This document shows, piece after piece, positions 1 through 64,000 of a stretch of DNA of 64,000 bases; within the stretch, counting starts at the first letter, position 1, and every line of letters begins with the position of its first letter. The notes beneath the pieces are model-generated. The model saw only the letters and a program-made list of their open reading frames with translations, was not told where the DNA came from and searched no databases. This DNA is from Acidimicrobiales bacterium (GTDB lineage Bacteria; Actinomycetota; Acidimicrobiia; Acidimicrobiales; DATDAH01). Position numbers and translations under genes: made by a program. The stretch is taken from NCBI GenBank assembly GCA_044221555.1, contig JBGAOY010000003.1, positions 282,241-346,240 of the forward strand, given 5' to 3'.

Positions 1-177
1 AGCTGACCTGCCCAGGGATGTTCATAAGCGGGTGGCCCGACCGAGGTGTCCGCGCTTGCAGCCGGCCGACGTTCATCGCAGCGGAGTGGACGGTGGATGA
101 AGTGGCCGGGCGTTCAGTCCAGACGCTCGGCGAGTTCGGGATGAGGGCGCCCGGGCGGCGTCTAAGGTTCGGCGTCC

Positions 178-1122
178 GTGAGCAACGCCGTCCACCGAGG
201 GTTCGACTCCGCAACGGCAGCGGTCTACGCCGCCGGCGAGGCCACTCCACGGGGTCGTGAGTTCGGAAGGCTCGACACAGCACGTCGTTATCTGAACCGC
301 GCGATGCGCTCGCATTGGTGGTCGACGAGGTACCCCGAGGTTGAAGTCATCACCATCGTCGGCGGTCCGAGGAACCGCGGCGCAGTAGCGTCCTCGGCCG
401 GCGCCACTCGCTGCGGTGTTTCTCGGCAGGCTCACGAGATCGAGCTTCCCCCGTGGAGCCGCTGCGAGCTCGTACTGCTCCATGAGGTCGCACATTGCGT
501 CGGACCGAAGCTCGTGCGTGCCGGCCGCAACGGGCTCGGCGTGCTCCCCGAGCATGGCCCGGAGTTTGCCCGAGTCTGGATCGACCTCGTGGATGAGTTC
601 ATGAGCCCGTCCACCGCGCAGACCCTGCATTCGAATCTCAGGTACTTCGAAGTGCGCGTCGCGTCTGCATCCGAGGTTGGAATCGCGTTGGACCAGGATC
701 GAACGTTCACGTCCGTACTCGCCCGACACGTCGACGGAGGAGCCTCCGGCACGATCCCTGATCTGGAGTGGGGCTTCGAGTTCGACCGCGCCTATCGACG
801 CGCTCGACTTGATGGGCGTCGTCTGTCGCAGCCGCGACTGGTGGAGGCTCTCAAACCGGTCATCGACGCTACGCCACGTGAGATCGCCACACTTCGACAG
901 CTAGAAGAACCGCCGACGGATCAGCAGACTCGACGACTGGCGTTCGCCGCTCTCGTGCTCATCGGAGCCGATCCAACCTGGATGGCCACGACGCTCGATA
1001 TGACAGCCTCCGACGCGGGGCTCACACGCGACCAGATCGAGGAGCTCAACCCGAGTTGGCTTTCGAAGGCGGACGCGGACCTTCAGCGGAGACGTGAACG
1101 CCCGCGGGTGTGGGATTCGTAG
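178..1122 (+). CDS. HExxH metallohydrolase (SprT/TIGR04338-like) with C-terminal extension
   Basis: LLHEVAHC followed by EHGPEF zincin motifs. Confidence 0.65.
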   Translation: MSNAVHRGFDSATAAVYAAGEATPRGREFGRLDTARRYLNRAMRSHWWSTRYPEVEVITIVGGPRNRGAVASSAGATRCGVSRQAHEIELPPWSRCELVLLHEVAHCVGPKLVRAGRNGLGVLPEHGPEFARVWIDLVDEFMSPSTAQTLHSNLRYFEVRVASASEVGIALDQDRTFTSVLARHVDGGASGTIPDLEWGFEFDRAYRRARLDGRRLSQPRLVEALKPVIDATPREIATLRQLEEPPTDQQTRRLAFAALVLIGADPTWMATTLDMTASDAGLTRDQIEELNPSWLSKADADLQRRRERPRVWDS

Positions 1123-1226
1123 TCGTTTGAAAACTCGGGTGGTGGCCTCGCGTCGGCTGTCCGTCTTCTAGATCCGTTGATGACTGGGAGTTATCAGGCT
1201 CGAGGATCCAATCCCAGGCCCGTTTC

Positions 1227-1505
1227 CTACACCCGTTTGGAGTCGACTCGGTCGCACCCAGTGTCGAAGTGAGGGGCGGCCGACGCGCACGGTTGGAGGC
1301 CGAGCAGGCGGCCGAGCACAAGCGAAGCGGGGCAGGCGCCCGCGGTGACGTACAGCCACTGGTTGATGCCGACGAACGCGGTCAGCAGGAGGAACCAGGG
1401 GCTGACGGTGGCGGCGAGCACGGCGCTTGCCAAGGTCATGGTGCCCGCGAGTGCGAACAGGACGCGCTCGAGCGGCCAGGGGGGCGACGTCGTGGATGCG
1501 GTCAA
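1227..1505 (-). CDS. DUF2892/YgaP-like small membrane protein
   Basis: ER-x-x-F-x-x-AG, two TM segments, GACPAS ending; follows the MMPL gene. Confidence 0.75.
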   Translation of the reverse strand: MTASTTSPPWPLERVLFALAGTMTLASAVLAATVSPWFLLLTAFVGINQWLYVTAGACPASLVLGRLLGLQPCASAAPHFDTGCDRVDSKRV

Positions 1506-1520
1506 GGGGGGTTGCTCCTT

Positions 1521-3686
1521 CTAGTGGCTGAAGTCGATGTGGGGCAGGCGACGGTCGAGCCAGCCAGGGATGCGCCAGGCCCGTTCGCCGAGCATCCCGA
1601 GCAGGGACGGGACGAGCATCATGCGGATCACGGTGGCGTCGAGGAGGACGGCGAGGGCGAGGGTCACGCCCAGTTCGGTCGGGGGGATCGGTCCGGTGAC
1701 GCCGAAGGCGACGAACACGACGATCATGATCAGGGCGGCGTTGGTGATGGGCCGGCCGGTGCGGGCGATGCCCTCTCGGACCGCGACCTGGGCGTCACCG
1801 GTGGCGTCGCGTCGTTCCTTGATGGCGGCGAGCAGGAACAGCTGGTAGTCCATCGACAGGCCGAAGAGCAGGGCGAAGAAGAACAGTGGGGCCCAGGCGT
1901 CGACGAAGCCCTGGGGGTCGATCCCGAGCAGCCCGGCGCCGATGCCGTGCTGGAACACGAGGGTGGCGAACCCGAAGCTGGCGGCCACACCCACCAGGTT
2001 GAACAGGATCGAGGTGAGCGCGATCAGCGGGCTTCGGAACACGACGAGCAGCAGCACGAAGGCGACCAGCATGATCGCCGCGATGGCCAGCGGGGCGGAG
2101 CCGAGCAGCGCCGCGGTCAGGTCGGTGTTCTGGGTGCCGGGCCCGCCGAGCCGAGCGCCCGGGGCCACCTCGTCGAGCCCGTCGCGAAGTCGGTGGACGA
2201 GCTGAGAGGTGGCGGCGGAGTCGACGGTGGTCGCCGGGGTGATCCGCACGGCGGTGCGGCCCGAGGCGGCCGGTTCGGACACGACGCGGGCATCGACGAC
2301 ACCGGGGTCGGCGGCAGCGAGCGCGACCACGGCATCGGCTTGGTCAGCGGGCACGGTGGCGAACATGGGGGCCGGCGCACCGTCGCCGAAGTGCTCGACC
2401 GCCGCGTCATAGCCATCGCGGCTCTGGTGGCCGGTGTCGACGACGCCGGCGGCGGGCATCCCGAGGCGCATGCCGAGGGCGGGTGCGGCGAGCAGCAGCA
2501 GCACGCCGAGACCGGTCGCGAGGGTGACGCCGGGCCTGCGCATCGCCGATGCCGTCCAGCGGGCCCAGCGGCCCTCGGCGGCCCGATCCGGATCGTCGTG
2601 GCCTTTGCTCACCAGGACGCGGTCGCCCAGGGCGACGAGCACGGCCGGCAGCAGGGTGAGAGAAGCTGCGGCGGTCGCGACCACGGACAGGATCATCCCG
2701 AGGGCCATTGACCGGAACACCATGACCGGCACCAGGAAGATCGCCGCCAACGACAACACGACGGTCAGCGCCGACAGGAACACGGCCTTGCCCGCGGTCG
2801 CCAGCGTGGCGGCCACCGCGTCGAGTGGGTCCTTGCCGTCCTCGCGCTCCTCCCGGAAGCGGGACACGATGAAGAGGCTGTAGTCGATGCCGACGGCCAG
2901 GCCGATCATCATCGAGAAGTTCATCGACCACACCGACAACGGCGTGACCCCGGTCCCGAGGTGCAGCAGCGCGAAGCCGACGGCGATGCCGGCGATGGCG
3001 AGCAGGAGGGGGAGCCCCGCGGCGACGGCCGTCCCGAAGGCGATGAACAGGAGGATGAGGGTCGGCAGCCCGGAGAGCAGCTCGGCCTTGTGCAGGGCCT
3101 GTTCGTTGAGCTGGTTGAAGTCGTGCCACACGGCCCACTCGCCGGTGGCGTCCGCCTGGGCCCCCGCGGGCAGGCCGATTGCGTCGACGGTGGCCATCAG
3201 TTCGCCGGCGGACTCGGGGAGGTCTGCGTCGGTTCGGGAGGCGAGGTCGACCGGCACCAGCGCGGCGAGCCCGTCCGGGCTGAGCAACCCGGCCTCGGCA
3301 GGTTGGGCGAGCGGATCGATGACCGCCGTCGTGCCAGGGCTGCCCTGCAGGGCGGCGACCAGGTGGCGCAGGCCGGTCGGGTTCTCGGCGATGGGAGTCC
3401 CCTGCCGGTACGCGACGATCGCCGCCTCGGCCCCGAGTTGTGGGAAGTCGCGTCGCAGCTCATCGCGGACCCGTTGGGCGGTGGACCCCTGCGCCTCCCA
3501 ACCAGCGCCCGACAGCGACGAGGTGAGCGTCACGGCGAGCGGAGCGGCAACGACGACGACGAGCGCCCAGGCCAGCAGAACCCGACGTGGGTGGCGGCCC
3601 GAGGCCCGACCGATGCGAGCCAGCAATCCGCCGCCAGACGCGCTGCGCGGCGCGGTGAAGTTGGTGCGATGATTCAGCAAGGTCAT
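1521..3686 (-). CDS. MMPL family transporter
   Basis: GLAVGIDYSLF and FGLSMDYQLF motifs; two TM blocks. Confidence 0.93.
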   Translation of the reverse strand: MTLLNHRTNFTAPRSASGGGLLARIGRASGRHPRRVLLAWALVVVVAAPLAVTLTSSLSGAGWEAQGSTAQRVRDELRRDFPQLGAEAAIVAYRQGTPIAENPTGLRHLVAALQGSPGTTAVIDPLAQPAEAGLLSPDGLAALVPVDLASRTDADLPESAGELMATVDAIGLPAGAQADATGEWAVWHDFNQLNEQALHKAELLSGLPTLILLFIAFGTAVAAGLPLLLAIAGIAVGFALLHLGTGVTPLSVWSMNFSMMIGLAVGIDYSLFIVSRFREEREDGKDPLDAVAATLATAGKAVFLSALTVVLSLAAIFLVPVMVFRSMALGMILSVVATAAASLTLLPAVLVALGDRVLVSKGHDDPDRAAEGRWARWTASAMRRPGVTLATGLGVLLLLAAPALGMRLGMPAAGVVDTGHQSRDGYDAAVEHFGDGAPAPMFATVPADQADAVVALAAADPGVVDARVVSEPAASGRTAVRITPATTVDSAATSQLVHRLRDGLDEVAPGARLGGPGTQNTDLTAALLGSAPLAIAAIMLVAFVLLLVVFRSPLIALTSILFNLVGVAASFGFATLVFQHGIGAGLLGIDPQGFVDAWAPLFFFALLFGLSMDYQLFLLAAIKERRDATGDAQVAVREGIARTGRPITNAALIMIVVFVAFGVTGPIPPTELGVTLALAVLLDATVIRMMLVPSLLGMLGERAWRIPGWLDRRLPHIDFSH

Positions 3687-3689
3687 CGC

Positions 3690-3959
3690 TCAGGCCAGCT
3701 TCGTGAACATCTTCTGGACGTCGCTGATGTCGTAGCCCTCGGCGCGAGACCGCTCCGGGTCCTCGAGGCACCACGTCAAGCCCGCCGCGACAAGTACGAA
3801 CCCGGCCTGTTCGAGCGCCTTGTTGGCCGCCGAGATCTGGGTCACCACATCGCGACAGTCACGCCCCTCGGCCAGCATCTGCTGGATGCCGCGCACCTGA
3901 CCTTCTACCCGGCGCAGGCGCTTGGTCACATCGTCCACCGTGTCCGCTGGAAACTCCAT
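3690..3959 (-). CDS. CsoR/RcnR-family repressor, non-Cu clade (Cys...Gly-x3-Cys)
   Basis: RLRRVEGQVRGI, DCRDVVTQ; AAGLTWC has Gly where Cu-CsoR has His. Confidence 0.88.
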   Translation of the reverse strand: MEFPADTVDDVTKRLRRVEGQVRGIQQMLAEGRDCRDVVTQISAANKALEQAGFVLVAAGLTWCLEDPERSRAEGYDISDVQKMFTKLA

Positions 3960-3977
3960 GGCCCTGCACCGTAGCGG

Positions 3978-4013
3978 TACCCCAGGGGGTATACCAACCT
4001 ACCCCCGGGGGTA
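3978..4013. promoter_or_regulatory. Tandem CsoR-family operators (TACCC-N4-GGGTA)
   Basis: TACCCCAGGGGGTA at 3978-3991 and perfect palindrome TACCCCCGGGGGTA at 4000-4013, just upstream of the repressor. Confidence 0.8.
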
Positions 4014-4367
4014 TATGTCGTGCGGCTGCCCGAGCGGACCTCCGCCTCGGGTTCGCGCTCGTGGACGTGGTCTGCTTCGAGGTGAGCCGTGCTCGTCCCG
4101 TCGCAGTCCAACGTATGAACGCCTTCTGCAACCTGGACGCGTACGTCTCTCCCGCAGGTGTCCATCAAGAGAGCGATTCTCGGAGCAAGTGGTACGACAT
4201 CGCCCAGAGCTGGTGGATGCGCACGAGCGGCTGGGCGGCGGCCGGCGCAGGAGAGCGGCGGGCCAGCAGACCGTCGCTCAGCCTTATGAACGGCGTGGGG
4301 CGTTGCTCATCAGAGCCCAAGAGGCGCGAAGATCGCTCTTGACGACAGTCCGAGGAGGCGCGACCTG

Positions 4368-4928
4368 ATGACGGGGTCCCAAGCGGGGCGGCAGCTGAGC
4401 ACTGCACGGACTGATCGCCGCCGTCTGGGTCTAACTGGCCTTCAACGCGCGAGCGTGATCGTCTTGGTGGCGGCGTCCTTGGCTTGCAGCGGACCGGACT
4501 CATCTGATCGCTCGTCTGGATCAGGGGGTGGCTCGTCGACGTCTACCCATGAAGCTCGGGCCATTAGCGATGCAGTGCGAATCGTGACAGCTGCGATCGA
4601 TGGCCACGCAGTGGTCGAGCACTTCGCCACCAACCCGGTCGGCGGCGAAGGGCGGATCGTGTGCGTCGACGGCGAGGTCGTGCGGCTGTACGTCTTCGCC
4701 TCGGGCCACGATCGCGCAGCAGCGGAGGCTGCCATCGATCCGAATGACCCAAGTCACGTCGGATCAGCCATCGTCGAATGGATCGGCCAGCCCCGTTTCT
4801 GGTCGGTGAGCCATGCGCTCGTGTCCTACTCAGGTGCGAGTGAAGGACTTGTGTCCGACCTCAGGGAGGGCTTCGGTGCCCCGTTCGCAACTGCCCAGGG
4901 CTCCCCTGTCCCTCGAGAATCCTGCTAG
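4368..4928 (+). CDS. Hypothetical lipoprotein
   Basis: Hydrophobic stretch, LAC lipobox-like site, Ser/Gly linker; start uncertain. Confidence 0.6.
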   Translation: MTGSQAGRQLSTARTDRRRLGLTGLQRASVIVLVAASLACSGPDSSDRSSGSGGGSSTSTHEARAISDAVRIVTAAIDGHAVVEHFATNPVGGEGRIVCVDGEVVRLYVFASGHDRAAAEAAIDPNDPSHVGSAIVEWIGQPRFWSVSHALVSYSGASEGLVSDLREGFGAPFATAQGSPVPRESC

Positions 4929-4992
4929 CTGTCTGGGTCCACGCCCTGCGTCGTCTGGTTGCGGGTCTCGGGGGTCATTGCTGTACTCTACC

Positions 4993-5007
4993 GAGACAGT
5001 GTGTCTC
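4993..5007. promoter_or_regulatory. Probable TetR operator
   Basis: GAGACA-GTG-TGTCTC palindrome 45 nt before the tetR ATG; imperfect copy near 5013-5026. Confidence 0.6.
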
Positions 5008-5051
5008 ATACTAGACAGAGCGTTTCACAAAGCTCCGATACGCTGCACTGC

Positions 5052-5621
5052 ATGCCGAAGCTCTGGACCGACACGGTCGATGAGCACCGACAGGCCGTCC
5101 GAGAGGCCACGATCGCGGCGACCGCCACGCTGGTCAGCGCGAACGGCTTGAGCGCCGTGACGATGTCCCGGATCGCGGAGGAGGCAGGTATCGGGCGGGC
5201 GACGCTCTATCGCTACTTCAGCGACGTCGACGAGATCCTCCTGGCCTGGCACGAGGGTCAGGTCACTAGCCACCTCGAGCAGCTCCGGGCGGTCGGCGCT
5301 CGCTTCGACGATCCGAAGGATCAGCTCAGGGCAGTGCTCGAGACGTATGCCTTGCTTGCCCAGCAGCGACCCACGGGCGGACTGGCCGCTGTCTTGCATG
5401 ACGGATCCCACATGGGTCGAGCGCAGCACGAGCTCCTGGACTTCATCCGTGACATGCTCGATCGTGCGGCTCGTTCCGGGTCGGTCCGCACGGATGTCTC
5501 GGCGGGCGAGCTCGCCAGCTACTGCCTGCACGCCTTGAGCGGAGCTGAACAGTTGAGGTCGAAGGCGGCCGCTCGGCGATTGGTGGACGTCGTCATCTCA
5601 GGCCTTGCGCCCGCTCGGTAG
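5052..5621 (+). CDS. TetR/AcrR family regulator
   Basis: VTMSRIAEEAGIGRATLYRYF HTH; start taken at MPKLW. Confidence 0.92.
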   Translation: MPKLWTDTVDEHRQAVREATIAATATLVSANGLSAVTMSRIAEEAGIGRATLYRYFSDVDEILLAWHEGQVTSHLEQLRAVGARFDDPKDQLRAVLETYALLAQQRPTGGLAAVLHDGSHMGRAQHELLDFIRDMLDRAARSGSVRTDVSAGELASYCLHALSGAEQLRSKAAARRLVDVVISGLAPAR

Positions 5622-5624
5622 GCC

Positions 5625-6977
5625 ATGGACGGACCGTTCACCCTCGAGGAACTCGCCGCACAGACCAATGTCGCGCCGATCCGGATCCGCGAGTGGGTCG
5701 AGCTCGGGCTCCTCTCTGCGGGCGGGGATGGTCGGTACGACCTCGACGCCGCCGAGCGGGTTCGCCTGTTGCGCTTCACCTCCGACCGTGGCGTCACGGC
5801 GGAGGCGATAGCCGAGCTGTCGGTTCGGCGCGACGACGACATCTTGGGTCGCTATGTGGATCTGCTCGGTGGCGGTCGCCAGGTCGTCGGGGGGCTCGCG
5901 GACGCTGCGAACGATCTCGGTCTCGAACCCGCCCTCCTCCGCAGGATGTGGACCGCCAGTGGCTTCGGGGCGCAGTCGGAGGTGTTCGCCGAGGATGTGC
6001 CCGCCATTCAGGCGTTCACGACGGCACTCGATGCCGGGCTCCCACCGGAAGCTGTGATCCAGATGGTCCGGGTCTTCGGCGATGCCCTCGGTCGCGTTGC
6101 AGATGCCGAGAACCGGCTGTTCCACTTCTACGTGCACGAACAGCTCCGCTCCGAGGGCATGTCGCACCGCGAGGCGTTCGAAGCCACGGAAGGTGCTTCC
6201 GAGGCCCTGCTGCGCATCGTCGAGGACACTGTCCTCTACTTCCACCGCAAGGCATGGCACCGGGCGCTCCGAGAAGATCTGCTGCTCCACCTGGTCGACG
6301 ACCTCGCTTCGCCAGACCGACCCGTTGGTCAGCTTCGCATCGCCGTCCTGTTCGTCGACCTGGCGAGCTTCACCACGCTCACCGACACCATGGGTGACGA
6401 AGCCGCAGCCGAGGTCCTCGACCGGTTCTCCGATCTCGTACGCGACGCGGCAGCCGAGTGCGACGGCCGGGTGCTCAAGCAGATCGGTGACGAGTTCATG
6501 CTGGTGTTCCCGAACGGCCGAGCCGCAGTGCGCTGTGGCCTGCGAGTCGCTGAGCACGTCGCCTTGGAACAGCACTTCCCGGCCGTTCGCATGGGTGCTC
6601 ACGTCGGGCCTGCGTTGTTTCGTGACGCCGACTACCTCGGCGCCACCGTCAACCTCGCCGCCCGCATCGTCGCCGAGGCCGACAGGAGCCAGTTCCTGGT
6701 GTCGTCGGCTGTGCGCGACGACGCGGAGGCCATGGACTGGGTGCGTTTCGAAGCCATCGGCGCTCGAGCCGTCAAGGGGGTGTCCGAGCCCGTTGCCCTC
6801 TTCGTGGTCGCGACGGATCGACCCCTGGCCCGTCAGATCGATCCGGTCTGTGGAATGGAGCTCGATCCCGACATCGCCACCGTCCGCCTGGACCACGTGG
6901 GCACCACCGTGTGCTTCTGCTCGTCGTCCTGTCGCGACCTGTTCCTGGAGGACCCGAATCGCTACGCCGCGCGCTGA
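5625..6977 (+). CDS. Class III adenylate cyclase with N-terminal MerR-like HTH and C-terminal YHS domain
   Basis: FVDLASFT, KQIGDEFM, DYLGATVNLAAR catalytic motifs; DPVCGM...FCSSSCRDLF YHS motif. Confidence 0.9.
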   Translation: MDGPFTLEELAAQTNVAPIRIREWVELGLLSAGGDGRYDLDAAERVRLLRFTSDRGVTAEAIAELSVRRDDDILGRYVDLLGGGRQVVGGLADAANDLGLEPALLRRMWTASGFGAQSEVFAEDVPAIQAFTTALDAGLPPEAVIQMVRVFGDALGRVADAENRLFHFYVHEQLRSEGMSHREAFEATEGASEALLRIVEDTVLYFHRKAWHRALREDLLLHLVDDLASPDRPVGQLRIAVLFVDLASFTTLTDTMGDEAAAEVLDRFSDLVRDAAAECDGRVLKQIGDEFMLVFPNGRAAVRCGLRVAEHVALEQHFPAVRMGAHVGPALFRDADYLGATVNLAARIVAEADRSQFLVSSAVRDDAEAMDWVRFEAIGARAVKGVSEPVALFVVATDRPLARQIDPVCGMELDPDIATVRLDHVGTTVCFCSSSCRDLFLEDPNRYAAR

Positions 6978-7024
6978 CCAGGGTGCGGCGCCCTCACGTC
7001 CGCAACGTTCACAAGGAGGATTGA

Positions 7025-7204
7025 GTGCAGGACGACGAGATCAGGTACGAGCAGCTCTGTCCCCGATGCGGTGACCGCATCGCCGGCGATGACCTTGACG
7101 TCGTTGCCGATGCAGTGGTCGCGCACGCCGCCGAAGCCCACGGCCACCGCGTCGATCGGCACGTCATCGTCGCCCACCTTGAAGGACGCCGCCCCGACGA
7201 GTAG
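7025..7204 (+). CDS. 59-aa CxxC/HxxxxH small metal-binding protein (DUF1059-like); not in the ORF track
   Basis: AAGGAGG RBS, GTG start, MQDDEIRYEQLCPRCGD...AHAAEAHGH...E*. Confidence 0.7.
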   Translation: MQDDEIRYEQLCPRCGDRIAGDDLDVVADAVVAHAAEAHGHRVDRHVIVAHLEGRRPDE

Positions 7205-7334
7205 AGGACTTGAAACCAGCGGTTGCCAAGCACGACGGTCGCAGCGCGTTCTCGCGCCGTCACGAGCTCGCTCGCATCCTGACCACTGATGCCATCTCGA
7301 GGGCTGGCCGCTCGCTTGAACCAGGGGTCTGCTG

Positions 7335-9320
7335 TCACGGTTCGTGGTCGGAGGTGAGCAGGTCGGCCGCAGTCGGAGCGAGGGGCAGCAGGGCGGGGTC
7401 GGCGAGCCCCGCGAAGATCCGGGCAACGAGGGGGGCGGCGACGTCTCCGCCGTAGCCGGCTTCCTCCAACACTGCGGCCGCCACGTAGCGAGGCGGCTGA
7501 TCCGGCAGCACGGGCCCGAATCCTGCGAAGACCGAGGTGTTGGCTTTGCCGCTCACCTGAGCGGTGCCGGTCTTGCCCGCGATGGGCCAGCCGGCGGGGT
7601 TCGTCGCGAAGGCCTGGCTGGCGGTGCCCTCGGGTCCTGATGTGACACGCACCAGTCCGTCCACGAGCGGCTGGCGGATGGCCGGGGGCAGGTCGAGCCG
7701 CCCGGCCATCACCGGGTCCGCTCTCTCGGAGACGTCGTCGCCGGGCCCGTCGGTGTCCGCGCCCTCAACGGCGAGGCGCGGTCGCCAGACGGTCCCTCCG
7801 TTGGCGATCGCAGCGTAGGCGTTGGTCAACTGGAGAGGGGTGACGAGGAGATCGCCTTGTCCGATGGCCAGGTTGATGTTGTCCCCGCTGACCCAGTCGC
7901 CGTAGGGGAACGCCTCGGGCATCTCGCGGTTGTTCCTGGCCTTGCGCTCCGGTGTCGGAACGATGCCAGTGGCCTCGAAGGGCAGCTCGACGCCGGTGGG
8001 CTCGCCCAACCCGAAGTCACGGGCGACGCTCTGCAGGGCTTCGTCGCCCACTCGGTCCCGCTGCAGCCACAGGATGTCGCCGATCTCGTAGTAGTAGAAG
8101 TCGCTGGACACCTCGAGTGAGCGGCGCAGGTCTACGAGGCCATGGGCCGTGGACTCGTCGTTGCGGAACACACAACTGCCCCCCTCACAGTTCTGGGCCG
8201 TGTACTCACCCGGGTCCTCCACCGAGGCTTCGGGCGTCCGGATCCCGCTCCGCAGTGCAGCCACTGCGGTGATGGGCTTGAACGTCGAGCCGGGTGCGTA
8301 CTGGCCCTGGATGGCGCGGTTGTTCAGCGGCAGTTCGCCTCCAGGGTCGGTGAGGGTGGCGTAGTCCGACTCGCTGATGCCGCTGGTGAAGGTGCCGGGG
8401 TTGAACGTGGGGAACGACGCCATGGCCACGACGTCGCCGTTGTTCGGGTCGAGCACGACGACCGACCCTGCCGCTGCCGGGAACTCGGGACCGCGGGCGC
8501 CTTCGAGGCTGGCCGCCAACTCGCTCTCCGCGAGCGATTGCACGTTCACGTCGAGCGTGGTGATCAGATCCCGGCCCGGGACCGGTCGGAATGTCTCGTC
8601 CTCGATGGTGCTGACCACGTTGCCGCTGGCGTCGACCTCGTAGGTGGTCCGACCCGGTGTGCCACGCAGCTGATCCTCGTAGGCCAGTTCGAGGCCTGTG
8701 CGGCCGATCTCGTCGCCGGGCTCGTAGTCGAGCGGGTTGGCGCCGTCGGTGTCCTCATCGATCTGGGCGAGGCGTTCCTCGGAGATCGATCCCGTGTAGC
8801 CCAAGACGTGGGCGGCGAGCGATCCGTACGGGTACCGGCGGGCCACGGTGCGCCGGACGTCGACACCGGGCAACTCGTCGCTGCGTTCGAGCACGCCGAC
8901 CATGACGCTGTCCGAGATGTCGGTGAGGACCGGCACTGGTGCGAACCTGTCGATGAGGTTGTCCTCGATCGTTCCAGCGAGTGTGTCAGCCGTGATGGGT
9001 GCTTCGGGCGTAGTGAGCTGAGCGGCTAGAGCGGTGAGGACCCGACGTCGTGCCTCGGTGGCATCAGGGAGCTCGTTGAGATCCACGACGACCTGCATGA
9101 CCGGCACGCTGTCGACGAGGACGGTTCGGTTGCGGTCCAGGATTCGGCCGCGCGGAGCCTGCTCGTGGACGACTCGCAGCCGGTTCGAAGTCGCGGCTCT
9201 CTCGAGGTCGTCCTGATCGAGGACCTGCAACGTGAACATGCGCACCAACAACGCCACGAACAGCGACACGGCGACGACGCCGACGACGTTGAGCCGGAGC
9301 CCGACTCCCTCACCGGGCAC
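7335..9320 (-). CDS. mrdA: Penicillin-binding protein 2 (class B)
   Basis: N-terminal TM, APRGRILDRN, GSTFK, SSD and KTGTAQ motifs. Confidence 0.92.
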   Translation of the reverse strand: MPGEGVGLRLNVVGVVAVSLFVALLVRMFTLQVLDQDDLERAATSNRLRVVHEQAPRGRILDRNRTVLVDSVPVMQVVVDLNELPDATEARRRVLTALAAQLTTPEAPITADTLAGTIEDNLIDRFAPVPVLTDISDSVMVGVLERSDELPGVDVRRTVARRYPYGSLAAHVLGYTGSISEERLAQIDEDTDGANPLDYEPGDEIGRTGLELAYEDQLRGTPGRTTYEVDASGNVVSTIEDETFRPVPGRDLITTLDVNVQSLAESELAASLEGARGPEFPAAAGSVVVLDPNNGDVVAMASFPTFNPGTFTSGISESDYATLTDPGGELPLNNRAIQGQYAPGSTFKPITAVAALRSGIRTPEASVEDPGEYTAQNCEGGSCVFRNDESTAHGLVDLRRSLEVSSDFYYYEIGDILWLQRDRVGDEALQSVARDFGLGEPTGVELPFEATGIVPTPERKARNNREMPEAFPYGDWVSGDNINLAIGQGDLLVTPLQLTNAYAAIANGGTVWRPRLAVEGADTDGPGDDVSERADPVMAGRLDLPPAIRQPLVDGLVRVTSGPEGTASQAFATNPAGWPIAGKTGTAQVSGKANTSVFAGFGPVLPDQPPRYVAAAVLEEAGYGGDVAAPLVARIFAGLADPALLPLAPTAADLLTSDHEP

Positions 9321-9333
9321 GCAGCCACTTTAC

Positions 9334-9350
9334 TACTACAAACTGTAGGA
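9334..9350. promoter_or_regulatory. BlaI-type operator upstream of PBP2
   Basis: TACTAC-AAACT-GTAGGA, 14 nt from the start codon. Confidence 0.7.
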
Positions 9351-9404
9351 AATCGAGTCGAGCCCCAGCTGTGCGGTAGTCGCGGGATGTTCACGGTCAG
9401 TTGC

Positions 9405-10547
9405 TTACGGGCGGCCGTAGCCATAGATCGAGCCTGGATAGCCGATGCTCCGAACCGACACCACCGAGCCCGAGTTCAGCGCATCGACGATCTGGCCTCC
9501 GCCGATGTACATGGCGACGTGGTGGATGCCGGAGGCACTGGGCCCGTAGAAGACGAGGTCGCCTGGTTGTAGATCGCTCGCTGACACCCGTCGGGTCACC
9601 GAGTACTGCATGCGGGAACTGTGTGGGAGGGATCGCCCTGCTTGAGCCCATGCCCACATCATGAGTCCGGAACAGTCGAAACCGGTCGACGGACTGGCTC
9701 CACCCCATTGGTACGGGACGCCCCGCATGCTCATGGCGGCGTCGACGGCGCCCTGTGCGCCTGTGGTCGGTGGTGGGGGCGCGGGCGGATCGACCGGCGC
9801 GTTGCCGGTACCGCCGCTGCCAGACCCATCGGGGGCGTCCAACGGCGGCTGGTCGGCGGCCCGAGCCGGCGCCTGGCGAGCGGCGGCGTCGACGGCGGCC
9901 TGGCGCGCAGCGGCCTCTTGTTCACGCTGCTGATCGATGAGTTGCTGCAGCTCTGCGTCGATCTGCGACTGAAGTGCCACCTGCTCGTCGATGGCCTGCT
10001 GCGCTTCGTTGGCAGACTGGTCGATCTGTGCGACGAGGGTCTCGGCTGCTTGACGGTTGTCCTCGAGGTCCGTCACGCGATCGCTGACGTCTTGCTCCGT
10101 GGCGTCCAACTGTTCGATGAGCTGTGCGCGGTTACCGGTGACTGAGTCGAGGTAGCCGAGTCGGATGGGCATCTCCCGATCGTTGCGGCTGTCGATGGCG
10201 ACGGTGAGCGCAGACGTGTCGGTGCCCCCCAGATACGCCCGAACCGCGTACGTCTGGAGTTCAGAGCGACGTTGATCGCGCTGGCGGACGGTGTCGTCCA
10301 GTCGGGCCTGAGCCTGGCCGATGCGTTCCTGGACCTGTGTCAGCTCAGCTCGAGCCTCGTTGGCGCGGTCGCCCAGCCTCGAGTAGCGGGCGCCGAGCTC
10401 ATCGAGCCGGGCCGCAACTTCACGGGCCTCCGCACGTTTGTCATCGATCGGCGACTGACTCGACGCGGGCGTGGAGCTTCCAAGCGCCGTCCCGATGAGC
10501 ACGCTGACGATGACAGACGTGTACCACCGCGCCCGAGGCGTGTGCAT
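9405..10547 (-). CDS. Secreted coiled-coil NlpC/P60 peptidoglycan endopeptidase
   Basis: Signal peptide, coiled coil, PYQWGG...FDCSGL...HHVAMY. Confidence 0.92.
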   Translation of the reverse strand: MHTPRARWYTSVIVSVLIGTALGSSTPASSQSPIDDKRAEAREVAARLDELGARYSRLGDRANEARAELTQVQERIGQAQARLDDTVRQRDQRRSELQTYAVRAYLGGTDTSALTVAIDSRNDREMPIRLGYLDSVTGNRAQLIEQLDATEQDVSDRVTDLEDNRQAAETLVAQIDQSANEAQQAIDEQVALQSQIDAELQQLIDQQREQEAAARQAAVDAAARQAPARAADQPPLDAPDGSGSGGTGNAPVDPPAPPPPTTGAQGAVDAAMSMRGVPYQWGGASPSTGFDCSGLMMWAWAQAGRSLPHSSRMQYSVTRRVSASDLQPGDLVFYGPSASGIHHVAMYIGGGQIVDALNSGSVVSVRSIGYPGSIYGYGRP

Positions 10548-10675
10548 GAACGAGACTCCTCCCGGCGATGGTACGAACAGTGGTCGAACGGCCGTGTGCG
10601 CCGCGAATGCAGCCAGCGCCGGCTCTTTCGAAAGCTGAGCCCGGCGGGTTCACCCTAGAGAAACCTTACCGAATC

Positions 10676-10692
10676 TGCGACACGGTGTCGTA
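10676..10692. promoter_or_regulatory. BlaI-type operator upstream of NlpC/P60
   Basis: TGCGAC-ACGGT-GTCGTA; exact reverse complement of 11306-11322. Confidence 0.65.
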
Positions 10693-10818
10693 ATCCACCG
10701 CAGGACCCCGCACCCGCACACGCGAACCATGGTGGTGACTGTCGTTCCTGCCCGGTACTCACGTCGACGTAGCTTCCGCTGACACTCCAGTGCCACGGCT
10801 CGCTCGCCGGGTGGGCGG

Positions 10819-11241
10819 TCATCGACTGGTTGCGGATGTCGTCCTCGTGGACGGGTCCACGGAAGCGACCGTCGTCGGTGGCACCGTCGGCGTGACACCG
10901 GCGCTGCCTCCCCCCTCCCCGACCACGCAATCGGTGTAGATCGCCACGAGGTCATCCGGAAGCGACGCGTTCGGGTCGTCGGCCAGGCGCTGGTCGATGC
11001 GGGCGAATCGGTCGTACGGGATCTCCCGCTCGAAGCGCCGGTACGCACAACGGCATACCGGTCGAAGGCCGTCGCCTCCCTGTGCCACGCAGGTGTCCAC
11101 GAAGTTCCGTTCGACCTCAGCGTTGTAGTCGGTCGGCTTGGACGTCTTGCTGCAGGCGGCGAGCACGAGGGTGAGGACGACGAGCGCGGCCCATGCCCAC
11201 CTGGCTTGACCCGCCGATCGCCGTGGCTGCGGTTCGGACAC
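10819..11241 (-). CDS. Hypothetical Cys-containing lipoprotein
   Basis: LAAC lipobox, C...CRC, Thr/Pro tail. Confidence 0.7.
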   Translation of the reverse strand: MSEPQPRRSAGQARWAWAALVVLTLVLAACSKTSKPTDYNAEVERNFVDTCVAQGGDGLRPVCRCAYRRFEREIPYDRFARIDQRLADDPNASLPDDLVAIYTDCVVGEGGGSAGVTPTVPPTTVASVDPSTRTTSATSR

Positions 11242-11251
11242 GGCCGCAGAC

Positions 11252-11322
11252 TATTACAGCTTGTAGTGGCAGTGGCGACACCAGGTTCGGGACCAAGGAC
11301 CCTGGTACGACACCGTGTCGCA
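11252..11322. promoter_or_regulatory. Two BlaI-type operators in a divergent promoter region
   Basis: TATTAC-AGCTT-GTAGTG (11252) and TACGAC-ACCGT-GTCGCA (11306). Confidence 0.65.
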
Positions 11323-11360
11323 GTCGATGCTTGATGACAGACCGAGTGAAAGGGCCGATC

Positions 11361-11582
11361 ATGGACGCCAAGCACATCGTCAAGCACCACCTCCTCATTC
11401 CCGCCGCGGTGGTGGGCGTACTTCTCCTCGTCGGAGCACCGCTCAACGTCGCCGTGGTCGCCGGCATGATGACCGGCTGCCTCAGCATGGTGTTCATGAT
11501 GGGCAGCTCGTCGGATGACCATGCCCACACCGACGATCGGTCCGCATCGGATGCGGAACGGGTGCATCGGAGCGAGGGCTGA
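11361..11582 (+). CDS. DUF2933-like small membrane protein
   Basis: Two TM segments, GCLSMVFMMG, His-containing tail. Confidence 0.65.
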   Translation: MDAKHIVKHHLLIPAAVVGVLLLVGAPLNVAVVAGMMTGCLSMVFMMGSSSDDHAHTDDRSASDAERVHRSEG

Positions 11583-11587
11583 GCGGG

Positions 11588-12535
11588 GTGGCAGCGCACC
11601 ACGCACCCACCACCAACGTTCGGGCGCTCAAGATCAGCTCGCTGCTAATCTTCGTCTACTTCTTCGCCGAGATACTCGTAGCGCTCGTCACCGGCAGCCT
11701 TTCGTTGCTGGCGGACGCCGCGCACGAGCTGTCGACGGTCGTCGCCATCTCGATCTCACTGATCGCGATGCGCCTCGCTCGGCGCCCCGCCACCCCGCAA
11801 CGAACCTTCGGCTTGCTTCGTGCCGAGGCGCTCGCCGCACTCCTGAACGGGGCACTGCTCGTCGGGATGGCGGGCTTCATCATCATCAGAGGCATCCAAC
11901 GACTGGCCGACCCGGTGGAGATGGAGCCGGGTCCGATGTTCGCGATGGCCATCGGTGGCATCGGGCTCGAGATCGCCTCGCTCGCGATCATGTACCGCGG
12001 TCAGAAGGAGGACCTCAACATCCGAGCCTCCTTCTGGCATGTGATGAACGCGTTCCTCGGGAGCGTGGCCGTGATCATCGCCGCCACCTTCATCGCAGTG
12101 GCGGACATCTACGAGGCCGACACGTGGGCCGGGATGATCTTCGCCGTCGTGTTGCTCTACGCCGCGTACGGCATCGTCCGGGACGCCTTGCGGATCCTGG
12201 TCGACGCGACTCCCTCGGACACCGATCTCGAGCAGGTGGCGGCGGGCCTGGAAGCGATCCCGGGCGTCCGTTCAACTCACCATCTGCACTCGCGAGTCGT
12301 CACGGGTCGGCTCCGGACCTTCAGCGGGCACGTGGTCGTCGATTCGACGAGTGACGCCATGGAAGTGCTTGCTCAGGCCAAGGACCTGCTCGACACGACC
12401 TACGGGTTCTCGCTGTCAACCATCCAGATCGAGCCGCAGGGGTTCGCAGAAGGCGACCCCCCGAGCATCGAGTACCAGCGCCCCGCCGAAGTCAGCCTTC
12501 AAGGGCACCAGGACCATCGCCCGTCAGGCGCGTGA
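11588..12535 (+). CDS. Cation diffusion facilitator (CzcD-like)
   Basis: SLSLLADAAHE, TFGLLRAE, NIRASFWHV, TIQIEP. Confidence 0.9.
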   Translation: MAAHHAPTTNVRALKISSLLIFVYFFAEILVALVTGSLSLLADAAHELSTVVAISISLIAMRLARRPATPQRTFGLLRAEALAALLNGALLVGMAGFIIIRGIQRLADPVEMEPGPMFAMAIGGIGLEIASLAIMYRGQKEDLNIRASFWHVMNAFLGSVAVIIAATFIAVADIYEADTWAGMIFAVVLLYAAYGIVRDALRILVDATPSDTDLEQVAAGLEAIPGVRSTHHLHSRVVTGRLRTFSGHVVVDSTSDAMEVLAQAKDLLDTTYGFSLSTIQIEPQGFAEGDPPSIEYQRPAEVSLQGHQDHRPSGA

Positions 12536-12991
12536 GTGGATGATGAAGTCGGCGTTGCTCTGCTGATACAAGCTGAAGGCCATCAGCGCGACGGCGAGGA
12601 AGGTCCAGCCCCACCAGGCCGGACGTCGTACGTGCAGGTTCACCCACCACCCGGTCGCGAGGCCAGCGGCAAGGCGGACGACACCCAGCACTCCGACTGC
12701 CACCAGAGCGAGGCTCAACGGGTTGTAGCGCCAGGCGAGGGCGAAGTCGCCGCGGGCGGCGGCAGTGGTGCCGCGGGTGAGCCCGCACGTCGGCTCGACC
12801 CAGCCGAACGCATGCGTTGGCATCGGCGTGTCGAAGGGAAATCCCCCGATCAGGGCCAGCGCCGCCGCGGTGAGACCGCCGCCGATGGCCAGCACGGTCA
12901 GCCAGCGCATGCGATCGGTGGTCTCAACGTGGAGGACCCCTCGGCGGACCGACGGCTCACGGCGCGTGTCCATGCAGCCATCATCGCTCAC
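12524..12991 (-). CDS. DUF2752-like membrane protein
   Basis: PTCGLTR...AWRYNPL. Confidence 0.7.
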   Translation of the reverse strand: MSDDGCMDTRREPSVRRGVLHVETTDRMRWLTVLAIGGGLTAAALALIGGFPFDTPMPTHAFGWVEPTCGLTRGTTAAARGDFALAWRYNPLSLALVAVGVLGVVRLAAGLATGWWVNLHVRRPAWWGWTFLAVALMAFSLYQQSNADFIIHSRA

Positions 12992-13063
12992 GCTGGGGGG
13001 TGAACGACCGACAGGCTGTCGTAGGCCGGGACGGCCGTGCCGATCGAGCTATGGGAGTGCCCG

Positions 13064-14488
13064 ATGACAAGAGCGACCCAGCAGGCCTCGGACACGAACG
13101 GACGAAGTTTCCCAACCCGTGTTGCGGTTCTGGGAGCGGGCATTGCCGGGCTGGTTGCCGCCACCGAGCTGCGACGACGAGGCGTCGAGGTGGTCGTGTA
13201 CGAGGCGGGCGCCCGCGTCGCCGGCATGGCGGAGAGCCACCACGACCCCGACGGGTTCAGCTACGACACGGGCGCCCACTTCATCACGAACCGGCTCGCG
13301 GCGGCCATCGGCGTGGAGGATCGCTGTCGCACGGTCCGTCACTACGGCGAAGCGGTGTTTCTGGCGGACGGGTCGGTGGCGTCGTATCCGTTCGGCTTGT
13401 TGCGACGGGGCCGGTTCGTGGGATCAGCGATGGCCGCGAAGGTGGCGGGTTTGCGCGCCAGTCCGATTTCTCGGACGGCTACCGAGTTCTTCCGGGCTGA
13501 GTACGGCACGGCCATGGCTGACGATGTCGTGTTGCCGCTGATCGAGGCGTGGTCCGGGGCACCAGGCGATCGTCTTTCTGCTGCCGTCGGGCAGAAGATC
13601 CCGACCAGCATCGCGCAGACGATGTGGCTCAAGGCGGCGACGAGGGTGACCCGGCGCGCCGTCGCCATCGGCTACTGCGGGGAGATGCCACAGAGCATGC
13701 ACGTGTGGCACGTGTACCCCGAAGGCGGAGTCAGTCTGCTGTGCGAGACCCTTGCTGCCGATCTGGGCGACGCCGTGCACCTCAGCAGTCCCGTCGAACG
13801 AGTCATCGTGCAGGACGAGCGGGTGGTCGCCGTGGACGTCGGCGGCCAGCGTGAGGAGGTCGACGGGGTGGTGAGCACCGCGCCGATCAACGTGCTCCCG
13901 CGGCTCGTTGAGGGATCAGAGCGGCTCGAGCGGTTCTCCGCCTTTCGGTACCGGCCGATGGTGTTCGCGAACCTCCGCTTCGCCGGGCGCAACCTCCTCC
14001 CCGACGTGGTCATGTGGGTCCCCGATCGGGGCCAGCCCTTCTTCCGCCTCACCGAGGCTCCGATGTCGATGCCTTGGCTGGCACCAGAGGGCAAGACGAT
14101 GATCACCGCGGATCTCGGGACCACCGTCGGATCCGAGATCTGGGACATGGAGCCTGACGAGCTGGGCGAGCGCTGCCTGGATGCGATGGAGACGCTGGTA
14201 CCGGGGCTGCGCGACCGCTACTTGGGTTGCCGTGTCGTCAAGACCCCGATCGCGTACCCGGTCTTCTCGACCGACTATGAGGAGGCACGGGCAGACCTGG
14301 TCGCGAACGGCACCGGGGTGGAGGGACTGCTGAGCGTCGGTCGCAACGGCGAGTTCGACCACATCCTCATGGAGGACATCTACTGGCGCACGAAGCGGCG
14401 TATCGAGCGCTGGTTGGACCGACGCACGCCCGACAACGAGCAGCGCCCCGGACCATTGGCCACGGCTCAGATGGGTGGCCAGCCGTAG
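13064..14488 (+). CDS. FAD-dependent oxidoreductase (HemY/amine oxidase superfamily)
   Basis: VLGAGIAGL dinucleotide-binding motif, DTGAH, GRNGEF. Confidence 0.8.
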   Translation: MTRATQQASDTNGRSFPTRVAVLGAGIAGLVAATELRRRGVEVVVYEAGARVAGMAESHHDPDGFSYDTGAHFITNRLAAAIGVEDRCRTVRHYGEAVFLADGSVASYPFGLLRRGRFVGSAMAAKVAGLRASPISRTATEFFRAEYGTAMADDVVLPLIEAWSGAPGDRLSAAVGQKIPTSIAQTMWLKAATRVTRRAVAIGYCGEMPQSMHVWHVYPEGGVSLLCETLAADLGDAVHLSSPVERVIVQDERVVAVDVGGQREEVDGVVSTAPINVLPRLVEGSERLERFSAFRYRPMVFANLRFAGRNLLPDVVMWVPDRGQPFFRLTEAPMSMPWLAPEGKTMITADLGTTVGSEIWDMEPDELGERCLDAMETLVPGLRDRYLGCRVVKTPIAYPVFSTDYEEARADLVANGTGVEGLLSVGRNGEFDHILMEDIYWRTKRRIERWLDRRTPDNEQRPGPLATAQMGGQP

Positions 14489-15195
14489 CGAGCGAACCAG
14501 GTCTGGACGGGCAGTAAGACGCGATCCCAGGCGCCGGTGATGAAGGCCATGCCCACCGCGATCATCAGCACACCACCGGCGCGCTCCACGGCGCGGCCGT
14601 GGCGCCGGAACCAGGCGACCGATCCACTGAGGCGTTGGTAGCCCATTGCGATGAGCAGGAACGGGATGCCCAGGCCCAGGGAGTACAGCAGCAGCAGCAC
14701 CCCTCCGGCGGCGACCGACCCTGATGGCGCCGCCAGGGCAAGGATCGTGGCCAGCACGGGGCCGACGCACGGGGTCCACCCGAACGCGAAGGCCATCCCG
14801 AGGGGAAAGGCTCCCAGGGGCCCCGGTCGCACACGAGCAAGGTCGAGCCGGCGCTCCCGGTCGAGCCAGGGCAGCCGCAGCACGCCGAGCGCGGCGAGTC
14901 CAGTGACGATGATCAGCACCCCGCCGGCCCTGGTCAGCACGGGGAGCTGTCGGATGAGCGCGACGCCGATGGCCGACGCGGTCACCCCGAGCGCCGTGAA
15001 CACGGCGCTGAACCCGGCCACGAAGAGCAACGACGAACGCAACATCAGTCCACGCGAACGTCCCTCGATCGGCGCGGTCACCGGCAGCGCAGAGACGTAG
15101 GAGACGTAGCCGGGGATCAGGGGGAGCGCGCACGGGCTCGTGATCGACAGGAGCCCCGCCACGACCGCTGCGGCCGGCAGGAGGGGACCGCTCAT
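14467..15195 (-). CDS. ccdA: Cytochrome c biogenesis/thiol transporter CcdA
   Basis: SPCALPLIPGY and WTPCVGP. Confidence 0.9.
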   Translation of the reverse strand: MSGPLLPAAAVVAGLLSITSPCALPLIPGYVSYVSALPVTAPIEGRSRGLMLRSSLLFVAGFSAVFTALGVTASAIGVALIRQLPVLTRAGGVLIIVTGLAALGVLRLPWLDRERRLDLARVRPGPLGAFPLGMAFAFGWTPCVGPVLATILALAAPSGSVAAGGVLLLLYSLGLGIPFLLIAMGYQRLSGSVAWFRRHGRAVERAGGVLMIAVGMAFITGAWDRVLLPVQTWFARYGWPPI

Positions 15196-15922
15196 GGCCC
15201 GGATGGTGCAACGGGCCGAGGAGATGGCGGTGCGACCTGGAGGGGAGGACGGCGCAGGCACAGCCCCACGAATCCCCGGTCGCGACGACGGCGATGGCGA
15301 GCGACTCACGATGGGGGCGGGTGAGGCCGCCGCCGAGCGCCGGCAACCAGAAGCTGGCCACCGCCCGCACGAGGGCGAGCCCGGCCACCGAGCCGACGAC
15401 GACGTGCACCGGCGCGCGGTGACGCCACGGCCACGCTGCTGCGCCGACTGCTCCGACGGCCACCGCCATGAGCAACCCCATGGGCACTACTCGCTGCGTG
15501 AGGCCCGGTGGAACGAGCCCGACCGGCGAGGCAGGACCGAAACAGCCGTCGCGCAGCGCGCAGCCCGCCTCCCAGGTCGCGTAGCCCCACAGCGCCAACG
15601 GCGCACCACAGGCCAGGACGGTCCACAGGGACCGGCCGCTCTTGGCCGCCCTGACGGCGACGACGGCTGCGCCCGCAGTGGCGCCGGCCCAGAACTCGAC
15701 GCCGCCGCGCACGCTCAGCATGCTCCGCAGGTCGCCGAGACCCGTTGGGTCGTCGAACGCGACCGCGACGATCCTCGCGGTGGCCAGCCCTGCCGCGACC
15801 GCCCAGAACCCGATGTCGAGCACATAGGCGACGTCCTCGTCGTCGCGGCCGGCGCGCCTGGCGATCAGGAACGGGACGACCGCCGCGAGCAGGGCGCTGG
15901 AGGCGAAGCGCAGGTCGATCAC
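15192..15922 (-). pseudogene. Lgt-family membrane protein with a frameshift near 15275 (real or assembly error)
   Basis: GLATARIVAV and RGGVEFW resemble Lgt; shifting frame in the GGGG run restores a TM end and a TGA overlapping the ccdA ATG. Confidence 0.6.
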
Positions 15923-16422
15923 GACCGAAGCGCGTCCTCGAGCTGTGCCGCCAACGTCTGCTCGCTGACGCCGCCGACGTCGGCCGCCGTGATCGCGCCG
16001 TCCCGGTCGAACACGTAGGTGGTGGGGAAGGCCCGCATGCCGAGCGCGCGTCGGATGTCACCGGAGCTGTCCAGGAGGTTTGGATAGCTCAGGTCGTAGC
16101 GCTCCATGAACCCTTCGGCCGCGCCCCGGCTGTCTCGTGACGCGACCCCGATGAACACGACATCGTCGCCGTAGTCGTTGGCGGCGCGCTCGAGCAGTGG
16201 CGCCTCAGACTGGCACGGCGGGCACCACGACGCCCAGACGTTGACCACCACGGGGCGGCCGCGCACACCCATCAAGACCGCCTCGAAGTCTTCCTCCGAT
16301 GCGTCGGTGAGCTGGCCCCCCGGGGGCAGGGGCGCCGGCGGACCCGACGCCACGAAATCCGTCGCGGCGGAAGATGTGGCGCAGGCGGCGAGGGTCAGCG
16401 ACGTCAGCGCGGCCAGCGACAA
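15919..16422 (-). CDS. TlpA/ResA-like thioredoxin lipoprotein
   Basis: LAAC lipobox, NVWASWCPPC, FPTT. Confidence 0.9.
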   Translation of the reverse strand: MSLAALTSLTLAACATSSAATDFVASGPPAPLPPGGQLTDASEEDFEAVLMGVRGRPVVVNVWASWCPPCQSEAPLLERAANDYGDDVVFIGVASRDSRGAAEGFMERYDLSYPNLLDSSGDIRRALGMRAFPTTYVFDRDGAITAADVGGVSEQTLAAQLEDALRS

Positions 16423-16436
16423 CCCGATGAACCAAC

Positions 16437-16453
16437 TACGACGTACCGTAGGA
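16437..16453. promoter_or_regulatory. BlaI-type operator upstream of tlpA-lgt-ccdA
   Basis: TACGAC-GTACC-GTAGGA. Confidence 0.7.
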
Positions 16454-16539
16454 GTTTACCGCCAGATCAACGACGGGCTATCGTCGCCAAGCGACGCGAC
16501 CGGTTCAGTTCAGACTGACGAGAAGCGTCTCGAACGAGT

Positions 16540-17427
16540 TCAGAGCGGGCAGACGTGCCGTGCGAGCGCGAGCACGTGGTGAAACTCGATCGTCGACGCA
16601 GCTGTCGCCACCAGCAGCGCGGTGACGCTGACGATCACAGCGAGTTCGGCGCGCAAACCTGCGGGAGGCGGTCCCTCAAGGAGGGCGTCGACCCGAGCGG
16701 GAACTCCACTTCCGGTGATCCCGAGCGCGCCGGCGGGTGCGGGGGTCGATCTGGCGAGCGCGATCTTGATGATGGCGCGCGCGACGACCTTTCGGTCACC
16801 CACGGCGCGAGCGGACTCCTCGTCGGCCCAGCGCTCCGTCGCGAACTGCAGGCGTCTCGAAAGGGGTTTGAGCGGCGGGACCGCAGCTGCCGCGATGTCT
16901 CCGACACGCACGAACCGGTGATGGTTGTAGCGGAGGTGAGCCTGCTCGTGGGCGAGCATCGCCGCACGTTCCTGTGTGTCCAGCAGGTCGAGCGCGCCGC
17001 GCGAGACGACCACATGACCCGGCCGGCCCGGGACCGCGAACGCGATTGGCTCGGCATGCGGCAACACCCTTATCCCGGTGGCCGCCGGCAGTCCCGCCGT
17101 GGCAGCGCGGTGCCTCGCCACCGCTCGCATGGCACCGACGAGCGCCCAGATCAGCCCGGCACCAGCGGCAAGGCCGAGGGCGTCAGACCCATGCCGGTGG
17201 GCGATCAAGGCATGGCACCATCCGAGTGACTCGGCTACCCACTGGAATTGGGCGATCCAGCCCACCAACAGCAAGACCAATGCCCAGATCACGCCGAGGG
17301 CACAGACGACGAGCATCGCCGTCATCACCTGCACCGCATGCCTCGGCGGGAGCCGGCGCTGGATGGCGCCGGCGAGCACGCCACACGTCACGCTTGCGAC
17401 CAGCGGCGCGAAGAGCAGCGGAGTCAC
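16540..17427 (-). CDS. M56-family (BlaR1-like) membrane metalloprotease without a penicillin-sensor domain
   Basis: LAHEQAHL, ERWADE, four TM segments; overlaps the blaI-like stop codon. Confidence 0.88.
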   Translation of the reverse strand: MTPLLFAPLVASVTCGVLAGAIQRRLPPRHAVQVMTAMLVVCALGVIWALVLLLVGWIAQFQWVAESLGWCHALIAHRHGSDALGLAAGAGLIWALVGAMRAVARHRAATAGLPAATGIRVLPHAEPIAFAVPGRPGHVVVSRGALDLLDTQERAAMLAHEQAHLRYNHHRFVRVGDIAAAAVPPLKPLSRRLQFATERWADEESARAVGDRKVVARAIIKIALARSTPAPAGALGITGSGVPARVDALLEGPPPAGLRAELAVIVSVTALLVATAASTIEFHHVLALARHVCPL

Positions 17428-17789
17428 GCTGGATCGGATTCGAGTCCGTCGAGAATCTTGCGGAGCGCCGCGGCTTCGGCCGTTGAGAGCGTGTTCACGA
17501 ACCGCCCAAGTACCGCCTCACGATCATTCGCCGCGGCGAGCGCATCGGTCATCCGTCCGGCGCGCAGCTCAGCTTCGGTCACTGTCGGCCGGTACGCATA
17601 CGCGCGGCCTCGGCGCTCCCGTTCGACGAGGCCCTTTTTGAGGAGCCGGGTCTGGATCGTCATGACCGTGGTGTAGGCCAGATCTGTGTCGAGTGCAGCC
17701 AGGACCTCAGCGGGGGTCATGGCGTCCTCGCTAGCCCACATGACCTCCAGGACGTCGGACTCCAGAGATCCTTGCGGGCGGCGAACCAC
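17424..17789 (-). CDS. BlaI/MecI/CopY family repressor
   Basis: GSLESDVLEVMW...LAYTTVMTIQTRLLKKGLV...RAYAY; GTG start inferred. Confidence 0.92.
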   Translation of the reverse strand: MVRRPQGSLESDVLEVMWASEDAMTPAEVLAALDTDLAYTTVMTIQTRLLKKGLVERERRGRAYAYRPTVTEAELRAGRMTDALAAANDREAVLGRFVNTLSTAEAAALRKILDGLESDPA

Positions 17790-17899
17790 CGGCGCATCGT
17801 AGCGGTCGAAAGCGGCTGCCTGAATGCGCGAGTGCGTGCGATGCTCAACCGGGACCTGCTCAGTTTGTGGAGCTCGGTCGCCGTACAGTGGACTGCTGC

Positions 17900-17916
17900 T
17901 ACTACGTCCCGTCGTA
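17900..17916. promoter_or_regulatory. BlaI-type operator between blaI and the cupredoxin gene
   Basis: TACTAC-GTCCC-GTCGTA. Confidence 0.75.
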
Positions 17917-17929
17917 TCCAGGAGCCACC

Positions 17930-18469
17930 ATGAGCCCGTCCCGCCGAACCCTCGCCTCGATCTCCATCGTGGCCTTCGTCGCCGTCCTCGGCGCGTGCGG
18001 GTCCGACGAGGATGGCGGAGCCTCCAGCGCCGTCCTTGCCAATGGAGACCGAGTCGAGGTGGGGATGGCCGATCTCGGGTTCCATCCATCGACCTTCACG
18101 GTCCAGCGGGGCGCAACGGTGACGTTCGCCTTCGAGAACACCGACAGCATCGACCACGAGGCCCTGATCGGTGACGAGGCCGCGCAGGACGCGCACGAGG
18201 CAGAGATGGCTCACTCGGGCGGTGACATGACGGACAGCACCGACGACACGACAGCCACGACGGCCGCTGGCATGAGCGGGATGGAAGGGATGAACCACAA
18301 AGCTGGTGCATCCGACCCAGGCGAATCGGTGCTCGTGGCTCCTGGGGAGACTGCCGAGATCAGCTACACCTTCGACGAGGCTGGCACCCTGTTGCTCGGC
18401 TGCCACCAGCCTGGGCACTACGACGGCGGGATGAAGGCAACCATCACGGTGACAGCGTCTGACGATTGA
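17930..18469 (+). CDS. Cupredoxin lipoprotein with Met/His-rich insert
   Basis: LGAC lipobox; HE...CHQPGHYDGGM type-1 Cu ligands. Confidence 0.9.
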   Translation: MSPSRRTLASISIVAFVAVLGACGSDEDGGASSAVLANGDRVEVGMADLGFHPSTFTVQRGATVTFAFENTDSIDHEALIGDEAAQDAHEAEMAHSGGDMTDSTDDTTATTAAGMSGMEGMNHKAGASDPGESVLVAPGETAEISYTFDEAGTLLLGCHQPGHYDGGMKATITVTASDD

Positions 18470-18556
18470 TCGCCGCCAGAACCAGGTTCTGCATCATGTA
18501 GTAGGGAGTGGCGCCCTCTGATGGTCCGGGGTACCTCGGCCGCGCATCGGGATCGA

Positions 18557-18958
18557 TCAGCGCCCCAGTTGCTTCGCCACCTCTGCCCGGCTCGGCGGGT
18601 TGTCACGTTGACCCCACAACATCAGTGCGATGAGCAAGAGCACGGCACCCGCCGGGAAGCCCGCGACCAGGTCCTGAGCACTGGAGGGGAGGAACGAGCC
18701 GAGCAGGTCGAGCGAGTCCATGTGCTCGAGGAAGTGGTTGACGATCACGAGGATGCCGGCAACGGCGAGGACGGCCGCGACGGCCTTCTGGCGCCGCCTG
18801 CGGCGGAAGTGTTGTCTGAGGTATGCGGCCCACTCGTCGTCGCTGATGCCGCCGACGCGTGAGCTTCGGACCTTCCCACCTTCGCCAGCATCCGCCTTCG
18901 TCGACGGATTGCCGCCCGGGCGCTTCCGACGCTGCTTCGAGCCAGAACTCATCCCCAC
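18557..18958 (-). CDS. Hypothetical two-TM membrane protein
   Basis: Basic N-terminus, NHFLEH between TM segments; BlaI-type box at 18963-18979 directly upstream. Confidence 0.6.
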   Translation of the reverse strand: MGMSSGSKQRRKRPGGNPSTKADAGEGGKVRSSRVGGISDDEWAAYLRQHFRRRRRQKAVAAVLAVAGILVIVNHFLEHMDSLDLLGSFLPSSAQDLVAGFPAGAVLLLIALMLWGQRDNPPSRAEVAKQLGR

Positions 18959-18987
18959 AGACTACTACAGGACGTAGTTCAGTGGCA

Positions 18988-19812
18988 TCAGGCCGCGGTT
19001 GACGGCACCTCCTCCGAAGAGCGCTGCCTTCGGAGTCGGAGGATCAGGATCACGCCGGAGACGACGATGGCCGTCAGGCTTGTCCAGATGTTGACGCGAA
19101 CGCCCAGGATCAGCGAGGCAGGGTCGATGCGCAACGCTTCGATCCACAAGCGTCCGGTGAAATAGCCGCCGACGTAGACCCACAGCAAGCTGCCGCGCGG
19201 CAGCAGTCGCCGGCGATCGAGCCAGATGAGCAGGCCGCAGAGAGCCAGGTTCCACAGACCTTCGTACAGGAACGTCGGGTGGAACGTGGCGACGGTCTCG
19301 TAGCCACGGGGGCGGTTCGCGGGGTCGATCCGCAGCGCCCACGGGAGGTTCGTCGGTCGACCGAACAGCTCCTGGTTGAACCAGTTGCCGAGGCGGCCGA
19401 TGGCCTGCGCGAGTGGGACTGCGGGGATCGCGGCATCGATGAGCTCGGGGAGCGGCATCCGGTGCCGTTTCGCGTACCACACCGCCACCAACGTTCCCGC
19501 CAGCAGACCACCGGGTATGCCAAGGCCGCCGTTCCAGATCTCGAGCGCTGCCGACCAGCGGCCTTCATAGCGCTGGTAGTCGGTGATCACGTGGTAGAGA
19601 CGTGCCCCGATGAGGCCGGCGGGCACGGCCCACAACGCCATGCTGCTGATCTCGTCAGCGTCGTGGCCACAAGCAGCCCAACGCCGGCGAGCCAGAGCGA
19701 CGGCGGCGATCACTCCGAGGGCGATGGCCAGGCCGTAGGCGCGGAGGTGCAAGGGACCCACGACGAGCTCGTTGGTGGACGGGCTCGGCAACGCGCCGAG
19801 GACCGCGTTCAC
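18988..19812 (-). CDS. lgt: Prolipoprotein diacylglyceryl transferase
   Basis: RAYG, GARLYHV, QAIGRLGNWFNQELFG, HPTFLYE. Confidence 0.95.
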   Translation of the reverse strand: MNAVLGALPSPSTNELVVGPLHLRAYGLAIALGVIAAVALARRRWAACGHDADEISSMALWAVPAGLIGARLYHVITDYQRYEGRWSAALEIWNGGLGIPGGLLAGTLVAVWYAKRHRMPLPELIDAAIPAVPLAQAIGRLGNWFNQELFGRPTNLPWALRIDPANRPRGYETVATFHPTFLYEGLWNLALCGLLIWLDRRRLLPRGSLLWVYVGGYFTGRLWIEALRIDPASLILGVRVNIWTSLTAIVVSGVILILRLRRQRSSEEVPSTAA

Positions 19813-20438
19813 GCGTCGACCTTCCCGCTGTTCGCGTCACTCGCGGTCGCGTCGGCCTCGGCCTTCACGGCACGGAACCTCATCCACTGGTTTCCCCGTG
19901 CCGGCGAAACCTCGACCGAGCCGAACCCCGCCATCGTCAGGCCGTCCCGTAGCCCGTCGGCAGAAAGCAGTTCCACGACCGATCGGTCGACCTGGTGGAA
20001 CCAGCGAGCGATCGCACTGCGGGTCAGGTCGTAGCCGACAAGTGCGCCACCGGGTCGCAGGACCCGGTGTGCCTCCGCGAGGGCATGTCGCCAGTCGACC
20101 ACGTGGTGGAGCATGAGGAAGCTCGCCACCGCGTCGAAGGACCCATCGCCGAAGGGCAGCGCGGTCACGTCGGCGACCTCGACCGTCGAGTCGGTGCCCT
20201 TCAGCCGCCGCCGCGCGGCGTCGACCATCGCGGCGTCGACGTCGGTCAGCGTGAGGTCGATGTCTGGCGCCCTGCGAAGCAAGACCTCGGCCATCGCACC
20301 AGACCCGCCGCCGATCTCGAGGACCCGGCCTGAGATGGGCATGCCGGACAGCATCCAGGGCAGCACGACCCGTCCGGCGAACGCCCGCCACGGTGCGCTC
20401 CTGCACAAGATGGCTTCTGCGCTCGACATCACCGGCAT
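19809..20438 (-). CDS. Class I SAM-dependent methyltransferase
   Basis: VLEIGGGSG, LPFGDGSFD, RVLRPGG. Confidence 0.9.
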   Translation of the reverse strand: MPVMSSAEAILCRSAPWRAFAGRVVLPWMLSGMPISGRVLEIGGGSGAMAEVLLRRAPDIDLTLTDVDAAMVDAARRRLKGTDSTVEVADVTALPFGDGSFDAVASFLMLHHVVDWRHALAEAHRVLRPGGALVGYDLTRSAIARWFHQVDRSVVELLSADGLRDGLTMAGFGSVEVSPARGNQWMRFRAVKAEADATASDANSGKVDA

Positions 20439-20538
20439 GATCTGTTCACCTCTCGTCGGCGCCCATGGGAGATTCTACGACATCGTGTCGTTTGTGCGAC
20501 GCCGCCAGGTCACCGCTGCGCGAGGGTCCTCCTATAGG

Positions 20539-21516
20539 TCACGTCGGCCCGCTCGACGCCTCCGCGAACCGGCCGAGGTTCGGGCCGTCGGGGTCTCTTG
20601 GAGCTCCGTCGGCGAGCAGCCCGAACACACCAGCGATGACCCCCCACATCAGCGCGATGCTGCCGAGCGCGAACAACCGGAAGTGCCAGATCACCGTGGA
20701 GAAGGCGTGGGGGACGAGGTGAGTGGTGTCGACGGCCACGGGGGTTCCGGCCAGATCCGACGGCTGCTCCAAGGCTGCCAGATCGAGTGGTTCAGCAGGA
20801 TCGTTCGGATCGCGCAGTGACTCGTCGCCCGTGGCGCGCGCCGTCGACAGCAGGCGGTCGAGGACCTCGGTCGGCGCATCGCCGGCGACGACCAGTGCCG
20901 GGGTTGCCTCATTGGTCAAGGGAACGACCGGGTCTGGGCTCGCCGGCCACAGGAGCATCAACGCCGAGACCATGAGCACGAACCCACTCCCCCCGATCAG
21001 GTAGCGCCCCGGCCCCGACCAACCCCGGCTCGTGAGCCACTCCCACAGGTACAAGGCCAGGAGCACCACCAGGACGGACGCGGCGATCAACAGCAGGTAC
21101 TCGAGCGTGCGAGTCTCGATGGTGTCCGGGTTGCCCACCGCCGGCGGGTTGGGCGGGTACTTGAGGGCGGGGATGAGCGTGAGGGCGACGAAGGCGCCGA
21201 TGGAGACCTTCAGCCCGCGCTCGAACTCGCTCCGCCCTCGGAGGCGGTGGTGCAGGGCGCTCACCGTGACGCCGAGCACGACGCCCATGAGCAGCCCGAA
21301 CAGGACCGTGGCGAGCATGCCGCCTCCCTGCTGAGCCGATCGGCTGAAGAGTGCCGGGTCGCCGGGGGGAAGCCCGAGTTGAGACGCTTCCTCGAAGTCG
21401 AGCGCCTTGTGGATCTGGGTCTCGGTGACCAGGCGGACGAAGACGGCCGCGACCACTCCTCCTGCCGCTCCCGCGGCAAGCCCGCGACCGATGAAGAACT
21501 TGGCATTCTTGGACAT
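20539..21516 (-). CDS. cbtA: CbtA-family putative cobalt transporter
   Basis: RGLAAG, ALDFEE, PALKYPPNPPAVG, WHFRL; lies downstream of a B12 riboswitch. Confidence 0.85.
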   Translation of the reverse strand: MSKNAKFFIGRGLAAGAAGGVVAAVFVRLVTETQIHKALDFEEASQLGLPPGDPALFSRSAQQGGGMLATVLFGLLMGVVLGVTVSALHHRLRGRSEFERGLKVSIGAFVALTLIPALKYPPNPPAVGNPDTIETRTLEYLLLIAASVLVVLLALYLWEWLTSRGWSGPGRYLIGGSGFVLMVSALMLLWPASPDPVVPLTNEATPALVVAGDAPTEVLDRLLSTARATGDESLRDPNDPAEPLDLAALEQPSDLAGTPVAVDTTHLVPHAFSTVIWHFRLFALGSIALMWGVIAGVFGLLADGAPRDPDGPNLGRFAEASSGPT

Positions 21517-21544
21517 CGCTGCTCCATCCACTCGTGGTTTCGGT

Positions 21545-21700
21545 GCAGCAGGTCTCCTGGCTCCCAGATCGATGCTTGGCTGCGCCTTCCCAGGGACGGG
21601 ACGAATCCCGGCACCCCAGTGGCTGCGTGCAACGTCGCTCCCTGGTCACAGTGGCGAGGACCGCGCCGGACTTCCACCGGCTTCCCTCACCGCGAATGCA
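21545..21700 (-). ncRNA. Cobalamin riboswitch
   Basis: Minus strand AGGGAAGCCGGTGGAAGTCCGGCGCGGTCCTCGCCACTGTGA...GCCACTG...GGGAAGGC...GAGCCAGGAGACCTGC (B12 box). Confidence 0.93.
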
Positions 21701-21889
21701 ACGCTAGCCGGGCGTACACACCGCCGACCACCCGGCGACGAGGTGGGCGAGGCGCCCCCGTACGAACTTGGGCGAACCGGTGAGACGCCGTTCACCCGGC
21801 CCGGGCGAGAGGGTCCAATGGCCCTAGTGCTACAGCGAGTAGGAGTCCATCCTTCTCCTCATCGACCACATCGAGGAAGGGATCCGATC

Positions 21890-22153
21890 ATGATGTACTG
21901 GAACGGCTCGGGGGACTGGGGCTGGGCGGCCTGGTTGGCGATGGGTTTCATGATGCTTCTCTTCTGGGGGGTCGTCCTCGGCGCCGTCGTCGTGCTAGCA
22001 CGGGGTGCACTCCCCGGAGCGGCGAGACCAGACGTCGCCGGCCCGGAGCGTCTCCTCGCTGAACGCTTCGCCCGTGGCGAGATCGACACCGATGAGTACC
22101 ACGCCCGGTTGGCGGCGCTTCGCACGGGGCCGGGCACCAAGCCACCAGGTTGA
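21890..22153 (+). CDS. SHOCT-domain membrane protein
   Basis: MMYW...TM...LLAERFARGEIDTDEY; BlaI-type box at 21828-21844. Confidence 0.85.
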   Translation: MMYWNGSGDWGWAAWLAMGFMMLLFWGVVLGAVVVLARGALPGAARPDVAGPERLLAERFARGEIDTDEYHARLAALRTGPGTKPPG

Positions 22154-22238
22154 CAGACAGCCGGGCGTCGGGCAGCCGGTAGTCTCCTACAGCCCGTCGT
22201 AGCTCGTTCTCCCCACGTTCGGCCCCCAAGGAGCATCC

Positions 22239-23768
22239 ATGTCCGCGCCGTTGCGCATCGACCGCCGCCGGTTCCTCCAACTGACCGGCGCCGGCCTCGT
22301 GTTCGTGGCAGGCTGCGCGAGCTCGGACACCACCGCCGCGCCGACCCGTCCGACGGTGGGACCCACCGATCCGGTGGTGGCCGCCGTCGAGCGGGCTCGA
22401 GCGAGGCCCGGGGCCTCGGTGACGAGGTTCGATCTCCGTGCGTCTCCGGCCACGATCGACCTTGGCGGCCGTCAGGTCGACACGTGGGCCTACAACGGTG
22501 GTGTGCCCGGCCCGGAGTTGCGGGTGACCGAGGGCGACGTGCTCGAGGTCGCGGTGCGCAACGACCTCCCCGAAGCCACCACCATCCACTGGCACGGCGT
22601 GGCTCTGCGCAACGACATGGACGGCGTGCCCGACCTCACGGGCGCGTCCATCGACCCGGGGGCGTCGTTCACCTACCACTTCACCGTCCCCGACGCCGGC
22701 ACGTACTGGTTTCACCCCCACATGGGCCTCCAACTCGATCGGGCCCTGTATGCCCCCCTCGTCGTCGAAGAACGAGCGGGCCCGGGCGATTACGACGTCG
22801 ACCAGGTCGTGGTGCTCGACGACTGGCTCGACGGGGTGACCGGCACGCCGGAAGACATCTACGCCGGCCTTGCTGGCATGACATCGATGGGATCGGGCGG
22901 GATGAGCGGCATGGGCGGCATGAGCAGCCAGCGCGGCACGGGGATGTACCAATCCGATCTGTTGGGGGGCGATGCCGGCGATGTGGGCTACCCCTTGCAC
23001 TTGCTCAACGGTCGGCCGGTGTCGGATCCGCCTACCGTCCGCGTGCCGGCAGGCGGACGGGCCCGACTGCGGCTGATCAACGCGGGATCTGACACTGCCT
23101 ACCGCGTTGCCCTCGGCGGTCACCGCATGACGGTCACCCATGCCGACGGGTTCCCTGTGAAGCCGGTGGAGGTCGAGGCTGTGCTGCTCGGGATGGGGGA
23201 GCGCTACGACGTCTTGGTGCAGCCCCGCTCGGGTGCCTGGCCTCTGGTCGCGCTCGCCGAGGGGAAGGACCGGACGGCCATGGCGGTGGTCCGAACGGCG
23301 GGTGCGGGATCGACTGCACCGCCGTCATCCAACGTCCGACCGTCAGAGCTCGACGGCCGCCTCCTCCGCTATCGGGATCTCCGAGCGACCGAGTCGGTGC
23401 GACTCGGACGTCGCGAACCGGACCTCGAGCAGGTCGTGCGGATCACGGGTTCGATGATGCCGTATGACTGGTCCTTCGATGGTGTGGCGTTCCCGCAACA
23501 CCCGCACCTCGAGGTCGAACACGGCCAACGGGTTCGGCTCACGTTCGACAACACCTCGCCGATGTGGCACCCGATCCACGTGCACGGCCACACGTTCCGC
23601 CTCGGCGAGGCGCCGAGCGGACCCCGCAAGGACACCGTCAACGTGCTGCCGGGGGAGCGCGTAGTCGTCGAGCTCGACGCCGACAACCCTGGCCAGTGGA
23701 TGGCCCACTGCCACAACACGTACCACCTCGAGCGTGGCATGGCCTTGGTCATGTCGTACGTGACCTGA
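22239..23768 (+). CDS. Multicopper oxidase, Tat lipoprotein (MmcO/CueO-like)
   Basis: RRRFL, VAGC, HWHG, WFHPH, HPIHVHGH, HCHNTYHLERGM; BlaI-type box at 22185-22201. Confidence 0.95.
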   Translation: MSAPLRIDRRRFLQLTGAGLVFVAGCASSDTTAAPTRPTVGPTDPVVAAVERARARPGASVTRFDLRASPATIDLGGRQVDTWAYNGGVPGPELRVTEGDVLEVAVRNDLPEATTIHWHGVALRNDMDGVPDLTGASIDPGASFTYHFTVPDAGTYWFHPHMGLQLDRALYAPLVVEERAGPGDYDVDQVVVLDDWLDGVTGTPEDIYAGLAGMTSMGSGGMSGMGGMSSQRGTGMYQSDLLGGDAGDVGYPLHLLNGRPVSDPPTVRVPAGGRARLRLINAGSDTAYRVALGGHRMTVTHADGFPVKPVEVEAVLLGMGERYDVLVQPRSGAWPLVALAEGKDRTAMAVVRTAGAGSTAPPSSNVRPSELDGRLLRYRDLRATESVRLGRREPDLEQVVRITGSMMPYDWSFDGVAFPQHPHLEVEHGQRVRLTFDNTSPMWHPIHVHGHTFRLGEAPSGPRKDTVNVLPGERVVVELDADNPGQWMAHCHNTYHLERGMALVMSYVT

Positions 23769-23812
23769 CCGAAATGGTCACACCCGGCGCAGGGGAGCGG
23801 ACGAGCGGTCGG

Positions 23813-24238
23813 TCAACGGTCGAGATCCCAGTTGACGTTCACGGGTTCGGGGAGCCCGGGGACGGTGAGGATCGCGGTCCCGGTGGCCGGTCCGCCCGGC
23901 TCGAAGCTCAGCTCACCTTCGCGGTGGTGACCTCCCGGCCCGTCGCCGGACCAGGCGTCAACTGCCCACGCCGAGCCATCGACCGTCAGCGTGGCGAGCG
24001 TGAGGTCGGCGGACAGATCCTCGGAATGGGTGTCGAGCGCGACGTTGAAGACGGCACCGGCGTCATCGATCCGCACCGGCTCGATGCGGACCTCGACCTC
24101 GCCGGCTGAGATCTCCTGTGCTTGCAGCCCAGAGGTGGTGTCGGTGCCGGGGTCTGGGTCCCCACCCCGGTTGACCAGGTAGATGGCGCCACCGACGAGG
24201 ACGATGGCGATGATCGCGACGGTCAGGCGGCGGCGCAT
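23813..24238 (-). CDS. Exported hypothetical protein with His motifs
   Basis: N-terminal TM; LDTHSEDL and GGHHREG. Confidence 0.7.
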   Translation of the reverse strand: MRRRLTVAIIAIVLVGGAIYLVNRGGDPDPGTDTTSGLQAQEISAGEVEVRIEPVRIDDAGAVFNVALDTHSEDLSADLTLATLTVDGSAWAVDAWSGDGPGGHHREGELSFEPGGPATGTAILTVPGLPEPVNVNWDLDR

Positions 24239-24735
24239 GCCTCGACCTCCTCGTGTCGTTGCCGCTGAACATCGGTCGTGCGCTCGAGCCTGTGGGCGGC
24301 GATGGCGATGCCGACGGCGTTCACGCCGATGCCGATGACCATGAAGGCGATCCGGTAGTCGGTCAGGAACGCGGCGGCGCCCGTGGCGCCGATGAAGGGG
24401 AGGAGATCGGCGAGGTGGTGGGCGCAGCACGCCACCATCCCGACGGTCGAGGCGCCTGCCCCTGCTCCGCCCGCCACGGCGACATCGTGCTGGAGTCGCT
24501 GGCGATGGCGCAGCTCGGCCAGGAGCGCGACCTGGACACTGAAGCCAGCCAGGATGGCCAAGAGGTAGTACCAGTCCTGGCGGGCCTGGTCGGCCAGGTG
24601 CTCCCACGAGCCCGATGCGCCGACCACGACGATCACGTAGAAGAGGGCCATGCCGGCGCCTGCGAGCGCCCCTGCACGGAGGGAGCGGCCACTCAGATGG
24701 GCATTCGCTGGTCGGCGGTCGAGGCTGTCGGTCAT
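24223..24735 (-). CDS. Four-TM membrane protein with ACCAHH motif
   Basis: GMVACCAHHLAD; GAAAGGAAG upstream of the ATG. Confidence 0.75.
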   Translation of the reverse strand: MTDSLDRRPANAHLSGRSLRAGALAGAGMALFYVIVVVGASGSWEHLADQARQDWYYLLAILAGFSVQVALLAELRHRQRLQHDVAVAGGAGAGASTVGMVACCAHHLADLLPFIGATGAAAFLTDYRIAFMVIGIGVNAVGIAIAAHRLERTTDVQRQRHEEVEACAAA

Positions 24736-24900
24736 GGTCTTCCTTTCGCTGTCCTGATCATCGGCGGTGGCAGACATCCCGCCATCCGCAGGGCTTACGG
24801 AAACGTCGCTGCGGGCGAATACGTACGGGACCACGGGAAGCTCGTTGGGCTGCGGCACGACCTCCGACACCGTGTCGTGGGTGACGGATAGGCTCGGCTT

Positions 24901-26118
24901 GTGCCTGCAAGCGCCGACGCTCGCTTGGACGCGCTGCTGGCCTCGGCCCTCGAGCTTTCCGCCGAACATGACGTGGACCAGATCTTGGATCGGGTCGTCC
25001 GTTGCGCCGCGACCGTTGCCGGCGCCGGGTACGTTGCGGTGGGTGTGTACGGCCCCACCGGCCGCATCGAGCGCTTCGTCCATCACGGGCTCGATGCCGC
25101 TGCGGTGGATCGCATTGGGGCGCTTCCGGAAGGTCGGGGCCTGCTGGGGGAAGTGATCGTGGCCGAGGGCCCCATCCGCCTCGCCGACCTGAGCGCCGAC
25201 TCCCGGTCATGCGGGTTCCCTCCCCAGCACCCGCCGATGCGGACCTTCCTCGGCGTCCCCGTCGGGATCGCCGGGCGCCGCTACGGGAACCTCTACCTGA
25301 CCGAGAAGCTCGGCGGCCAGGAGTTCGATGACGACGACGAGCACCTCGTCGTCACGCTGGCGGCGTTCGCCGCATGTGCCATCGAGGCCGCGCATCTCGT
25401 CGCGGCCGAGCGCGACAGAGCCGCCGCCATGGCCGAGCTCGCGGCTGCGCAGGAGCGGGCGCGGACCCAGCGAGAGGTCCTGGCTCTGGTGATCGACGCC
25501 CAAGAGGCCGAGCGGGCGCGGGTGTCCCGTGACCTCCACGACCAGATCGGCCAGGCGCTCACGTCGGTGCTGCTCGGTCTGCGCCTGGTCGATGGGTCGC
25601 TTCCGGAGGGCCGGGGCGATCTTGGTGAAGTTCGCGAGCGCACTGGTGAGGTCCGGGAGCTCGTGGCGCAGGCCCTCGACGAGGTCCGCCAGCTCGCCTT
25701 CGACCTGCGCCCCACGGTGCTCGACGACGTGGGCCTCCTCGCGGCCGTCAGTCGTTTGGCCGACGACCTCACTCGTCGGTCGGGGACCCGTGTCCAGCTG
25801 GCTCTGGCCGATCTGGACGACGAGAGCCGCCTGCCCGCTGAGGTCGAAACGGTCGTGTACCGGGTCGTGCAAGAGGCACTGACCAACACTGCCCGCCATG
25901 CCGAGGCCTCGCTCGCGACGGTCGCCATCGAGGTCGACGCCAGGGCTGTGAGGGCCACGGTCACCGATGACGGCATCGGGTTCTCGGTGGGCGACGGCTC
26001 CCCACGCTCGCTCGGGCTGGCCGGCATGGTCGAGCGGGCCGCGCTGATCGGCGGTCAGGTGCAGATCGAGTCCACTCCCTCGACCGGTACGGCGGTGCTG
26101 CTCGAGGTCCCGCGATGA
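24901..26118 (+). CDS. Soluble GAF histidine kinase (HisKA_3)
   Basis: GFPPQHPPMRTFLGVP GAF; ERARVSRDLHD; QEALTN...DDGIG...GLAGM. Confidence 0.92.
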   Translation: MPASADARLDALLASALELSAEHDVDQILDRVVRCAATVAGAGYVAVGVYGPTGRIERFVHHGLDAAAVDRIGALPEGRGLLGEVIVAEGPIRLADLSADSRSCGFPPQHPPMRTFLGVPVGIAGRRYGNLYLTEKLGGQEFDDDDEHLVVTLAAFAACAIEAAHLVAAERDRAAAMAELAAAQERARTQREVLALVIDAQEAERARVSRDLHDQIGQALTSVLLGLRLVDGSLPEGRGDLGEVRERTGEVRELVAQALDEVRQLAFDLRPTVLDDVGLLAAVSRLADDLTRRSGTRVQLALADLDDESRLPAEVETVVYRVVQEALTNTARHAEASLATVAIEVDARAVRATVTDDGIGFSVGDGSPRSLGLAGMVERAALIGGQVQIESTPSTGTAVLLEVPR

Positions 26119-26774
26119 CCGGCTCCATCCGGGTGGCGCTCTGCGACGACCACGCGATCGTGCGCAGTGGCCTGGGTCGGATCCTCCTCGAGGAGCCCGA
26201 CTTCGAGGTCGTCGGCGATGCGGGCACCGCGCTGGAGGCGGTCGCGCTCGCCGAGGCCCACCTGCCCGACGTGTTCGTCATGGACCTCGGCCTGCCCGAC
26301 CTCAGCGGCGTCGAGGCGACCCGGCGCGTCGTCGCGGTCAGCCCACAGACGAAGGTCCTGGTCCTCACCGTGCACGACGATGTCGGCTACCTCCGCAAGG
26401 CGTTTGCCGCAGGAGCTCACGGCTATCTGGTCAAGGACGCCGCCGACGTCGAGCTCGTGCTCGCGATCCGCGAGCTCGCGGCGGGAAACGAGTACGTCCA
26501 CCCCCGCTTGGGGGCCGCCCTTCTCGATTCGGCCGCGTCGGTGCGCGCCGGAGGCCCTGGGGGTGAGCTCTCCGAACGGGAGTTGGACGTCTTGCGCCTC
26601 GTCGCCCTCGGCTACACGAACGCCGAGATCGCCGCCGAGCTGTACGTGTCGGTGCGGACGGTCGAGACGCACCGTGCCCACGTCCAGCAGAAGCTCGACC
26701 TCAAAGCCCGCGCTGACCTCGTGCGCTACGCCCGCGAGCACGATCTGCTCGACGAGGACGGCAAGAACCGGTAG
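26115..26774 (+). CDS. NarL/LuxR response regulator
   Basis: DDHAIVR, VMDLGLP, LSERELDVL...SVRTVETH. Confidence 0.95.
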   Translation: MTGSIRVALCDDHAIVRSGLGRILLEEPDFEVVGDAGTALEAVALAEAHLPDVFVMDLGLPDLSGVEATRRVVAVSPQTKVLVLTVHDDVGYLRKAFAAGAHGYLVKDAADVELVLAIRELAAGNEYVHPRLGAALLDSAASVRAGGPGGELSERELDVLRLVALGYTNAEIAAELYVSVRTVETHRAHVQQKLDLKARADLVRYAREHDLLDEDGKNR

Positions 26775-26908
26775 CTGGCAGGGCGAGCTCGGCGAGGATC
26801 CCGCGTGCTGGACCGGCACGCACCCAGGTGTTGTGGTGGCAGACCACAGGCCCGCATCCGTACTCCTCCCGGATGGCGTTGATCGCCGGCTCCGTCACCA
26901 TTGGTGTC

Positions 26909-27433
26909 ATGCCCTACGATCACCACGCTGGCGACCTGTTGCCGGTCCCGGCGGCCGACTGCCCGTCGCACCTGACCGTGCCGGTGATCCTCGATGCCAT
27001 CCGACACCCGGTGATGCGTCGCTGGAGCTACGAGCTCCTTGTGAGCGAGCGTGGTTGTTGGACGGTTGCTCAAGCAGCACCCGGTGAGATGTTGGCCGCC
27101 GCGATCACCCGCAGCGAACCTGACGTGGTCATCGTCGACACCGTCGACTTCCCGGCCTGCTGCCAGGCGACCCTCGACACCCTGCCGCCGGGGCATGTCA
27201 TCGTCATCGGTCCTGAGCCTGACGCGGCGTACCGGTCCGCAGCCATGGCCCAAGGGGCCGCGGGTTGGATCAGCCGGGAGGACGTCGGCGGCGAGCTGGG
27301 CCCTGCTGTTCGTCGTGCCCTCGGCTGCCCATCCCAGGTCTGCCCCGAGGAGACGGCCTTGCCTGCCCAAGCAGGGCGAGCAGGGAAGGCCTCGCCAGCT
27401 CAGTCTGCCCGAAACGGAGGTTCGTCGAGATGA
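26909..27433 (+). CDS. Degenerate Cys-rich receiver-like protein
   Basis: PDVVIVD...[10 protein letters not shown] receiver signature; several Cys; stop overlaps the ATPase ATG; start uncertain. Confidence 0.55.
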
Positions 27434-30168
27434 GTGTCATCGATGTCGTGGTGGTGGTGACGGCGGCACTGTCGAGCGTGGGCTTGTGGCGGTTCTTCTT
27501 CGGCCCGAAGGAAGCGAGTCGGGCCGAGCTGCGCAACGGGGTGCAGGAGATCACCGTGACCGTGAAGGGCGGTTACTCGCCTGACCGGGTCGAAGTCCAG
27601 CAGGGCGTTCCCGTCAGGCTGGTCTTCGATCGCCAAGAGACGGGTGACTGCACCTCCCGCGTGGTGTTCTCCGACTTCGGGATCAACCAGTCGCTGCCGG
27701 CCTACGCCCAGACCTCCGTCGAGCTCCTTCCCGAACGAACTGGTGAGTTCGGGTTCGCATGCGGGATGAACATGGTGCACGGGAGGCTGGTCGTCGTCGA
27801 TGCGACGGATGGTTCGGCCGCCACGGATGCCGGTCCGCACGACAGGGCTCCGCAGTCGCCCGACGAACACGAGGACGCATCAAGGGGGGCGGCGCCCAGC
27901 GCCGTGGATGCCAGGGATGAGGACGAGGACGCCGAGGCAGTAGCGAGGCGTCTGGAGATCGCCGACCTCTCCCGCCGGGTCGCCATCGGCGCGGTCCTGA
28001 GCGCGCCCGTCGTGTTCGCGGTGATGGCCCACGAGCTCTTCCACGTCGACTGGGTGCCCGAGATCCTGCTCAACCGTTGGGTGCAACTGGCTCTGATCGC
28101 CCCAGTGATGTTCTACACAGGATGGCCGATCCACCGGACGGGGTGGCTCACGCTGCGACACCGCACCGCGGACATGAACACCCTGATCATGCTGGGGACG
28201 GCCGCCGCCTTCGGCTACAGCCTCTTCGTCACGGTCGCACCCGGTCTGCTGCCCGATGACGTCCAGGAGGTGTACTACGAGGCGGTCGGGGTGATCATCA
28301 CCCTCATCCTCCTGGGCCGCCTGCTCGAGGTTCGGGCGAAGGCCGGCACCGGTGAGGCGATCCGGCAGCTCATCGGTCTGCAGGCCCGCACGGCGCGCGT
28401 GGTCCGCGAGGGCGTCGAACTGGAGGTGCCGATCGAGGCCGTGTCGCTCGGCGATCTGGTGATCGTGCGACCGGGGGAGAAGATCCCGGTCGACGGCGAG
28501 GTCACCGAAGGCACCTCTGCGGTGGACGAGTCGATGATCACCGGCGAGCCGATCCCGGTGACCAAGCAGGTGGGTGACACGGTGATCGGGGCCACCATCA
28601 ACCAGACGGGGGCCTTCCGGTACCGGGCCACCGCCGTGGGCTCGGAGACGATGCTGGCCCAGATCATCAAGATGGTCGAGGCGGCGCAGGCCTCGAAGGC
28701 GCCGATCCAACGTCTCGCTGACCTGGTGTCGAGCTTCTTCGTGCCTGCGGTGGTCCTCATCGCCATCTGGACGTTCGTCGCGTGGTTCCTCTTCGGGCCG
28801 GCGCCCGCATTCACCTTCGCCCTCGTCGCGGCGGTGGCCGTCCTCATCATCGCCTGCCCGTGCGCACTCGGCCTGGCCACCCCGCTGTCGATCATGGTCG
28901 GCACCGGCAAGGGCGCCACATCCGGCATCCTGATCCGTTCCGCCGAAGCGCTGGAGACCGCGCACAAGCTCGACACCGTGATCCTGGACAAGACCGGCAC
29001 GATCACCAAGGGTGCGCCCGCCCTCACCGACGTGGTCGTGGCGGCACCGATGGCCGAGGACGACCTGCTCCGGCTCGTGGCGTCCGCCGAGCGGTCGTCC
29101 GAACATCCCCTTGGCGCCGCGATCGTGACCGGCGCGCAGGACGCCGGGTTGTCGCTCGCAGATCCGACGGAGTTCGACTCGGTCACCGGTCAGGGCCTCC
29201 GCGCCGTCGTGGACGGACATGTGGTGCTGATCGGGAACCGCCGGCTCCTCGAGGGAGCTGGCATCGACGCCTCGGGTCTGGACCCGCCTACCGATCGCCT
29301 TGCGGCGGACGGGAAGACACCGATGCTGGTAGCCGTGGACGGGACTGCCGCCGGGGTCATCGCGGTTGCGGACACGCTCAAGGAAGGCTCTGTCGCGGCG
29401 GTCGCCGCCCTGCAGGACCTGGGGATCGATGTCGTGATGATCACCGGTGACAACCGGCGCACTGCTGCGGCGATCGCGAAGACGGTAGGCATCGATCGGG
29501 TGTTGGCCGAGGTGCTCCCGGAGCACAAGGCCAACGAGGTCCGCCGCCTGCAGAGCGAGGGACGCAGCGTGGGGATGGTCGGGGACGGGATCAACGACGC
29601 CCCGGCACTGGCGCAGGCTGACGTGGGCTCGGCCATCGGCACCGGCACCGACATCGCCATCGAGTCCTCCGACATCACCCTCGTCTCGGGGGCGCTCTCG
29701 GGGCTGGTGACCGCGATCCGGCTGTCCCGGGCCACCATGCGCAACATCCGCCAGAACCTCGCGCTCGCCTTCGTCTACAACACCGTCGGGATCCCGATCG
29801 CCGCCGGCGTGCTCTATCCGTCCTTCGGGATCCGGCTCAGCCCCATCATCGCCGCTGCGGCCATGGCGCTGTCGTCGCTGTCCGTGGTCACCAACGCCAA
29901 CCGCCTCCGCAGGTTCCACGCCCCGTCTCTGCCCTTGGACGTCACCGCACGCCAGGTCGAGCCCAACGTCGAGATCGGCGCCGATGCCGAGCAGGAGCCC
30001 GAGTCCGTGCCGGCGCTCACCGACCCGGTGTGTGGCATGTCGGTCGATCCGACCTCAGCGCTCTCCGCGACGACTGGCGGCCGGGAGTTCTTCTTCTGCT
30101 CTCCCTCGTGCCGTGAAGCGTTCACCGCAGACCCCGACCGGTACACGAGCGAGGCAACCCGGCGTTGA
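27430..30168 (+). CDS. Cu(I) P1B-1 ATPase with N-terminal cupredoxin-like and C-terminal YHS domains
   Basis: GGYSP...C...FACGMNM; CPC, DKTGT, YN, MALSS; DPVCGM...FCSPSC. Confidence 0.95.
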
Positions 30169-30352
30169 GCGGGTCGGACAACGCGGCACCAGCCGCCCGA
30201 AGCCGGCTCTCACGTCGAGCTCGGTCCGATGACTACCGTCGCCGAGTCCAGATGTCGTACGAAGGCAGAGGCGGTCGCTCGTCTCCTGCGCGTGGCCCGC
30301 ACGTCGGTTCCGTGGTGATCCCCGATTCAGCGGTGTCCCCTATTGGCCGACG

Positions 30353-30757
30353 ATGATGAGCATGCGGATCGTGATCGCCGCCGCACTGCTCGTCGGCTTC
30401 GACGCCCTGATCTTCGTGCTGCTCGCCGTCCTCATGGTGGCGTGCGCCGCGGGCATCGGGCGCCTGCTCTGGCTCCTCGACGGGAGCCCGGCGCTGGACC
30501 GTCCCGGGTGGTGGCCCGGCGCCACGACCGCCGACGGGGAAGGGGCAGCGGTGTGCAGCCGATCGCGGCGAGCAAGGGCCGCAGGCGCGTGTGCCGCGTG
30601 TTGTGGCGCACCGTTGCTCCTGCTCGCGGTCGTCGTCTCCTTGGGTGTGGCGAGCGCGGTCGGCATCATCGCCGGGATGCTCGTGCTCGGAGGCGTGATC
30701 CTGTGGGCGGTGCGGACAGGTCGAGTAGGACGCCGCGCGCGAGCACATCGTCCATGA
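30353..30757 (+). CDS. Small membrane protein with CAACC motif
   Basis: Hydrophobic segments; ACAACCGAP. Confidence 0.5.
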   Translation: MMSMRIVIAAALLVGFDALIFVLLAVLMVACAAGIGRLLWLLDGSPALDRPGWWPGATTADGEGAAVCSRSRRARAAGACAACCGAPLLLLAVVVSLGVASAVGIIAGMLVLGGVILWAVRTGRVGRRARAHRP

Positions 30758-31031
30758 CCCTTGGATGCGTCGCGCGTCCGCACGCCCATCGACGGCCAGG
30801 AGTGCCGGTTCGTAGCTGACGGTGGCCATCATCGTCTGTCGAGCAATCGAGGGCATCCGTGGTGGCCACGGACCCGGCTGCGGTGCGCCCGCTCGCGATC
30901 GCGACGCACGGCCGCCGCTTGCCCCGGCCGGTGACCGGCATCGCCGCAACGTACATCCGTGCCTCCCCCCGATGTGCGCTTCACCGCCCCGCCGTACGGT
31001 CGAGCTGTCGCCGATCCAAGGAGGACTCGAC

Positions 31032-31724
31032 ATGGACTACGGCTACGGGCTCTGGGCCCTCGTCATCGTCAACTCTGCCATCTTCATCATCTTCACGCTC
31101 AGCTTCTTCCGGCCCGGGAACCGGCGAGACTGGACCGCGATGGGAGCCTTCTCCGCCTTCATCATCGCCCTGTTCACCGAGATGTACGGCTTTCCGCTCA
31201 CGATCTACCTGCTGACCGGTGCGCTCGGCAGTCGCTTCGAATCCCTCAACCTGACCCACGATGGTGGGCACCTCTGGTCCGACGTCGTCGGCTGGCAAGG
31301 CGATCCCCACATGAGCCCCTTCCACCTGGCCAGCTACGTGTTCATCGGGGGCGGCCTGTGGGTCATCGCCGCCGGTTGGCGAGCGCTCTGGGCCTCTGCA
31401 AGGACAGGGACGCTTGCTACCACTGGCCCTTATGGGTGGGTGCGCCACCCCCAGTACGCGGGTTTCCTCGCGGTCATGGTCGGGTTCTTGCTCCAGTGGC
31501 CGACGCTACCGACCCTGGTGATGTTCCCGGTCCTGGTGGTGGTGTACCGGCGGCTCGCCGTCTCCGAGGAGCGCATCGTGCGGGCAGAGTTCCGCGACAC
31601 CTGGGACGCCTACGCCGCGGCCACCCCGAGGTTCATCCCCCGCTGGCGAGCAGGACACCGGCCCACCGGAGTCGATCCCAGCGCACATCAGCCTCCTTCG
31701 CGAGCGGTCCGGCCGCATCGATGA
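31032..31724 (+). CDS. Isoprenylcysteine carboxyl methyltransferase family protein
   Basis: ALFTEMYGFPLTIY, GPYGWVRHPQY, EE...F...Y...PRFIP. Confidence 0.88.
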   Translation: MDYGYGLWALVIVNSAIFIIFTLSFFRPGNRRDWTAMGAFSAFIIALFTEMYGFPLTIYLLTGALGSRFESLNLTHDGGHLWSDVVGWQGDPHMSPFHLASYVFIGGGLWVIAAGWRALWASARTGTLATTGPYGWVRHPQYAGFLAVMVGFLLQWPTLPTLVMFPVLVVVYRRLAVSEERIVRAEFRDTWDAYAAATPRFIPRWRAGHRPTGVDPSAHQPPSRAVRPHR

Positions 31725-31970
31725 CAGGGCGGTCACACGTCGGGACCTGCAGGGATCGCCTCCTTGCGACTCGCTCGCACGAGGACTGCGTAGAGCAACC
31801 CATTGGTGGCGCCGGCTTCTGGTTCTCCGATGAGCCCACAAACGGACCCGGGCGCCGGGCTTCTGCACGAGATCCGCAATGCAGATCCGTGGCCATCCCC
31901 GATGCGGGCTCGTCTGGCTGAGGCGCACGGTTGAGGTGGAAACACGCTCGCTCGAAGGAGGAGGAGTCTC

Positions 31971-32288
31971 ATGAGCACCAAGAAGTGGCTGGTGAGGTGG
32001 GCGGCGGTCCTCGCACTGTTCCTCGGCTCGGTGGTCGCCCTCAACGCGTACTATGGGTCCGACAACGGTGTGACGACGAACGGCCCATCGTCCTCGACGG
32101 TGTCGCACGCCACCCTGCAAGGCGACGCCAACATGACCCAGCAGATGTCCGCCCCCACTGCGGCCACCGGCGCGCCGGTCCACGGTGACGATCCGCAGCT
32201 CCGGCGATCTCAGTCCTCGGCCTACGTGCGGGCGTTGGAGCAGCACCAGGCCGACATCAACCGGATGCTGGCCCAGGGAGCTCCTTGA
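31971..32288 (+). CDS. Hypothetical exported protein
   Basis: GGAGGAGG RBS; N-terminal TM/signal. Confidence 0.65.
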   Translation: MSTKKWLVRWAAVLALFLGSVVALNAYYGSDNGVTTNGPSSSTVSHATLQGDANMTQQMSAPTAATGAPVHGDDPQLRRSQSSAYVRALEQHQADINRMLAQGAP

Positions 32289-32505
32289 TGTCCGTACCGT
32301 CGAACCCGCGTGCGGTGACCCTGGCCCTCGCGGCTTCGCGCTCAGCGAGGAGCGGGTTGAGCATCACCCCGAGCCCGCCGGCCGGCTCGGTGATGGGATG
32401 CAAGTCGACGGGACCTTCGGCACTGTTTGTACACGGTGTCGTAGCCGAGACTCGCGGCATGTTCCTCGAGGCCGCGGCACCGGCGCTCCAGATGCGGGTT
32501 GGTTG

Positions 32506-33603
32506 ATGGTGCGATCGGTACCGCTGGCGCGCCGCAACCTGTTGGCGGAGCCGCGCCGCCTGGTGGCGGCGGCGGCCGCGGTCGGCATGGCCCTGATGTT
32601 GATCCTGCTGACCGACGGGTTGTGGGAGGGCATCAAGGCGAACGTGACGACCTACGAGGACAACGTCGGCGCCGACCTGTTCGTGGCCCAGCCTGGGACC
32701 CGCAACTTCTTCGGCGCCGTCAGCGTGATCCCTCGGTCCACCGTCCGAACCGTCCGCGCCGACCCCGATGTCGATTGGGCCGCTCCCGTGCGGGGGTTCT
32801 TCGCCATCGTCGAGCTCCACGGCAAGAAGGTGCCGACCTTCGTGATCGGCTCGGTGCCTGGTGCCCAAGGCGGCCCGTGGGACCTGCTCAGTGGTCGTGC
32901 TCCCGAGGCCGACGACGAGATCGCCATCGGCCGGGTCGCGGCGCGACGCCACGGACTGGGCGTGGGCGATCGGCTGGAGGTCATGGGTCGGCGGTTCACA
33001 GTGGTGGGGACGACGAGCGATGCGTTCATGGCATCGTTCGTGTTCATGACCCACAGCGCCACCGATGACCTGCTCCGGGCGCCCGGCACCACCAGCTTCG
33101 TGCTGGTCGGGACCGGCCAGCCCGCCGCCGTGCGCGCTCGGCTGGGGGCCGAGGGGCTGGCGGTCCTGGACGCCGGGCAACTGGGGCGCAACGACCTCTC
33201 CCTCGTCACGCGGGCCTATCAGGTGCCGCTGGACGTCATGCGCGGTGTGGCCTTCGCCATCGGGAGCCTGGTGATCGCGCTGACGACCTACACCGCGATC
33301 GTCGAGCGTCGCCGCGAGTACGGCATCGTCAAAGCGGTCGGCGCACGCGGCCGGTTCCTGCTGGCGGTGACGCTGCGCCAGACGCTGATCGTCGCCGCCG
33401 TGGGACTCGTCGCAGGCGCTGGCCTCTTCCTCGCCGCCCGCGCCGTCATCGCGTCGCTTCGACCACAGTTCGTCATCCTGGCGACCTCCCAGAGCGTGGG
33501 TCGGGCCGTCGCGGCGGCGTTGTTGATGGGGGTGATCGCCAGCGTGGTCCCCGCTCGGCGGCTGGCCCGCCTCGAGCCCGCCGCCGCATACCGGGGCGAG
33601 TGA
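32506..33603 (+). CDS. ABC exporter permease (FtsX/MacB-like)
   Basis: LARRNL, ERRREYGIVKAVGA, PARRL. Confidence 0.9.
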   Translation: MVRSVPLARRNLLAEPRRLVAAAAAVGMALMLILLTDGLWEGIKANVTTYEDNVGADLFVAQPGTRNFFGAVSVIPRSTVRTVRADPDVDWAAPVRGFFAIVELHGKKVPTFVIGSVPGAQGGPWDLLSGRAPEADDEIAIGRVAARRHGLGVGDRLEVMGRRFTVVGTTSDAFMASFVFMTHSATDDLLRAPGTTSFVLVGTGQPAAVRARLGAEGLAVLDAGQLGRNDLSLVTRAYQVPLDVMRGVAFAIGSLVIALTTYTAIVERRREYGIVKAVGARGRFLLAVTLRQTLIVAAVGLVAGAGLFLAARAVIASLRPQFVILATSQSVGRAVAAALLMGVIASVVPARRLARLEPAAAYRGE

Positions 33604-34718
33604 TGGCTGCGAGGCGGGTTCCCTTGGCCCGCAAGAACCTCTTCCAGGACCGGCGCCGGGCCGTGCTGTCCGTGGTCGGTGTGGGGCTGTCCCTCGTGCT
33701 CGTGCTCGTGCTGAACGGGATCTACGACGGCGCGATGCGCCAGGTCACCGCCTACATCCGCAGCTCGCCGGCCGACGTCTTCGTCGCTCAACAGGACGTG
33801 CGCACGATGCACATGACCCAATCGGTCCTGCCGGCGGGTGCCGTCGATGCCGTGCGCGGCGTCGACGGCGTCCGCTGGGTCGAGCCGTTGCGCTACACGA
33901 CGAGCGTGGTCGACTCGGGGCGAGATGCCCGGCTGACCTACGTGTTCGGCTACGACACCGCCGCGGGACGGGCGGGACCGCAGAAGATCGTTCGTGGCCA
34001 GGCGCCCGCCCCGGGCCAGGTGGTGGTGGACCGGGTGGCCGCTGATGAGCTCGGCGTCGGCGTGGGCGACGACGTGCAGGTCCTGGGCCGGCCCTTCCGC
34101 ATCAGCGGGCTCTCCGCGAACGGCACGAACATCGTGAACACCACGGTGTACCTGCGTACCGAGGACTTCGCCGCGATCCGTGGCGACGCGATCGCCTACC
34201 TGTTGGTCGGTGCCAAGCCTGGGGTCGATCCTGACCAGCTCGTGGCCCGCATCGATGCGTCGGTGCCCGGGGTGACAGCGCAGACCCGCGCGGGGTTCAC
34301 CCATCAGGAAGCGAACGTCGTCCGCGACATGGCCGCCGACGTCATGGGGGTGATGACCGTCATCGGATTCCTCATCGCGCTCGCCGTGGTAGGCCTCACG
34401 CTGTTCTCCTCGACCCTCTCCAAACTCCGCGAGTACGGCATCGTCAAGGCGCTGGGCGCGGGTTCGGGGCGCCTGGCCGCCACGGTGCTCGTCCAAGCGG
34501 CGTGGTCGGTGGCACTCGGTTTGGCGGTCGCCGTCGTGGTGTCCCTCGCCCTCGGCGGCGCCGTCGCGGCGCTCACGCCGAACGTCCGCATCGTCCTCGA
34601 GACGAGCTCGGTGGCCCGTTCTGCGGTCGGTGCGTTGCTCGTGGGCGGTGTCGCGTCCCTCGTCCCGCTGCGGCGAGTCCTCGCCGTCGATCCCGCGACC
34701 GCCTTCCGGAGGCCCTGA
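33603..34718 (+). CDS. ABC exporter permease (FtsX/MacB-like)
   Basis: LARKNL, REYGIVKALGA, VDPATAF. Confidence 0.9.
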   Translation: MAARRVPLARKNLFQDRRRAVLSVVGVGLSLVLVLVLNGIYDGAMRQVTAYIRSSPADVFVAQQDVRTMHMTQSVLPAGAVDAVRGVDGVRWVEPLRYTTSVVDSGRDARLTYVFGYDTAAGRAGPQKIVRGQAPAPGQVVVDRVAADELGVGVGDDVQVLGRPFRISGLSANGTNIVNTTVYLRTEDFAAIRGDAIAYLLVGAKPGVDPDQLVARIDASVPGVTAQTRAGFTHQEANVVRDMAADVMGVMTVIGFLIALAVVGLTLFSSTLSKLREYGIVKALGAGSGRLAATVLVQAAWSVALGLAVAVVVSLALGGAVAALTPNVRIVLETSSVARSAVGALLVGGVASLVPLRRVLAVDPATAFRRP

Positions 34719-34720
34719 CC

Positions 34721-35560
34721 ATGGAACAGCCTGCCATCTCGGTGCAGGGGTTGACCAAGACCTACGGCGAGGGCCCCTTGGCGGTGCACGCCGTCCGGGC
34801 CGTCGGACTGGAGGTGGCCCGCGGCGAGGTGGTGCTCGTCATGGGACCATCCGGGAGCGGCAAGACCACGCTCCTGCTGATGCTCGGTGCCATGTTGCGA
34901 CCCACCGCGGGATCCGTGGTGGTCGGCGGGGTCGACCTCGCCGCCGCGCATGAGCGCCAGCTCCCGGCCCTGCGGGCTCGGCACCTCGGTTTCATCTTCC
35001 AGGACTTCAACCTGTTGACCGCGCTCACCGCACTCGAGAACGTCGAACTGGCGTGCAACCTGGGTGGTGTGACCGGCCGGCCGGCCCGTCAGCGGGCGAC
35101 CGGTCTGCTCGAGCGGGTCGGACTGGGTGAGCGCCTGCAGTTCCGGCCTGATCAGCTCTCCGGGGGAGAGAAGCAGCGGGTCTCGGTGGCGCGGGCCCTG
35201 GCCAACGACCCCACCGTGATCCTCGCTGACGAACCCACCGCGAACCTGGACTCTTCAAAGGGTCGCGAGATCGGTCGGTTGCTGCGCCAGTTCGCGGTCG
35301 AGGATGGGCGGAGCATCGTGATGGTCAGCCACGACGACCGCTTGCGCGAGGTGGCGGACCGGGTGCTCTGGCTCGAAGATGGTGCCTTTCGGGAGCTCGG
35401 GGCGATGGTGACGGACCCCGTCTGTGGCATGCCCGTCGAACCCGACCCGAACCTCCACCTCCAGGCCGATGGTCGGGAATGGTGGTTCTGCTCCACCGCT
35501 TGCCGCGATGCCTTCGATCCCGCCGTTGAAGGTGCCGTGGTCCGGCTGTCGGGATCGTGA
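34721..35560 (+). CDS. ABC ATPase with C-terminal YHS domain
   Basis: GPSGSGKT, LSGGEKQR, ILADEPT; DPVCGM...FCSTAC. Confidence 0.92.
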   Translation: MEQPAISVQGLTKTYGEGPLAVHAVRAVGLEVARGEVVLVMGPSGSGKTTLLLMLGAMLRPTAGSVVVGGVDLAAAHERQLPALRARHLGFIFQDFNLLTALTALENVELACNLGGVTGRPARQRATGLLERVGLGERLQFRPDQLSGGEKQRVSVARALANDPTVILADEPTANLDSSKGREIGRLLRQFAVEDGRSIVMVSHDDRLREVADRVLWLEDGAFRELGAMVTDPVCGMPVEPDPNLHLQADGREWWFCSTACRDAFDPAVEGAVVRLSGS

Positions 35561-35604
35561 GGACCGGTCGACGCGAGGTGGCCCGGCCTGAGGCGATCAA
35601 CGGT

Positions 35605-36567
35605 TCAGGCATGGGTGAGTCTCAACAGTGCTTCGTCGAGCTCGGTGACGTCGAAGATGTGGTCGAGCCGTTCGGACAGGGTGCCATCGGCCTTGGCGAG
35701 AAGCAGGCTCGGCTCGAAGTCCAGCTCGTAGGCGCGCACGACCTCCGTGGGGTTGGCATCGGCGAGGCTGTCGACGCCGTCGGCGTCGGTGTACACCTCG
35801 GCGTGCACGAAGGTCACACCCTGATACCTGGGCGCCGCCTTCATCAGCAGGTCGACAGCGGGAGGGCAGAGGCTGCTGTCGCAATGGCCAGGTGACGCCA
35901 CGAGGAGCGCGACCCGGTCGTGGCGGCGCAGCGCTTCGTCGAGGCTCACGTCGTGGAACGGGCACGGCGGCGTTCGAGTACAGATCGGGCGCACGCCGCG
36001 GTGATGGCTGGTGGTGGGCGTCGGCACCGGGGCCATGGGACGGCCTGGTACTAGGGGGGGCGGTATCGCACCCACGACGAAGGCGGCGCTTGCCTGGTCC
36101 CCGGCGACGGTGGCGGTGACCTCGTGGAGGCCCGCGTGCTCGGGGGTCACGACGAGCGGGTAGTAGGGCCGGGGCACGCCGCTGGTGCGCGGGGCCACGG
36201 CCACTCGATTGCCCACGGGTTCGCCATTGGTCGTGACCTGGAAGGTGGCCTCGCCTGGCGCGTCGACCAGGAGCCTGCCGGCGCGGTCGCCGAACGCGAA
36301 GACCAGGCGCTGCGCGAACCCGACCACTGCTTCGCCGCCCCCGGCGTCGAACAGGGAGATGAGGCTGTACGGGCCAGGCCTCGTCGTGACGGAGACGCCT
36401 CTGGTCGAAGTCGACGATGCATCGCCGCTTCCCGAGGTGCACCCGGCGACGGCCAGGCTGAGGGCTGCGGCGACGAAGGTTCGCCGGCTCAGGGTGACGG
36501 TGGCCGGCGAGGCCGAGGTTGTGAGGGGGTGAGTTCGGTGCGAGCGCGTAGCCGGGTACCTTTGCAC
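35605..36567 (-). CDS. Tat lipoprotein with Cys-rich thioredoxin-like C-terminus
   Basis: SRRTFV, VAGC, CTRTPPCPFH, HCDSSLCP, FEP; start uncertain. Confidence 0.7.
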   Translation of the reverse strand: MQRYPATRSHRTHPLTTSASPATVTLSRRTFVAAALSLAVAGCTSGSGDASSTSTRGVSVTTRPGPYSLISLFDAGGGEAVVGFAQRLVFAFGDRAGRLLVDAPGEATFQVTTNGEPVGNRVAVAPRTSGVPRPYYPLVVTPEHAGLHEVTATVAGDQASAAFVVGAIPPPLVPGRPMAPVPTPTTSHHRGVRPICTRTPPCPFHDVSLDEALRRHDRVALLVASPGHCDSSLCPPAVDLLMKAAPRYQGVTFVHAEVYTDADGVDSLADANPTEVVRAYELDFEPSLLLAKADGTLSERLDHIFDVTELDEALLRLTHA

Positions 36568-36611
36568 GCAACTACGACATGGCGTCGTCGGCGAGGACCT
36601 GTGGAGGTGAG

Positions 36612-36983
36612 ATGGCGGTGCATGCGGCCGTCCAGTCCGGCAGCTCGGTCACCATGCAGGTGCTGGTCATCGCTCTCGCCACCTCCGTCACGCTGTTCAA
36701 GCTGCACGGACGTAGTGCGTGGCGCAAGCAGACGGACCGCCGGCTTCATCCGGCGCGGGCCGTCCGGTTCGCGGCCGCGGCAGCCGCGGTGGTCGCCGGC
36801 GCAGCACTGGTGACCGGCATGGCTGCCACCTCCAAACCGCGACCGCCGGTACCTCACGCCGACCTGGTCACGGTGCTCGACCCGATGTCGGGGCGGAGCG
36901 CGGCCACGTTCGTCTTGTACAACTCAGTGCCTGGGGTGCGCGAACGCCCCGCGCCGCTCTCGTACAGCGGTGCCAGCTACTGA
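36612..36983 (+). CDS. Small membrane protein ending in SGAS (candidate flavinylation substrate)
   Basis: GGAGGTG RBS; overlaps the apbE start; C-terminus SYSGASY. Confidence 0.5.
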   Translation: MAVHAAVQSGSSVTMQVLVIALATSVTLFKLHGRSAWRKQTDRRLHPARAVRFAAAAAAVVAGAALVTGMAATSKPRPPVPHADLVTVLDPMSGRSAATFVLYNSVPGVRERPAPLSYSGASY

Positions 36984-37872
36984 CCGCCGGTTCTCCGCCA
37001 TGGGGGGCCGCGCCCAGGTGGTCGTGGTGGGGGCGCCCGACCTGACGGACTGGGCGGTCGGACGGGTCGCCCAGCTCGAGGAGCGGTGGAGCCGGTTCAT
37101 TCCCACGAGCGACGTGTCCCGGGCCAACCGAGCCGCAGGCGCCGAGGTGCCGGTCGATGCCGACACTGTGATGCTCGCCACCACTGCCCTCCGGGCTCAC
37201 GCGGAGACAGACGGTGCCTATGACCCGCTCCTCGGGGATGTCATGGCCCAACTCGGCTACGACCGGACCTTCGATTCGGTCGACCCTCGCACCCGACCGA
37301 TCCTCTCGGGCCCGTCGCGCGCTGGTCGCCTTGTGGTCGACGACGACCGAGCACGCCTTCTGGTGCCCAGCGGTTGCTCGTTCGACCCGGGAGGCATCGG
37401 CAAGGGCCTCGCGGCCGACCTCGTCACCGCCGGACTCGCGGATCGAGGAGCTGAGGGCGCGCTCGTGAACCTCGGCGGTGACATCCGAGTCTGGGGCGAG
37501 CCGCCCACCGAAGACGGTTGGGTCCTGTCGGTCGACCACCCGATGGAGGAGGGCGCCGAGCTGGTGCGCGTGGTCCTTGCCGACGGCGCGGTGGCATCGA
37601 CGAGCCGCCTCCGCCGCTGCTGGGGACCGCCCGAGGCACGCGCCCACCACCTCGTCGATCCCGCGACGAGGCGACCAGCCGACAACGGAGTTGCCGCGGT
37701 GACCGTGTTCGCCGGCACCGGATGGCGAGCCGAGGCGTTCACCAAGGCCGCCTTCCTCGCCGGTCCGGATGGTGGAGTCGGAGTGCTCGAGGCCCACGGG
37801 CTCGACGGAATCGTCGTCACCGATGATGGCGAGTCTCGGATGACGCCGAACATGGCGGCGATCTCGGTATGA
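36970..37872 (+). CDS. apbE: FAD:protein FMN transferase
   Basis: AMGG, WSRF, FDPGGIGKGLAAD, NLGGD, VASTS, HHLVDP. Confidence 0.9.
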   Translation: MPATDRRFSAMGGRAQVVVVGAPDLTDWAVGRVAQLEERWSRFIPTSDVSRANRAAGAEVPVDADTVMLATTALRAHAETDGAYDPLLGDVMAQLGYDRTFDSVDPRTRPILSGPSRAGRLVVDDDRARLLVPSGCSFDPGGIGKGLAADLVTAGLADRGAEGALVNLGGDIRVWGEPPTEDGWVLSVDHPMEEGAELVRVVLADGAVASTSRLRRCWGPPEARAHHLVDPATRRPADNGVAAVTVFAGTGWRAEAFTKAAFLAGPDGGVGVLEAHGLDGIVVTDDGESRMTPNMAAISV

Positions 37873-38480
37873 ACGGCCAGTTCTGGTGGTACGTGACCCG
37901 GGCCACCGGGCTCGTCGCCTGGGCTCTTCTCGGCGTGTCGACGGCGACCGGCTTGCTCCTCTCGGCGCGCCGCACCGTGGGTCGGCGACCGTCCTGGTAC
38001 GTGGACCTCCACCGCGGGCTATCAGGTCTCGGCTGTCTGTTCGTCGCAGCGCACCTGGCCGCGATCCTCGCGGACAGCTTCGAGCACTTCGGGCCCCTCG
38101 ATCTTGTCGTGCCGATGCGGACGTCTCTTTCTCCGGGCGCGGTGTCCTGGGGCATCGTCGCCCTCTATCTCCTCGTGGCCGTCGAAGCGACCAGCCTGGC
38201 CGTCCGCCGGCTGCCGTACCGCGTCTGGCGGCGCGTGCACTACGCCGGCCTGGCCATCTTCTGGCTGACCACCCTTCATGCCTTCCTGGTGGGCACCGAT
38301 GCCTCCAACCGGGTCCTGCTCGCGGCAGGCGCGGCGTCGATCGCGGGTTGCGCGTTGCTGTCATTGCGCCGTCTGACCACGCCGCGGCGGAGGAACGAAC
38401 CGATCCCAGTGTCACCCCTGGGTGAAGCTACGACTGAGGCTGATGACCGGGGGCCGCCGGTGGGTCAACCAGGGCCGTAA
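37869..38480 (+). CDS. Ferric reductase-like/MsrQ-like heme membrane protein
   Basis: WWYVTRATG; His ligands LHR, AAHL, WRRVHY, TLHA. Confidence 0.85.
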   Translation: MNGQFWWYVTRATGLVAWALLGVSTATGLLLSARRTVGRRPSWYVDLHRGLSGLGCLFVAAHLAAILADSFEHFGPLDLVVPMRTSLSPGAVSWGIVALYLLVAVEATSLAVRRLPYRVWRRVHYAGLAIFWLTTLHAFLVGTDASNRVLLAAGAASIAGCALLSLRRLTTPRRRNEPIPVSPLGEATTEADDRGPPVGQPGP

Positions 38481-38498
38481 CCCCTGCCCGGCTGGTCG

Positions 38499-38547
38499 TA
38501 CCCCAGGGGGGTAGGGACCTTTGACTCTGTTCTGACACTCTGTCGTA
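38499..38547. promoter_or_regulatory. CsoR box plus BlaI-type box upstream of the second cupredoxin
   Basis: TACCC-CAGGG-GGGTA (38499-38513); TCTGAC-ACTCT-GTCGTA (38531-38547). Confidence 0.7.
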
Positions 38548-38562
38548 GAACACGATCCGGGG

Positions 38563-39096
38563 ATGCCGATCTTGATGCCCCGCCGTCTCCTGGCCGTCGC
38601 TGTCGTGTTCGCCGCAGTGTTGGCTGCGTGCGGCAGCGACCGTGGCGACGCTGACTCTGTCAGATCGGCCGATCCCGGAACCTTCGTGCTCGATGAGTGG
38701 TCGGTTGCCGCGCCGACCGCCCAGATCCATGCGGGGTCGGTCCGGATCACGGCAGCGAACCAGGGAAGCGAGACCCACGAGCTGGTCATCGTGCGTGCCG
38801 CGGACGCCGCGTCGCTTCCCACCAAGTCCGACGGCTCAGTTGACGAAGAGGCGATACCCGCGGCGGACAAGCCGGGCGAGATCCCCGACGTTGCGGCTGG
38901 CGACGTCGCCAGTGCGACCCTCGACCTCGCGCCGGGGCACTACGTGGCCTTCTGCAACATCGTGGATCAGATGGGCACCACCGGCACAGGGGGAGCCGGA
39001 ATGGGCGGCAGCGGCATGGGTGGGGGGATGGGCAGCGGCGGCATGAGTCACGTCCACTTCCAGCTCGGCATGTCGGTGGCCTTCACCGTGACATGA
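38563..39096 (+). CDS. Cupredoxin (sulfocyanin-like) lipoprotein
   Basis: LAAC; THELVI; FCNI-(Gly/Met insert)-HFQLGM. Confidence 0.85.
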   Translation: MPILMPRRLLAVAVVFAAVLAACGSDRGDADSVRSADPGTFVLDEWSVAAPTAQIHAGSVRITAANQGSETHELVIVRAADAASLPTKSDGSVDEEAIPAADKPGEIPDVAAGDVASATLDLAPGHYVAFCNIVDQMGTTGTGGAGMGGSGMGGGMGSGGMSHVHFQLGMSVAFTVT

Positions 39097-39160
39097 GAAG
39101 CCTGGCCCCCCGGATCGTCTGCGCGGCGAAGGCGTCGCAGAGAGGAGGACTGCGGGCCCG

Positions 39161-39445
39161 TCAGCGCGAGAGCATCCGTCCCACCGCCGACATGAGCTCC
39201 TCGGCTTGGGCCTCGGGTTCGGTGGGGCCGCCGCCGTCGGGCGTGAGGCAGTGACGCACATGGCCGTCGAGCAGGCCCAGCGCCACGTTGTCCAGGGCGG
39301 CGCGGACGGCGTTTATCTGGGTGAGGACGTCGATGCAGTAGCGGTCTTCGTCGACCATCTTCGACACCCCCCGCACCTGGCCTTCGATGCGGGCGAGCCG
39401 AGCGCGCAGCTGGTCCTTCGTCGCTGTGTACCCGCGAGTGGCCAT
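39161..39445 (-). CDS. csoR: Copper-sensing repressor CsoR/RicR
   Basis: YCIDVLTQ and GHVRHC (Cys-His-Cys); divergent from copZA. Confidence 0.92.
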   Translation of the reverse strand: MATRGYTATKDQLRARLARIEGQVRGVSKMVDEDRYCIDVLTQINAVRAALDNVALGLLDGHVRHCLTPDGGGPTEPEAQAEELMSAVGRMLSR

Positions 39446-39474
39446 GTCTGCCTCCTGGGAAGATGGTTGCCATG

Positions 39475-39509
39475 TACCCCTGGGGGGTATAGGGTACCCA
39501 TACAGGGTA
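39475..39509. promoter_or_regulatory. Tandem CsoR operators (TACCC-N5-GGGTA)
   Basis: TACCCCTGGGGGGTA (39475-39489) and TACCCATACAGGGTA (39495-39509). Confidence 0.88.
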
Positions 39510-39525
39510 CTAGTAAGGAGCCGGC

Positions 39526-39732
39526 ATGACGAGCACCACCTACCACGTGGCGGGCATGACCTGCGAGCACTGCGTGCGAGCGGTGACCGCCGAGGTGACC
39601 GGCATCGAGGGGGTGACCGGCGTCCAGGTCGATCTGCCGACCGGCGCGGTGACCGTCACCAGCGAGGCGCCCCTCGACGTCGATGACGTCCGTGCTGCGG
39701 TGGACGAGGCTGGCTACGAGTTGGCGTCATGA
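39526..39732 (+). CDS. copZ: Copper chaperone
   Basis: GMTCEHC...AGY; AAGGAG RBS. Confidence 0.95.
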   Translation: MTSTTYHVAGMTCEHCVRAVTAEVTGIEGVTGVQVDLPTGAVTVTSEAPLDVDDVRAAVDEAGYELAS

Positions 39733-39890
39733 ACGTCCTCGTCCGCCTCGGGCTGTTCGCCGCCGGGTTGGCCGTCGTCTTCGTGCTCGCCTTCGGCGCT
39801 GGTCGAGCTGTGGGGCCGGACGAGGGCCCGGCGCCGACCACCGTGACCACCGACATGCCCGCTGGTCACCAGATGGAGGAAGGCTCGTGA
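39729..39890 (+). CDS. 53-aa membrane peptide between copZ and copA; not in the ORF track
   Basis: MNVLVRLGLFAAGLAVVFVLAFGAGRAVGP...MPAGHQMEEGS*; ATGA and GTGA overlaps on both sides. Confidence 0.8.
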   Translation: MNVLVRLGLFAAGLAVVFVLAFGAGRAVGPDEGPAPTTVTTDMPAGHQMEEGS

Positions 39891-42151
39891 CCGACACCGC
39901 TGCCACGAACCACCTCGACCTGGACGTCGAGGGGATGACCTGCGCCTCGTGCGCCGCCCGGATCGAGAAGCGGCTGAACCGCATCGACGGCGTGCGGGCC
40001 TCCGTGAACTTTGCCACTGACCGCGCTTCGGTCGACCTCGTTGACGGCATCACGGTGGACGAGGTGCTCGAGGCGGTCGAGGCGACGGGCTACCACGCCC
40101 GTCCTGTGCCGACACCACACCTCGAGGCATCGTCGACATCGCGTGACGAGGACGAAACGGACGATCTCGCCGACCGCGAGTTGGTATCGCTTCGACAGCG
40201 CCTCGTGGTATCGGCGCTGCTCACCGTGCCGGTCCTGGCCATGGCGATGATCCCCGCGCTCCAATTCGAGAACTGGCAGTGGCTCTCGCTCACCCTGGCG
40301 TCGCCAGTCGTGGTCTGGGGTGCCTACCCCTTCCACCGTGCTGCGTGGCTCAACCTCCGCCACGGCGCCGCCACCATGGACACGCTCATCTCTCTGGGCG
40401 TGTCCGCCGCCTACCTGTGGTCGCTGTACGCGCTGTTCATCGGCGAGGCCGGCGTTCCAGGGATGACCATGACCTTCGACCTCACGCTGAGCCGGGGCAG
40501 CGGTCAGCACGACATCTACCTCGAAGTGGCGAGTGCGGTCACCGTCTTCATCCTCGCCGGGCGCTACTTCGAGACTCGGGCCAAGCGCCGCTCGGGCGCC
40601 GCCCTGAAGGCGCTGCTGGAGCTCGGGGCCAAGGACGTCGCGGTGCTTCGAGACGGGGTGGAGCGCCTCGAGCCGGTGGGCTCGCTGGCGGTGGGCGACC
40701 GCTTCGTGGTGCGCCCCGGCGACAAGGTCGCCACCGACGGCGTCGTCGTGGAGGGCACCTCGGCCATCGACGCGTCGCTGCTCACCGGCGAGAGCGTGCC
40801 GGTCGAGGTCGGTCCGGGAGACGCGGTCACGGGTGCCACCGTCAACGCCGGCGGACGGCTCGTGGTCGAGGCCACTCGGGTAGGGGCCGACACCCAGTTG
40901 GCCCGCATCGGCCGACTCGTCACCGAAGCCCAGTCCGGCAAAGCACCCATCCAGCGACTTGCCGATCGGGTCTCGTCGGTCTTCGTCCCGATCGTCATCG
41001 CCCTTGCTGTGGCCACGCTGGGGTTCTGGCTCGGTTGGGGAGAGGACGCCGCCACCGCCTTCACCGCCGCCGTGGCCGTCCTCATCATCGCCTGCCCATG
41101 CGCGCTCGGACTTGCCACGCCGACGGCGCTGCTGGTCGGAACGGGACGAGGCGCCCAGCTCGGGATCCTGATCAAGGGCCCCGAGGTCCTCGAGTCCACC
41201 CGCCGCGTCGACACCGTCGTCTTGGACAAGACCGGCACCGTGACCACTGGGGCCATGTCGCTGGTCGACGTGGTCTCCGGAAACGACGTCGCGGAGTCCG
41301 AGGTGCTCCGCCTGGTCGGAGCGCTGGAGGATGCCTCCGAGCACCCGATCGGCAGGGCCATCGCCGCTGGCGCCCGTGAGCAGGTCGGCGATCTGCCAGG
41401 CGTCGAGTCCTTCCACGCAACGCGGGGGCTCGGTGTACAAGGGGTGGTCGAGGGCCACGCGGTGGTCGCCGGCCAGAGCCGGTTCATGGCCGACTGGTCG
41501 CTGGACGTCCCGCCGTCGCTCGCGAAGGCCAAGGAGGAGGCCGAAGCTCTCGGTCAGACCGCGGTACTCGCCGGCTGGGACGGAGAGCTCCACGCCGTGC
41601 TCGTCGTCGCCGACACGGTCAAGCCCACCTCAGCGCAGGCCATCGCCGAGCTGCGTGAGCTCGGATTGACCCCGTACCTCCTGACCGGGGACAGCCGGGA
41701 GGCGGCGCAGGCCGTCGCGCGCAGGGTCGGCATCGAAGAGGTGCTCGCCGAAGTGCTCCCCGAGGACAAGCTCGAACAGATCCGGCGGCTGCAGCAAGAG
41801 GGCCGGGTCGTGGCGATGGTCGGCGACGGCGTGAACGACGCTGCCGCCCTGGCCCAGGCCGACCTCGGTCTCTCGATGGGGACCGGCTCGGACGCCGCCA
41901 TCGAGGCCAGCGACCTCACCCTCGTACGTGGCGACCTCCGCTCCGCCGCCGACGCCATCCGCCTCTCGCGGCGAACGCTGCGCACCATCAAGGGCAACCT
42001 CTTCTGGGCCTTCGCCTACAACGTCGCCGCCCTCCCTCTCGCGGCCGCAGGCTTGCTCAACCCCCTCATCGCCGGCGCCGCCATGGCCTTCTCCAGCGTG
42101 TTCGTGGTCAGCAACAGCCTCCGACTGCGCACGTTCAAGGCCACGCAATGA
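39887..42151 (+). CDS. copA: Cu(I) P1B-1 ATPase
   Basis: GMTCASC, CPC, DKTGT, YN, MAFSS. Confidence 0.95.
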   Translation: MTDTAATNHLDLDVEGMTCASCAARIEKRLNRIDGVRASVNFATDRASVDLVDGITVDEVLEAVEATGYHARPVPTPHLEASSTSRDEDETDDLADRELVSLRQRLVVSALLTVPVLAMAMIPALQFENWQWLSLTLASPVVVWGAYPFHRAAWLNLRHGAATMDTLISLGVSAAYLWSLYALFIGEAGVPGMTMTFDLTLSRGSGQHDIYLEVASAVTVFILAGRYFETRAKRRSGAALKALLELGAKDVAVLRDGVERLEPVGSLAVGDRFVVRPGDKVATDGVVVEGTSAIDASLLTGESVPVEVGPGDAVTGATVNAGGRLVVEATRVGADTQLARIGRLVTEAQSGKAPIQRLADRVSSVFVPIVIALAVATLGFWLGWGEDAATAFTAAVAVLIIACPCALGLATPTALLVGTGRGAQLGILIKGPEVLESTRRVDTVVLDKTGTVTTGAMSLVDVVSGNDVAESEVLRLVGALEDASEHPIGRAIAAGAREQVGDLPGVESFHATRGLGVQGVVEGHAVVAGQSRFMADWSLDVPPSLAKAKEEAEALGQTAVLAGWDGELHAVLVVADTVKPTSAQAIAELRELGLTPYLLTGDSREAAQAVARRVGIEEVLAEVLPEDKLEQIRRLQQEGRVVAMVGDGVNDAAALAQADLGLSMGTGSDAAIEASDLTLVRGDLRSAADAIRLSRRTLRTIKGNLFWAFAYNVAALPLAAAGLLNPLIAGAAMAFSSVFVVSNSLRLRTFKATQ

Positions 42152-42351
42152 GCGGCGACCGCCCGCTCCTGGTGGCCCTGGCGGCGTGCTGCGCCGGGCC
42201 GATGCTGATCATCGTCGTCCTCGTCACCGTGTTGGGCGTCGCCATCGGCCCAGCCCTGGCCATCTCACTCGGGTTGGTCGCCGCCGGCCTCTGTGTCGCG
42301 CTCATGGTCGGGCACTACCAACGGAACCACGGACACGAGGGGCCAACATGA
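42148..42351 (+). CDS. MerF/MerT-like small two-TM protein
   Basis: LAACCAGPML; coupled to both flanking ATPases by ATGA overlaps. Confidence 0.65.
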   Translation: MSGDRPLLVALAACCAGPMLIIVVLVTVLGVAIGPALAISLGLVAAGLCVALMVGHYQRNHGHEGPT

Positions 42352-44705
42352 CTGACATCGCTGCGCAGACCGAGGTGCTCGATGTCCGCGGTCTGCGGTT
42401 CGCCACCGAGACCAACGTGGTCGAAGCGACGCTGGGTCGTCGGCCCGGTGTCCTGGAGGTCGACGCCAACCCGATCGCGCAGACAGCCACGGTGACCTTC
42501 GACCCGGCGCTGGCCTCGCTGGACGACCTGCAAGCGTGGGTCCGCGAGTGCGGGTACCACTGCGCCGGGCGCTCGGTGCCCCACCACGTCTGTGCCCCGA
42601 TGCCCGGTGTCGACGGCCACGAGAACGACGGGCACGAGGTCGCCGGCCACGAGGGCGACGAGCACGACATGGCGGTCCACGACATGGCCGGCCATGACCA
42701 CGGCGGGATGTCCATGGCCGACATGGCCGACGACATGCGCAACCGGTTCGTCGTCGCGCTCATCCTGGCCCTGGTCATCACGATGTACTCCCACATCGGG
42801 ATGGAGATCCTCGGGCTCGACCTCCCCGTGCCCTTCGGGCTCCGCAACGACGTCTGGCAGCTGCTGTTGAGCCTGCCGGTGATCTTCTGGTCGTCCTCGT
42901 TGTTCTTCCGGGGCGCCGTTCGGGCGCTTCGCGCCCGCACCCTCGACATGATGGTCCTTGTAGCCGTCGGCATCGGAACCGGCTGGGCCTATTCGGTGGC
43001 GGTCACCGTCACCGGCGGCGACAGCGACGTGTTCTACGAGGCGGCGACCATGCTCGCCGCGTTCGTGCTGCTGGGCCACTGGTTCGAGATGCGGGCGCGC
43101 GGGGGCGCCAACGACGCCATCCGCACGCTGCTCGACCTCGCGCCAGCGATGGCGCTGGTCGAACGTGACGGCGCAGCGGTCGAGGTACCCACCGGTGAGG
43201 TCGTCGTCGGCGACCTGCTGCTGATCCGCCCGGGGGACAAGGTTCCCGTCGACGCCGTCGTCGAGTCCGGCGAGAGCGAAGTCGACGAGTCGGTCGTGAC
43301 CGGCGAGAGCCTGCCGGTCCACAAGGCGCCGGGGTCGTCGGTCATCGGCGCCACCATCAACCGCAACGGCGCCCTGCGCGCCCGTGCCACCGGGGTGGGC
43401 TCGGACACTGCGCTGGCCCAGATCGTGAAGCTGGTCCAAGAGGCGCAGAACTCCCGCGCGCCCGGCCAGCGGCTGGCGGACCGTGCCGCGTTCTGGCTGG
43501 TCCTGGTGGCGCTGGTCGGCGGCCTCCTGACGTTCACGGTCTGGATGACCATCGGCGATGTGGGCGTCGAGGTCGCCCTGCTGTACGCCATCACCGTCGT
43601 CGTCATCACCTGCCCTGATGCGCTCGGGCTCGCCACCCCGACGGCGATCATGGTGGGGTCAGGCCTCGGTGCGCAGCGGGGTGTGCTCTTCAAGACCGCA
43701 ACGGCGCTCGAGACGGCGGCGCGCATCGACGTGGTGGTCATGGACAAGACCGGCACGCTCACCAAGGGCGAGCCCGAGGTCACCGAGCTGGTGTTCGCCG
43801 ACGACGACGAGGCCACCGTCATCTGTTACGCCGCTGCGGTGGAACGCTCCTCGAGCCATCCCGTCGCAGAGGCGTTCGTGGCATTTGCCGATGATCGCCA
43901 CCCCGACGGGGCCCGACCCGAGGCCGACGGCTTCGAGAACGTCCCGGGCAAGGGCGCCGTCGCCACGATCGATGGTCACCGGGTGGCGGTCGGCAGCAGG
44001 GTGCTGATGGAAGACGAGCACGTCGATCTGGGCGACCTCGAGGAGGCGTGGACGAACCTGGCCACCGAGGGTCGCACGGTCATGTGCGTCGGCATCGACG
44101 GCAAGATCGCGGCGGTCTTCGGGGTTGCCGACGCCGCACGAGAAACCTCAGCCGACGCCGTCAAGGCGCTACGCGACATGGACGTCCGCCTCGTCATGCT
44201 CACCGGGGACAACGAAGCGACCGCACTCCGCATCGCCGGCGAGCTCGGCATCACCGAGGTCATCGCCGACGTGCGACCCGGTGACAAGGCGGCCAAGGTG
44301 GCCGAGCTCCAAGCCGGCGGCGCCTCGGTGGCCATGGTCGGCGACGGGGTGAACGATGCCCCGGCGTTGGCGCAAGCGGACCTCGGCATCGCCATCGGGG
44401 CCGGCACCGACGTCGCCATCGAGACGGCCGACCTCGTGCTCATGCGATCAGATCCGCTCGACGTCCCCATCGCCCTGCGGATCGGACGAGGCACCCGCCG
44501 CAAGATGCGCCAGAACCTGAGCTGGGCCATCGGGTACAACACCCTCGCTCTGCCCATCGCCGCCGGCGTGTTCGTCCCCGCCTTCGGATTCGGGCTCCGC
44601 CCGGAGATCGCAGCCCTCACCATGTCCGGCTCGAGCATCATCGTGGCCGTCAACGCCGTCCTCCTAAAGCGCCTCCACCTCCCCGCACCGGCGGTGCCCG
44701 CTTGA
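42348..44705 (+). CDS. Heavy-metal P1B ATPase with CPD motif and His/Met-rich linker
   Basis: TCPDALGLATP, DKTGT, YN, MSGSS; HMA-like domain lacks CxxC. Confidence 0.92.
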   Translation: MTDIAAQTEVLDVRGLRFATETNVVEATLGRRPGVLEVDANPIAQTATVTFDPALASLDDLQAWVRECGYHCAGRSVPHHVCAPMPGVDGHENDGHEVAGHEGDEHDMAVHDMAGHDHGGMSMADMADDMRNRFVVALILALVITMYSHIGMEILGLDLPVPFGLRNDVWQLLLSLPVIFWSSSLFFRGAVRALRARTLDMMVLVAVGIGTGWAYSVAVTVTGGDSDVFYEAATMLAAFVLLGHWFEMRARGGANDAIRTLLDLAPAMALVERDGAAVEVPTGEVVVGDLLLIRPGDKVPVDAVVESGESEVDESVVTGESLPVHKAPGSSVIGATINRNGALRARATGVGSDTALAQIVKLVQEAQNSRAPGQRLADRAAFWLVLVALVGGLLTFTVWMTIGDVGVEVALLYAITVVVITCPDALGLATPTAIMVGSGLGAQRGVLFKTATALETAARIDVVVMDKTGTLTKGEPEVTELVFADDDEATVICYAAAVERSSSHPVAEAFVAFADDRHPDGARPEADGFENVPGKGAVATIDGHRVAVGSRVLMEDEHVDLGDLEEAWTNLATEGRTVMCVGIDGKIAAVFGVADAARETSADAVKALRDMDVRLVMLTGDNEATALRIAGELGITEVIADVRPGDKAAKVAELQAGGASVAMVGDGVNDAPALAQADLGIAIGAGTDVAIETADLVLMRSDPLDVPIALRIGRGTRRKMRQNLSWAIGYNTLALPIAAGVFVPAFGFGLRPEIAALTMSGSSIIVAVNAVLLKRLHLPAPAVPA
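44616..44682 (+). repeat. Direct repeat copy 1 (3' end of the ATPase gene)
   Basis: Matches 46445-46509 with 3 substitutions and 2 single-base gaps. Confidence 0.85.
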
Positions 44706-44993
44706 TCGCGTGCGCCTGAGAGGTGCTTGTCCTGAGGTCCTGCAGACCAGCAACCGCGCTGACGTGCTCTGCGGTTAAGCAGCCGAACCAGAGTCAACGT
44801 CTGCGAGCTTGCTGAGCGGGTGACGCCACCGAAATCCGTGTGCAGAACGTCGCATCATCCGTGAGGTTCACGGATCGCCTCCTCCCCGTTGGTTTGTTGC
44901 CAGGTGCCCGAGATGTAGGTCGCCGATTCGAACCGAATTGAGCCTGTCAACCAAACGAGGCGGGCGGCGCGTCTACCAAGGCGGAGCACACTT

Positions 44994-45500
44994 GTGACCG
45001 CCACCATGACTGAGACCGAACTCGAGCACCTCTTCTCCGACCACTACGGGCGGTTGGTGGGCGCAGTCGTACTTGCGGGCTCGACACGGGAACAGGCCGA
45101 GGACGCGGTTCAGGTCGCGATGTCGAAAGCATGGGAGCTGACTCAGGGCGGCGCCGAGATCGATCATCCTGCCGCCTGGGTCGCCGCTGTGGCCATGAAC
45201 GAAGCTCGTGGACGCTTGCGTCGTTCCGGTGCCGAGCGCCGTGCGTTAGATCGCTTGGTGTTGTCACTGCCTTCGCGAGGTGACGACGTGGGCCACGAGG
45301 CGCAGGTCCTCGACGCGGTTGCGGTCCTGGGAGTCCTACGGCAACTGACGTTCAGGCAACGCCAGGTCGTAGTACTCCGCTACTACCTCGACCTCTCGAC
45401 AGCAGATGCCGCGTCCGCGCTTCACATCAATGAAGGCACGGTCAAGACACTGCTTGCCCGCGCTCGTGCCGCCCTCGAAGACGCCCTTGAAGACGGCTAG
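44994..45500 (+). CDS. ECF sigma-70 factor
   Basis: AEDAVQ...AW...; LTFRQRQVVVLRYY...GTVKTLLARAR. Confidence 0.9.
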   Translation: MTATMTETELEHLFSDHYGRLVGAVVLAGSTREQAEDAVQVAMSKAWELTQGGAEIDHPAAWVAAVAMNEARGRLRRSGAERRALDRLVLSLPSRGDDVGHEAQVLDAVAVLGVLRQLTFRQRQVVVLRYYLDLSTADAASALHINEGTVKTLLARARAALEDALEDG

Positions 45501-45516
45501 ACCGATAGGAGCACTG

Positions 45517-46338
45517 ATGAATACGACCGATGATCGGATCAAAGCAGCGCTCGAGACCCTTGCCGCTCCCGCTGTCGAGAATGCGGATGCTCGGACAGAA
45601 CCGAGTCCGCCACTCCCCGTTGAGCGGCGTAGCCACCGAGTTGCGATGGCGATCGCGGCGTGCTGCCTGGTTGTTGTCGGAGTCGGAGCACTCCTCGTTC
45701 AGCAGGACGCGGACGATCCATCGAGTGTCGTGGACGGTGGCGAGCACGTTGAGGGCGTCGATGCGCCCGCTCCCGTGCAAGATGTAAGCGCCTCGGAGGT
45801 GTTCCACTTCACCGATCTCAACGAGATGGTGGCAATTGCTCAGCTCGTCGTGACGGGTGAGGTCGTTGGCGTTGGTCGTGGTCGCGAGTTTCCTGCTGGC
45901 GAGGACACCTACCAGGCGCAGGAGTCGCACCTCCGCGTGACCCGCGTGTTGCATTCGGCCTCTGCGACGGATGCGGCGGCGGTTCGACCCGGGGACACGA
46001 TCACGATCGAAGAGCTCGCTTGGCGCAACGGTGAGCCGATCACGCTCAACGGAGGCACCGAACCGAGCACCGCAGGCCAGGTTGGCGTGTTCTTCTTGGT
46101 CCATCCGACATCTGGACCAAGGGAGGCTCAGCGCAACTGGGCACCGGTCGGCAGCCAGGGGCGCTTCTTCGTCACGGGCTCAGGTATCAAAGCGGCTAAC
46201 CCGAACGAAGAGTTCGCAGCTGCGCTGCAGGGACGGCCTCTTGAGGAGCTGGAGCAGATGGTCATCGAGGCCTCGGCGACCGTCGATACCCCACCCCCGC
46301 CGGCCACGACAGTCGCCTCAGCCTCGGCTGACGGATAG
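45517..46338 (+). CDS. Single-TM protein, candidate anti-sigma factor
   Basis: Follows the ECF gene; DDRIKAALE N-terminus, TM, extracytoplasmic domain. Confidence 0.7.
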   Translation: MNTTDDRIKAALETLAAPAVENADARTEPSPPLPVERRSHRVAMAIAACCLVVVGVGALLVQQDADDPSSVVDGGEHVEGVDAPAPVQDVSASEVFHFTDLNEMVAIAQLVVTGEVVGVGRGREFPAGEDTYQAQESHLRVTRVLHSASATDAAAVRPGDTITIEELAWRNGEPITLNGGTEPSTAGQVGVFFLVHPTSGPREAQRNWAPVGSQGRFFVTGSGIKAANPNEEFAAALQGRPLEELEQMVIEASATVDTPPPPATTVASASADG

Positions 46339-46444
46339 GCGTGCCGATGTTTCGGGTACTCGTGGCGGCGATGCCTGAGTTGGGACATGAGCCGTAGTCG
46401 TTGATCGTGCTCAGGGGCCTTGTCGTGAACGCATGCTCACGAAT

Positions 46445-46509
46445 CTCACCATGCCCGGCTCGAGCATCATCGGGCGTCAACGCCGTCCTGCTGAAGCGCC
46501 TCCACCTCC
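46445..46509 (+). repeat. Direct repeat copy 2 (decayed ATPase 3' end)
   Basis: CTCACCATGCCCGGCTCGAGCATCATCG...AAGCGCCTCCACCTCC. Confidence 0.85.
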
Positions 46510-46552
46510 GGGCGGCGTCAGGGTGAGCCGACGCACGACGGCACCCAGCTCA

Positions 46553-47344
46553 TCAGCAGTCGCACGCGTAGTAGCGGTCGAGGCCGCCGAGGGAGTCATC
46601 GGAGGTGTTCACGCCCGGTAGCACGTCGGTGTCCTGGAGCGCAGACTCCAGCTCGGTGAGCGTCATCCCGCCGAGATCGGGTTCACTGCCACCAACGTTG
46701 AAACGCGGTGGAAGCAATCGCTGGTCCTGGACCTCGAAAGCGGAGCTCACAGTTTGAAGCCCCCAGACCGACGGTCCTTCAGACTGCCGGTAGAGGACGA
46801 ACGAACCCACGTATCGGTTGCCGACGGCAAGGCGCCTGCCACCACCGACCTTGTCGAGAACCGCCCCGTCACTGCGCAGAAACGACCCGTCGGTCCACAT
46901 CTCGAAGCAGTCGGGGAGCGATTCCGCGGAGGGAAAGCTGTAGAGATCGTCGACGACCTGAATCGTTGCCGACCGCCCGATGGGGCTCTCTGGCCGCTCC
47001 TCCGGTACGTCGTGCAGCAGAGTTTCTGCGTCTCCGATGACGTCGAAGACGACAACGTGATCACCGAATGACACCCAATCGGCGAGTGAAGTGAACCGAG
47101 CACCTTCATCGACTTCCCACGCCACGACCCGGCGCTCCCCGTGCGGCATGACAACGGTGCTCGACGGCGGATCGGCGACCGGACAGCGTCGACGAGCCTC
47201 GGACAACTGTCCCGAGCTACACGACATCATCGTGGAGGCGAGTAACAGGAGACTGACCGTCCGGGCTCTCAAGGCGGTTCTTGATGTGGCAGCGTCGGCG
47301 ATCGCTCGTGTCAGCGTCGCCACGGTGTCAGGCCAGTTTCGCAC
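46553..47344 (-). CDS. Hypothetical exported protein
   Basis: FTSLADWVSFGDHVVV resembles FTDLNEMVAIAQLVV in 45517-46338; start uncertain. Confidence 0.5.
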   Translation of the reverse strand: MRNWPDTVATLTRAIADAATSRTALRARTVSLLLLASTMMSCSSGQLSEARRRCPVADPPSSTVVMPHGERRVVAWEVDEGARFTSLADWVSFGDHVVVFDVIGDAETLLHDVPEERPESPIGRSATIQVVDDLYSFPSAESLPDCFEMWTDGSFLRSDGAVLDKVGGGRRLAVGNRYVGSFVLYRQSEGPSVWGLQTVSSAFEVQDQRLLPPRFNVGGSEPDLGGMTLTELESALQDTDVLPGVNTSDDSLGGLDRYYACDC

Positions 47345-47907
47345 CGCAGTCGCTCGGTCCCCTGTGCTCTTGTCGTGGACAACTATCTCTCATGTGGCGC
47401 GTCACCTCGTCATCGCCGCGGATTCGAGGACGCCCGTCCCGGCCCGCCCCGGATCGCAGCGCCATGGACAGCCCGACGACGATCGGCCAGAGGAGCGCGA
47501 GGTTCCCGGCGAGCTGCTGCTGGACGTCGGGGGACAGGGCTGCCTGGCCTGCTGGGTGTCGCAACACGACGGGCGCCCGGTCACCTCGAGCGGCGCTATC
47601 TGCTGTTCGAGAGGTGAGCTGGGCCACAGTTCACGGAAGCAGCGTTATCGACGGGCGCCGGTCGCTCGCGCCGTCGAGCGGCGCTTCCCCCTAGTCCCCA
47701 CTACAGATGACTTCTTGGCACCCCTCACGCACAGTCATGCCCATCACGAATCCCGGCCAGACGTGTGCGTGGGCTTGTCGGTTGGCAAGTACGTCGAGTG
47801 TTGCGTGGTCGGAAGGGGCCAACCGACCACTGGCTGACCAGCATCCCGCGGGGCGATTCGGTGTCAGCCCTGCGCGGAGGTCGTGGTGGCGCGGGTGAAT
47901 GCCGGTC

Positions 47908-49947
47908 TCAGGCGGCCGCGGACGAGTGGTTTGGCAGGAGAATGTTCAGCCAAGGCGTGGTTGACGGGGTGCGTTCGAGGTGAACGTAACGGTGCATCCT
48001 CCGCAGGTCGACGGACAGGGAGTGTCGGGTCGTGCGGGCCTGCCAGGAGGCGACCGCACTTGGGAACGACCAGCCGGCTTCGGCGAGATCGACCAGCGCT
48101 TCGAACTCCGCCGCGCTGCACACGAAGCGCGGGTTGCGGTCCGGTCGCTGGCGCGCCAGTTCGCCCTGTAAGGCAGGGGTGCTCTCGAGCGGCTGTTCGG
48201 TCACGACGAGGATTGTCGTCATGGCTGGTCGCGGCAGTCCGAGCATCTGAGCGATCTGGTGCAGGTCATCGGCTGTGGCTTCGGCTTGGTCGGCCTCGGC
48301 GTGGTACCGCTCACACATCCGTTGGTTCGCCTCGATGCTGCCGTCGGCGATACCGCGAGGTAGGCGCTGTAGAGAGGCCTCGACGGCGATGTACTGATTG
48401 AAGTACCCGACGACGGCGTCTCCTCGGGTGGCTGTGGTGGAGGCGGCCTTGATGGTGCGCTCGTGGATGACGGTGTGGTTGTTGGTGAGGCGTTCGAGCT
48501 GGTCGTGCATCCAGGCCTCGAACAGTGGGCCGAGCGGCTGCTGGGCGGCTCGTGCGCCGCCGAGTCCTTTGAAGGCCCATCGTTGGATCTGGGTAGCGCG
48601 TTCGGCTACGAGGTCCAGGCTGACCGGCACGAGTCGACCGTCAGGGCATTCGATGATGGGGGCGTTGCGGAGTGCGACGTTGTCGGTCTGGGGGAGTGAC
48701 CCGAGCCCGTGGTAGCGATCTCCTGCGTCGTTGAGCAGCGCGGTCCGCAGGTCTTCGATGGACCCGACGAGCCAATGGTCGAAGGCGTCTTCGAAGGTGC
48801 CCTGGAGCGAGATGTGTTCGGATTCGATGTCGGTCTCGAGTAGGTCGTCGCGGGTCAGTGGGAGGGGTGTCTGGCCGAGTAGTGCCCTGGTCCACTTGAT
48901 GCCGATCAGCCAGACGCCGGCGAGCCAGTTGGCGACTTCCACGCCGACCGTGCGGCGGAAGTAGTCCCGTGCGGCGGACGGCGGCATGTGCGCGCCGACC
49001 GTGGACGGGTGGTCGTCGGGCGTTGTCCAGATTGCCAGCCACCGGTCGAGGGTGCGCGCCCAGTCGCCTCGTGCGCGGAGATCGAACGCGACCGCCGAGA
49101 CGAGCGCCAGCAGCTTCCCGGGTGTGGTGTCGTCGGTATCCTCGAACAGGTCACTCCCGTGGTAGTCGTCGTGGAGAAGCCACACCGCAGTGAGGAGCTC
49201 GGACGCCGAGGGTTGGGTGTCCGCTCGGAGGCATCGGAACCACGCTCGGGCCATGACGTGGAGGTCTGACCCGGTCGCTGGTTCCCATTGTGCGGTGTCG
49301 GTGAGTTCGTGGTCGTCAGCGGCGACAATCTCGGAAAGGATCCACCTGACGCAGCGTGGCGCAAACAGGGCACCCCCTGCCTGTGCGGCGGCGACGATCC
49401 GGGCTCGGATCGGCGCAGGCGCGTCACATCGCCCTGCGAGCTGAGCTTGGACCGTGCCGTCGAGGTCGCACTCGACCCGCAGGGCGAGAGCCGCGAGGAT
49501 CGCCACGAGTTCCTCTTTAGGCACGCGACACAGAACTGCCCACGCGGCACGTCGAACCGTTGCCGGTGAGAACAGCACCCCGACAGTGCTCGCCGTAGTG
49601 AGTGCCTTCACCCGCCAGTTGCGGTCGGCTTGGCGCGCTTCTTCGACACGCGCCGGGACCACGAGGGGGAGATCGTCCGCCTCGACCCAGCGGGGATCGA
49701 TGCCAGCGCCGGCGATGGTCGTGGGAGGAAGCTGGAACGTCTGGGTCGTAAGGATGTGCGGTAGGGCGAGGGCTTCGGTTGCGAGCGCCCAGGGGGAGCC
49801 GGCGGGCAGCGCCGGGTTGGCAACGATGAGGCGGCCGTACTGCGCCGCGGGCGCCGGCACCGGGAAGTGGCAGACATGAAGGGCCGGCTCTTCGCGTCTC
49901 GGGAGGTGGAGCTCAAACACCACACTCGGGCGGCGGCTTGTGGTCAT
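47908..49947 (-). CDS. 679-aa hypothetical protein, possible C-terminal PD-(D/E)xK-like fold
   Basis: Long ORF; FE...GDAVV...IAVEAS spacing. Confidence 0.55.
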   Translation of the reverse strand: MTTSRRPSVVFELHLPRREEPALHVCHFPVPAPAAQYGRLIVANPALPAGSPWALATEALALPHILTTQTFQLPPTTIAGAGIDPRWVEADDLPLVVPARVEEARQADRNWRVKALTTASTVGVLFSPATVRRAAWAVLCRVPKEELVAILAALALRVECDLDGTVQAQLAGRCDAPAPIRARIVAAAQAGGALFAPRCVRWILSEIVAADDHELTDTAQWEPATGSDLHVMARAWFRCLRADTQPSASELLTAVWLLHDDYHGSDLFEDTDDTTPGKLLALVSAVAFDLRARGDWARTLDRWLAIWTTPDDHPSTVGAHMPPSAARDYFRRTVGVEVANWLAGVWLIGIKWTRALLGQTPLPLTRDDLLETDIESEHISLQGTFEDAFDHWLVGSIEDLRTALLNDAGDRYHGLGSLPQTDNVALRNAPIIECPDGRLVPVSLDLVAERATQIQRWAFKGLGGARAAQQPLGPLFEAWMHDQLERLTNNHTVIHERTIKAASTTATRGDAVVGYFNQYIAVEASLQRLPRGIADGSIEANQRMCERYHAEADQAEATADDLHQIAQMLGLPRPAMTTILVVTEQPLESTPALQGELARQRPDRNPRFVCSAAEFEALVDLAEAGWSFPSAVASWQARTTRHSLSVDLRRMHRYVHLERTPSTTPWLNILLPNHSSAAA

Positions 49948-51049
49948 GGCGGCCTCGAACTACATAGCTGTCATTCCGAAGCTAGGTCCGGGGCGGGTCC
50001 TGGGCAACTGGATTCCCGTGGTCGGCGTTCGAGGTTGTTGTGTCACCGAACCGCTGACGCCGTCCGGCGAGTCGGTTGAGAACACCCCCGGGGCTCAGCG
50101 CTGTCCGCAGTAGGCCTCCTTGAATCGCAACAGGTGAGAGGGCTCACGGTCACCTACCAGCCTTGGGCGTCGAACGGCTCGTCATGGCCGCATGGGTCTC
50201 GATCACCGTCCGGGTGTCCGGATGGTGTCGAGAACCCATCTGCCGCGCTGACCAGGGAGAACTCGGCGACCCACCCGCCCTTGCGCCGCGTTCTTAGGGC
50301 CGCGCTGGCGGTTCACAGAAGCACCATCATCGGCGGCGCGGCGTATGCGCGGAGCACGGTCTCGTAGTCACCTGACGCCCAGTTCCCCGCCTCGGGTGGC
50401 CACCCCGTCGGACGCCTCGCCATTCTCCCTCACCTGAGGGTGCCGACACCCGTTGCGTTGAGCACGGGAGGCGCCGCTCGCAGGTAGCCCCACGGGACAT
50501 CGCCGCGAGCTGGCCTGCCCTCGGTTCCGCGAGACCGACCGCGAAGTTGGTCGGCGCCAACGAGTGTGGATCTGGTTCGGTCGATGGTCTCGGGCGGCTG
50601 GTCACCTCTGGCGAGGTATCAAGCCGGTGCTCCAGCGTCCCTGTGGAACCCGGTTCTCAACCGACCGAAGGGTTGAGAGGCGGTCCGTGCCTCTCGGTCG
50701 AGGAGGTCCAGATGTTCTTGTCGGGGTGCTGCACCAGCCGTGGTGGGGCGTGGTTCTGTCGTGGCTGTTCGCCCCCTCGCAGCGACTGGTTGGCCCGCCG
50801 GGCCGATCAGCACTCGGCGCCTCTGGCTCGGCCGTTGGGGTTGGTCGCACTGTCGTCGGCGGGACTTCGACCACAAAGGGATGAGCGCTGAGTTCTGTCT
50901 CAGCTCGCTTGGCGGGCCGCCGCCCTGTCGAGGATGGGACGAGGCCGGTGAAGAGATACAGGCAGTTTCTGGATGACGAGAGGAGTCGAGCATGAGTTGG
51001 AACCGGGTGTGGCAGGCGGGGTCGTCCCGCTGGGCGGAGGGGGCGGCCG

Positions 51050-51472
51050 ATGTCTGAAGCGAGCGGGCGCACCCGCGACGAGGGCGAGGAGCTCGACGGT
51101 CGCGCGGCCGAGGATGAGGTGTTGGTGGAGTGTCTGGCGGCAGGGATGTCGTTCCCGGCGGCGGGGGAGATGGCGGGGTGCTCGGCGCGTACGGTGAGCC
51201 GCCGGATGTCCGACCCGGAGTTCGTGTTACGGGTGAGCCGACGTCGGGGCGAGCGGGTCCGGGCGATCACCGGTCAGTTGACGGCGTTGGCCGATGACGC
51301 GCTCACCACGATCCGGATGGTGCTCGAGGGCGGTGAGCGCGACGCCGACCGGTTGCGCGCCGCGCACCTGGTGCTGAGCCATCTGGGCCGGTTCCGGGCC
51401 GACACCGATCTGGAGGAGCGGTTGGCCGAGTTGGAGGACCGTTTGGCCGGCGACGGCGGGGAGGTGGCGTGA
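51050..51472 (+). CDS. HTH protein, terminase small subunit-like
   Basis: LAAGMSFPAAGEMAGCSARTVSRRMSDPEF; coupled to the terL-like gene. Confidence 0.7.
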   Translation: MSEASGRTRDEGEELDGRAAEDEVLVECLAAGMSFPAAGEMAGCSARTVSRRMSDPEFVLRVSRRRGERVRAITGQLTALADDALTTIRMVLEGGERDADRLRAAHLVLSHLGRFRADTDLEERLAELEDRLAGDGGEVA

Positions 51473-53499
51473 TGGGCACCAACCGGGGCCGGCTGGACCG
51501 GGTGGAGAAGCAGGTGCGGGCCGTCCATGAGGCCCGCGGCAAGCAGGAGGTGGGTTTCGACCGCGCCGGCCACATCGTGGAGTTCGCGACCGACCAGCGG
51601 TTCTTGGGCATGAAGTTGTTTCCGCGGCAGGGCTCGCTGCTCAAGGCGATGACCTTGGACGTGGAGCACATGACCGAGTTCGACCTCCGGGTGTACGCCG
51701 AGTGGGGCGCCGGGTTCGTCCCTGACCTGGACGGCGATCGCCCGGCGTGGCAGGGCACGGCGGGGACGACCCCGGATCTGATGGAGCGGGTCATGTGGTG
51801 CCGCGGTCAGGGGCGCCGCTGGTTCCGTGAGACGTTGCTGTTGATCGGCCGGCGCGGCTCGAAGGGCTACCTGGCCGCCATTTTCGGTGCGTGGCAGCTC
51901 CACGTGTTGTTCTGCGACGGCGATGTGCACGAGCGTCACGGAGCCGACCCGTTCAAGCGCCTGTCGTGGGTGGTGTTCGCCGGCAAGAAGGACCAGGCCG
52001 TCGCCAACGTGTTCCGCGACTTCAAGTCGGTGGTGACCCGCTCGCAGTGGTTCAAGCCGTTCATCGCCGAGACGACCAAGGAATCGGTTTTGTTGTTCAC
52101 GCCTCGTCAGCTCCGAGACGGCGTCGACACCTCCGACCCGGACCTGGCGCTGATCGAGATCCGGGCGGCGGCGACCACGGACCTCGACCAGCGCGGTCCG
52201 GCGGTGCTGTCGATCTTCATGGACGAGTTCGCTCATCTGCACGGGTCGGGCGCCACGTCCTCGTCGGTCGACATCTACAACGCGGCGACCCCCGCCACCG
52301 CCCAGTTCGGTGTCGACGCCGCGGTCGTGCAGACCACTTCGCCGTGGGACAAGCACGGCCAGGCGTGGTTCACCTACAACCGGGCGCTCGAGTTCGACCC
52401 GGTCACTGGCGGTGCGGTCAACCCGGACTTCCTGATAGTCCAGTTGCCCTCCGACGCCCTGTACCTCGACGCCGACCGGGCCGACACGATCCCCATGTGG
52501 CCCGGCGGCCCCACCTACCCCGGGGGCCGAGGGCCGGTCTTCGAGTTCGACGAGGCCCGCCTGCGAGACGAGCAAGCCAACCCCGACGCCTTCGCGACCG
52601 AGTACCGGGCGCAGTGGCGCTCGAGCCCCGACGCCTATCTCCCCGACCGCTTCGTGGACCGCCTCTGGCGCGTCTGGAAGGGCGTGCAGCTGGCCATGGC
52701 CCAGCGCGCCCCGCTCAGCACTCAGTACTTCGCCCACGCCGACCCGTCGCTCTCCCAGGCCAACTTCGGCTTCGCGATCTGTCACCTGGAGTGGGACGAC
52801 GACGACGTCGCCCACGTCGTGTTCGACGTAATTGACCACTGGCGGCCCCAGGACTTCCCCGACGGCAGCGTCAGCTACGTCCAGATCGGCGAGAGGATCT
52901 TCGACTACATCCGACGGTTCAACATCTCCGAGCTCACCTTCGACCACTGGAACTCCGCCGAGCTCATGGAGCGGCTCAACGACCGCGTGGCCGCGGCTCG
53001 CCTCCCCAAGGCGTGCCGCATCCACGAGCGGCGACCCAACCAGCAGCTCAACCTCGACGTCTGGGAGATGTTCAAAACTGCGCTCGGCCACGACCTCGTC
53101 CATGCGCCCTACTACCAGCAGGCCGACCTCGAGCTCCGGGCCCTCGAGTTCCGAGGCGGCCGGGTCCAGGCGCCCACCGCCGGCGAGATCCGTACCCGCG
53201 ACGTGGCCGACGCCATGGTCTACGCCTTCTACAACGCCTTCGAGGGCGTCGCCTCGTCGGTGTTCGCCCGCCTCTCCGGCCTCGCCCCCATGCTCATCCA
53301 GGGCCCCTCGGTGCCCGAGGCGACCCTCCGGGCGTTCGCCAAAGCGCAGGCACCCGACTCGCACCAGCAGCTCACTGAACTCACCCGCTCCTGGGGCCGA
53401 GGCCCCATGAACGCAGCCCGACGCGGGCCCGGCGCCTACAACCCCGCCCGCGGCGGCCTCTACGACCAGTACGGCAGGAGGCGCCGTAACGGCTCTTAG
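51469..53499 (+). CDS. Phage terminase large subunit-like protein
   Basis: IGRRGSKG Walker A, IFMDEFAH Walker B, QTTSP, nuclease-like HADPS, FDHWNS, RDVADA. Confidence 0.8.
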   Translation: MMGTNRGRLDRVEKQVRAVHEARGKQEVGFDRAGHIVEFATDQRFLGMKLFPRQGSLLKAMTLDVEHMTEFDLRVYAEWGAGFVPDLDGDRPAWQGTAGTTPDLMERVMWCRGQGRRWFRETLLLIGRRGSKGYLAAIFGAWQLHVLFCDGDVHERHGADPFKRLSWVVFAGKKDQAVANVFRDFKSVVTRSQWFKPFIAETTKESVLLFTPRQLRDGVDTSDPDLALIEIRAAATTDLDQRGPAVLSIFMDEFAHLHGSGATSSSVDIYNAATPATAQFGVDAAVVQTTSPWDKHGQAWFTYNRALEFDPVTGGAVNPDFLIVQLPSDALYLDADRADTIPMWPGGPTYPGGRGPVFEFDEARLRDEQANPDAFATEYRAQWRSSPDAYLPDRFVDRLWRVWKGVQLAMAQRAPLSTQYFAHADPSLSQANFGFAICHLEWDDDDVAHVVFDVIDHWRPQDFPDGSVSYVQIGERIFDYIRRFNISELTFDHWNSAELMERLNDRVAAARLPKACRIHERRPNQQLNLDVWEMFKTALGHDLVHAPYYQQADLELRALEFRGGRVQAPTAGEIRTRDVADAMVYAFYNAFEGVASSVFARLSGLAPMLIQGPSVPEATLRAFAKAQAPDSHQQLTELTRSWGRGPMNAARRGPGAYNPARGGLYDQYGRRRRNGS

Positions 53500-53606
53500 C
53501 CACGACAATCCACGACAAACCACGCCACCGAAGGCGTTACCGATCTGACCGGATCCGTTACCGGCCCCACCCGCCAGCCCCCAGCCCAGGCATTTCCTAC
53601 CGGCCC

Positions 53607-53651
53607 CACGCGGGCCGCGGGCACGCGGGCCGCGGACACGCGGGCCGCGGG
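53607..53651 (+). repeat. Three 15-bp tandem repeats
   Basis: CACGCGGGCCGCGG(G/A) x3. Confidence 0.85.
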
Positions 53652-53699
53652 CTTTGGCGATGGCACCTTAGCAGGTGGGAAAACTCGCCGTACTCGTTG

Positions 53700-53719
53700 T
53701 GTAAGCATATACGCTTACA
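53700..53719. promoter_or_regulatory. Palindromic operator before the HTH gene
   Basis: TGTAAGC-ATATAC-GCTTACA, 2 nt before the ATG. Confidence 0.7.
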
Positions 53720-53721
53720 GC

Positions 53722-54303
53722 ATGAGAACGGCTGAGCTGGTGCGGAGGGTCCGTGGTGATGCGGCCCTGTCACTGCGCGAGTTGGCCTCTCGATCGAACC
53801 TCGCCGTGAGCACGATCCATCGGATCGAGCAAGGGGAGCTCCACCCGACGGTCGACACCCTCGAAAAGCTCGTCCGGGCCACCGGGCGGCGCCTCGCGCT
53901 CGAGGTGCCGCTGGACTACGCCGCGAGCGTCCTCGGGCTCGGCCTGGCCATTCGTGCCGACCTCGTGGCTGCGGATCCGTCCGCCATCGTGCGCAAGAGC
54001 GCGGAGCTCGTCTACCGCTTCCACACGTCCGACCTCTCGGAGCAGCGCCGGATGCTCGCCGCCGAACCGCCGTCCACCGGTCAAGTGGAGTGGGACGCCT
54101 TCCTCGGCGGGCTCGGCGAGTGGCTGGCCACGATGGGTGGCCTGGAAACGCCGGGTTGGGCGTCGGTGCCGGCGCGATTCCTCGGGCGAGGGTGGTGGGT
54201 GACGCCCATGGCCTCGATGCGGGCGTGGGAGTACGCCGGCACTCCCGTGTCCCTTCAGCGCCATGGCGTGTATCTCCACCGCGACTCGCTGATCAACCGA
54301 TGA
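53722..54303 (+). CDS. XRE-HTH protein, putative antitoxin
   Basis: LSLRELASRSNLAVSTIHRIEQG...P; C-domain EPPSTG..WDAFLGG. Confidence 0.8.
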   Translation: MRTAELVRRVRGDAALSLRELASRSNLAVSTIHRIEQGELHPTVDTLEKLVRATGRRLALEVPLDYAASVLGLGLAIRADLVAADPSAIVRKSAELVYRFHTSDLSEQRRMLAAEPPSTGQVEWDAFLGGLGEWLATMGGLETPGWASVPARFLGRGWWVTPMASMRAWEYAGTPVSLQRHGVYLHRDSLINR

Positions 54304-54313
54304 GGCAGCCTCC

Positions 54314-54835
54314 GTGTTGACTCGTGAGCGGATCCTCGAGCTGTTCGCGGAGCTCGATGACGAGCTCAGCCAAGACGGGACGCGGGGTGACGTCTTCATC
54401 GTCGGAGGAGCGGCGATGGCGGTTGCCTATGACGCCCGCCCGTCGACCCGCGACGTGGACGGCATCTGGCATCCGTCAAGGGAGGTGCGCGAAGCCGCTG
54501 CACGTGTCGCTGCTCGACATGACGACGTCGACGCCGATTGGTTGAACGACGGGGCGAAGGGTTTCCTGCCGGGCGAGGACCTTGGCGCCAAGCCTGTCGT
54601 CTATGAGGGCGAGCATCTCACCGTGTCGGCGGGGTCACCCGAGTACCTCCTCGCTACCAAGCTCCTGGCCAGTCGAGTGAGTCGCGACGAGGACGACATC
54701 CTGCTTCTGTTCCGCCACTGCGGGCTGACGACTGTCGACGAGGGTCTCGACCTGCTCGAGCGGTACTACCCCGGACGACCGATCGAAGCAAAGGTCCGGT
54801 TCTTCCTAGAGGAGCTCCTGGCCTCCGGCGGCTGA
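54314..54835 (+). CDS. Nucleotidyltransferase (DUF6036-like), putative toxin
   Basis: IVGGAAM...RPSTRDVD, WLND, LLATKL..R...D. Confidence 0.8.
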   Translation: MLTRERILELFAELDDELSQDGTRGDVFIVGGAAMAVAYDARPSTRDVDGIWHPSREVREAAARVAARHDDVDADWLNDGAKGFLPGEDLGAKPVVYEGEHLTVSAGSPEYLLATKLLASRVSRDEDDILLLFRHCGLTTVDEGLDLLERYYPGRPIEAKVRFFLEELLASGG

Positions 54836-54874
54836 TCGCGTTCCCGAGTCGGCGAACGCCACACCCGTCCTCGT

Positions 54875-54911
54875 GGCCCCGGGCCCGGTCCCCCCGACCG
54901 GGCCCGGGGCC
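54875..54911. terminator. GC hairpin between convergent genes
   Basis: 16-bp perfect stem GGCCCCGGGCCCGGTC / GACCGGGCCCGGGGCC, 5-nt loop. Confidence 0.7.
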
Positions 54912-54924
54912 AAGGGCAGTCCGG

Positions 54925-55221
54925 TCAGCCTGCGGCCGCGCCCAGGCGGGAGAGGTCGCGCAGGCCGGCGGTCGCCGTGTTCCGGGTGGTCAGCTTCCTG
55001 CCGGTGACGGACATGGCCCCACCCGCGATGAGCGAGACCAGACCGGCGAGTGCCAGGAAGAGCGTCCCGGGGCGGGCGCCGGTCATCGCCAGGACGCCGA
55101 CGCCGGCATCGAGCACTGCGGCGCTGACGCCGGGGGTGCCGACGCCATGGGCGCCGCCGAGGGAAACGGGGCTGGTGATGCCGCTCGCGAGGACAGCAGG
55201 GGGGGGTTGCGGCATGGTCAT
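54925..55221 (-). CDS. Small membrane protein with LAxTG-TM-basic tail
   Basis: VLAMTGA...TM...GRK. Confidence 0.45.
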   Translation of the reverse strand: MTMPQPPPAVLASGITSPVSLGGAHGVGTPGVSAAVLDAGVGVLAMTGARPGTLFLALAGLVSLIAGGAMSVTGRKLTTRNTATAGLRDLSRLGAAAG

Positions 55222-55404
55222 TGGGTCATTTCCCTTGGTTGGGGGTGAAGTACAGGTGTGGCCGGCGACGAGTAGCGAGCGGGGGACTCCCAGACGCAGT
55301 TCTCGACGAGCGGTTGGCGGACGCCCTTTGATGAAGGCATGGACGTAGACGGCGCGATACACCCAGTCCGTGACCAGGAGGAAGGGGACCAAGGCCAGGA
55401 GTTG

Positions 55405-55608
55405 TCACCGCCGGAGCACGATCGCGCCCACGGCTGACCAGGCGAAGTACCCGATGAGGAACGCACTGAGCGTGGCGACGATGCCGGCGTTGGTGAGCGT
55501 CAGCGTCAAGACCAGCCAGAGGGGCCAGACGACGACGAAGAGCACCCAGTCGCGCATGACGCCCACGTAGGCGACGTCGAACCAGGAGGCAGGGCGACCC
55601 ACGCTCAT
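55405..55608 (-). CDS. Small two-TM membrane protein
   Basis: Hydrophobic 67-aa ORF. Confidence 0.45.
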   Translation of the reverse strand: MSVGRPASWFDVAYVGVMRDWVLFVVVWPLWLVLTLTLTNAGIVATLSAFLIGYFAWSAVGAIVLRR

Positions 55609-56133
55609 ACCCGGCGCTGTTCAGCTAGCGTTTCCGCAGGTCACAGGCACCGACGAGTTCCCGGCACCCTCAGCGACGCCGCCTCGACCACCGGACTTGA
55701 GCTCGGTAGCGCGGCCAGCGGACTCATCCCACGTCGGCTCCGGGCTGCCACGGCCCTGCGTGGCCATTGCCGTCGGTGTCGGCGCAGATGCCAGGGGCCT
55801 CAGCGAAGTCTGCGATGCACTGGTCGTACCCGATGGGCTTGTCGGCGGCGGCCTGAGCTTCAGCAGCGGCCGCCGCCGCTGCAACCTCGGCATCCATGAT
55901 CGCCTGCTCGTCGGCGGCGCACCGCTCGATCTCGGACTGCACGGCGGCAGGTCGAGCATGCGACCCCAGCGAGCGGGAAGCCCGTCGAGTGTGTCGTCGG
56001 CTGTCGTAGTGAGGGTGCAAGCGACCACGGCATGGCCGGCGGGCGGGTCGGTACCGTTCAGGAACGATATGGGTTCTCGCTGTTGTGGGGCCCCAGACGA
56101 GAGCCAGGCGGGCATCGGATTGTTGTTGGTTTG

Positions 56134-56958
56134 TCACTGCCTCGTGCAGGTCCAGGAGTGACCCTCGTCTTCGGCGTCCCAGTCGGCCTCCCCAGGGTGT
56201 CGGTACTGGGCGTCGGAGAAGCGCACCTCGTTATGACTGATCACATCGACTGAGGCTCGAATGGAGAAATCGTCGGTCGACCCACCGTCCTCCAACAGTT
56301 GTCGATCCATCTCGATCTGGTCCGTGTCCTCGGAGAGGAGATCGGCGTCAATGAGAAATCGGAGAGCGATGCTCTCGGTGTCGGCCTCCCCAGTGATCTC
56401 AAGCTTTCCGTTCGTGATCTCCCACGATCCCTCGAACGGTTCCGACCGGCCGTCCACCTCCGACTGATCATCTACGACTCGGAACTCGCCGTCTCCAACG
56501 GTGTAGGTGTATGCAGGTCCGCCGCTATCAGACCCGTCCTCGACACAGTGCCAGGTCCCGATGGCCTGTTCGGTGATGGCGTTATCTTGGGCGCTCTTGG
56601 CCTGCGAAATGAGAAGCCATGCAGCTAGCGTAATTATCAGTAACGAGCTCAGCACAAGACCGATCACTATTGGTGCGACCCGCCTCCGGCGGCCTTCTCT
56701 GATCTGTGGTGCAGCGGGAGACTGATTGGCTGATCGGGTACTGAAGTCGGGCTTCGAGCCCGACTCCTTCAACCTGACCTCGAAGGCTTGCTCGTCCTGC
56801 TCGACCTTACGACCACATCCGGGGCAGAAGTGCGCGTCAGATGTCAGCGAGAGACCACAGGTGGTACATATCGGTACTGCTCTACGTTTAGATCCGCACT
56901 CGCCGCAGAATATGGCATCATTGTCCAGCTCATGACCGCAGCCCTCGCAATACGACAT
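56134..56958 (-). CDS. Double zinc-ribbon membrane protein
   Basis: CEGCG..FCGECG..CTTCG..FCPGCG, TM, acidic exported domain. Confidence 0.8.
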   Translation of the reverse strand: MSYCEGCGHELDNDAIFCGECGSKRRAVPICTTCGLSLTSDAHFCPGCGRKVEQDEQAFEVRLKESGSKPDFSTRSANQSPAAPQIREGRRRRVAPIVIGLVLSSLLIITLAAWLLISQAKSAQDNAITEQAIGTWHCVEDGSDSGGPAYTYTVGDGEFRVVDDQSEVDGRSEPFEGSWEITNGKLEITGEADTESIALRFLIDADLLSEDTDQIEMDRQLLEDGGSTDDFSIRASVDVISHNEVRFSDAQYRHPGEADWDAEDEGHSWTCTRQ

Positions 56959-57462
56959 GTTCTCGACCCCTTGCCCCATCGGCACCCGCGTAAGCGATCG
57001 TAGCCCAAGCGAGCAGGCCGGTCGGCTGAGCCTCATGCTGCCGAAATATCGCAGCAAGACATTGACGATTCGGGCTCTCCAGTGCCTGTGCCGATCCAGG
57101 ATGGCTGGCAGCCTCACAGCGACATGGCACCAGAGACTTGACCGGTCTGCGACTGCAGGAGCGATATGGCGTGTCGACCCCCGAGCCGTGCTGGCGACGC
57201 CCGAGAGCGCTTTACGAAATGAGACGTTCTGGGCTGCCCACGGAGGCACCATCGACCGAGAAAGGGACCAGAGAGCTTCGGGTTTGTGGGGTGGAACGTG
57301 ACCGGTGCCCATCCTGCGCTGGGCCGAAACCCGCCGTCAGGGGACGGCAACGTCGATCCGAGCGCGGCGGTCGTGTCTGTCCTACGGTGGAGGGTTCGGG
57401 GCGGGCAGTCAGCCTTGGGGTGCACGCGAGGCGGCGACAGCGGCGGGCTTGAGGGGGATGCG

Positions 57463-60400
57463 GTGCGGCCACTGAGGAGGAGTCGAGTCCGCATGGCGAT
57501 GGTGGTCTGCGTCGGTGCCGTTGGCTCACTTGTGGTGGTCCCGGTGGTGTCGGCTGAAGAGGATGTCTGTCCTGACGGGTACGAGTCGTTGCCCACCCCC
57601 GTTGACGCCGAAACGCCGTTGGGGCCTGCGGATCTAGATGGCGTCGATCTCTCGTGCGCCGATCTCGGGGGGCAGACCATCGCTGGTCTCGATCGGCTCG
57701 GAGGTGACCTCCGGGGGTTTTCGGCTGGCGGCGGAACGGTGTCGGCGACGCGGATCGACAGCGCGGATCTGACGGGTGCGGACCTGAGGGGCGCCGCGCT
57801 CGTCGGACTGGTTGCCCCGTTCGCCACGGTCGACGACGTCGACTTCTCGTCCGCGTCCGTGCAGGACTCGGTGTTCGACGAGGTCGACTTCACCAGCGCA
57901 GCCTCGTTGGAGGGCGTGCAGTTCGTGCGGGCGTCGCTGCGGAGCGCCTCGTTCGCTGGCCTTGATCTCACGGAGGCGGTGCTCCGGGTCTCCGACTTGA
58001 CCATGGCGGATCTGTCGGAGACGCGACTCATCGAAGCGTCGCTGTCCCAGGCCCGGCTCGAGCGCACTGACCTGGAGGGTGCGGCGCTGGACCGGGCTGC
58101 ACTTGACGGGGCACGACTGTGGGGCGCGTCGCTGGAGGAGGCGTCACTCGTCGGTGCCGATGTGCGCGGTGCTGAGTTCGGCGCCGCCGACCTGACCGGG
58201 GCGGATCTCCGTCGAACGGACCTGCGGGGCGCTGATCTACAGGGCGCCACCCTGGACGACGTCGTGTGGGCCGGGGCTCGCTGCCCCGACGGCGAGCGAG
58301 CCGGTGGTGACGCTGCGACGGCGTCGTGCATGGACCACCTCGCTCCGCTCCGGACGGTTCCCGAGACGGCTGAGGACAACGAGACGGACATTCCGCTGCT
58401 CCCGGGCGCGGCGACGGGCCCTCCCGAGGTGGTGGCCGTGCTCGATCAGTCCACCTCGATGGGTCTGCCAAGCGGTGGAGTCGGAACGCGGCTCGACGCG
58501 GCCAAGCAGTCGGTCAGCCAGTTGCTCGACGTGCTCGTCCCCCGGCAGACGGCCCTCGGCTTCGTCAGCTACGGCGGGATTGGCCATGAGTGTTCCGTCG
58601 CCCACAGCATCGGGATCTCGCCGCTCGATGCAACGTCGGCCGGGCAGATCCGCTCGACGGTGAACGGCATCACCATCGACCCCGACGACGTCCCAGACTC
58701 CGCGTCGACGACGGGAACGAGGGGGACGCCGACGGCTGCGGCGCTCGAACATGGTGCCGGTCTCTTCACGACGTCCGGCGCCCGGACCCTTGTGCTGGTA
58801 TCGGACGGCGAGAGCAACTGCACTGGCGACCCGTGCGACGTGGCCCGCGAGCTGGCAGCGCAGGGCGTGGCCATCACCGTCAACACGGTCGGCTTCCAGG
58901 TGCAGTCCAACGGACGCCAGGAGCTCCAGTGCATCGCGGATGCGACCGGAGGCTCGTACGTCGATGTGAGCAACAGCAGGCAACTCGCAGATCGCCTCCA
59001 GCTCCTGACGGTGGCGACGGCGGATTGGCTGGCGCTCGGTGACTCCTACTCTTCGGGTGAGGGGGCCGAGGACTTCCGCTCGACGCAGCCGACAGCCAAC
59101 TTCTGCCATCGCTCGCTCAACAACAACTGGTCGGCGGTATCGGTCGACATGGTGAACCGGTTGCAGGGGACCAACTGGCGTCGGGTCGACCTGTCGTGTA
59201 GCGGCGCCACGACCACCAACCTCGAAGACCCCCAGACCGACGGCGACGAGCGTCTCAACGACCCTCAGCTCCTCGGCTTCGACCAGCTCTCGCCCCTCGG
59301 TGAGCGGATCGTCACCTTCAGCCTCGGAGGAAATGATTCCGGGTTCGGCGAGGTTCTCGCCGAGTGCGTGATCCATGGCCTGCCCGACGTGCCGGTGGCC
59401 GGCATCTCCACCCCATCGGGCTCGGCGTCGGTGACGCTACAGGACATCGCCCGCGACAAGCTCAATGTGCCCGAGCGACCTGGCGAAACCTGCGTCGACC
59501 TGGACACCTACGACGGCTCCGAGTCCGGCTACCCAGACGTCGGTCGGCACACCGAGGACTACATCCGTGACAGGCTTCCGCAGGTCTTGGCCACGGCGTA
59601 CGACAAGATCCGGCAACGGTGGAGTGAGACGAACCAGCACTGGAGGGACATCCTGGGCGCTCAGCTCGACCACACGCCGGCCACTGTCTACGTCGTCGGC
59701 TACCCGCAGATCTTCCCGGACCAGGACGAGTCGTGCAGCTACGTCCAGCCCGATGACCTCGACTGGATCCGAGCGCGCTTCACTCAGGCCAACGACGTCA
59801 TCGAAGAGGCGGTCGAGGCCGCCAATCAGCGATCGACGGCGGATCCGATGCCCGGTGATCCGATCCGGTTCCAGTTCGTGGACGTCGAAGACACCCTCGC
59901 TGACCATGACCTCTGCGCGCCGGCCGACAACGAGGCACACCACTTCACCGACGGTTCCGCCAACGGTCCGTGGGTGAACGGCATCCGCAAACGGGACATT
60001 CTCGACCGCGTTGAGAGGAAGTACTTCTTCCACCCCAACGCTTGGGGTCACTCCCGCATCTCCGAGGTCCTCACCAACGCCATCACCGGGCGAGAGGAGC
60101 CGGGTGCACCCTCAGCGCTCCCTCCGCCCGTCTACGCCGTGGCCATCAACGGCGCGACCTCGGAGGAGGGCGACGGCCCGATCGAGTTGCAGGCCGGTCA
60201 GACCATCGAGATCGGTTCTCCTGGCCCGTTCCTGCCGGGGAGCACCGTCGTGGTCTCATTCGCGTCGGATCTACGGGACCTCGCCGTCCTCGAAGTGGAC
60301 GACCAAGGAGCATTGCACGGTGAGATCAACATCCCAGAGGCGGATCCTGGGAGCCACGAGCTCATCTTGGTGCCCGAGGGGGTGAACGGCGCAGAGCAGC

Positions 60401-60594
60401 CAGTCGTCGTGGCGCTCACGATCCCTGACAACACCCAAGTGTCGTCTCAAGACTCGACGGGCGACACAAGCGGGGTCTTGGTTTGGCTCGTGATCGGCGT
60501 CTTGGTACTGGTTCTTGCCGGCGCGATCGTTGCCATCGTCGTCGTGCGACGGCGGAGGAGGAGATCTGAAGACATCGTCATAACGCTGCGCTGA
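57463..60594 (+). CDS. Exported pentapeptide-repeat + vWA + SGNH hydrolase protein with C-terminal TM anchor
   Basis: Signal peptide; A(D/S)LxG repeats; DQSTSM MIDAS; GDSYSSG, SCSG, GGND, FHPN. Confidence 0.85.
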   Translation: MRPLRRSRVRMAMVVCVGAVGSLVVVPVVSAEEDVCPDGYESLPTPVDAETPLGPADLDGVDLSCADLGGQTIAGLDRLGGDLRGFSAGGGTVSATRIDSADLTGADLRGAALVGLVAPFATVDDVDFSSASVQDSVFDEVDFTSAASLEGVQFVRASLRSASFAGLDLTEAVLRVSDLTMADLSETRLIEASLSQARLERTDLEGAALDRAALDGARLWGASLEEASLVGADVRGAEFGAADLTGADLRRTDLRGADLQGATLDDVVWAGARCPDGERAGGDAATASCMDHLAPLRTVPETAEDNETDIPLLPGAATGPPEVVAVLDQSTSMGLPSGGVGTRLDAAKQSVSQLLDVLVPRQTALGFVSYGGIGHECSVAHSIGISPLDATSAGQIRSTVNGITIDPDDVPDSASTTGTRGTPTAAALEHGAGLFTTSGARTLVLVSDGESNCTGDPCDVARELAAQGVAITVNTVGFQVQSNGRQELQCIADATGGSYVDVSNSRQLADRLQLLTVATADWLALGDSYSSGEGAEDFRSTQPTANFCHRSLNNNWSAVSVDMVNRLQGTNWRRVDLSCSGATTTNLEDPQTDGDERLNDPQLLGFDQLSPLGERIVTFSLGGNDSGFGEVLAECVIHGLPDVPVAGISTPSGSASVTLQDIARDKLNVPERPGETCVDLDTYDGSESGYPDVGRHTEDYIRDRLPQVLATAYDKIRQRWSETNQHWRDILGAQLDHTPATVYVVGYPQIFPDQDESCSYVQPDDLDWIRARFTQANDVIEEAVEAANQRSTADPMPGDPIRFQFVDVEDTLADHDLCAPADNEAHHFTDGSANGPWVNGIRKRDILDRVERKYFFHPNAWGHSRISEVLTNAITGREEPGAPSALPPPVYAVAINGATSEEGDGPIELQAGQTIEIGSPGPFLPGSTVVVSFASDLRDLAVLEVDDQGALHGEINIPEADPGSHELILVPEGVNGAEQPVVVALTIPDNTQVSSQDSTGDTSGVLVWLVIGVLVLVLAGAIVAIVVVRRRRRRSEDIVITLR

Positions 60595-61071
60595 CCTCGT
60601 GGAGCAGCAGACGGAGCCGAACGGGTGCTCCCGTGCTGTGAATATCTCGATCTGGGAACTCGGTGTCGCTGTCGACTAGGCGCCTGCGGGCAGTAGCTGC
60701 TGTCGGATTCGTTCTGCTCACGGCCGCTGCCTCCGCGAACCAGACGATATGGCGAGATTGCCCGAGAGACTCGACCGGACCACGACCGTCCGAGCGAAAT
60801 GGCACGTCTTGGCCGGTAGGGGAATGGGCACGGATGAGGGCCGCTTACAGAACCACCGTTCCGGGCTGCTGGGGCCCCACCCGACACTTGACGGGTCTAC
60901 GACTGCGGGAGCGATATCACGGGTCGTGCACCGACGGCCCGAGGCGGGTAGGCGGATTCGGGGGCGCTCGCTGTTCGGGCCACGGCACAGTGTGTAACCT
61001 GCACCCATTCTCTGGTACACAAGTGCAAATTGAGACTAGCGAACTGTTGATTCCACGGCGGAGGGCTACAC

Positions 61072-62019
61072 GTGGCTGAGACTGACCTCGAGCGAGATGA
61101 ACTACTTGCCGAACTCTATGGCGAGGACAACTCGGATCTCGAGGTTCTTCAAGAGCGCTGGGATGGTTTGTCTGACGATGCGCAGGACGCGGCCTTGCTC
61201 TTTCTTGCGGCAGCGGTCGAGTCGCAAAGAGATGTCACCTCTGCGTTAGATCTACTCCGTACAAACAACGTTCCTAGCGACGACAGTCTGTTCCAATCAT
61301 CCGCCGAGGTAGAGGCGGCGCAGCAGGCTTCGGGCAGGTTGAGGTCTCGACTTGCGAGGGGGATCGAGCATCTGGCGTCGTGGAACGAGGACTTGCAGCA
61401 TCGTCGTGAGGTCTTGGTGGTCATTCATAAGAGTCAGCGGGGTGCGTTCATTCGCAACGCAGAAGCGATCGAGGAGGCCCAGAGAATCAGCGACCAGAGG
61501 TACCGAGAGCTGACTGATGAACTCCAACGAATGGGTGTCAGCAGCCAGGTGTCGGCGGACGCAGGACGGCAACAGCGACTGCTGGATATTATGCGAATGA
61601 AGGACCTCGAACTAGTCGTGTCCATTGTGAAGGATCTGGATGAGTTGTTCCAAGCACTGCTTGACCATCTAGAGACCCAGCGCCACCTTGTTGGAGCGCT
61701 CATCGTACGCCTGAAGGTCATCAAGTGGATTTTCAAGTTTGAGCGAGAGGTGCTCCGGGTCGGAGTCTCTCTCGCCCTTCTCACGATCGTCGGAGGAGCA
61801 CTGATCGGTTCGGTGGACGGTCTCCCCCTGGTCTTTGGAGTCGTTCTCACCATCGTGATCTGGGCAGCCGGTGAGTATCTGGTCATCCCTCGACTGAACG
61901 CCCTTGTTCGCCGACGTGAGTTGGCCTACGTCGAACGTTCGGCCCACGCCCTTCGCATAGCAACGCAGGCTCAGATGGTTCTACTCCTCACCGCGGTCGG
62001 CATCGGACAGACCTCCTGA
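61072..62019 (+). CDS. Coiled-coil protein with C-terminal TM helices, lower GC
   Basis: 315-aa helical ORF; two TM segments near the C-terminus. Confidence 0.6.
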   Translation: MAETDLERDELLAELYGEDNSDLEVLQERWDGLSDDAQDAALLFLAAAVESQRDVTSALDLLRTNNVPSDDSLFQSSAEVEAAQQASGRLRSRLARGIEHLASWNEDLQHRREVLVVIHKSQRGAFIRNAEAIEEAQRISDQRYRELTDELQRMGVSSQVSADAGRQQRLLDIMRMKDLELVVSIVKDLDELFQALLDHLETQRHLVGALIVRLKVIKWIFKFEREVLRVGVSLALLTIVGGALIGSVDGLPLVFGVVLTIVIWAAGEYLVIPRLNALVRRRELAYVERSAHALRIATQAQMVLLLTAVGIGQTS

Positions 62020-62251
62020 GTTCTGCCGCTCCGGCTACCCCATGTGCGCGAACGATGGCGCTGCCGGACGTGAGGTCGCCAGCGGCCAGCCAGGTGGCCC
62101 GCTAGGTGTAGGCCTCCGCAGCGTCCAGCGCGTGTGCTCCCATGACCTGCGCCGGCGATGGCCGATGACTCTTTACGGAACCCGCGTTCTGGGTCCCACC
62201 CCATCCTTCAATCGGATTGCTGTGGGGTGCCAGGGGCGCAGCTAATCCGCC

Positions 62252-62903
62252 TGTAGGTGCCGAGAAGTCATCGGCGCCACTGGTTGGTGGCCGTCGGCCT
62301 GCTCCATCTCGGTGCGCTCGCCGCGGCTGGTTCGCTGACCTGCGAGTTGCGGTCGCCGCAGTGGCGCGGGTGTCTCCGCTGCCCATGAGGCGTGCTGAGG
62401 AGATCCACCGCTTCGGCGCCGGCTCGCAGCTTGAGCTGCTCGCTGAGCGTTGCGCTGGGTCCTTGCCCTCGCCGAAGCTCATTCCCGCTGGTGCGGTGGT
62501 TCAGGCGGCGGTGCGGCACTCGTTGATGAGCCCGGCGCAGGTGGTGCGCCGCTGGGTCCAGTGGCGGGCGACGAGGCGGCGGGGCCAGCCGATGACGGTG
62601 GCCGGCTGCGCGATGAGGAACACGTCGCGGAGGCGGGAGCGGTCGATTGCAGTGGACAACACCGCGAGGATGGTGCGGTCGGTCTCGGTGAATCTCGGTC
62701 GGTCGACCTGGCGTTGCAGCACGAGGACCTGGTGGCGCAGCGCGAGGATCTCGGCGTCGCTCTCGTGGCCGGCGGCGAACAGCAAACCGAGGCGGCATAG
62801 CACCAGACGAGCGATCGACGGGATGAGGTTCTTGGCGGCGACGACGGTGTCGGTCCCCGCGACCGGTTCGTCCAGCGGTGTTCGTGAGTGAGGTGGGCCG
62901 ACG
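62252..62903 (-). mobile_element. Internally deleted rve-type integrase/transposase element
   Basis: AEILALRHQVLVLQRQ...QPATVIGWPRRLVARHWT joined directly to the C-terminal GLINECRTAA; TGTAGGTGCCGAGAAGTC end. Confidence 0.7.
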
Positions 62904-63302
62904 ACTTCGGCGAGGAGCGCTCGGATCCTGGTCCGTCGCCGCGCGGCGGCATCTGGTTGAAGGCCGCGGGTCAGCGCGGGGAGCGCTGTTCCGCCCGGTC
63001 CGAGCTGTCGCCACAGGAGTGCCCGGAGCCGTCCCAGTGCCGGGCCGGCGTCGAAGGCTGCGAAGGGTTCTCGTAGTCCGACCGTTCGAGTCCGGGGGCC
63101 GGCGCCGAGGAGACCTCCAAGGTCTGCCCGTCCCGCTCCCACGCGGCGAACGTGTGGGCGATGATGCATGGCGAGCTTGATCCTGCGTCCCGGCTGAAGG
63201 CAGACGACGACAGCTGCTTGTGACGCCTCGGTGACGCGCCGCCGGAAGCAGATCGCAGGAGGGACTCCACGTCCGTGTCGTCCCCCAGCAGAGGGACGAG
63301 AC

Positions 63303-63893
63303 TCAGCACTCCTTGATCGTCACCTCGGTGCCGGTCGCATCGGCGATGTCATGCAGGACGCTCAACTCTTCTTCGTTGTGCAGGATGAAGAACCGGCTGC
63401 TCCACGGACCCTCCTCGAGCACCGCCACGCCACCGTCCCCGTAGCTGCGACATGGTTCAGGGAAGTCCGATTCGTTGACCGCTGAGCGTTCGTCGGCCGA
63501 CCGGTAGATGGCGAAATAGACATCCACGCCTTCGACGAGACACTCCAGATCGGCCGTTGGCAGGGCGTACTGCGGGTCGTCGCTGATAGCGCCCTCCCGG
63601 TCGGAGATGTCGATGTCCCCGTCACACGTCATCCCTGCGTCCAGAATCGCCTGCTGAACGTCCTCCAGGGTCTGCGGAGGCGGGCCATTGTCGCCGGCGT
63701 CCTGCGAGCCGGGATCGGTGGCCGATGTGCTCGCCCCGGCATCTGAGGATCCGGCAGCGTCGGGAGCGCTCGATTGAGGGTCAGATGATTCGATGGTGGC
63801 CGCGGCGGAGTCGGCCGCGTCATTTGTGCCACCGGAACCGCATCCCGCCGCCAGGAGCAGGAGGATCGACACCACGCCAAAGGTTCTCGCCAT
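63303..63893 (-). CDS. Hypothetical lipoprotein
   Basis: LAAGC lipobox, Ser/Ala/Asp linker. Confidence 0.7.
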   Translation of the reverse strand: MARTFGVVSILLLLAAGCGSGGTNDAADSAAATIESSDPQSSAPDAAGSSDAGASTSATDPGSQDAGDNGPPPQTLEDVQQAILDAGMTCDGDIDISDREGAISDDPQYALPTADLECLVEGVDVYFAIYRSADERSAVNESDFPEPCRSYGDGGVAVLEEGPWSSRFFILHNEEELSVLHDIADATGTEVTIKEC

Positions 63894-64000
63894 ACCGCGC
63901 GACCGTAGCCGCCCGCGCCCGCACACGCCGTGCCCTCCGCGGCGGTGACGACCCCCTCAACCGTCCGGCGCGCCCGTTCGACGGCGATGTGCGATCAGTT

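Follow-up and report, generated by a model that had tools for sequence, protein, structure and literature searches.

The 64,000-nt stretch of DNA analyzed here (called the window in the following) harbors, on its forward strand and exactly at 5625..6977, an ORF that starts with ATG and codes for a protein of 450 amino acids. This gene and the features upstream of it are as follows:

1521..3686, minus strand, MMPL transporter gene, following the adjoining CsoR-family gene (3690..3959) after a 3-nt gap
3690..3959, minus strand, CsoR-family repressor gene (PF02583, 81.2 bits), 1.7 kb upstream of the cyclase gene
4959..5621, plus strand, TetR-family regulator gene (TetR_N, TetR_C_43), probable start ATG 5052
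4993..5007, no strand assigned, perfect palindrome GAGACA-gtg-TGTCTC, read by eye, 45 nt upstream of the probable TetR start
5625..6977, plus strand, whole gene of a soluble class III adenylate cyclase, 450 aa

A sequence-only reading of this DNA had placed the cyclase gene directly behind a TetR gene, and indeed 3 nt separate the end of the TetR gene from the ATG of the cyclase gene; the two genes are probably co-transcribed. This link is specific to the present genome. In tblastn searches, the TetR of the window is matched in 2 of 80 related loci, in neither of them adjacent to the cyclase gene, and unrelated TetR genes are found beside only 2 (L010 and L015) of 36 loci of the long form, i.e., of relatives built like the 450-aa protein. 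TetR was rejected as a conserved partner, since the adjacency is not kept across the relatives' loci. In the same 80 loci, tblastn matched the neighbors MMPL in one and NlpC/P60 in two cases, while PBP2 and a 186-aa lipoprotein-like ORF were matched in none, and within ±1.5 kb of the relatives' loci nothing in common was detected. A small ORF at 7025..7204 was also discarded as a conserved partner (best tblastn E 0.045). No DNA match to about 4000-7300 of the window was obtained in the four genomes of the same genus that were tested.

As a putative TetR operator, the palindrome at 4993..5007 does not reach significance by itself; it is unique in the window, where the chance expectation is 0.21, and at least one match occurs in 18 of 100 shuffles. 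An inverted-repeat scan of 4850..5150 returned nothing but a 10-nt palindrome located within the TetR gene, a scan of 3600..7400 for promoters and terminators returned 0 and 0 sites, and the single Rfam match in the window is a cobalamin riboswitch, distant from the cyclase gene. From four metatranscriptome runs, seven short contigs match without mismatches and leave most of the cyclase gene uncovered; one of 172 nt (6387-6558, run X3) is situated inside the gene, and such contigs cannot show transcription, strand, or co-transcription.

The cyclase gene is located at the edge of a copper/metal island of about 40 kb. The copper context in the window is made up of genes for a CsoR of canonical type, a P-type ATPase that carries cupredoxin and YHS domains, a second P-type ATPase with HMA, a multicopper oxidase, a plastocyanin-like protein, a CDF protein, DsbD/thioredoxin, and an ABC ATPase with a YHS domain. 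Given this position, the gene likely constitutes, in this genome, an accessory cassette behind the TetR gene that reports copper stress. When aligned, the CsoR-family protein of 3690..3959 shows no His where the C-H-C ligand set has one, and six of the seven CsoRs in the alignment possess the set C...H-x3-C.

From its N- to its C-terminus, the 450-aa protein consists of two MerR-like units, a helical hairpin, a catalytic domain, a linker, and a YHS domain:

5637..5828, plus strand, MerR-like winged helix-turn-helix unit 1, residues 5-68 (Pfam MerR_1; structural alignment)
5751..6320, plus strand, Rv1264-type regulatory domain (autoinhibitory, dimerizing), residues 43-232 (PF16701; Rv1264 holoenzyme; Foldseek; 2ev1)
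5883..6068, plus strand, MerR-like unit 2, more degenerate, residues 87-148, inside the Rv1264-type regulatory domain (hhalign)
6330..6812, plus strand, class III cyclase catalytic domain, residues 236-396 (PF00211; Ma1120, E 4e-21; Foldseek)
6813..6836, plus strand, linker of 8 residues, 397-404, poorly conserved (mean 0.34)
6837..6974, plus strand, YHS/TRASH-type domain, residues 405-450 (PF04945; own-genome scan; CCC in relatives)

The fusion of a MerR-like HTH, a cyclase, and a YHS domain that had been proposed for this gene is borne out, as all three score above their Pfam cut-offs: MerR_1 (PF13411) at residues 5-65 with 25.0 bits (cut-off 21.6), Guanylate_cyc (PF00211) at residues 239-386 with 32.3 bits (cut-off 21.9), and YHS (PF04945) at residues 405-449 with 36.5 bits (cut-off 30.3). 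The Rv1264-type regulatory domain in the N-terminal half had not been named in that reading. In phmmer searches against solved cyclases, the protein aligns with Ma1120 (E 4e-21) and with the Rv1264 holoenzyme (E 3e-17). The AlphaFold2 model (pLDDT 95.3, pTM 0.88) finds its best Foldseek match in the Rv1264 holoenzyme (1y10/1y11, E 1e-20 to 1e-19), with TM-scores normalized to the target of 0.69 for the active state (1y11) and of 0.48-0.50 for the inhibited state (1y10).

Residues D245, K285, D289, R322, D336, N343, and R347 lie in the catalytic domain, and alignment to the solved cyclases Rv1264 and Ma1120 assigns D245 and D289 as the metal-binding aspartates, K285 and D336 as the ATP-specifying pair, and N343 and R347 as the transition-state residues of the NxxxR motif. 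The metal Asp pair, Lys/Asp pair, and NxxxR motif had been reported as intact, and in these alignments all six canonical residues are identical to those of Rv1264 and Ma1120. They are kept together in 118 of 120 relatives, the other two having I at position 343. The fold of the catalytic domain agrees with that of Ma1120 (Foldseek target TM-score 0.90-0.93, rmsd 1.1-1.7 Å). The gene product is assigned to the IIIc-type class III adenylate cyclases, the subclass being suggested by the nearest solved relatives of the catalytic domain (Rv1264, Rv1900c, and Ma1120) and from the statement that every cyclase-YHS enzyme belongs to class IIIc (Linder 2015, PMC4626032). The genome of this bacterium contains 20 cyclase-domain matches and 16 cNMP-binding matches.

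In the model, unit 1 comprises helices at residues 7-14, 18-26, 40-54, and 59-68 and lies at about 2 Å rmsd from the DNA-binding domains of SoxR, PbrR, and MerR. VIA-align superposes it on SoxR with Z 9.8 (rmsd 1.9 Å, 66 residues) and on MerR with Z 8.1 (28% identity), and residues 1-75 superpose on the family at about 2-3 Å (Z 7.6-9.8). Residues 3-66 and 87-148 match each other in hhalign (probability 94.3%, E 1.1e-7, 61 columns), and so do the HTH and REG profiles. Residues 42-396 form the part that phmmer aligns to the Rv1264 holoenzyme (1y10, E 3e-17), and the regulatory domain, whose long helices span residues 141-176 and 181-227, superposes on Rv1264N (2ev1) with Z 10.6 over 159 residues. 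On residues 43-193, PF16701 scores 27.8 bits, slightly below its cut-off of 28.6; in the precomputed domain table most relatives carry PF16701, and PF28507 is also entered for some of them. The "MerR HTH" of the sequence-only reading corresponds to unit 1 of the tandem MerR-like pair from which the Rv1264-type regulatory domain is built. That such a domain is made up of two tandem MerR-like units is new as far as our searches reach, no earlier statement of a MerR-like fold in Rv1264 having been found in literature searches that left out the primary structure papers (Tews 2005; Findeisen 2007).

The protein is predicted to form a head-to-tail class III homodimer. The prediction reached an ipSAE of 0.71, as compared to 0.00 for the best of three controls, and thereby passed an ipSAE mark for which the reference values are 20 of 30 among proteins solved as one-chain pairs and 1 of 23 among those solved as single chains, counts that hold only roughly here because our own alignment was used for the prediction. 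At least 81% of the contacts agree between runs, the partner pLDDT is at least 78, and the predicted interface comprises residues 48-81, 107-172, 191-227, and 266-287. As the dimer of Rv1264 has already been solved, this result may reflect likeness to Rv1264.

Four near-invariant histidines of the regulatory domain, H167, H171, H207, and H222, are located at or near the predicted dimer interface and are candidate proton (pH) sensors. According to the phmmer alignment, all four are missing from Rv1264. A second metal site linked to the YHS domain was considered for these histidines and rejected, because relatives without YHS keep them equally. For Rv1264 and Rv2212, structures in different pH states, bound oleic acid, and activation by fatty acids are on record in PMC12505454 and in PDB titles.

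A MerR-like unit invites the idea that the protein binds DNA and is a transcription factor and a cyclase at once, or that it makes its cAMP at a promoter. Unit 1 is a complete winged HTH and superposes on DNA-bound domains (TnrA, Z 9.2; GlnR, 9.1; SoxR, 9.8; MerR, 8.1). Its helices 1-2 and wing (residues 7-40) may be exposed in the predicted dimer, since they are not among the residues named for the interface, and Rv1264 lacks the extreme N-terminus, its structural alignment beginning at model residue 19 and its sequence alignment at residue 42; Rv1264 is not known to bind DNA. However, unit 1 has a net charge of -4 (family mean -2.9; +1 or more in only 6 of 120 relatives), whereas charges between 0 and +5 are seen for the seven best MerR regulators encoded in this genome, whose MerR regulators present an R-R-Y wing. 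Its positions 16-20 and 31-38 are variable among the 120 relatives, position 19 at the start of the recognition helix being E or D in 77, and the wing residues are rarely kept (R37 in 24, Y38 in 8). DNA binding by unit 1 is unlikely, given its acidity and the lack of conservation at the positions that would contact DNA.

Further observations point in the same direction. With a conservation of 0.51, as compared to 0.62-0.68 for the regulatory and catalytic domains, unit 1 is the least conserved folded domain, and in the model it is, as one of two tandem copies, packed rigidly in the regulatory domain without a low-confidence linker. The long coiled-coil dimerization helix and the C-terminal effector region of the MerR type are absent from the model, in which a short helix (73-80) and the second winged-HTH-like unit (87-148) come after helix 59-68. 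The structural matches of unit 1 include the C-terminal domain of Rv1828 (5ydc, residues 126-186, on residues 3-63; 1.4 Å, Z 8.1) and the CbpM complex (3ucs_B; Z 9.7), MerR-like modules that are not known to bind DNA; the NCBIfam FtsR profile (positions 109-163) matches residues 5-59 weakly (E 0.006). We consider a DNA-bound role of this protein very improbable, and the earlier suggestion that it synthesizes cAMP "possibly while bound to DNA" is not supported, in view of the acidity of the unit, its variable recognition-helix and wing positions, and its place as one of two tandem copies in a regulatory domain. Just as improbable, taken as a whole, is the idea of a cAMP synthase tethered to a promoter and gated by copper and pH, with the Rv1264-type regulatory domain of mycobacterial cyclases as the fossil of a tandem-duplicated MerR regulator. 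Its two halves fare differently: a MerR ancestry of the regulatory domain has support here from sequence and fold, whereas the DNA-binding half is disfavored by charge and conservation, the predicted dimer geometry being compatible with it.

The YHS domain displays the ligand pattern D-x2-C-x22-C-x3-C with D406, C409, C432, and C436 as proposed metal ligands. The three cysteines of the YHS/TRASH module noted before are those at 409, 432, and 436. Of the 120 relatives, 119 have all three, and D406 does not vary; C430, the fourth cysteine of the domain, is not a conserved one. The spacing C409-x22-C432-x3-C436 fits the TRASH pattern C-x19-22-C-x3-C, which is said to go back to Ettema in 2003. 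All four YHS domains of this genome show the same motif, and the other three reside on a P-type ATPase, an ABC ATPase, and XdhC. YHS-gated, copper-responsive cAMP synthesis is an already published concept, tested in one short enzyme only, the cyclase-YHS adenylyl cyclase MpAC of M. phlei with 233 aa (Linder 2015, PMC4626032). With Mg2+ alone MpAC is inactive, and 1-10 µM Cu2+ turns it on, Zn, Fe, Cr, Co, and Ni being without effect; its catalytic domain alone is not stimulated, and the response to Cu2+ requires the YHS domain (PMC4626032). That the protein reports metal status through cAMP, as the sequence-only reading had it, is still the best reading, in view of the MpAC precedent, the ligand spacing, and the copper genes, but it was no new idea, having been published by Linder 2015.

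The long form is widespread, with at least 120 protein clusters that show 44-55% identity and come from Acidimicrobiia, Mycobacteriaceae, Pseudonocardia, Chloroflexota, and Binatia, among other groups. Short cyclase-YHS relatives other than MpAC are 34-42% identical over the shared part, and a quick tree of the catalytic domain, on which this split rests, places short forms (29 of 30) opposite forms with a regulatory domain (47 rows) with an SH-aLRT of 91. Genes for CsoR, P-type ATPases, or multicopper oxidases lie no more than two genes away in 8 of 28 short-form loci (two of these identical), and metal genes lie at this distance in 6 of 36 long-form loci (L005, L008, L015, L020, L021, and L027); in a seventh long-form locus, L041, a CsoR match adjoins the cyclase gene. 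Across the 80 related loci, CsoR-family genes are present in 9. In 11 of the 36 long-form loci, mostly from Chloroflexota, the cyclase gene is part of a housekeeping arrangement acpS-cyclase-nnr without a metal gene, and a further 18 show neither context.

Long-form loci without a metal gene within two genes (29 of 36, with L041 placed among the metal-gene loci for its CsoR match) are what one might expect if the YHS domain were a constitutive, structural module of zinc-ribbon type that provides stability or an interaction surface and senses nothing, control being exerted only by the N-terminal domain (pH or lipid) and by TetR-controlled expression. Relatives that lack YHS and have the same N-terminal module (21 of the architecture HTH-REG-CHD among 148 matches; 10 of 80 loci) fit this view. 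So do L24e, whose related TRASH fold has Cd bound as a structural metal in the crystallized ribosome, and toluene-4-monooxygenase, whose YHS domain is metal-free in its crystal (PMC4626032). In contrast, the effect on MpAC is YHS-dependent, copper-specific, and reversed by EDTA (PMC4626032), the other YHS domains of this genome are those of the P-type ATPase, ABC ATPase, and XdhC named above, and YHS-cyclases adjoin CsoR, Cu-ATPase, and multicopper-oxidase genes far more than chance would suggest, so that we regard a purely structural YHS domain as unlikely.

The cysteines might also serve as a thiol or redox switch for oxidants or persulfides rather than as a metal site, copper acting only as an oxidant. 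Three conserved cysteines plus C430 are available here, thioredoxin and DsbD genes are encoded in the island, and the CsoR-family protein encoded closest to the cyclase has ligands of the C-x-C type and no His, a set that resembles that of the persulfide sensors of the CsoR family. But C430 is not conserved, and MpAC pre-incubated with Cu2+ and then treated with EDTA shows no activity, the change in its fluorescence likewise being undone by EDTA (PMC4626032). A redox switch is in our opinion highly improbable.

We favor, as reasonably probable, a cytosolic homodimeric cyclase with two inputs, copper through the YHS domain and pH or lipid through the N-terminal domain. In such an enzyme, the C-terminal YHS domain would bind copper through D406, C409, C432, and C436, and copper bound there would raise the catalytic activity, as was measured for MpAC. 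Copper in the cytosol is Cu(I), whereas MpAC was activated by Cu2+ in vitro. The N-terminal 235 residues, i.e., the two MerR-like units and the long helical hairpin, would dimerize and fix the arrangement of the catalytic domains as either inhibited or active, a switch that is governed by pH in the solved relative and by fatty acid in a close paralogue, and the four near-invariant histidines might sense protons. The cAMP formed might be read by the cNMP-binding proteins of the genome, and one may speculate that the copper and the pH/lipid modules influence each other in one enzyme. Several observations speak against the two-input reading, namely the identity of only 34-42% to short relatives, the 29 of 36 long-form loci without a metal gene, the nearest CsoR-family gene without its His, the metal-free YHS domain of toluene-4-monooxygenase, and the absence of the four histidines from Rv1264.

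If the two-input reading holds, the long form couples a copper module of the MpAC type to a regulatory domain of the pH/lipid type known from Rv1264 and would offer a natural two-input cyclase for studying signal integration, for example of copper and acidity, which increase together in many habitats. The four near-invariant histidines are new as far as our searches reach and suggest themselves as candidates for the so far unexplained pH sensor. The example also cautions that a MerR-like HTH need not mean a DNA-binding domain.

With MerR-family factors such as SoxR, CueR, MerR, PbrR, TnrA/GlnR, and TipAL, the protein shares the winged-HTH fold of residues 1-75. In contrast to it, those factors have a long antiparallel coiled-coil helix and a C-terminal effector site, whereas here the unit is acidic, its contact positions are not conserved, and a second copy follows. 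The C-terminal domain of FtsR/Rv1828 and CbpM are MerR-like modules as well and superpose on unit 1, but they belong to transcription factors or chaperone modulators and not to enzymes. Regulators of the Sulfolobus CopT/CopR type combine a DNA-binding-type fold and a TRASH/YHS-type Cys module in one copper-homeostasis protein, and archaeal HTH-TRASH copper regulators were reportedly described by Ettema in 2003 and in later work; they differ from the cyclase in their HTH family and in having a transcriptional output instead of cAMP.

Among solved enzymes, Rv1264 (1y10, 1y11, 2ev1-3), together with Rv2212, is the closest parallel for residues 42-396, over which regulatory and catalytic domains align, and a homodimer through the regulatory domain is predicted here as well. 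Rv1264 differs in lacking a YHS domain, the start of MerR-like unit 1, and, by sequence alignment, the four histidines of the regulatory domain, the identity being about 23%. At the other end of the protein, MpAC has the same class IIIc catalytic domain with the six canonical residues, the same linker of about 8 residues (8 in MpAC, 8-11 in cyclase-YHS enzymes), and the same C-terminal YHS domain, whose ligands D178/C181/C204/C208 are spaced identically to D406/C409/C432/C436 (PMC4626032). The set of Linder 2015 comprises 26 cyclase-YHS sequences of 216-473 aa and therefore includes long forms, but its members were given the plain cyclase-YHS architecture and their N-terminal half was not described (PMC4626032). 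It is in this half that the 450-aa protein departs from MpAC, which has no N-terminal domain, by 235 extra residues forming two MerR-like units and a helical hairpin.

The cyclase gene (5625..6977, +) starts with ATG, is open throughout and codes for 450 residues, on which Pfam places five overlapping signals:

residues 5-65, MerR_1, 25.0 bits (cut-off 21.6)
residues 43-193, Ad_Cy_reg, 27.8 bits, slightly below the 28.6 cut-off
residues 236-304, GGDEF, a cross-hit of related fold
residues 239-386, Guanylate_cyc, 32.3 bits
residues 405-449, YHS, 36.5 bits (cut-off 30.3)

Among sequences of solved structures, Ma1120 of M. avium matches the catalytic domain (E 4e-21), and the holoenzyme of M. tuberculosis Rv1264 aligns to residues 42-396 in a single stretch (E 3e-17). 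Alignment to these two proteins, with identical letters in both, places the metal aspartates (D245, D289), the ATP-specifying residues (K285, D336), the transition-state residues (N343, R347) and the phosphate-binding arginine (R322); K285, D336 and A346 correspond to the K/D/A triad mutated in the Ma1120 'KDA to EGY' entries. The YHS stretch reads D406-P-V-C409 ... F-C432-S-S-S-C436, and the additional cysteine C430 is not conserved. The sequence-only reading had described a cyclase with intact metal-Asp, ATP-specifying Lys/Asp and NxxxR motifs, capped by a MerR-like HTH and a three-Cys YHS module and lying behind a TetR gene, and this observation holds item by item. Absent from it was a 190-residue Rv1264-type regulatory domain, which has the HTH on one side and the catalytic domain on the other.

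With 8000 candidates scored, a word-indexed search yielded 837 relatives at E <= 1e-5. The top 120 measure 411-478 aa and have 44-55% identity, and nearly all have these domains in common; where source names are given, they are 'YHS domain-containing protein' or 'adenylate cyclase', from metagenome bins of Actinobacteria, Acidimicrobiales, and Jiangellaceae. In their alignment, all six catalytic residues are present in 118 of the 120, the other two having I at position 343, and the three YHS cysteines in 119, the sole exception being a 411-aa protein without the tail (P0026); D406 is invariant. One-genome-per-species contigs contain 366 stretches that code for relatives, of which the top 80 were kept and classified by the query range matched: 37 encode full-length (long) forms, from Acidimicrobiia, Pseudonocardia, Mycolicibacterium/Mycobacterium, Chloroflexota, Binatia, and single proteobacterial bins, 30 encode short cyclase-YHS forms, 10 the N-terminal module and catalytic domain without YHS, and 3 are partial.

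The Rv1264-type regulatory domain is made up of two MerR-like units and long helices (141-176 and 181-227). In profile-profile comparison, residues 3-66 and 87-148 prove to be one unit present twice (hhalign probability 94.3%, E 1.1e-7, 61 columns), so that the 'MerR HTH' of the cyclase opens a tandem pair of MerR-like units. AlphaFold2 models the full-length protein with very high confidence (pLDDT 95.3, pTM 0.88), linkers included, and the top structural matches of the model are Rv1264 holoenzyme entries, the active 1y11 (target-normalised TM-score 0.69) being nearer than the inhibited 1y10 (0.48-0.50). Modelled separately (pLDDT 93.2), residues 1-235 best match the Rv1264 regulatory domain 2ev1 (Z 10.6, 159 residues, rmsd 4.1 Å), followed by a long series of MerR-family DNA-binding domains on residues 1-80: SoxR (Z 9.8, rmsd 1.9 Å), TnrA (Z 9.2), GlnR (Z 9.1), PbrR (Z 8.8), TipAL (Z 8.6), MerR (Z 8.1, 28% identity), and CueR (Z 7.6). 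MerR-like modules from entries other than DNA complexes match as well, i.e., CbpM (Z 9.7) and the C-terminal domain of Rv1828 (Z 8.1, rmsd 1.4 Å).

The N-terminal module is matched by only 489 of 1.84 billion representative proteins at E <= 1e-3. When the best 148 of these were parsed with profiles from our own alignment, every match long enough for an output domain carried a cyclase domain, with YHS in 32 + 4 and without it in 21 + 18, and no other output domain was found; the remainder are HTH-REG or REG pieces (REG, regulatory domain), mostly fragments. Elsewhere in the genome, on contig C11 (G000:C11:69471-69959; L090/L095), a 277-aa open frame has two tandem MerR_1 matches, the second degenerate and acidic (net -4), in an FtsR-like layout that resembles the tandem units of the cyclase.

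The sequence-only reading had also proposed a cyclase possibly bound to DNA. Helices 1-2 and the wing of the first unit are not among the named residues of the predicted dimer interface, so DNA binding would be compatible with the dimer geometry. It is disfavoured by the acidic MerR_1 segment and by variable DNA-contact positions. The segment has a net charge of -4. In the genome's seven best MerR_1 matches the charge runs from 0 to +5, and the wing is a basic R-R-Y. Across the family, the first unit has a mean charge of -2.9 (+1 or higher in 6/120) and the second one of -6.8 (+1 or higher in 0/120). At position 19, where the recognition helix starts, 77 of 120 relatives have E or D, and in the wing, R occurs at 37 in 24/120 and Y at 38 in 8/120. 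The invariant or nearly invariant residues (W24, L27, G28, L29, R45, R47, R55, and G56) look like core or packing positions, and the first unit is the least conserved folded part (mean column maximum 0.51; remainder of the regulatory domain, 0.62; catalytic domain, 0.68). It therefore seems quite improbable that this unit binds DNA.

In two-copy prediction the cyclase gave an ipSAE of 0.71 (best of three controls, 0.00), passing a mark that 20 of 30 proteins with solved one-chain pairs and 1 of 23 with solved single chains also reach, counts that hold only roughly here because our own alignment was used; the pass may only reflect likeness to Rv1264, whose dimer has been solved. The runs agreed in at least 81% of contacts, with partner pLDDT of at least 78. 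The regulatory domain contributes residues 48-81, 107-172, and 191-227 to the predicted interface, and the catalytic domain contributes 266-287; pairing is tightest between 148-159 of one chain and 203-211 of its partner. Four histidines, H167, H171, H207, and H222, are present in 119, 118, 113, and 120 of 120 close relatives, and all but H171 fall within the named interface. In a wider set of 44 they occur in 31, 28, 22, and 29 of 33 YHS-bearing and in 9, 8, 9, and 9 of 11 YHS-less proteins; being kept with or without YHS, they belong to the regulatory module and not to YHS function.

In the window, the cyclase gene lies within a dense island of copper/metal-homeostasis genes (1521..44705):

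3690..3959, -, CsoR-family gene, with an MMPL transporter gene, 1.7 kb upstream of the cyclase
11588..12535, CDF transporter
14467..15309, DsbD_TM (DsbD/CcdA)
15919..16422, thioredoxin-like gene
16540..17427, M48 peptidase
17867..18469, plastocyanin-like gene
22239..23768, multicopper oxidase
24901..26774, GAF-histidine kinase and LuxR-type response regulator
27265..30168, P-type ATPase with cupredoxin and YHS domains
34502..35560 and 32185..34718, MacB-type ABC system, two FtsX/MacB_PCD permease genes and ATPase
36970..38480, ApbE and ferric-reductase-like protein
39161..39445, canonical CsoR
41928..44705, HMA-type P-type ATPase

Three of the four YHS domains of the whole genome lie inside the window, and all four have one motif in common; the fourth forms the C-terminal part of an XdhC-family protein encoded on contig C15 (L004:718-1638). 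The MacB-type ABC ATPase carries YHS at its C-terminal end, apparently an unusual fusion of a metal module to an ABC ATPase. Six of seven aligned CsoRs have the C...H-x3-C set, the Cu(I) signature. The repressor at 3690..3959 (-), just ahead of the MMPL gene, has C35/G60/C64, G replacing the His of the other six, and judged by these residues may sense a ligand other than Cu(I). The island also holds a cobalamin riboswitch (RF00174, 21530..21727, -, 92.4 bits) directly 5' of a CbtA-family cobalt-transporter gene (20539..21531, -), a DUF2752 gene (12524..12991, -) and a type-11 SAM methyltransferase gene (19809..20438, -). DUF2752 adjoins YHS-cyclases in L020 and L055, and type-11 methyltransferases do so in L012, L016, L021, L056, L060, L063, L072, L074, and L078. 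In L072 (Ilumatobacteraceae bin), an MMPL protein 65% identical to that of the window is encoded two genes from a short cyclase-YHS gene.

Among the best 80 of the 366 loci, nine contain CsoR-family genes. A CsoR, P-type ATPase or multicopper oxidase gene lies at most two genes away in 8 of 28 short-form loci, two of the eight being identical; L049 and L057 each have a cupredoxin-HMA ATPase gene that overlaps the start of the cyclase gene. Metal genes are that close in 6 of 36 long-form loci (L005, L008, L015, L020, L021, L027), and in a seventh, L041, a CsoR match adjoins the cyclase gene. In 11 of the 36, mostly Chloroflexota, acpS and nnr flank the cyclase and metal genes are absent; 18 fit neither pattern. 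From these counts and the island, there is a clear copper link for YHS-cyclases as a family and in the window; among long forms this link is not universal. The 11 acpS loci (L009, L011, L023, L026, L029, L030, L032, L033, L034, L037, L040) offer a housekeeping context, the cyclase coming right after acpS (holo-ACP synthase) and frequently having thyX upstream and nnr (YjeF/Carb_kinase) downstream. YHS-less Rv1264-type cyclases occur beside YHS forms in L056 (Actinobacteria bin; 4765-5874, -, divergent from a short form at 6001-6669, +) and in L044 (Chloroflexia bin; 4632-5990, +, immediately before a long form at 5941-7362, +). Heterodimers of the two kinds are conceivable because such enzymes work as dimers.

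The cyclase gene is accessory in its group. Among 31 genomes (this one and 30 relatives), the long form occurs only here and in a sister-genus genome (50% identity); none of the seven other same-genus genomes has it, and four of these have a short cyclase-YHS instead. In four same-genus genomes, the MMPL, CsoR, PBP2, and NlpC/P60 genes of 1500-10600 have 71-77% DNA identity on separate contigs, and about 4000-7300 has no DNA match. TetR adjacency is not conserved in related loci, and TetR control of cyclase expression is probably confined to this genome. A candidate operator, not significant by itself, is a 15-nt palindrome located 45 nt 5' of the probable start of TetR. An unlisted 59-aa ORF (7025..7204, +; GTG start, strong AAGGAGG 5 nt upstream) begins 48 nt past the cyclase stop, contains a CPRC motif and five histidines, weakly matches DUF1059 (E 0.0095; 16.6 bits, cut-off 21.1), and is not conserved next to related cyclases. 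Seven short contigs from activated-sludge or sludge metatranscriptomes (four libraries from two studies, X1, X2, X3, and X5) match 4351..4674, 6387..6558, and 6972..7272 with no differences, so that the organism or a near-identical strain was present in such libraries; 6972-7272 is covered by three of the four, from two studies.

Metal-gated cAMP synthesis, the central inference of the earlier reading, is not new as a concept, since copper gating through YHS has been published for the 233-aa cyclase-YHS enzyme of M. phlei (Linder 2015, PMC4626032). With Mg2+ this full-length enzyme is inactive and is turned on by 1-10 µM Cu2+, with Mn2+ copper stimulates it sixfold, EDTA reverses the copper effect, and Zn, Fe, Cr, Co, and Ni have no effect; on the isolated catalytic domain copper is inhibitory only (PMC4626032). 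Long forms were included in the sequence set of that study, with no description of their N-terminal half (PMC4626032).

The cyclase would most likely act as a homodimer in which the N-terminal regulatory dimer positions the catalytic domains, as in Rv1264. Copper binding at the C-terminal YHS would raise turnover, by analogy with the measured M. phlei enzyme, and the resulting cAMP could be read by cNMP-binding proteins of the genome, which has 16 cNMP-binding and 20 cyclase-domain matches. PDB titles of Rv1264 refer to pH-dependent states and bound oleic acid, and PMC12505454 reports fatty-acid activation of Rv2212. The four histidines are candidate proton sensors; Rv1264 lacks their equivalents in sequence alignment. 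In the literature searched we found no description of the combination of YHS-cyclase and Rv1264-type domain, of the complete first MerR-like unit, of the four-histidine set, or of a tandem-repeat origin of the regulatory domain, on whose fold the primary Rv1264 structure papers may bear. Taken singly, both the concept of a YHS-cyclase and the Rv1264-type domain are known already. Like the M. phlei enzyme, for which D178, C181, C204, and C208 are proposed as ligands and the linker has 8 residues (PMC4626032), the cyclase described here has the D-x2-C-x22-C-x3-C spacing and a linker of equal length.

Follow-up and report, generated by a model that had tools for sequence, protein, structure and literature searches.

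The gene pair described here, which encodes a BlaI-family repressor and a membrane protease without a penicillin sensor, appears to turn on a copper-defence block of an Acidimicrobiia bacterium. Based on the results below, we suggest, with about even confidence, that it is a PetR/PetP-type proteolytic switch which acts as an envelope copper sensor through a Cys/His module made of a loop and a tail. Extracellular copper is probably sensed by a few conserved Cys and His residues of this module. The locus is an actinobacterial variant of PetR/PetP that departs from it in output and in candidate ligands.

Copper-triggered proteolysis of the BlaI type is so far known from one system, the cyanobacterial PetRP, whose sensing site and membrane location are still unresolved according to a 2026 review. 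According to a 2023 review, copper homeostasis genes are not under PetRP control, and what the BlaR homologues of heterotrophs do is still to be elucidated. In the literature searched (subscription journals lay outside it), no description of a BlaI/BlaR pair controlling copper-resistance genes was found. The locus and about 30 relatives form a clade in which such a module is wired to copper resistance. They supply a defined putative operator and regulon, together with a short list of conserved outward Cys and His residues, and point to an unexplored link in Actinomycetota between copper stress and the enzymes of cell-wall and lipoprotein metabolism.

The repressor and the protease

The repressor gene (17424-17789, minus strand) has a GTG start at 17789, which agrees with the N-termini of 12 homologues, and encodes 121 aa. 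The product belongs to PF03965 (Penicillinase_R, winged helix), the profile spanning residues 7-114 of the 121 and scoring 86 bits where the cut-off is 22.6 (E 3.1e-24), and it is the only PF03965 gene in the 5.88-Mb genome. Its nearest solved structure is 2g9w (M. tuberculosis Rv1846c, BlaI; E 1.2e-16). The initial annotation had described a repressor without Cys and without the CxC sites of CopY, and this is borne out by the 121-aa translation, which has no His either. The C-terminal CxC or CxCx4CxC of the CopY type is absent, no Cys is conserved among the 12 homologues, and the score against NCBIfam TIGR02698 (CopY/TcrY equivalog), 40.6 bits, is below the cut-off of 121.95. S. aureus BlaI is cleaved at N101-F102, according to the accessible part of PMC9834060. 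In the alignment, R96-F97 of the repressor pairs with N101-F102 of this protein (chain 1sd4), and F97, invariant in 13/13 sequences, also pairs with F102 of MecI. Thus, the P1 residue at the putative scissile bond is Arg and not Asn, with F97 at P1', the position of Phe102 in S. aureus BlaI.

The stop codon of the repressor gene and the start codon of the protease gene share 4 nt (GTGA). The protease gene (16540-17427, minus strand, GTG start) encodes 295 aa with four predicted TM helices (about 3-23, 28-58, 82-104 and 258-280), a gluzincin domain predicted to be cytoplasmic, and a C-terminal tail of 15 residues. Since the chain stops 15 residues past the last hydrophobic segment, it lacks a PBP-like domain, as the initial annotation had already noted; Pfam profiles of transpeptidase and beta-lactamase families gave no match on the protein. 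The 'M56' label of that annotation was not retained: Pfam places the protease in Peptidase_M48 (PF01435, E 3.7e-11), with no match to PF05569 (Peptidase_M56) at E <= 0.01. It should be noted that PF01435 and PF05569 occur together in a few homologues and that a 42%-identical homologue carries the source name 'M56 family metallopeptidase'. The zinc-binding and catalytic motif H160-E-Q-A-H164 (16936..16950, minus strand) is followed further downstream by the third ligand motif E198-x-x-x-D202. H160, E161, H164, E198 and D202 are invariant in 128/128 representatives, and the two motifs match the BlaR1 signature H201EXXH/E242XXXD given in the accessible part of PMC9834060.

The AlphaFold2 model of the protease has a mean pLDDT of 89.7 and a pTM of 0.87 and includes a continuous helix 258-292. 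No match at E <= 0.001 was obtained with Foldseek in the PDB, and a profile search of PDB sequences retrieved HtpX/M48 fragments and not BlaR1. The BlaR1 matches came from VIA re-scoring of the Foldseek list, in which the S. aureus BlaR1 chains 8exs_A (Z 10.2, 204 aligned residues) and 8ext_A (Z 10.1, rmsd 3.8) were joint best; the M48 protease ZMPSTE24 (6bh8_A, Z 10.1) was within 1 Z of them, and for a helical protein such a Z (about 10) is moderate and alone not decisive. Only the BlaR1 chains were co-linear with the protease from the N-terminus (residue about 5 to about 243) through the protease domain, whereas other M48 proteases covered only residues 85-255 or 112-255. A prediction of a complex of two protease copies scored 0.00 against a mark of 0.42, which has no bearing either way.

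BlaR1 is reported to have an Nout-Cout topology, and its EL1 touches the sensor (PMC9834060, accessible part). In the protease, the loop 24-30 and the segment after TM3 are rich in K+R, and the loop 59-81 and the tail are poor in them. Based on this charge bias and on the co-linear match to BlaR1, the TM2-TM3 loop and the C-terminal tail are predicted to lie outside the cytoplasm, so that the cytoplasmic orientation of the Cys/His residues considered in the initial annotation is disfavoured. The loop (residues 59-81; 17185..17253, minus strand) is the counterpart of EL1 and bears W70-C71 (C71 codon, 17215-17217) and H77. The tail (residues 281-295; 16543..16587, minus strand) is a helical extension of TM4 with C293 near its end (codon 16549-16551, minus strand), and it occupies the place of the BlaR1 penicillin sensor.

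The two patches named in the initial annotation were located as described: WCHALIAHRH corresponds to residues 70-79 in the inter-TM loop, and FHHVLALARHVC to residues 282-293 at the C-terminus. Of 128 representatives, 117 keep C71, 114 keep W70 and 75 keep H77, and in the tail Q281 is kept in 117, C293 in 115, H284 in 113, H283 in 108 and H291 in 85, which gives the family signature Q-x-H-H-x6-H-x-C. Conservation of the patches therefore holds for C71, C293, H283 and H284 and fails for H72 (10/128) and H79 (18/128). Cys71, Cys293, His283 and His284 are thus conserved and, by prediction, outward-facing, and we infer that such outward Cys and His residues serve as metal ligands. Extracytoplasmic copper sites are more commonly built of Met and His. 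At least two Met residues in the TM2-TM3 loop were found in 1/128 representatives, and residues 59-81 of the present protein contain none.

Both C71 and C293 are present in 112 of the 128 representatives, neither in 8, and a single one in 5 and 3. The pair ranks 19 of 41,905 in MI-APC covariation; this signal was rejected as evidence of a contact because C71-V183 and C71-G241 rank alongside, and it reflects subfamily identity, which dominates. Among the 21 copper-context members in which the cysteines could be evaluated, 17 have both, L064 has the loop Cys alone, L123 the tail Cys alone, and L124 and L125 have neither; the latter two retain copper genes, with 5 operator matches at L124 and 3 at L125. 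The HH pair is missing in 7 of the 30 rows tabulated (L002, L003, L012, L114, L116, L121 and L126), six of which hold both cysteines and one (L114) the loop Cys only. The Streptomyces paralogues carry W-S in the loop and other tails, and they fall outside the clade.

Operator-like sites, putative regulon and related loci

A 17-bp palindrome, TACGACA-N3-TGTCGTA, lies upstream of about 12 of the island's transcription units. The search pattern TACNAC-N5-GTNGTA was derived from the palindrome at 17900 and from what we take to be the M. tuberculosis BlaI box. It matched 9 sites in the window (the whole 64-kb stretch of DNA analysed), compared with 0.21 in shuffled sequences and a density of about 0.9 per 64 kb elsewhere in the genome; 8/9 window sites lie <=150 nt upstream of a start. 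With a PWM trained solely on the sites of related loci, 8 of the top 10 and 13 of the 30 best genome matches fell inside the window, at 9.3-38.6 kb. The consensus is cTACGACA-N3-TGTCGTAg, and the consensus sequence cTACGACAnnnTGTCGTAg includes the core GAC-N5-GTC.

A perfect palindrome (17900..17916) is located 13 nt upstream of a likely target gene, in the divergent region which this gene shares with the repressor gene. The target (17930..18469, plus strand) encodes a CopI-like cupredoxin lipoprotein (PF00127, E 1.5e-8) with the lipobox LGAC and a His/Met-rich stretch; its match to NCBIfam CopI (E 4.4e-26) is under the curated cut-off. After the protease stop, the site 16437..16453 (27.9 bits, the second best PWM score in the genome) precedes the ResA-like gene by 15 nt, this gene being the first of a likely target operon (14467..16422) directly downstream of the protease gene. 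This operon encodes a ResA/TlpA-like CPPC redoxin lipoprotein (15919-16422), a short Lgt-like protein (15306-15922) and CcdA/DsbD_TM (14467-15309), all on the minus strand. Another likely target, the multicopper oxidase gene (22239..23768, plus strand; Cu-oxidase_3, Cu-oxidase_2 and Cu-oxidase, E 5.5e-39 to 2e-23), is preceded at 38 nt by the site 22185..22201.

Genes for envelope proteins have operator-like sites of their own. The top score in the genome, 30.1 bits, belongs to the site 9334..9350, 14 nt upstream of the gene for a class B penicillin-binding protein (7335-9320, minus strand), and the site 10676..10692 is upstream of an NlpC/P60 peptidoglycan hydrolase gene (9405-10547, minus strand). 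The site 20476..20492 lies 38 nt upstream of an operon in which a methyltransferase gene (19809-20438) overlaps by 4 nt with a full-length lgt (18988-19812), both on the minus strand, and the site 18963..18979 is 5 nt upstream of a gene for a 133-aa membrane protein. Two sites (11252-11268 and 11306-11322) precede an ORF (10819-11241, minus strand) whose 140-aa product belongs to no known family. The site 36573..36589 is assigned to the gap between the divergent ORFs 35605-36567 (minus strand) and 36579-36983 (plus strand), with an ApbE gene downstream, and 38531..38547 lies 16 nt upstream of the ORF 38563-39096. Weaker sites were found in the 45-nt divergent gap between a DUF2752 gene and a flavin amine-oxidase-like gene (13007..13023, 16.7 bits) and upstream of a GAF histidine kinase gene, at a distance of 22 nt (24863..24879, 17.6 bits). 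The window site at 32427 was dropped as intragenic, and two strong PWM matches outside the window (C33:373275 and C33:396011), situated at the end of an ORF or inside one, were not counted as operators. No beta-lactamase is present among the annotated window genes, and no PBP2a-type output was seen at the locus.

Two CsoR repressors are encoded in the window as well (3690-3959 and 39161-39445). The palindrome was rejected as a CsoR operator because the csoR/copZ promoters carry separate TACCCC...GGGGTA boxes, labelled according to what we take to be the CsoR box consensus, and because CsoR genes occur in only 3/29 of the relatives' loci. One CsoR-type box (38499-38513) adjoins the palindrome at 38531.

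The related loci were gathered with a closer 90-row protease alignment. The BlaI gene is directly upstream of the protease gene in 77/80 of them. Copper families are encoded within 6.5 kb in 21/29 clade loci (19/29 without counting DUF305) versus 0/11 Streptomyces paralogue loci within 4.5 kb, and these paralogues neighbour cell-wall genes. The palindrome was matched 63 times in 424 kb of the relatives' loci, in 23/29 loci and with 56/63 matches outside called ORFs, whereas 71 other loci gave 1.6 per 64 kb. The relatives' palindromes include sites just upstream of the blaI operons, and others lie near genes for L,D-transpeptidase (YkuD), VanY, M23 and Lgt. Furthermore, the pair has a CopI-like cupredoxin gene beside it, divergent or adjacent, both at this locus and in L002, L003, L009, L107, L110 and L119, and a ResA-like redoxin/CcdA recurs near L002, L007, L124 and L125. 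Judging by this association and by family resemblance, the repressor would bind the 17-bp palindrome.

Comparison with known systems

The closest counterpart is PetR/PetP (slr0240/slr0241) of Synechocystis sp. PCC 6803, where degradation of the regulator requires PetP as well as copper (Garcia-Canas et al. 2021; bioRxiv 10.1101/2020.07.31.226407, in the part available; commentary PMC7896320). In both cases, a BlaI/CopY-family regulator without the copper sites of CopY is encoded in a gene whose stop codon overlaps the start codon of the protease gene. PetP, compared here by description, is likewise an M48/M56 protein with a cytoplasmic HExxH, no C-terminal sensor and four predicted TM helices at near-equal positions (4-21, 28-50, 65-87 and 256-278). 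The core of the PetR operator, GAC-N5-GTC, is also the core of the island palindrome. The two systems differ in output: PetRP governs four genes in a plastocyanin/cytochrome c6 switch and not copper homeostasis, whereas about 12 copper-resistance and envelope units stand behind operator-like sites here. They also differ in candidate ligands, since two Met residues in a 14-residue loop are proposed for PetP, while the island protease has a 23-residue loop without Met but with W-C and His, and the tail Q-x-H-H-x6-H-x-C is added to it. PetRP belongs to the phylum Cyanobacteria and the island pair to Actinomycetota (Acidimicrobiia). In the control cyanobacterium Synechococcus elongatus, no PF03965 match was found.

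BlaI/BlaR1 and MecI/MecR1 of S. aureus (PMC9834060, accessible part) share with the pair the fold family of the repressor and the Phe at the scissile position. Residues 1-290 of BlaR1 match the protease structurally (Z about 10), and in both proteins the topology is likely Nout-Cout, with an outward TM2-TM3 loop. BlaR1, however, has a class D beta-lactamase-like sensor domain and PF05569; the island protease has neither, and its candidate signal is a metal. CopY/TcrY of Firmicutes (PMC11672702, accessible part) resemble the repressor in DNA-binding family and in the control of copper genes. The cop box of CopY, TACANNTGTA (PMC7253601, accessible part), is palindromic with ACA/TGT half-sites, as is the operator-like site of the island. 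CopY itself binds Cu(I) by a C-terminal CxCx4CxC or CxC, whereas a Cys-less repressor would leave sensing to the membrane protease. Sensorless BlaR proteins paired with BlaI, as here, are also described for M. tuberculosis (Rv1846c/Rv1845c), M. abscessus and P. aeruginosa (PvmSR) (bioRxiv 10.64898/2026.08.03.742534, accessible part). The mycobacterial and PvmSR pairs are set apart by description: their signals are given either as unknown or as linked with beta-lactams or with virulence, and the available part of that preprint describes no copper link or Cys/His loop-tail signature.

CsoR, a cytoplasmic Cu(I) sensor, is a functional analogue of the pair, and the division of labour proposed below mirrors that between CueR and CusRS. 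The two-component systems CopRS and CusRS, functional analogues as well, detect copper outside the cytoplasm. These proteins and CsoR belong to unrelated families and act by phosphotransfer or allostery, in contrast to the irreversible proteolysis proposed here.

Proposed mechanism and alternative explanations

We suggest the following scheme for signalling at this locus. Without a signal, a BlaI-like dimer would occupy the 17-bp palindromes, which overlap the starts of about 12 units or lie just upstream of them. The repressed units would serve extracytoplasmic copper defence (CopI-like cupredoxin, multicopper oxidase and the thiol reductant path of ResA/CcdA) and the upkeep of the envelope (two Lgt-type genes, PBP and NlpC/P60). 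Copper, which we infer to be the signal, would be bound outside by the TM2-TM3 loop (W70-C71, H77) and the tail (Q-x-H283-H284-x6-H291-x-C293). The contact between loop and tail would be altered, and the cytoplasmic HExxH...ExxxD site would open, as in BlaR1. The opened protease presumably cuts the BlaI-family repressor, near R96-F97, and the regulon would be derepressed. Cytoplasmic copper and the CopZ/CopA exporters would be left to the two CsoR repressors with their own TACCCC...GGGGTA boxes. A more specific reading, possible though somewhat doubtful, is that a minimal two-piece metal receptor (the loop W-C...H and the 15-residue helix Q-x-H-H-x6-H-x-C) replaced the penicillin sensor of BlaR1 in an Acidimicrobiia clade, binds copper and triggers repressor cleavage by a BlaR1-like contact between the loop and the C-terminal module. 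If true, the pair would be the master envelope copper sensor of the clade bacteria, copper detoxification would be coupled to peptidoglycan remodelling and lipoprotein maturation (PBP, NlpC/P60, YkuD, extra Lgt), and a first residue-level model would be available for signal reading by PetP-like and other sensorless BlaR proteases.

The metal-activated regulated proteolysis put forward in the initial annotation is upheld in silico as an idea of the system, by the copper island, the sole BlaI gene, the operator before copper genes and the likeness to PetR/PetP; it fits less well with 4/21 copper-linked relatives without one or both cysteines and 7/30 rows without HH. That interpretation is only partly supported because H72 and H79 are not conserved, Cys or HH is absent in some relatives, and the Cys pair may have a disulfide or redox role. 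In such a role, the same circuit and regulon would report envelope thiol stress: C71-C293 would be a thiol/disulfide switch, and its oxidation (copper-catalysed or other) or reduction would shift the contact between loop and tail and so control proteolysis. We consider this unlikely, although exactly two outward cysteines are conserved, they are gained or lost jointly (112 both, 8 neither), and two clade members lost both. The Cys pair could be a disulfide because the genome (95% complete) contains one match to the DsbB family, but neither VKOR nor the Thioredoxin_4 DsbA was found in it. The CPPC redoxin and CcdA genes directly downstream, under their own operator, and their recurrence near L002, L007, L124 and L125 would suit such a switch. 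However, L124 and L125, without the sensor cysteines, still neighbour redoxin/CcdA or Ccm, and therefore the reductant path does not go together with the sensor. Nor would a pure disulfide switch account for the conserved Q-x-H-H...H in the tail.

The copper-sensing reading also has to be weighed against signals other than metal or thiol chemistry at the protease itself. The clade-specific Cys/His signature would have no explanation if the signal were envelope damage (stress of peptidoglycan or lipoprotein maturation, possibly beta-lactams), with the copper genes as one output of several. Such damage is thought to be the mode of the mycobacterial sensorless BlaR proteins, and the nearest solved repressor is M. 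tuberculosis BlaI; the operators before the class B PBP and NlpC/P60 genes, and those of relatives near YkuD, VanY, M23 and Lgt genes, fit it as well. The available part of bioRxiv 10.64898/2026.08.03.742534 calls the signal of sensorless BlaR proteins open. Copper proteins, however, make up the majority of the target units, copper genes are found at 21/29 clade loci against 0/11 Streptomyces paralogue loci beside cell-wall genes, and the annotated window genes include no beta-lactamase, which makes this alternative improbable. It is quite improbable that copper is sensed by a partner contacting the protease, be it the CopI-like lipoprotein, the membrane protein of 133 aa or some lipid or peptide product, with the Cys/His residues needed for folding or docking. 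The cupredoxin gene beside the pair, here and in the relatives listed above, and the lack of the Cys pair in some copper-linked members agree with a partner. Nevertheless, cupredoxin neighbours occur in a minority of the 29 loci only, neither co-variation nor evidence of a complex points to a partner, and E. coli extracts with petRP alone degraded the regulator in a copper-dependent manner (bioRxiv 10.1101/2020.07.31.226407, in the part available). Finally, the pair might have no regulated signal at all, through constitutive repressor turnover or as a relic, with the palindromes belonging to another regulator. The palindrome is assigned to the repressor by association, and a sigma-70 promoter scan of 16380-18000 returned no promoter-like sequence, a scan that is uninformative for a high-G+C actinobacterium. 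This last alternative is very improbable given that the catalytic residues are all invariant, the two genes are coupled in 77/80 loci, the CsoR boxes are distinct from the palindrome, and the palindrome tracks the pair in 23/29 loci, including positions just upstream of the blaI operons.

Gene pair and predicted protease topology

The two genes of the pair lie on the minus strand and overlap by 4 nt (repressor, 17424–17789, 121 aa; protease, 16540–17427, 295 aa). The initial annotation's observation of both genes, with a Cys-free repressor and a sensorless protease, was confirmed. The repressor belongs to the Penicillinase_R (BlaI/MecI/CopY) winged-helix family (PF03965, E 3.1e-24 in Pfam), and its nearest solved structure is that of M. 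tuberculosis BlaI Rv1846c (2g9w, E 1.2e-16). It contains neither Cys nor His (0 in 121 aa) and scores 40.6 bits with the CopY/TcrY equivalog model, far under the cut-off of 121.95. The protease had been labelled M56, but PF05569/M56 was not matched and Pfam gave Peptidase_M48 instead (PF01435, E 3.7e-11). Its H160-E-x-x-H164 and E198-x-x-x-D202 motifs are invariant in 128/128 representatives. Hydropathy indicated four hydrophobic segments, the last followed by a 15-residue tail and no C-terminal sensor.

The AlphaFold2 model of the protease, based on a 128-row alignment, was confident (mean pLDDT 89.7, pTM 0.87) and includes helices 3–23, 28–58, 62–68, 72–76 and 82–110, the protease domain and a single long helix, 258–292. 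A Foldseek search with this model gave no matches at E ≤ 0.001. After VIA re-scoring, where scores less than 1 Z unit apart count as tied and, for a helical protein, a Z of about 10 is a moderate value, S. aureus BlaR1 was joint first with ZMPSTE24 (6bh8_A, Z 10.1). BlaR1 8exs_A aligned with Z 10.2 and rmsd 5.4 over 204 residues (model 6–241 on chain 6–289), and 8ext_A with Z 10.1 and rmsd 3.8 over 195 residues. The VIA matches of ZMPSTE24, Ste24p and BepA were confined to protease residues 85–255 or 112–255.

According to the BlaR1 cryo-EM study (PMC9834060), that protein is Nout-Cout, with its H201EXXH/E242XXXD site in the cytosol. Its extracellular loop EL1, between helices 2 and 3, lies within the sensor domain, and beta-lactam displaces it. 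In our protease, the mean K+R count was 2.1 in loop 24–30, 4.0 in 103–125, 1.5 in loop 59–81 (D+E 1.8) and 0.4 in the tail. Since this charge bias agrees with the BlaR1 topology, loop 59–81 would be the EL1 counterpart, and by analogy the tail may occupy the place of the BlaR1 sensor domain. Loop and tail are both predicted to lie outside the cytoplasm, in line with the outward orientation proposed for the two Cys/His strings, which are indeed present at residues 70–79 and 282–293.

The protease likely cuts the BlaI-like repressor. The BlaI gene is directly upstream of the protease gene at 77/80 loci. F97 of the repressor is invariant (13/13 sequences) and aligns by profile with F102 of S. aureus BlaI and of MecI; according to PMC9834060, S. 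aureus BlaI is cut at N101-F102, making F102 the P1′ residue of the scissile bond.

The signal and its candidate ligands

The closest known system is PetR/PetP, which shares the domain plan, gene overlap and operator core. PetRP differs from the window locus in phylum, in output (a petE/petJ switch versus copper defence and envelope genes) and in candidate ligands (two loop Met in PetP versus Cys/His in loop and tail). PetR degradation needs copper and PetP, both in vivo and in extracts, as stated in a preprint and a commentary (bioRxiv 10.1101/2020.07.31.226407; PMC7896320). Reviews from 2023–2026 still count the sensing site of PetP and its location among the unresolved points, along with what BlaR homologues do in heterotrophs. 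A 2026 preprint poses the same question for pairs of P. aeruginosa, M. tuberculosis and M. abscessus (bioRxiv 10.64898/2026.08.03.742534). Control of copper resistance by a BlaI/BlaR pair was not described in the literature covered, most subscription journals being outside this coverage. The most fitting description of the window pair is a PetRP variant, and from its context copper is the probable signal.

The proposal that the Cys/His patches bind metal outside the membrane and thereby trigger repressor cleavage was partly supported: the resemblance to PetRP in a copper context speaks for a metal switch, but the conservation of the candidate ligands is uneven. We used two alignments, A1 (query and 89 of 120 listed matches, 90 rows; the identical self-match and 30 short or partial rows removed) and A2 (query and 127 of 150 listed cluster representatives, 128 rows; 23 fragments removed). 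Most rows of A1 and A2 kept C71 (90/90 and 117/128), C293 (87/90 and 115/128), H283 (88/90 and 108/128) and H284 (80/90 and 113/128), but few kept H72 (5/90 and 10/128) or H79 (21/90 and 18/128). W70 was kept in 85/90 and 114/128 rows, H291 in 58/90 and 85/128, and H77 in 61/90 and 75/128; Q281, where the window protease has E, occurs in 77/90 and 117/128. Just 1/128 rows of A2 had at least two loop Met, which are the proposed PetP ligands.

In a FastTree phylogeny of 101 proteases, with many long branches and FastTree as the sole method, the window and 29 Acidimicrobiia-type loci form one clade (local support 100) that excludes the Streptomyces types. As the N-terminus of L117 is truncated, 29 clade members were evaluable for Cys. 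Both cysteines occur in 23 of them, the loop Cys only in three (L011, L064, L114), the tail Cys only in one (L123) and neither in two (L124, L125). The HH pair is missing in seven clade rows, of which six (L002, L003, L012, L116, L121, L126) have both cysteines and L114 has the loop Cys only. Such members without the Cys pair or the HH pair weaken the ligand idea; C71, C293, H283, H284 and H291 are the leading but unproven metal ligands. The main rival is a thiol/disulfide switch instead of a metal ligand set. Across A2, C71 and C293 occur together in 112 rows, are both absent from eight and occur singly in 5 + 3. The C71-C293 pair ranked 19th of 41,905 by MI-APC; we rejected this as contact evidence, since residues well away from the loop pair with C71 just as strongly, and regard it as a subfamily signal.

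Homologues from Streptomyces, Kitasatospora and Amycolatopsis have W-S at the loop position, and their C-termini differ (...AATPL or His/Cys-rich tails). One Streptomyces subfamily of sensorless BlaR-like proteases carries a tail with a CC pair and several His; another ends in ...AATPL and adjoins TerD/TerB/TerC genes. Neither (L004, L006, L008, L010, L013–L019 and others) has copper genes nearby. The module is patchy in the class, with a homologue at E ≤ 1e-20 in 23/301 genomes (G000 counted).

Palindrome and putative regulon

The repressor gene and a CopI-like cupredoxin gene diverge, and the region between them contains a perfect palindrome (17900–17916). The pattern TACNAC-N5-GTNGTA (≤1 mismatch) has 9 matches in the window versus 0.21 in shuffles. 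Genome-wide (5.88 Mb) there are 92 matches, of which 8 fall in a 12.9-kb stretch (window 9334–22201); outside the window the density is about 0.9 per 64 kb. The 29 related loci, 424 kb in total, have 63 matches (9.5 per 64 kb), spread over 23/29 loci, and 71 other loci have 1.6 per 64 kb. With a crude GC3 caller that left 29% of DNA uncalled, 56/63 matches were outside called ORFs. The consensus of the relatives' sites is cTACGACAnnnTGTCGTAg. When a PWM trained on the relatives only was applied to the window's genome, window 9.3–38.6 kb held 8 of the top 10 hits and 13 of the 30 best (≥16.5 bits).

In the window, the sites are 5 to ~130 nt upstream of the starts. They precede genes for a class B PBP, NlpC/P60, a 140-aa ORF, a DUF2752/amine-oxidase divergent pair, ResA-like and CopI-like proteins, a 133-aa membrane protein, a methyltransferase-Lgt operon, a multicopper oxidase, a GAF histidine kinase and two units at 36.6 and 38.5 kb. 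PF03965 is represented by one gene in the genome, as is the protease family by one homologue, the palindrome holds the GAC-N5-GTC core reported for PetR, and its ACA/TGT half-sites resemble the cop box. On these grounds, and given the distinct boxes before the csoR genes, we assign the palindrome to the BlaI-like repressor, which likely binds it, judging from sequence.

Those other boxes are TACCCC...GGGGTA inverted repeats of CsoR type (3975–4016, 38499–38513, 39475–39509) before both csoR genes and copZ. One of them and the BlaI-type box that precedes ORF 38563–39096 are 18 nt apart; given this adjacency, the ORF may be dually controlled. There appear to be two separate copper regulons in the island.

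Copper island and related loci

The window is a copper island, with two CsoR genes, one CopZ gene, three P-type ATPases, a YHS protein, the CopI-like cupredoxin, a multicopper oxidase, a CDF transporter, a CbtA-like protein and ResA/CcdA. One ATPase (27265–30168(+), 967 aa) combines an N-terminal cupredoxin-like domain with a C-terminal YHS domain, an unusual mix for a copper pump. The CbtA-like gene (proposed cobalt transporter subunit; 20539–21531(-)) matches PF09490 (E 3.3e-44) and is below the NCBIfam cut-off.

At the 29 related loci, the 301 ORFs lying up to 6.5 kb from the protease gene were searched against Pfam for cupredoxin, multicopper oxidase, CopC/CopD, HMA ATPase or CopZ, CsoR, DUF305, SCO1, DUF1775 and YHS. 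Such families occur at 21/29 loci, L009 being scored solely via a tblastn match to the CopI-like protein. DUF305 is a family with a copper role; the count is 19/29 if it is left out. Three loci were ambiguous (L007, L012, L116), and five had no copper families within 6.5 kb (L005, L011, L114, L115, L126), 61–73% of the DNA being uncalled in three of these. Among the control Streptomyces paralogue loci, 0/11 had copper families within 4.5 kb; L015 has an MCO-like match ~8 kb off, and L010 CcdA/ResA-like matches ~6 kb off.

Cell-wall enzymes (class B PBP, NlpC/P60, YkuD L,D-transpeptidases, VanY, M23) are repeatedly found near or behind BlaI-type boxes in the copper-linked clade (window 7335–10547(-), L124:15061–16230, L125:11262–12434, L003, L107, L110), which suggests a response that includes peptidoglycan remodelling. 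The island also has a full-length Lgt (18988–19812(-)) and a short, weak Lgt-like gene (15306–15922(-), E 2.6e-8) between ResA and CcdA. A 668-aa open frame (13916–15922(-)), which runs across the genuine CcdA and Lgt-like genes in a different frame, was rejected as a high-G+C artefact. Next to the pair, Lgt is found again at L002, L110, L119 and L124; under copper stress, extra lipoprotein diacylglyceryl transferases may shield lipobox cysteines.

A YHS domain forms the C-terminus of proteins encoded at window 5625–6977(+), L003:8993–10069 and L107:6634–7992. At L003 and L107 it is part of a fusion with an adenylate/guanylate cyclase domain, and the L107 gene has a perfect BlaI-type box in front of it (position 6604); a copper-to-cyclic-nucleotide link is possible. 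Finally, a large ORF with TcA C-terminal TcB-binding and neuraminidase-like domains (L118:33–4010) lies ~5 kb from the pair and adjoins a multicopper oxidase gene.
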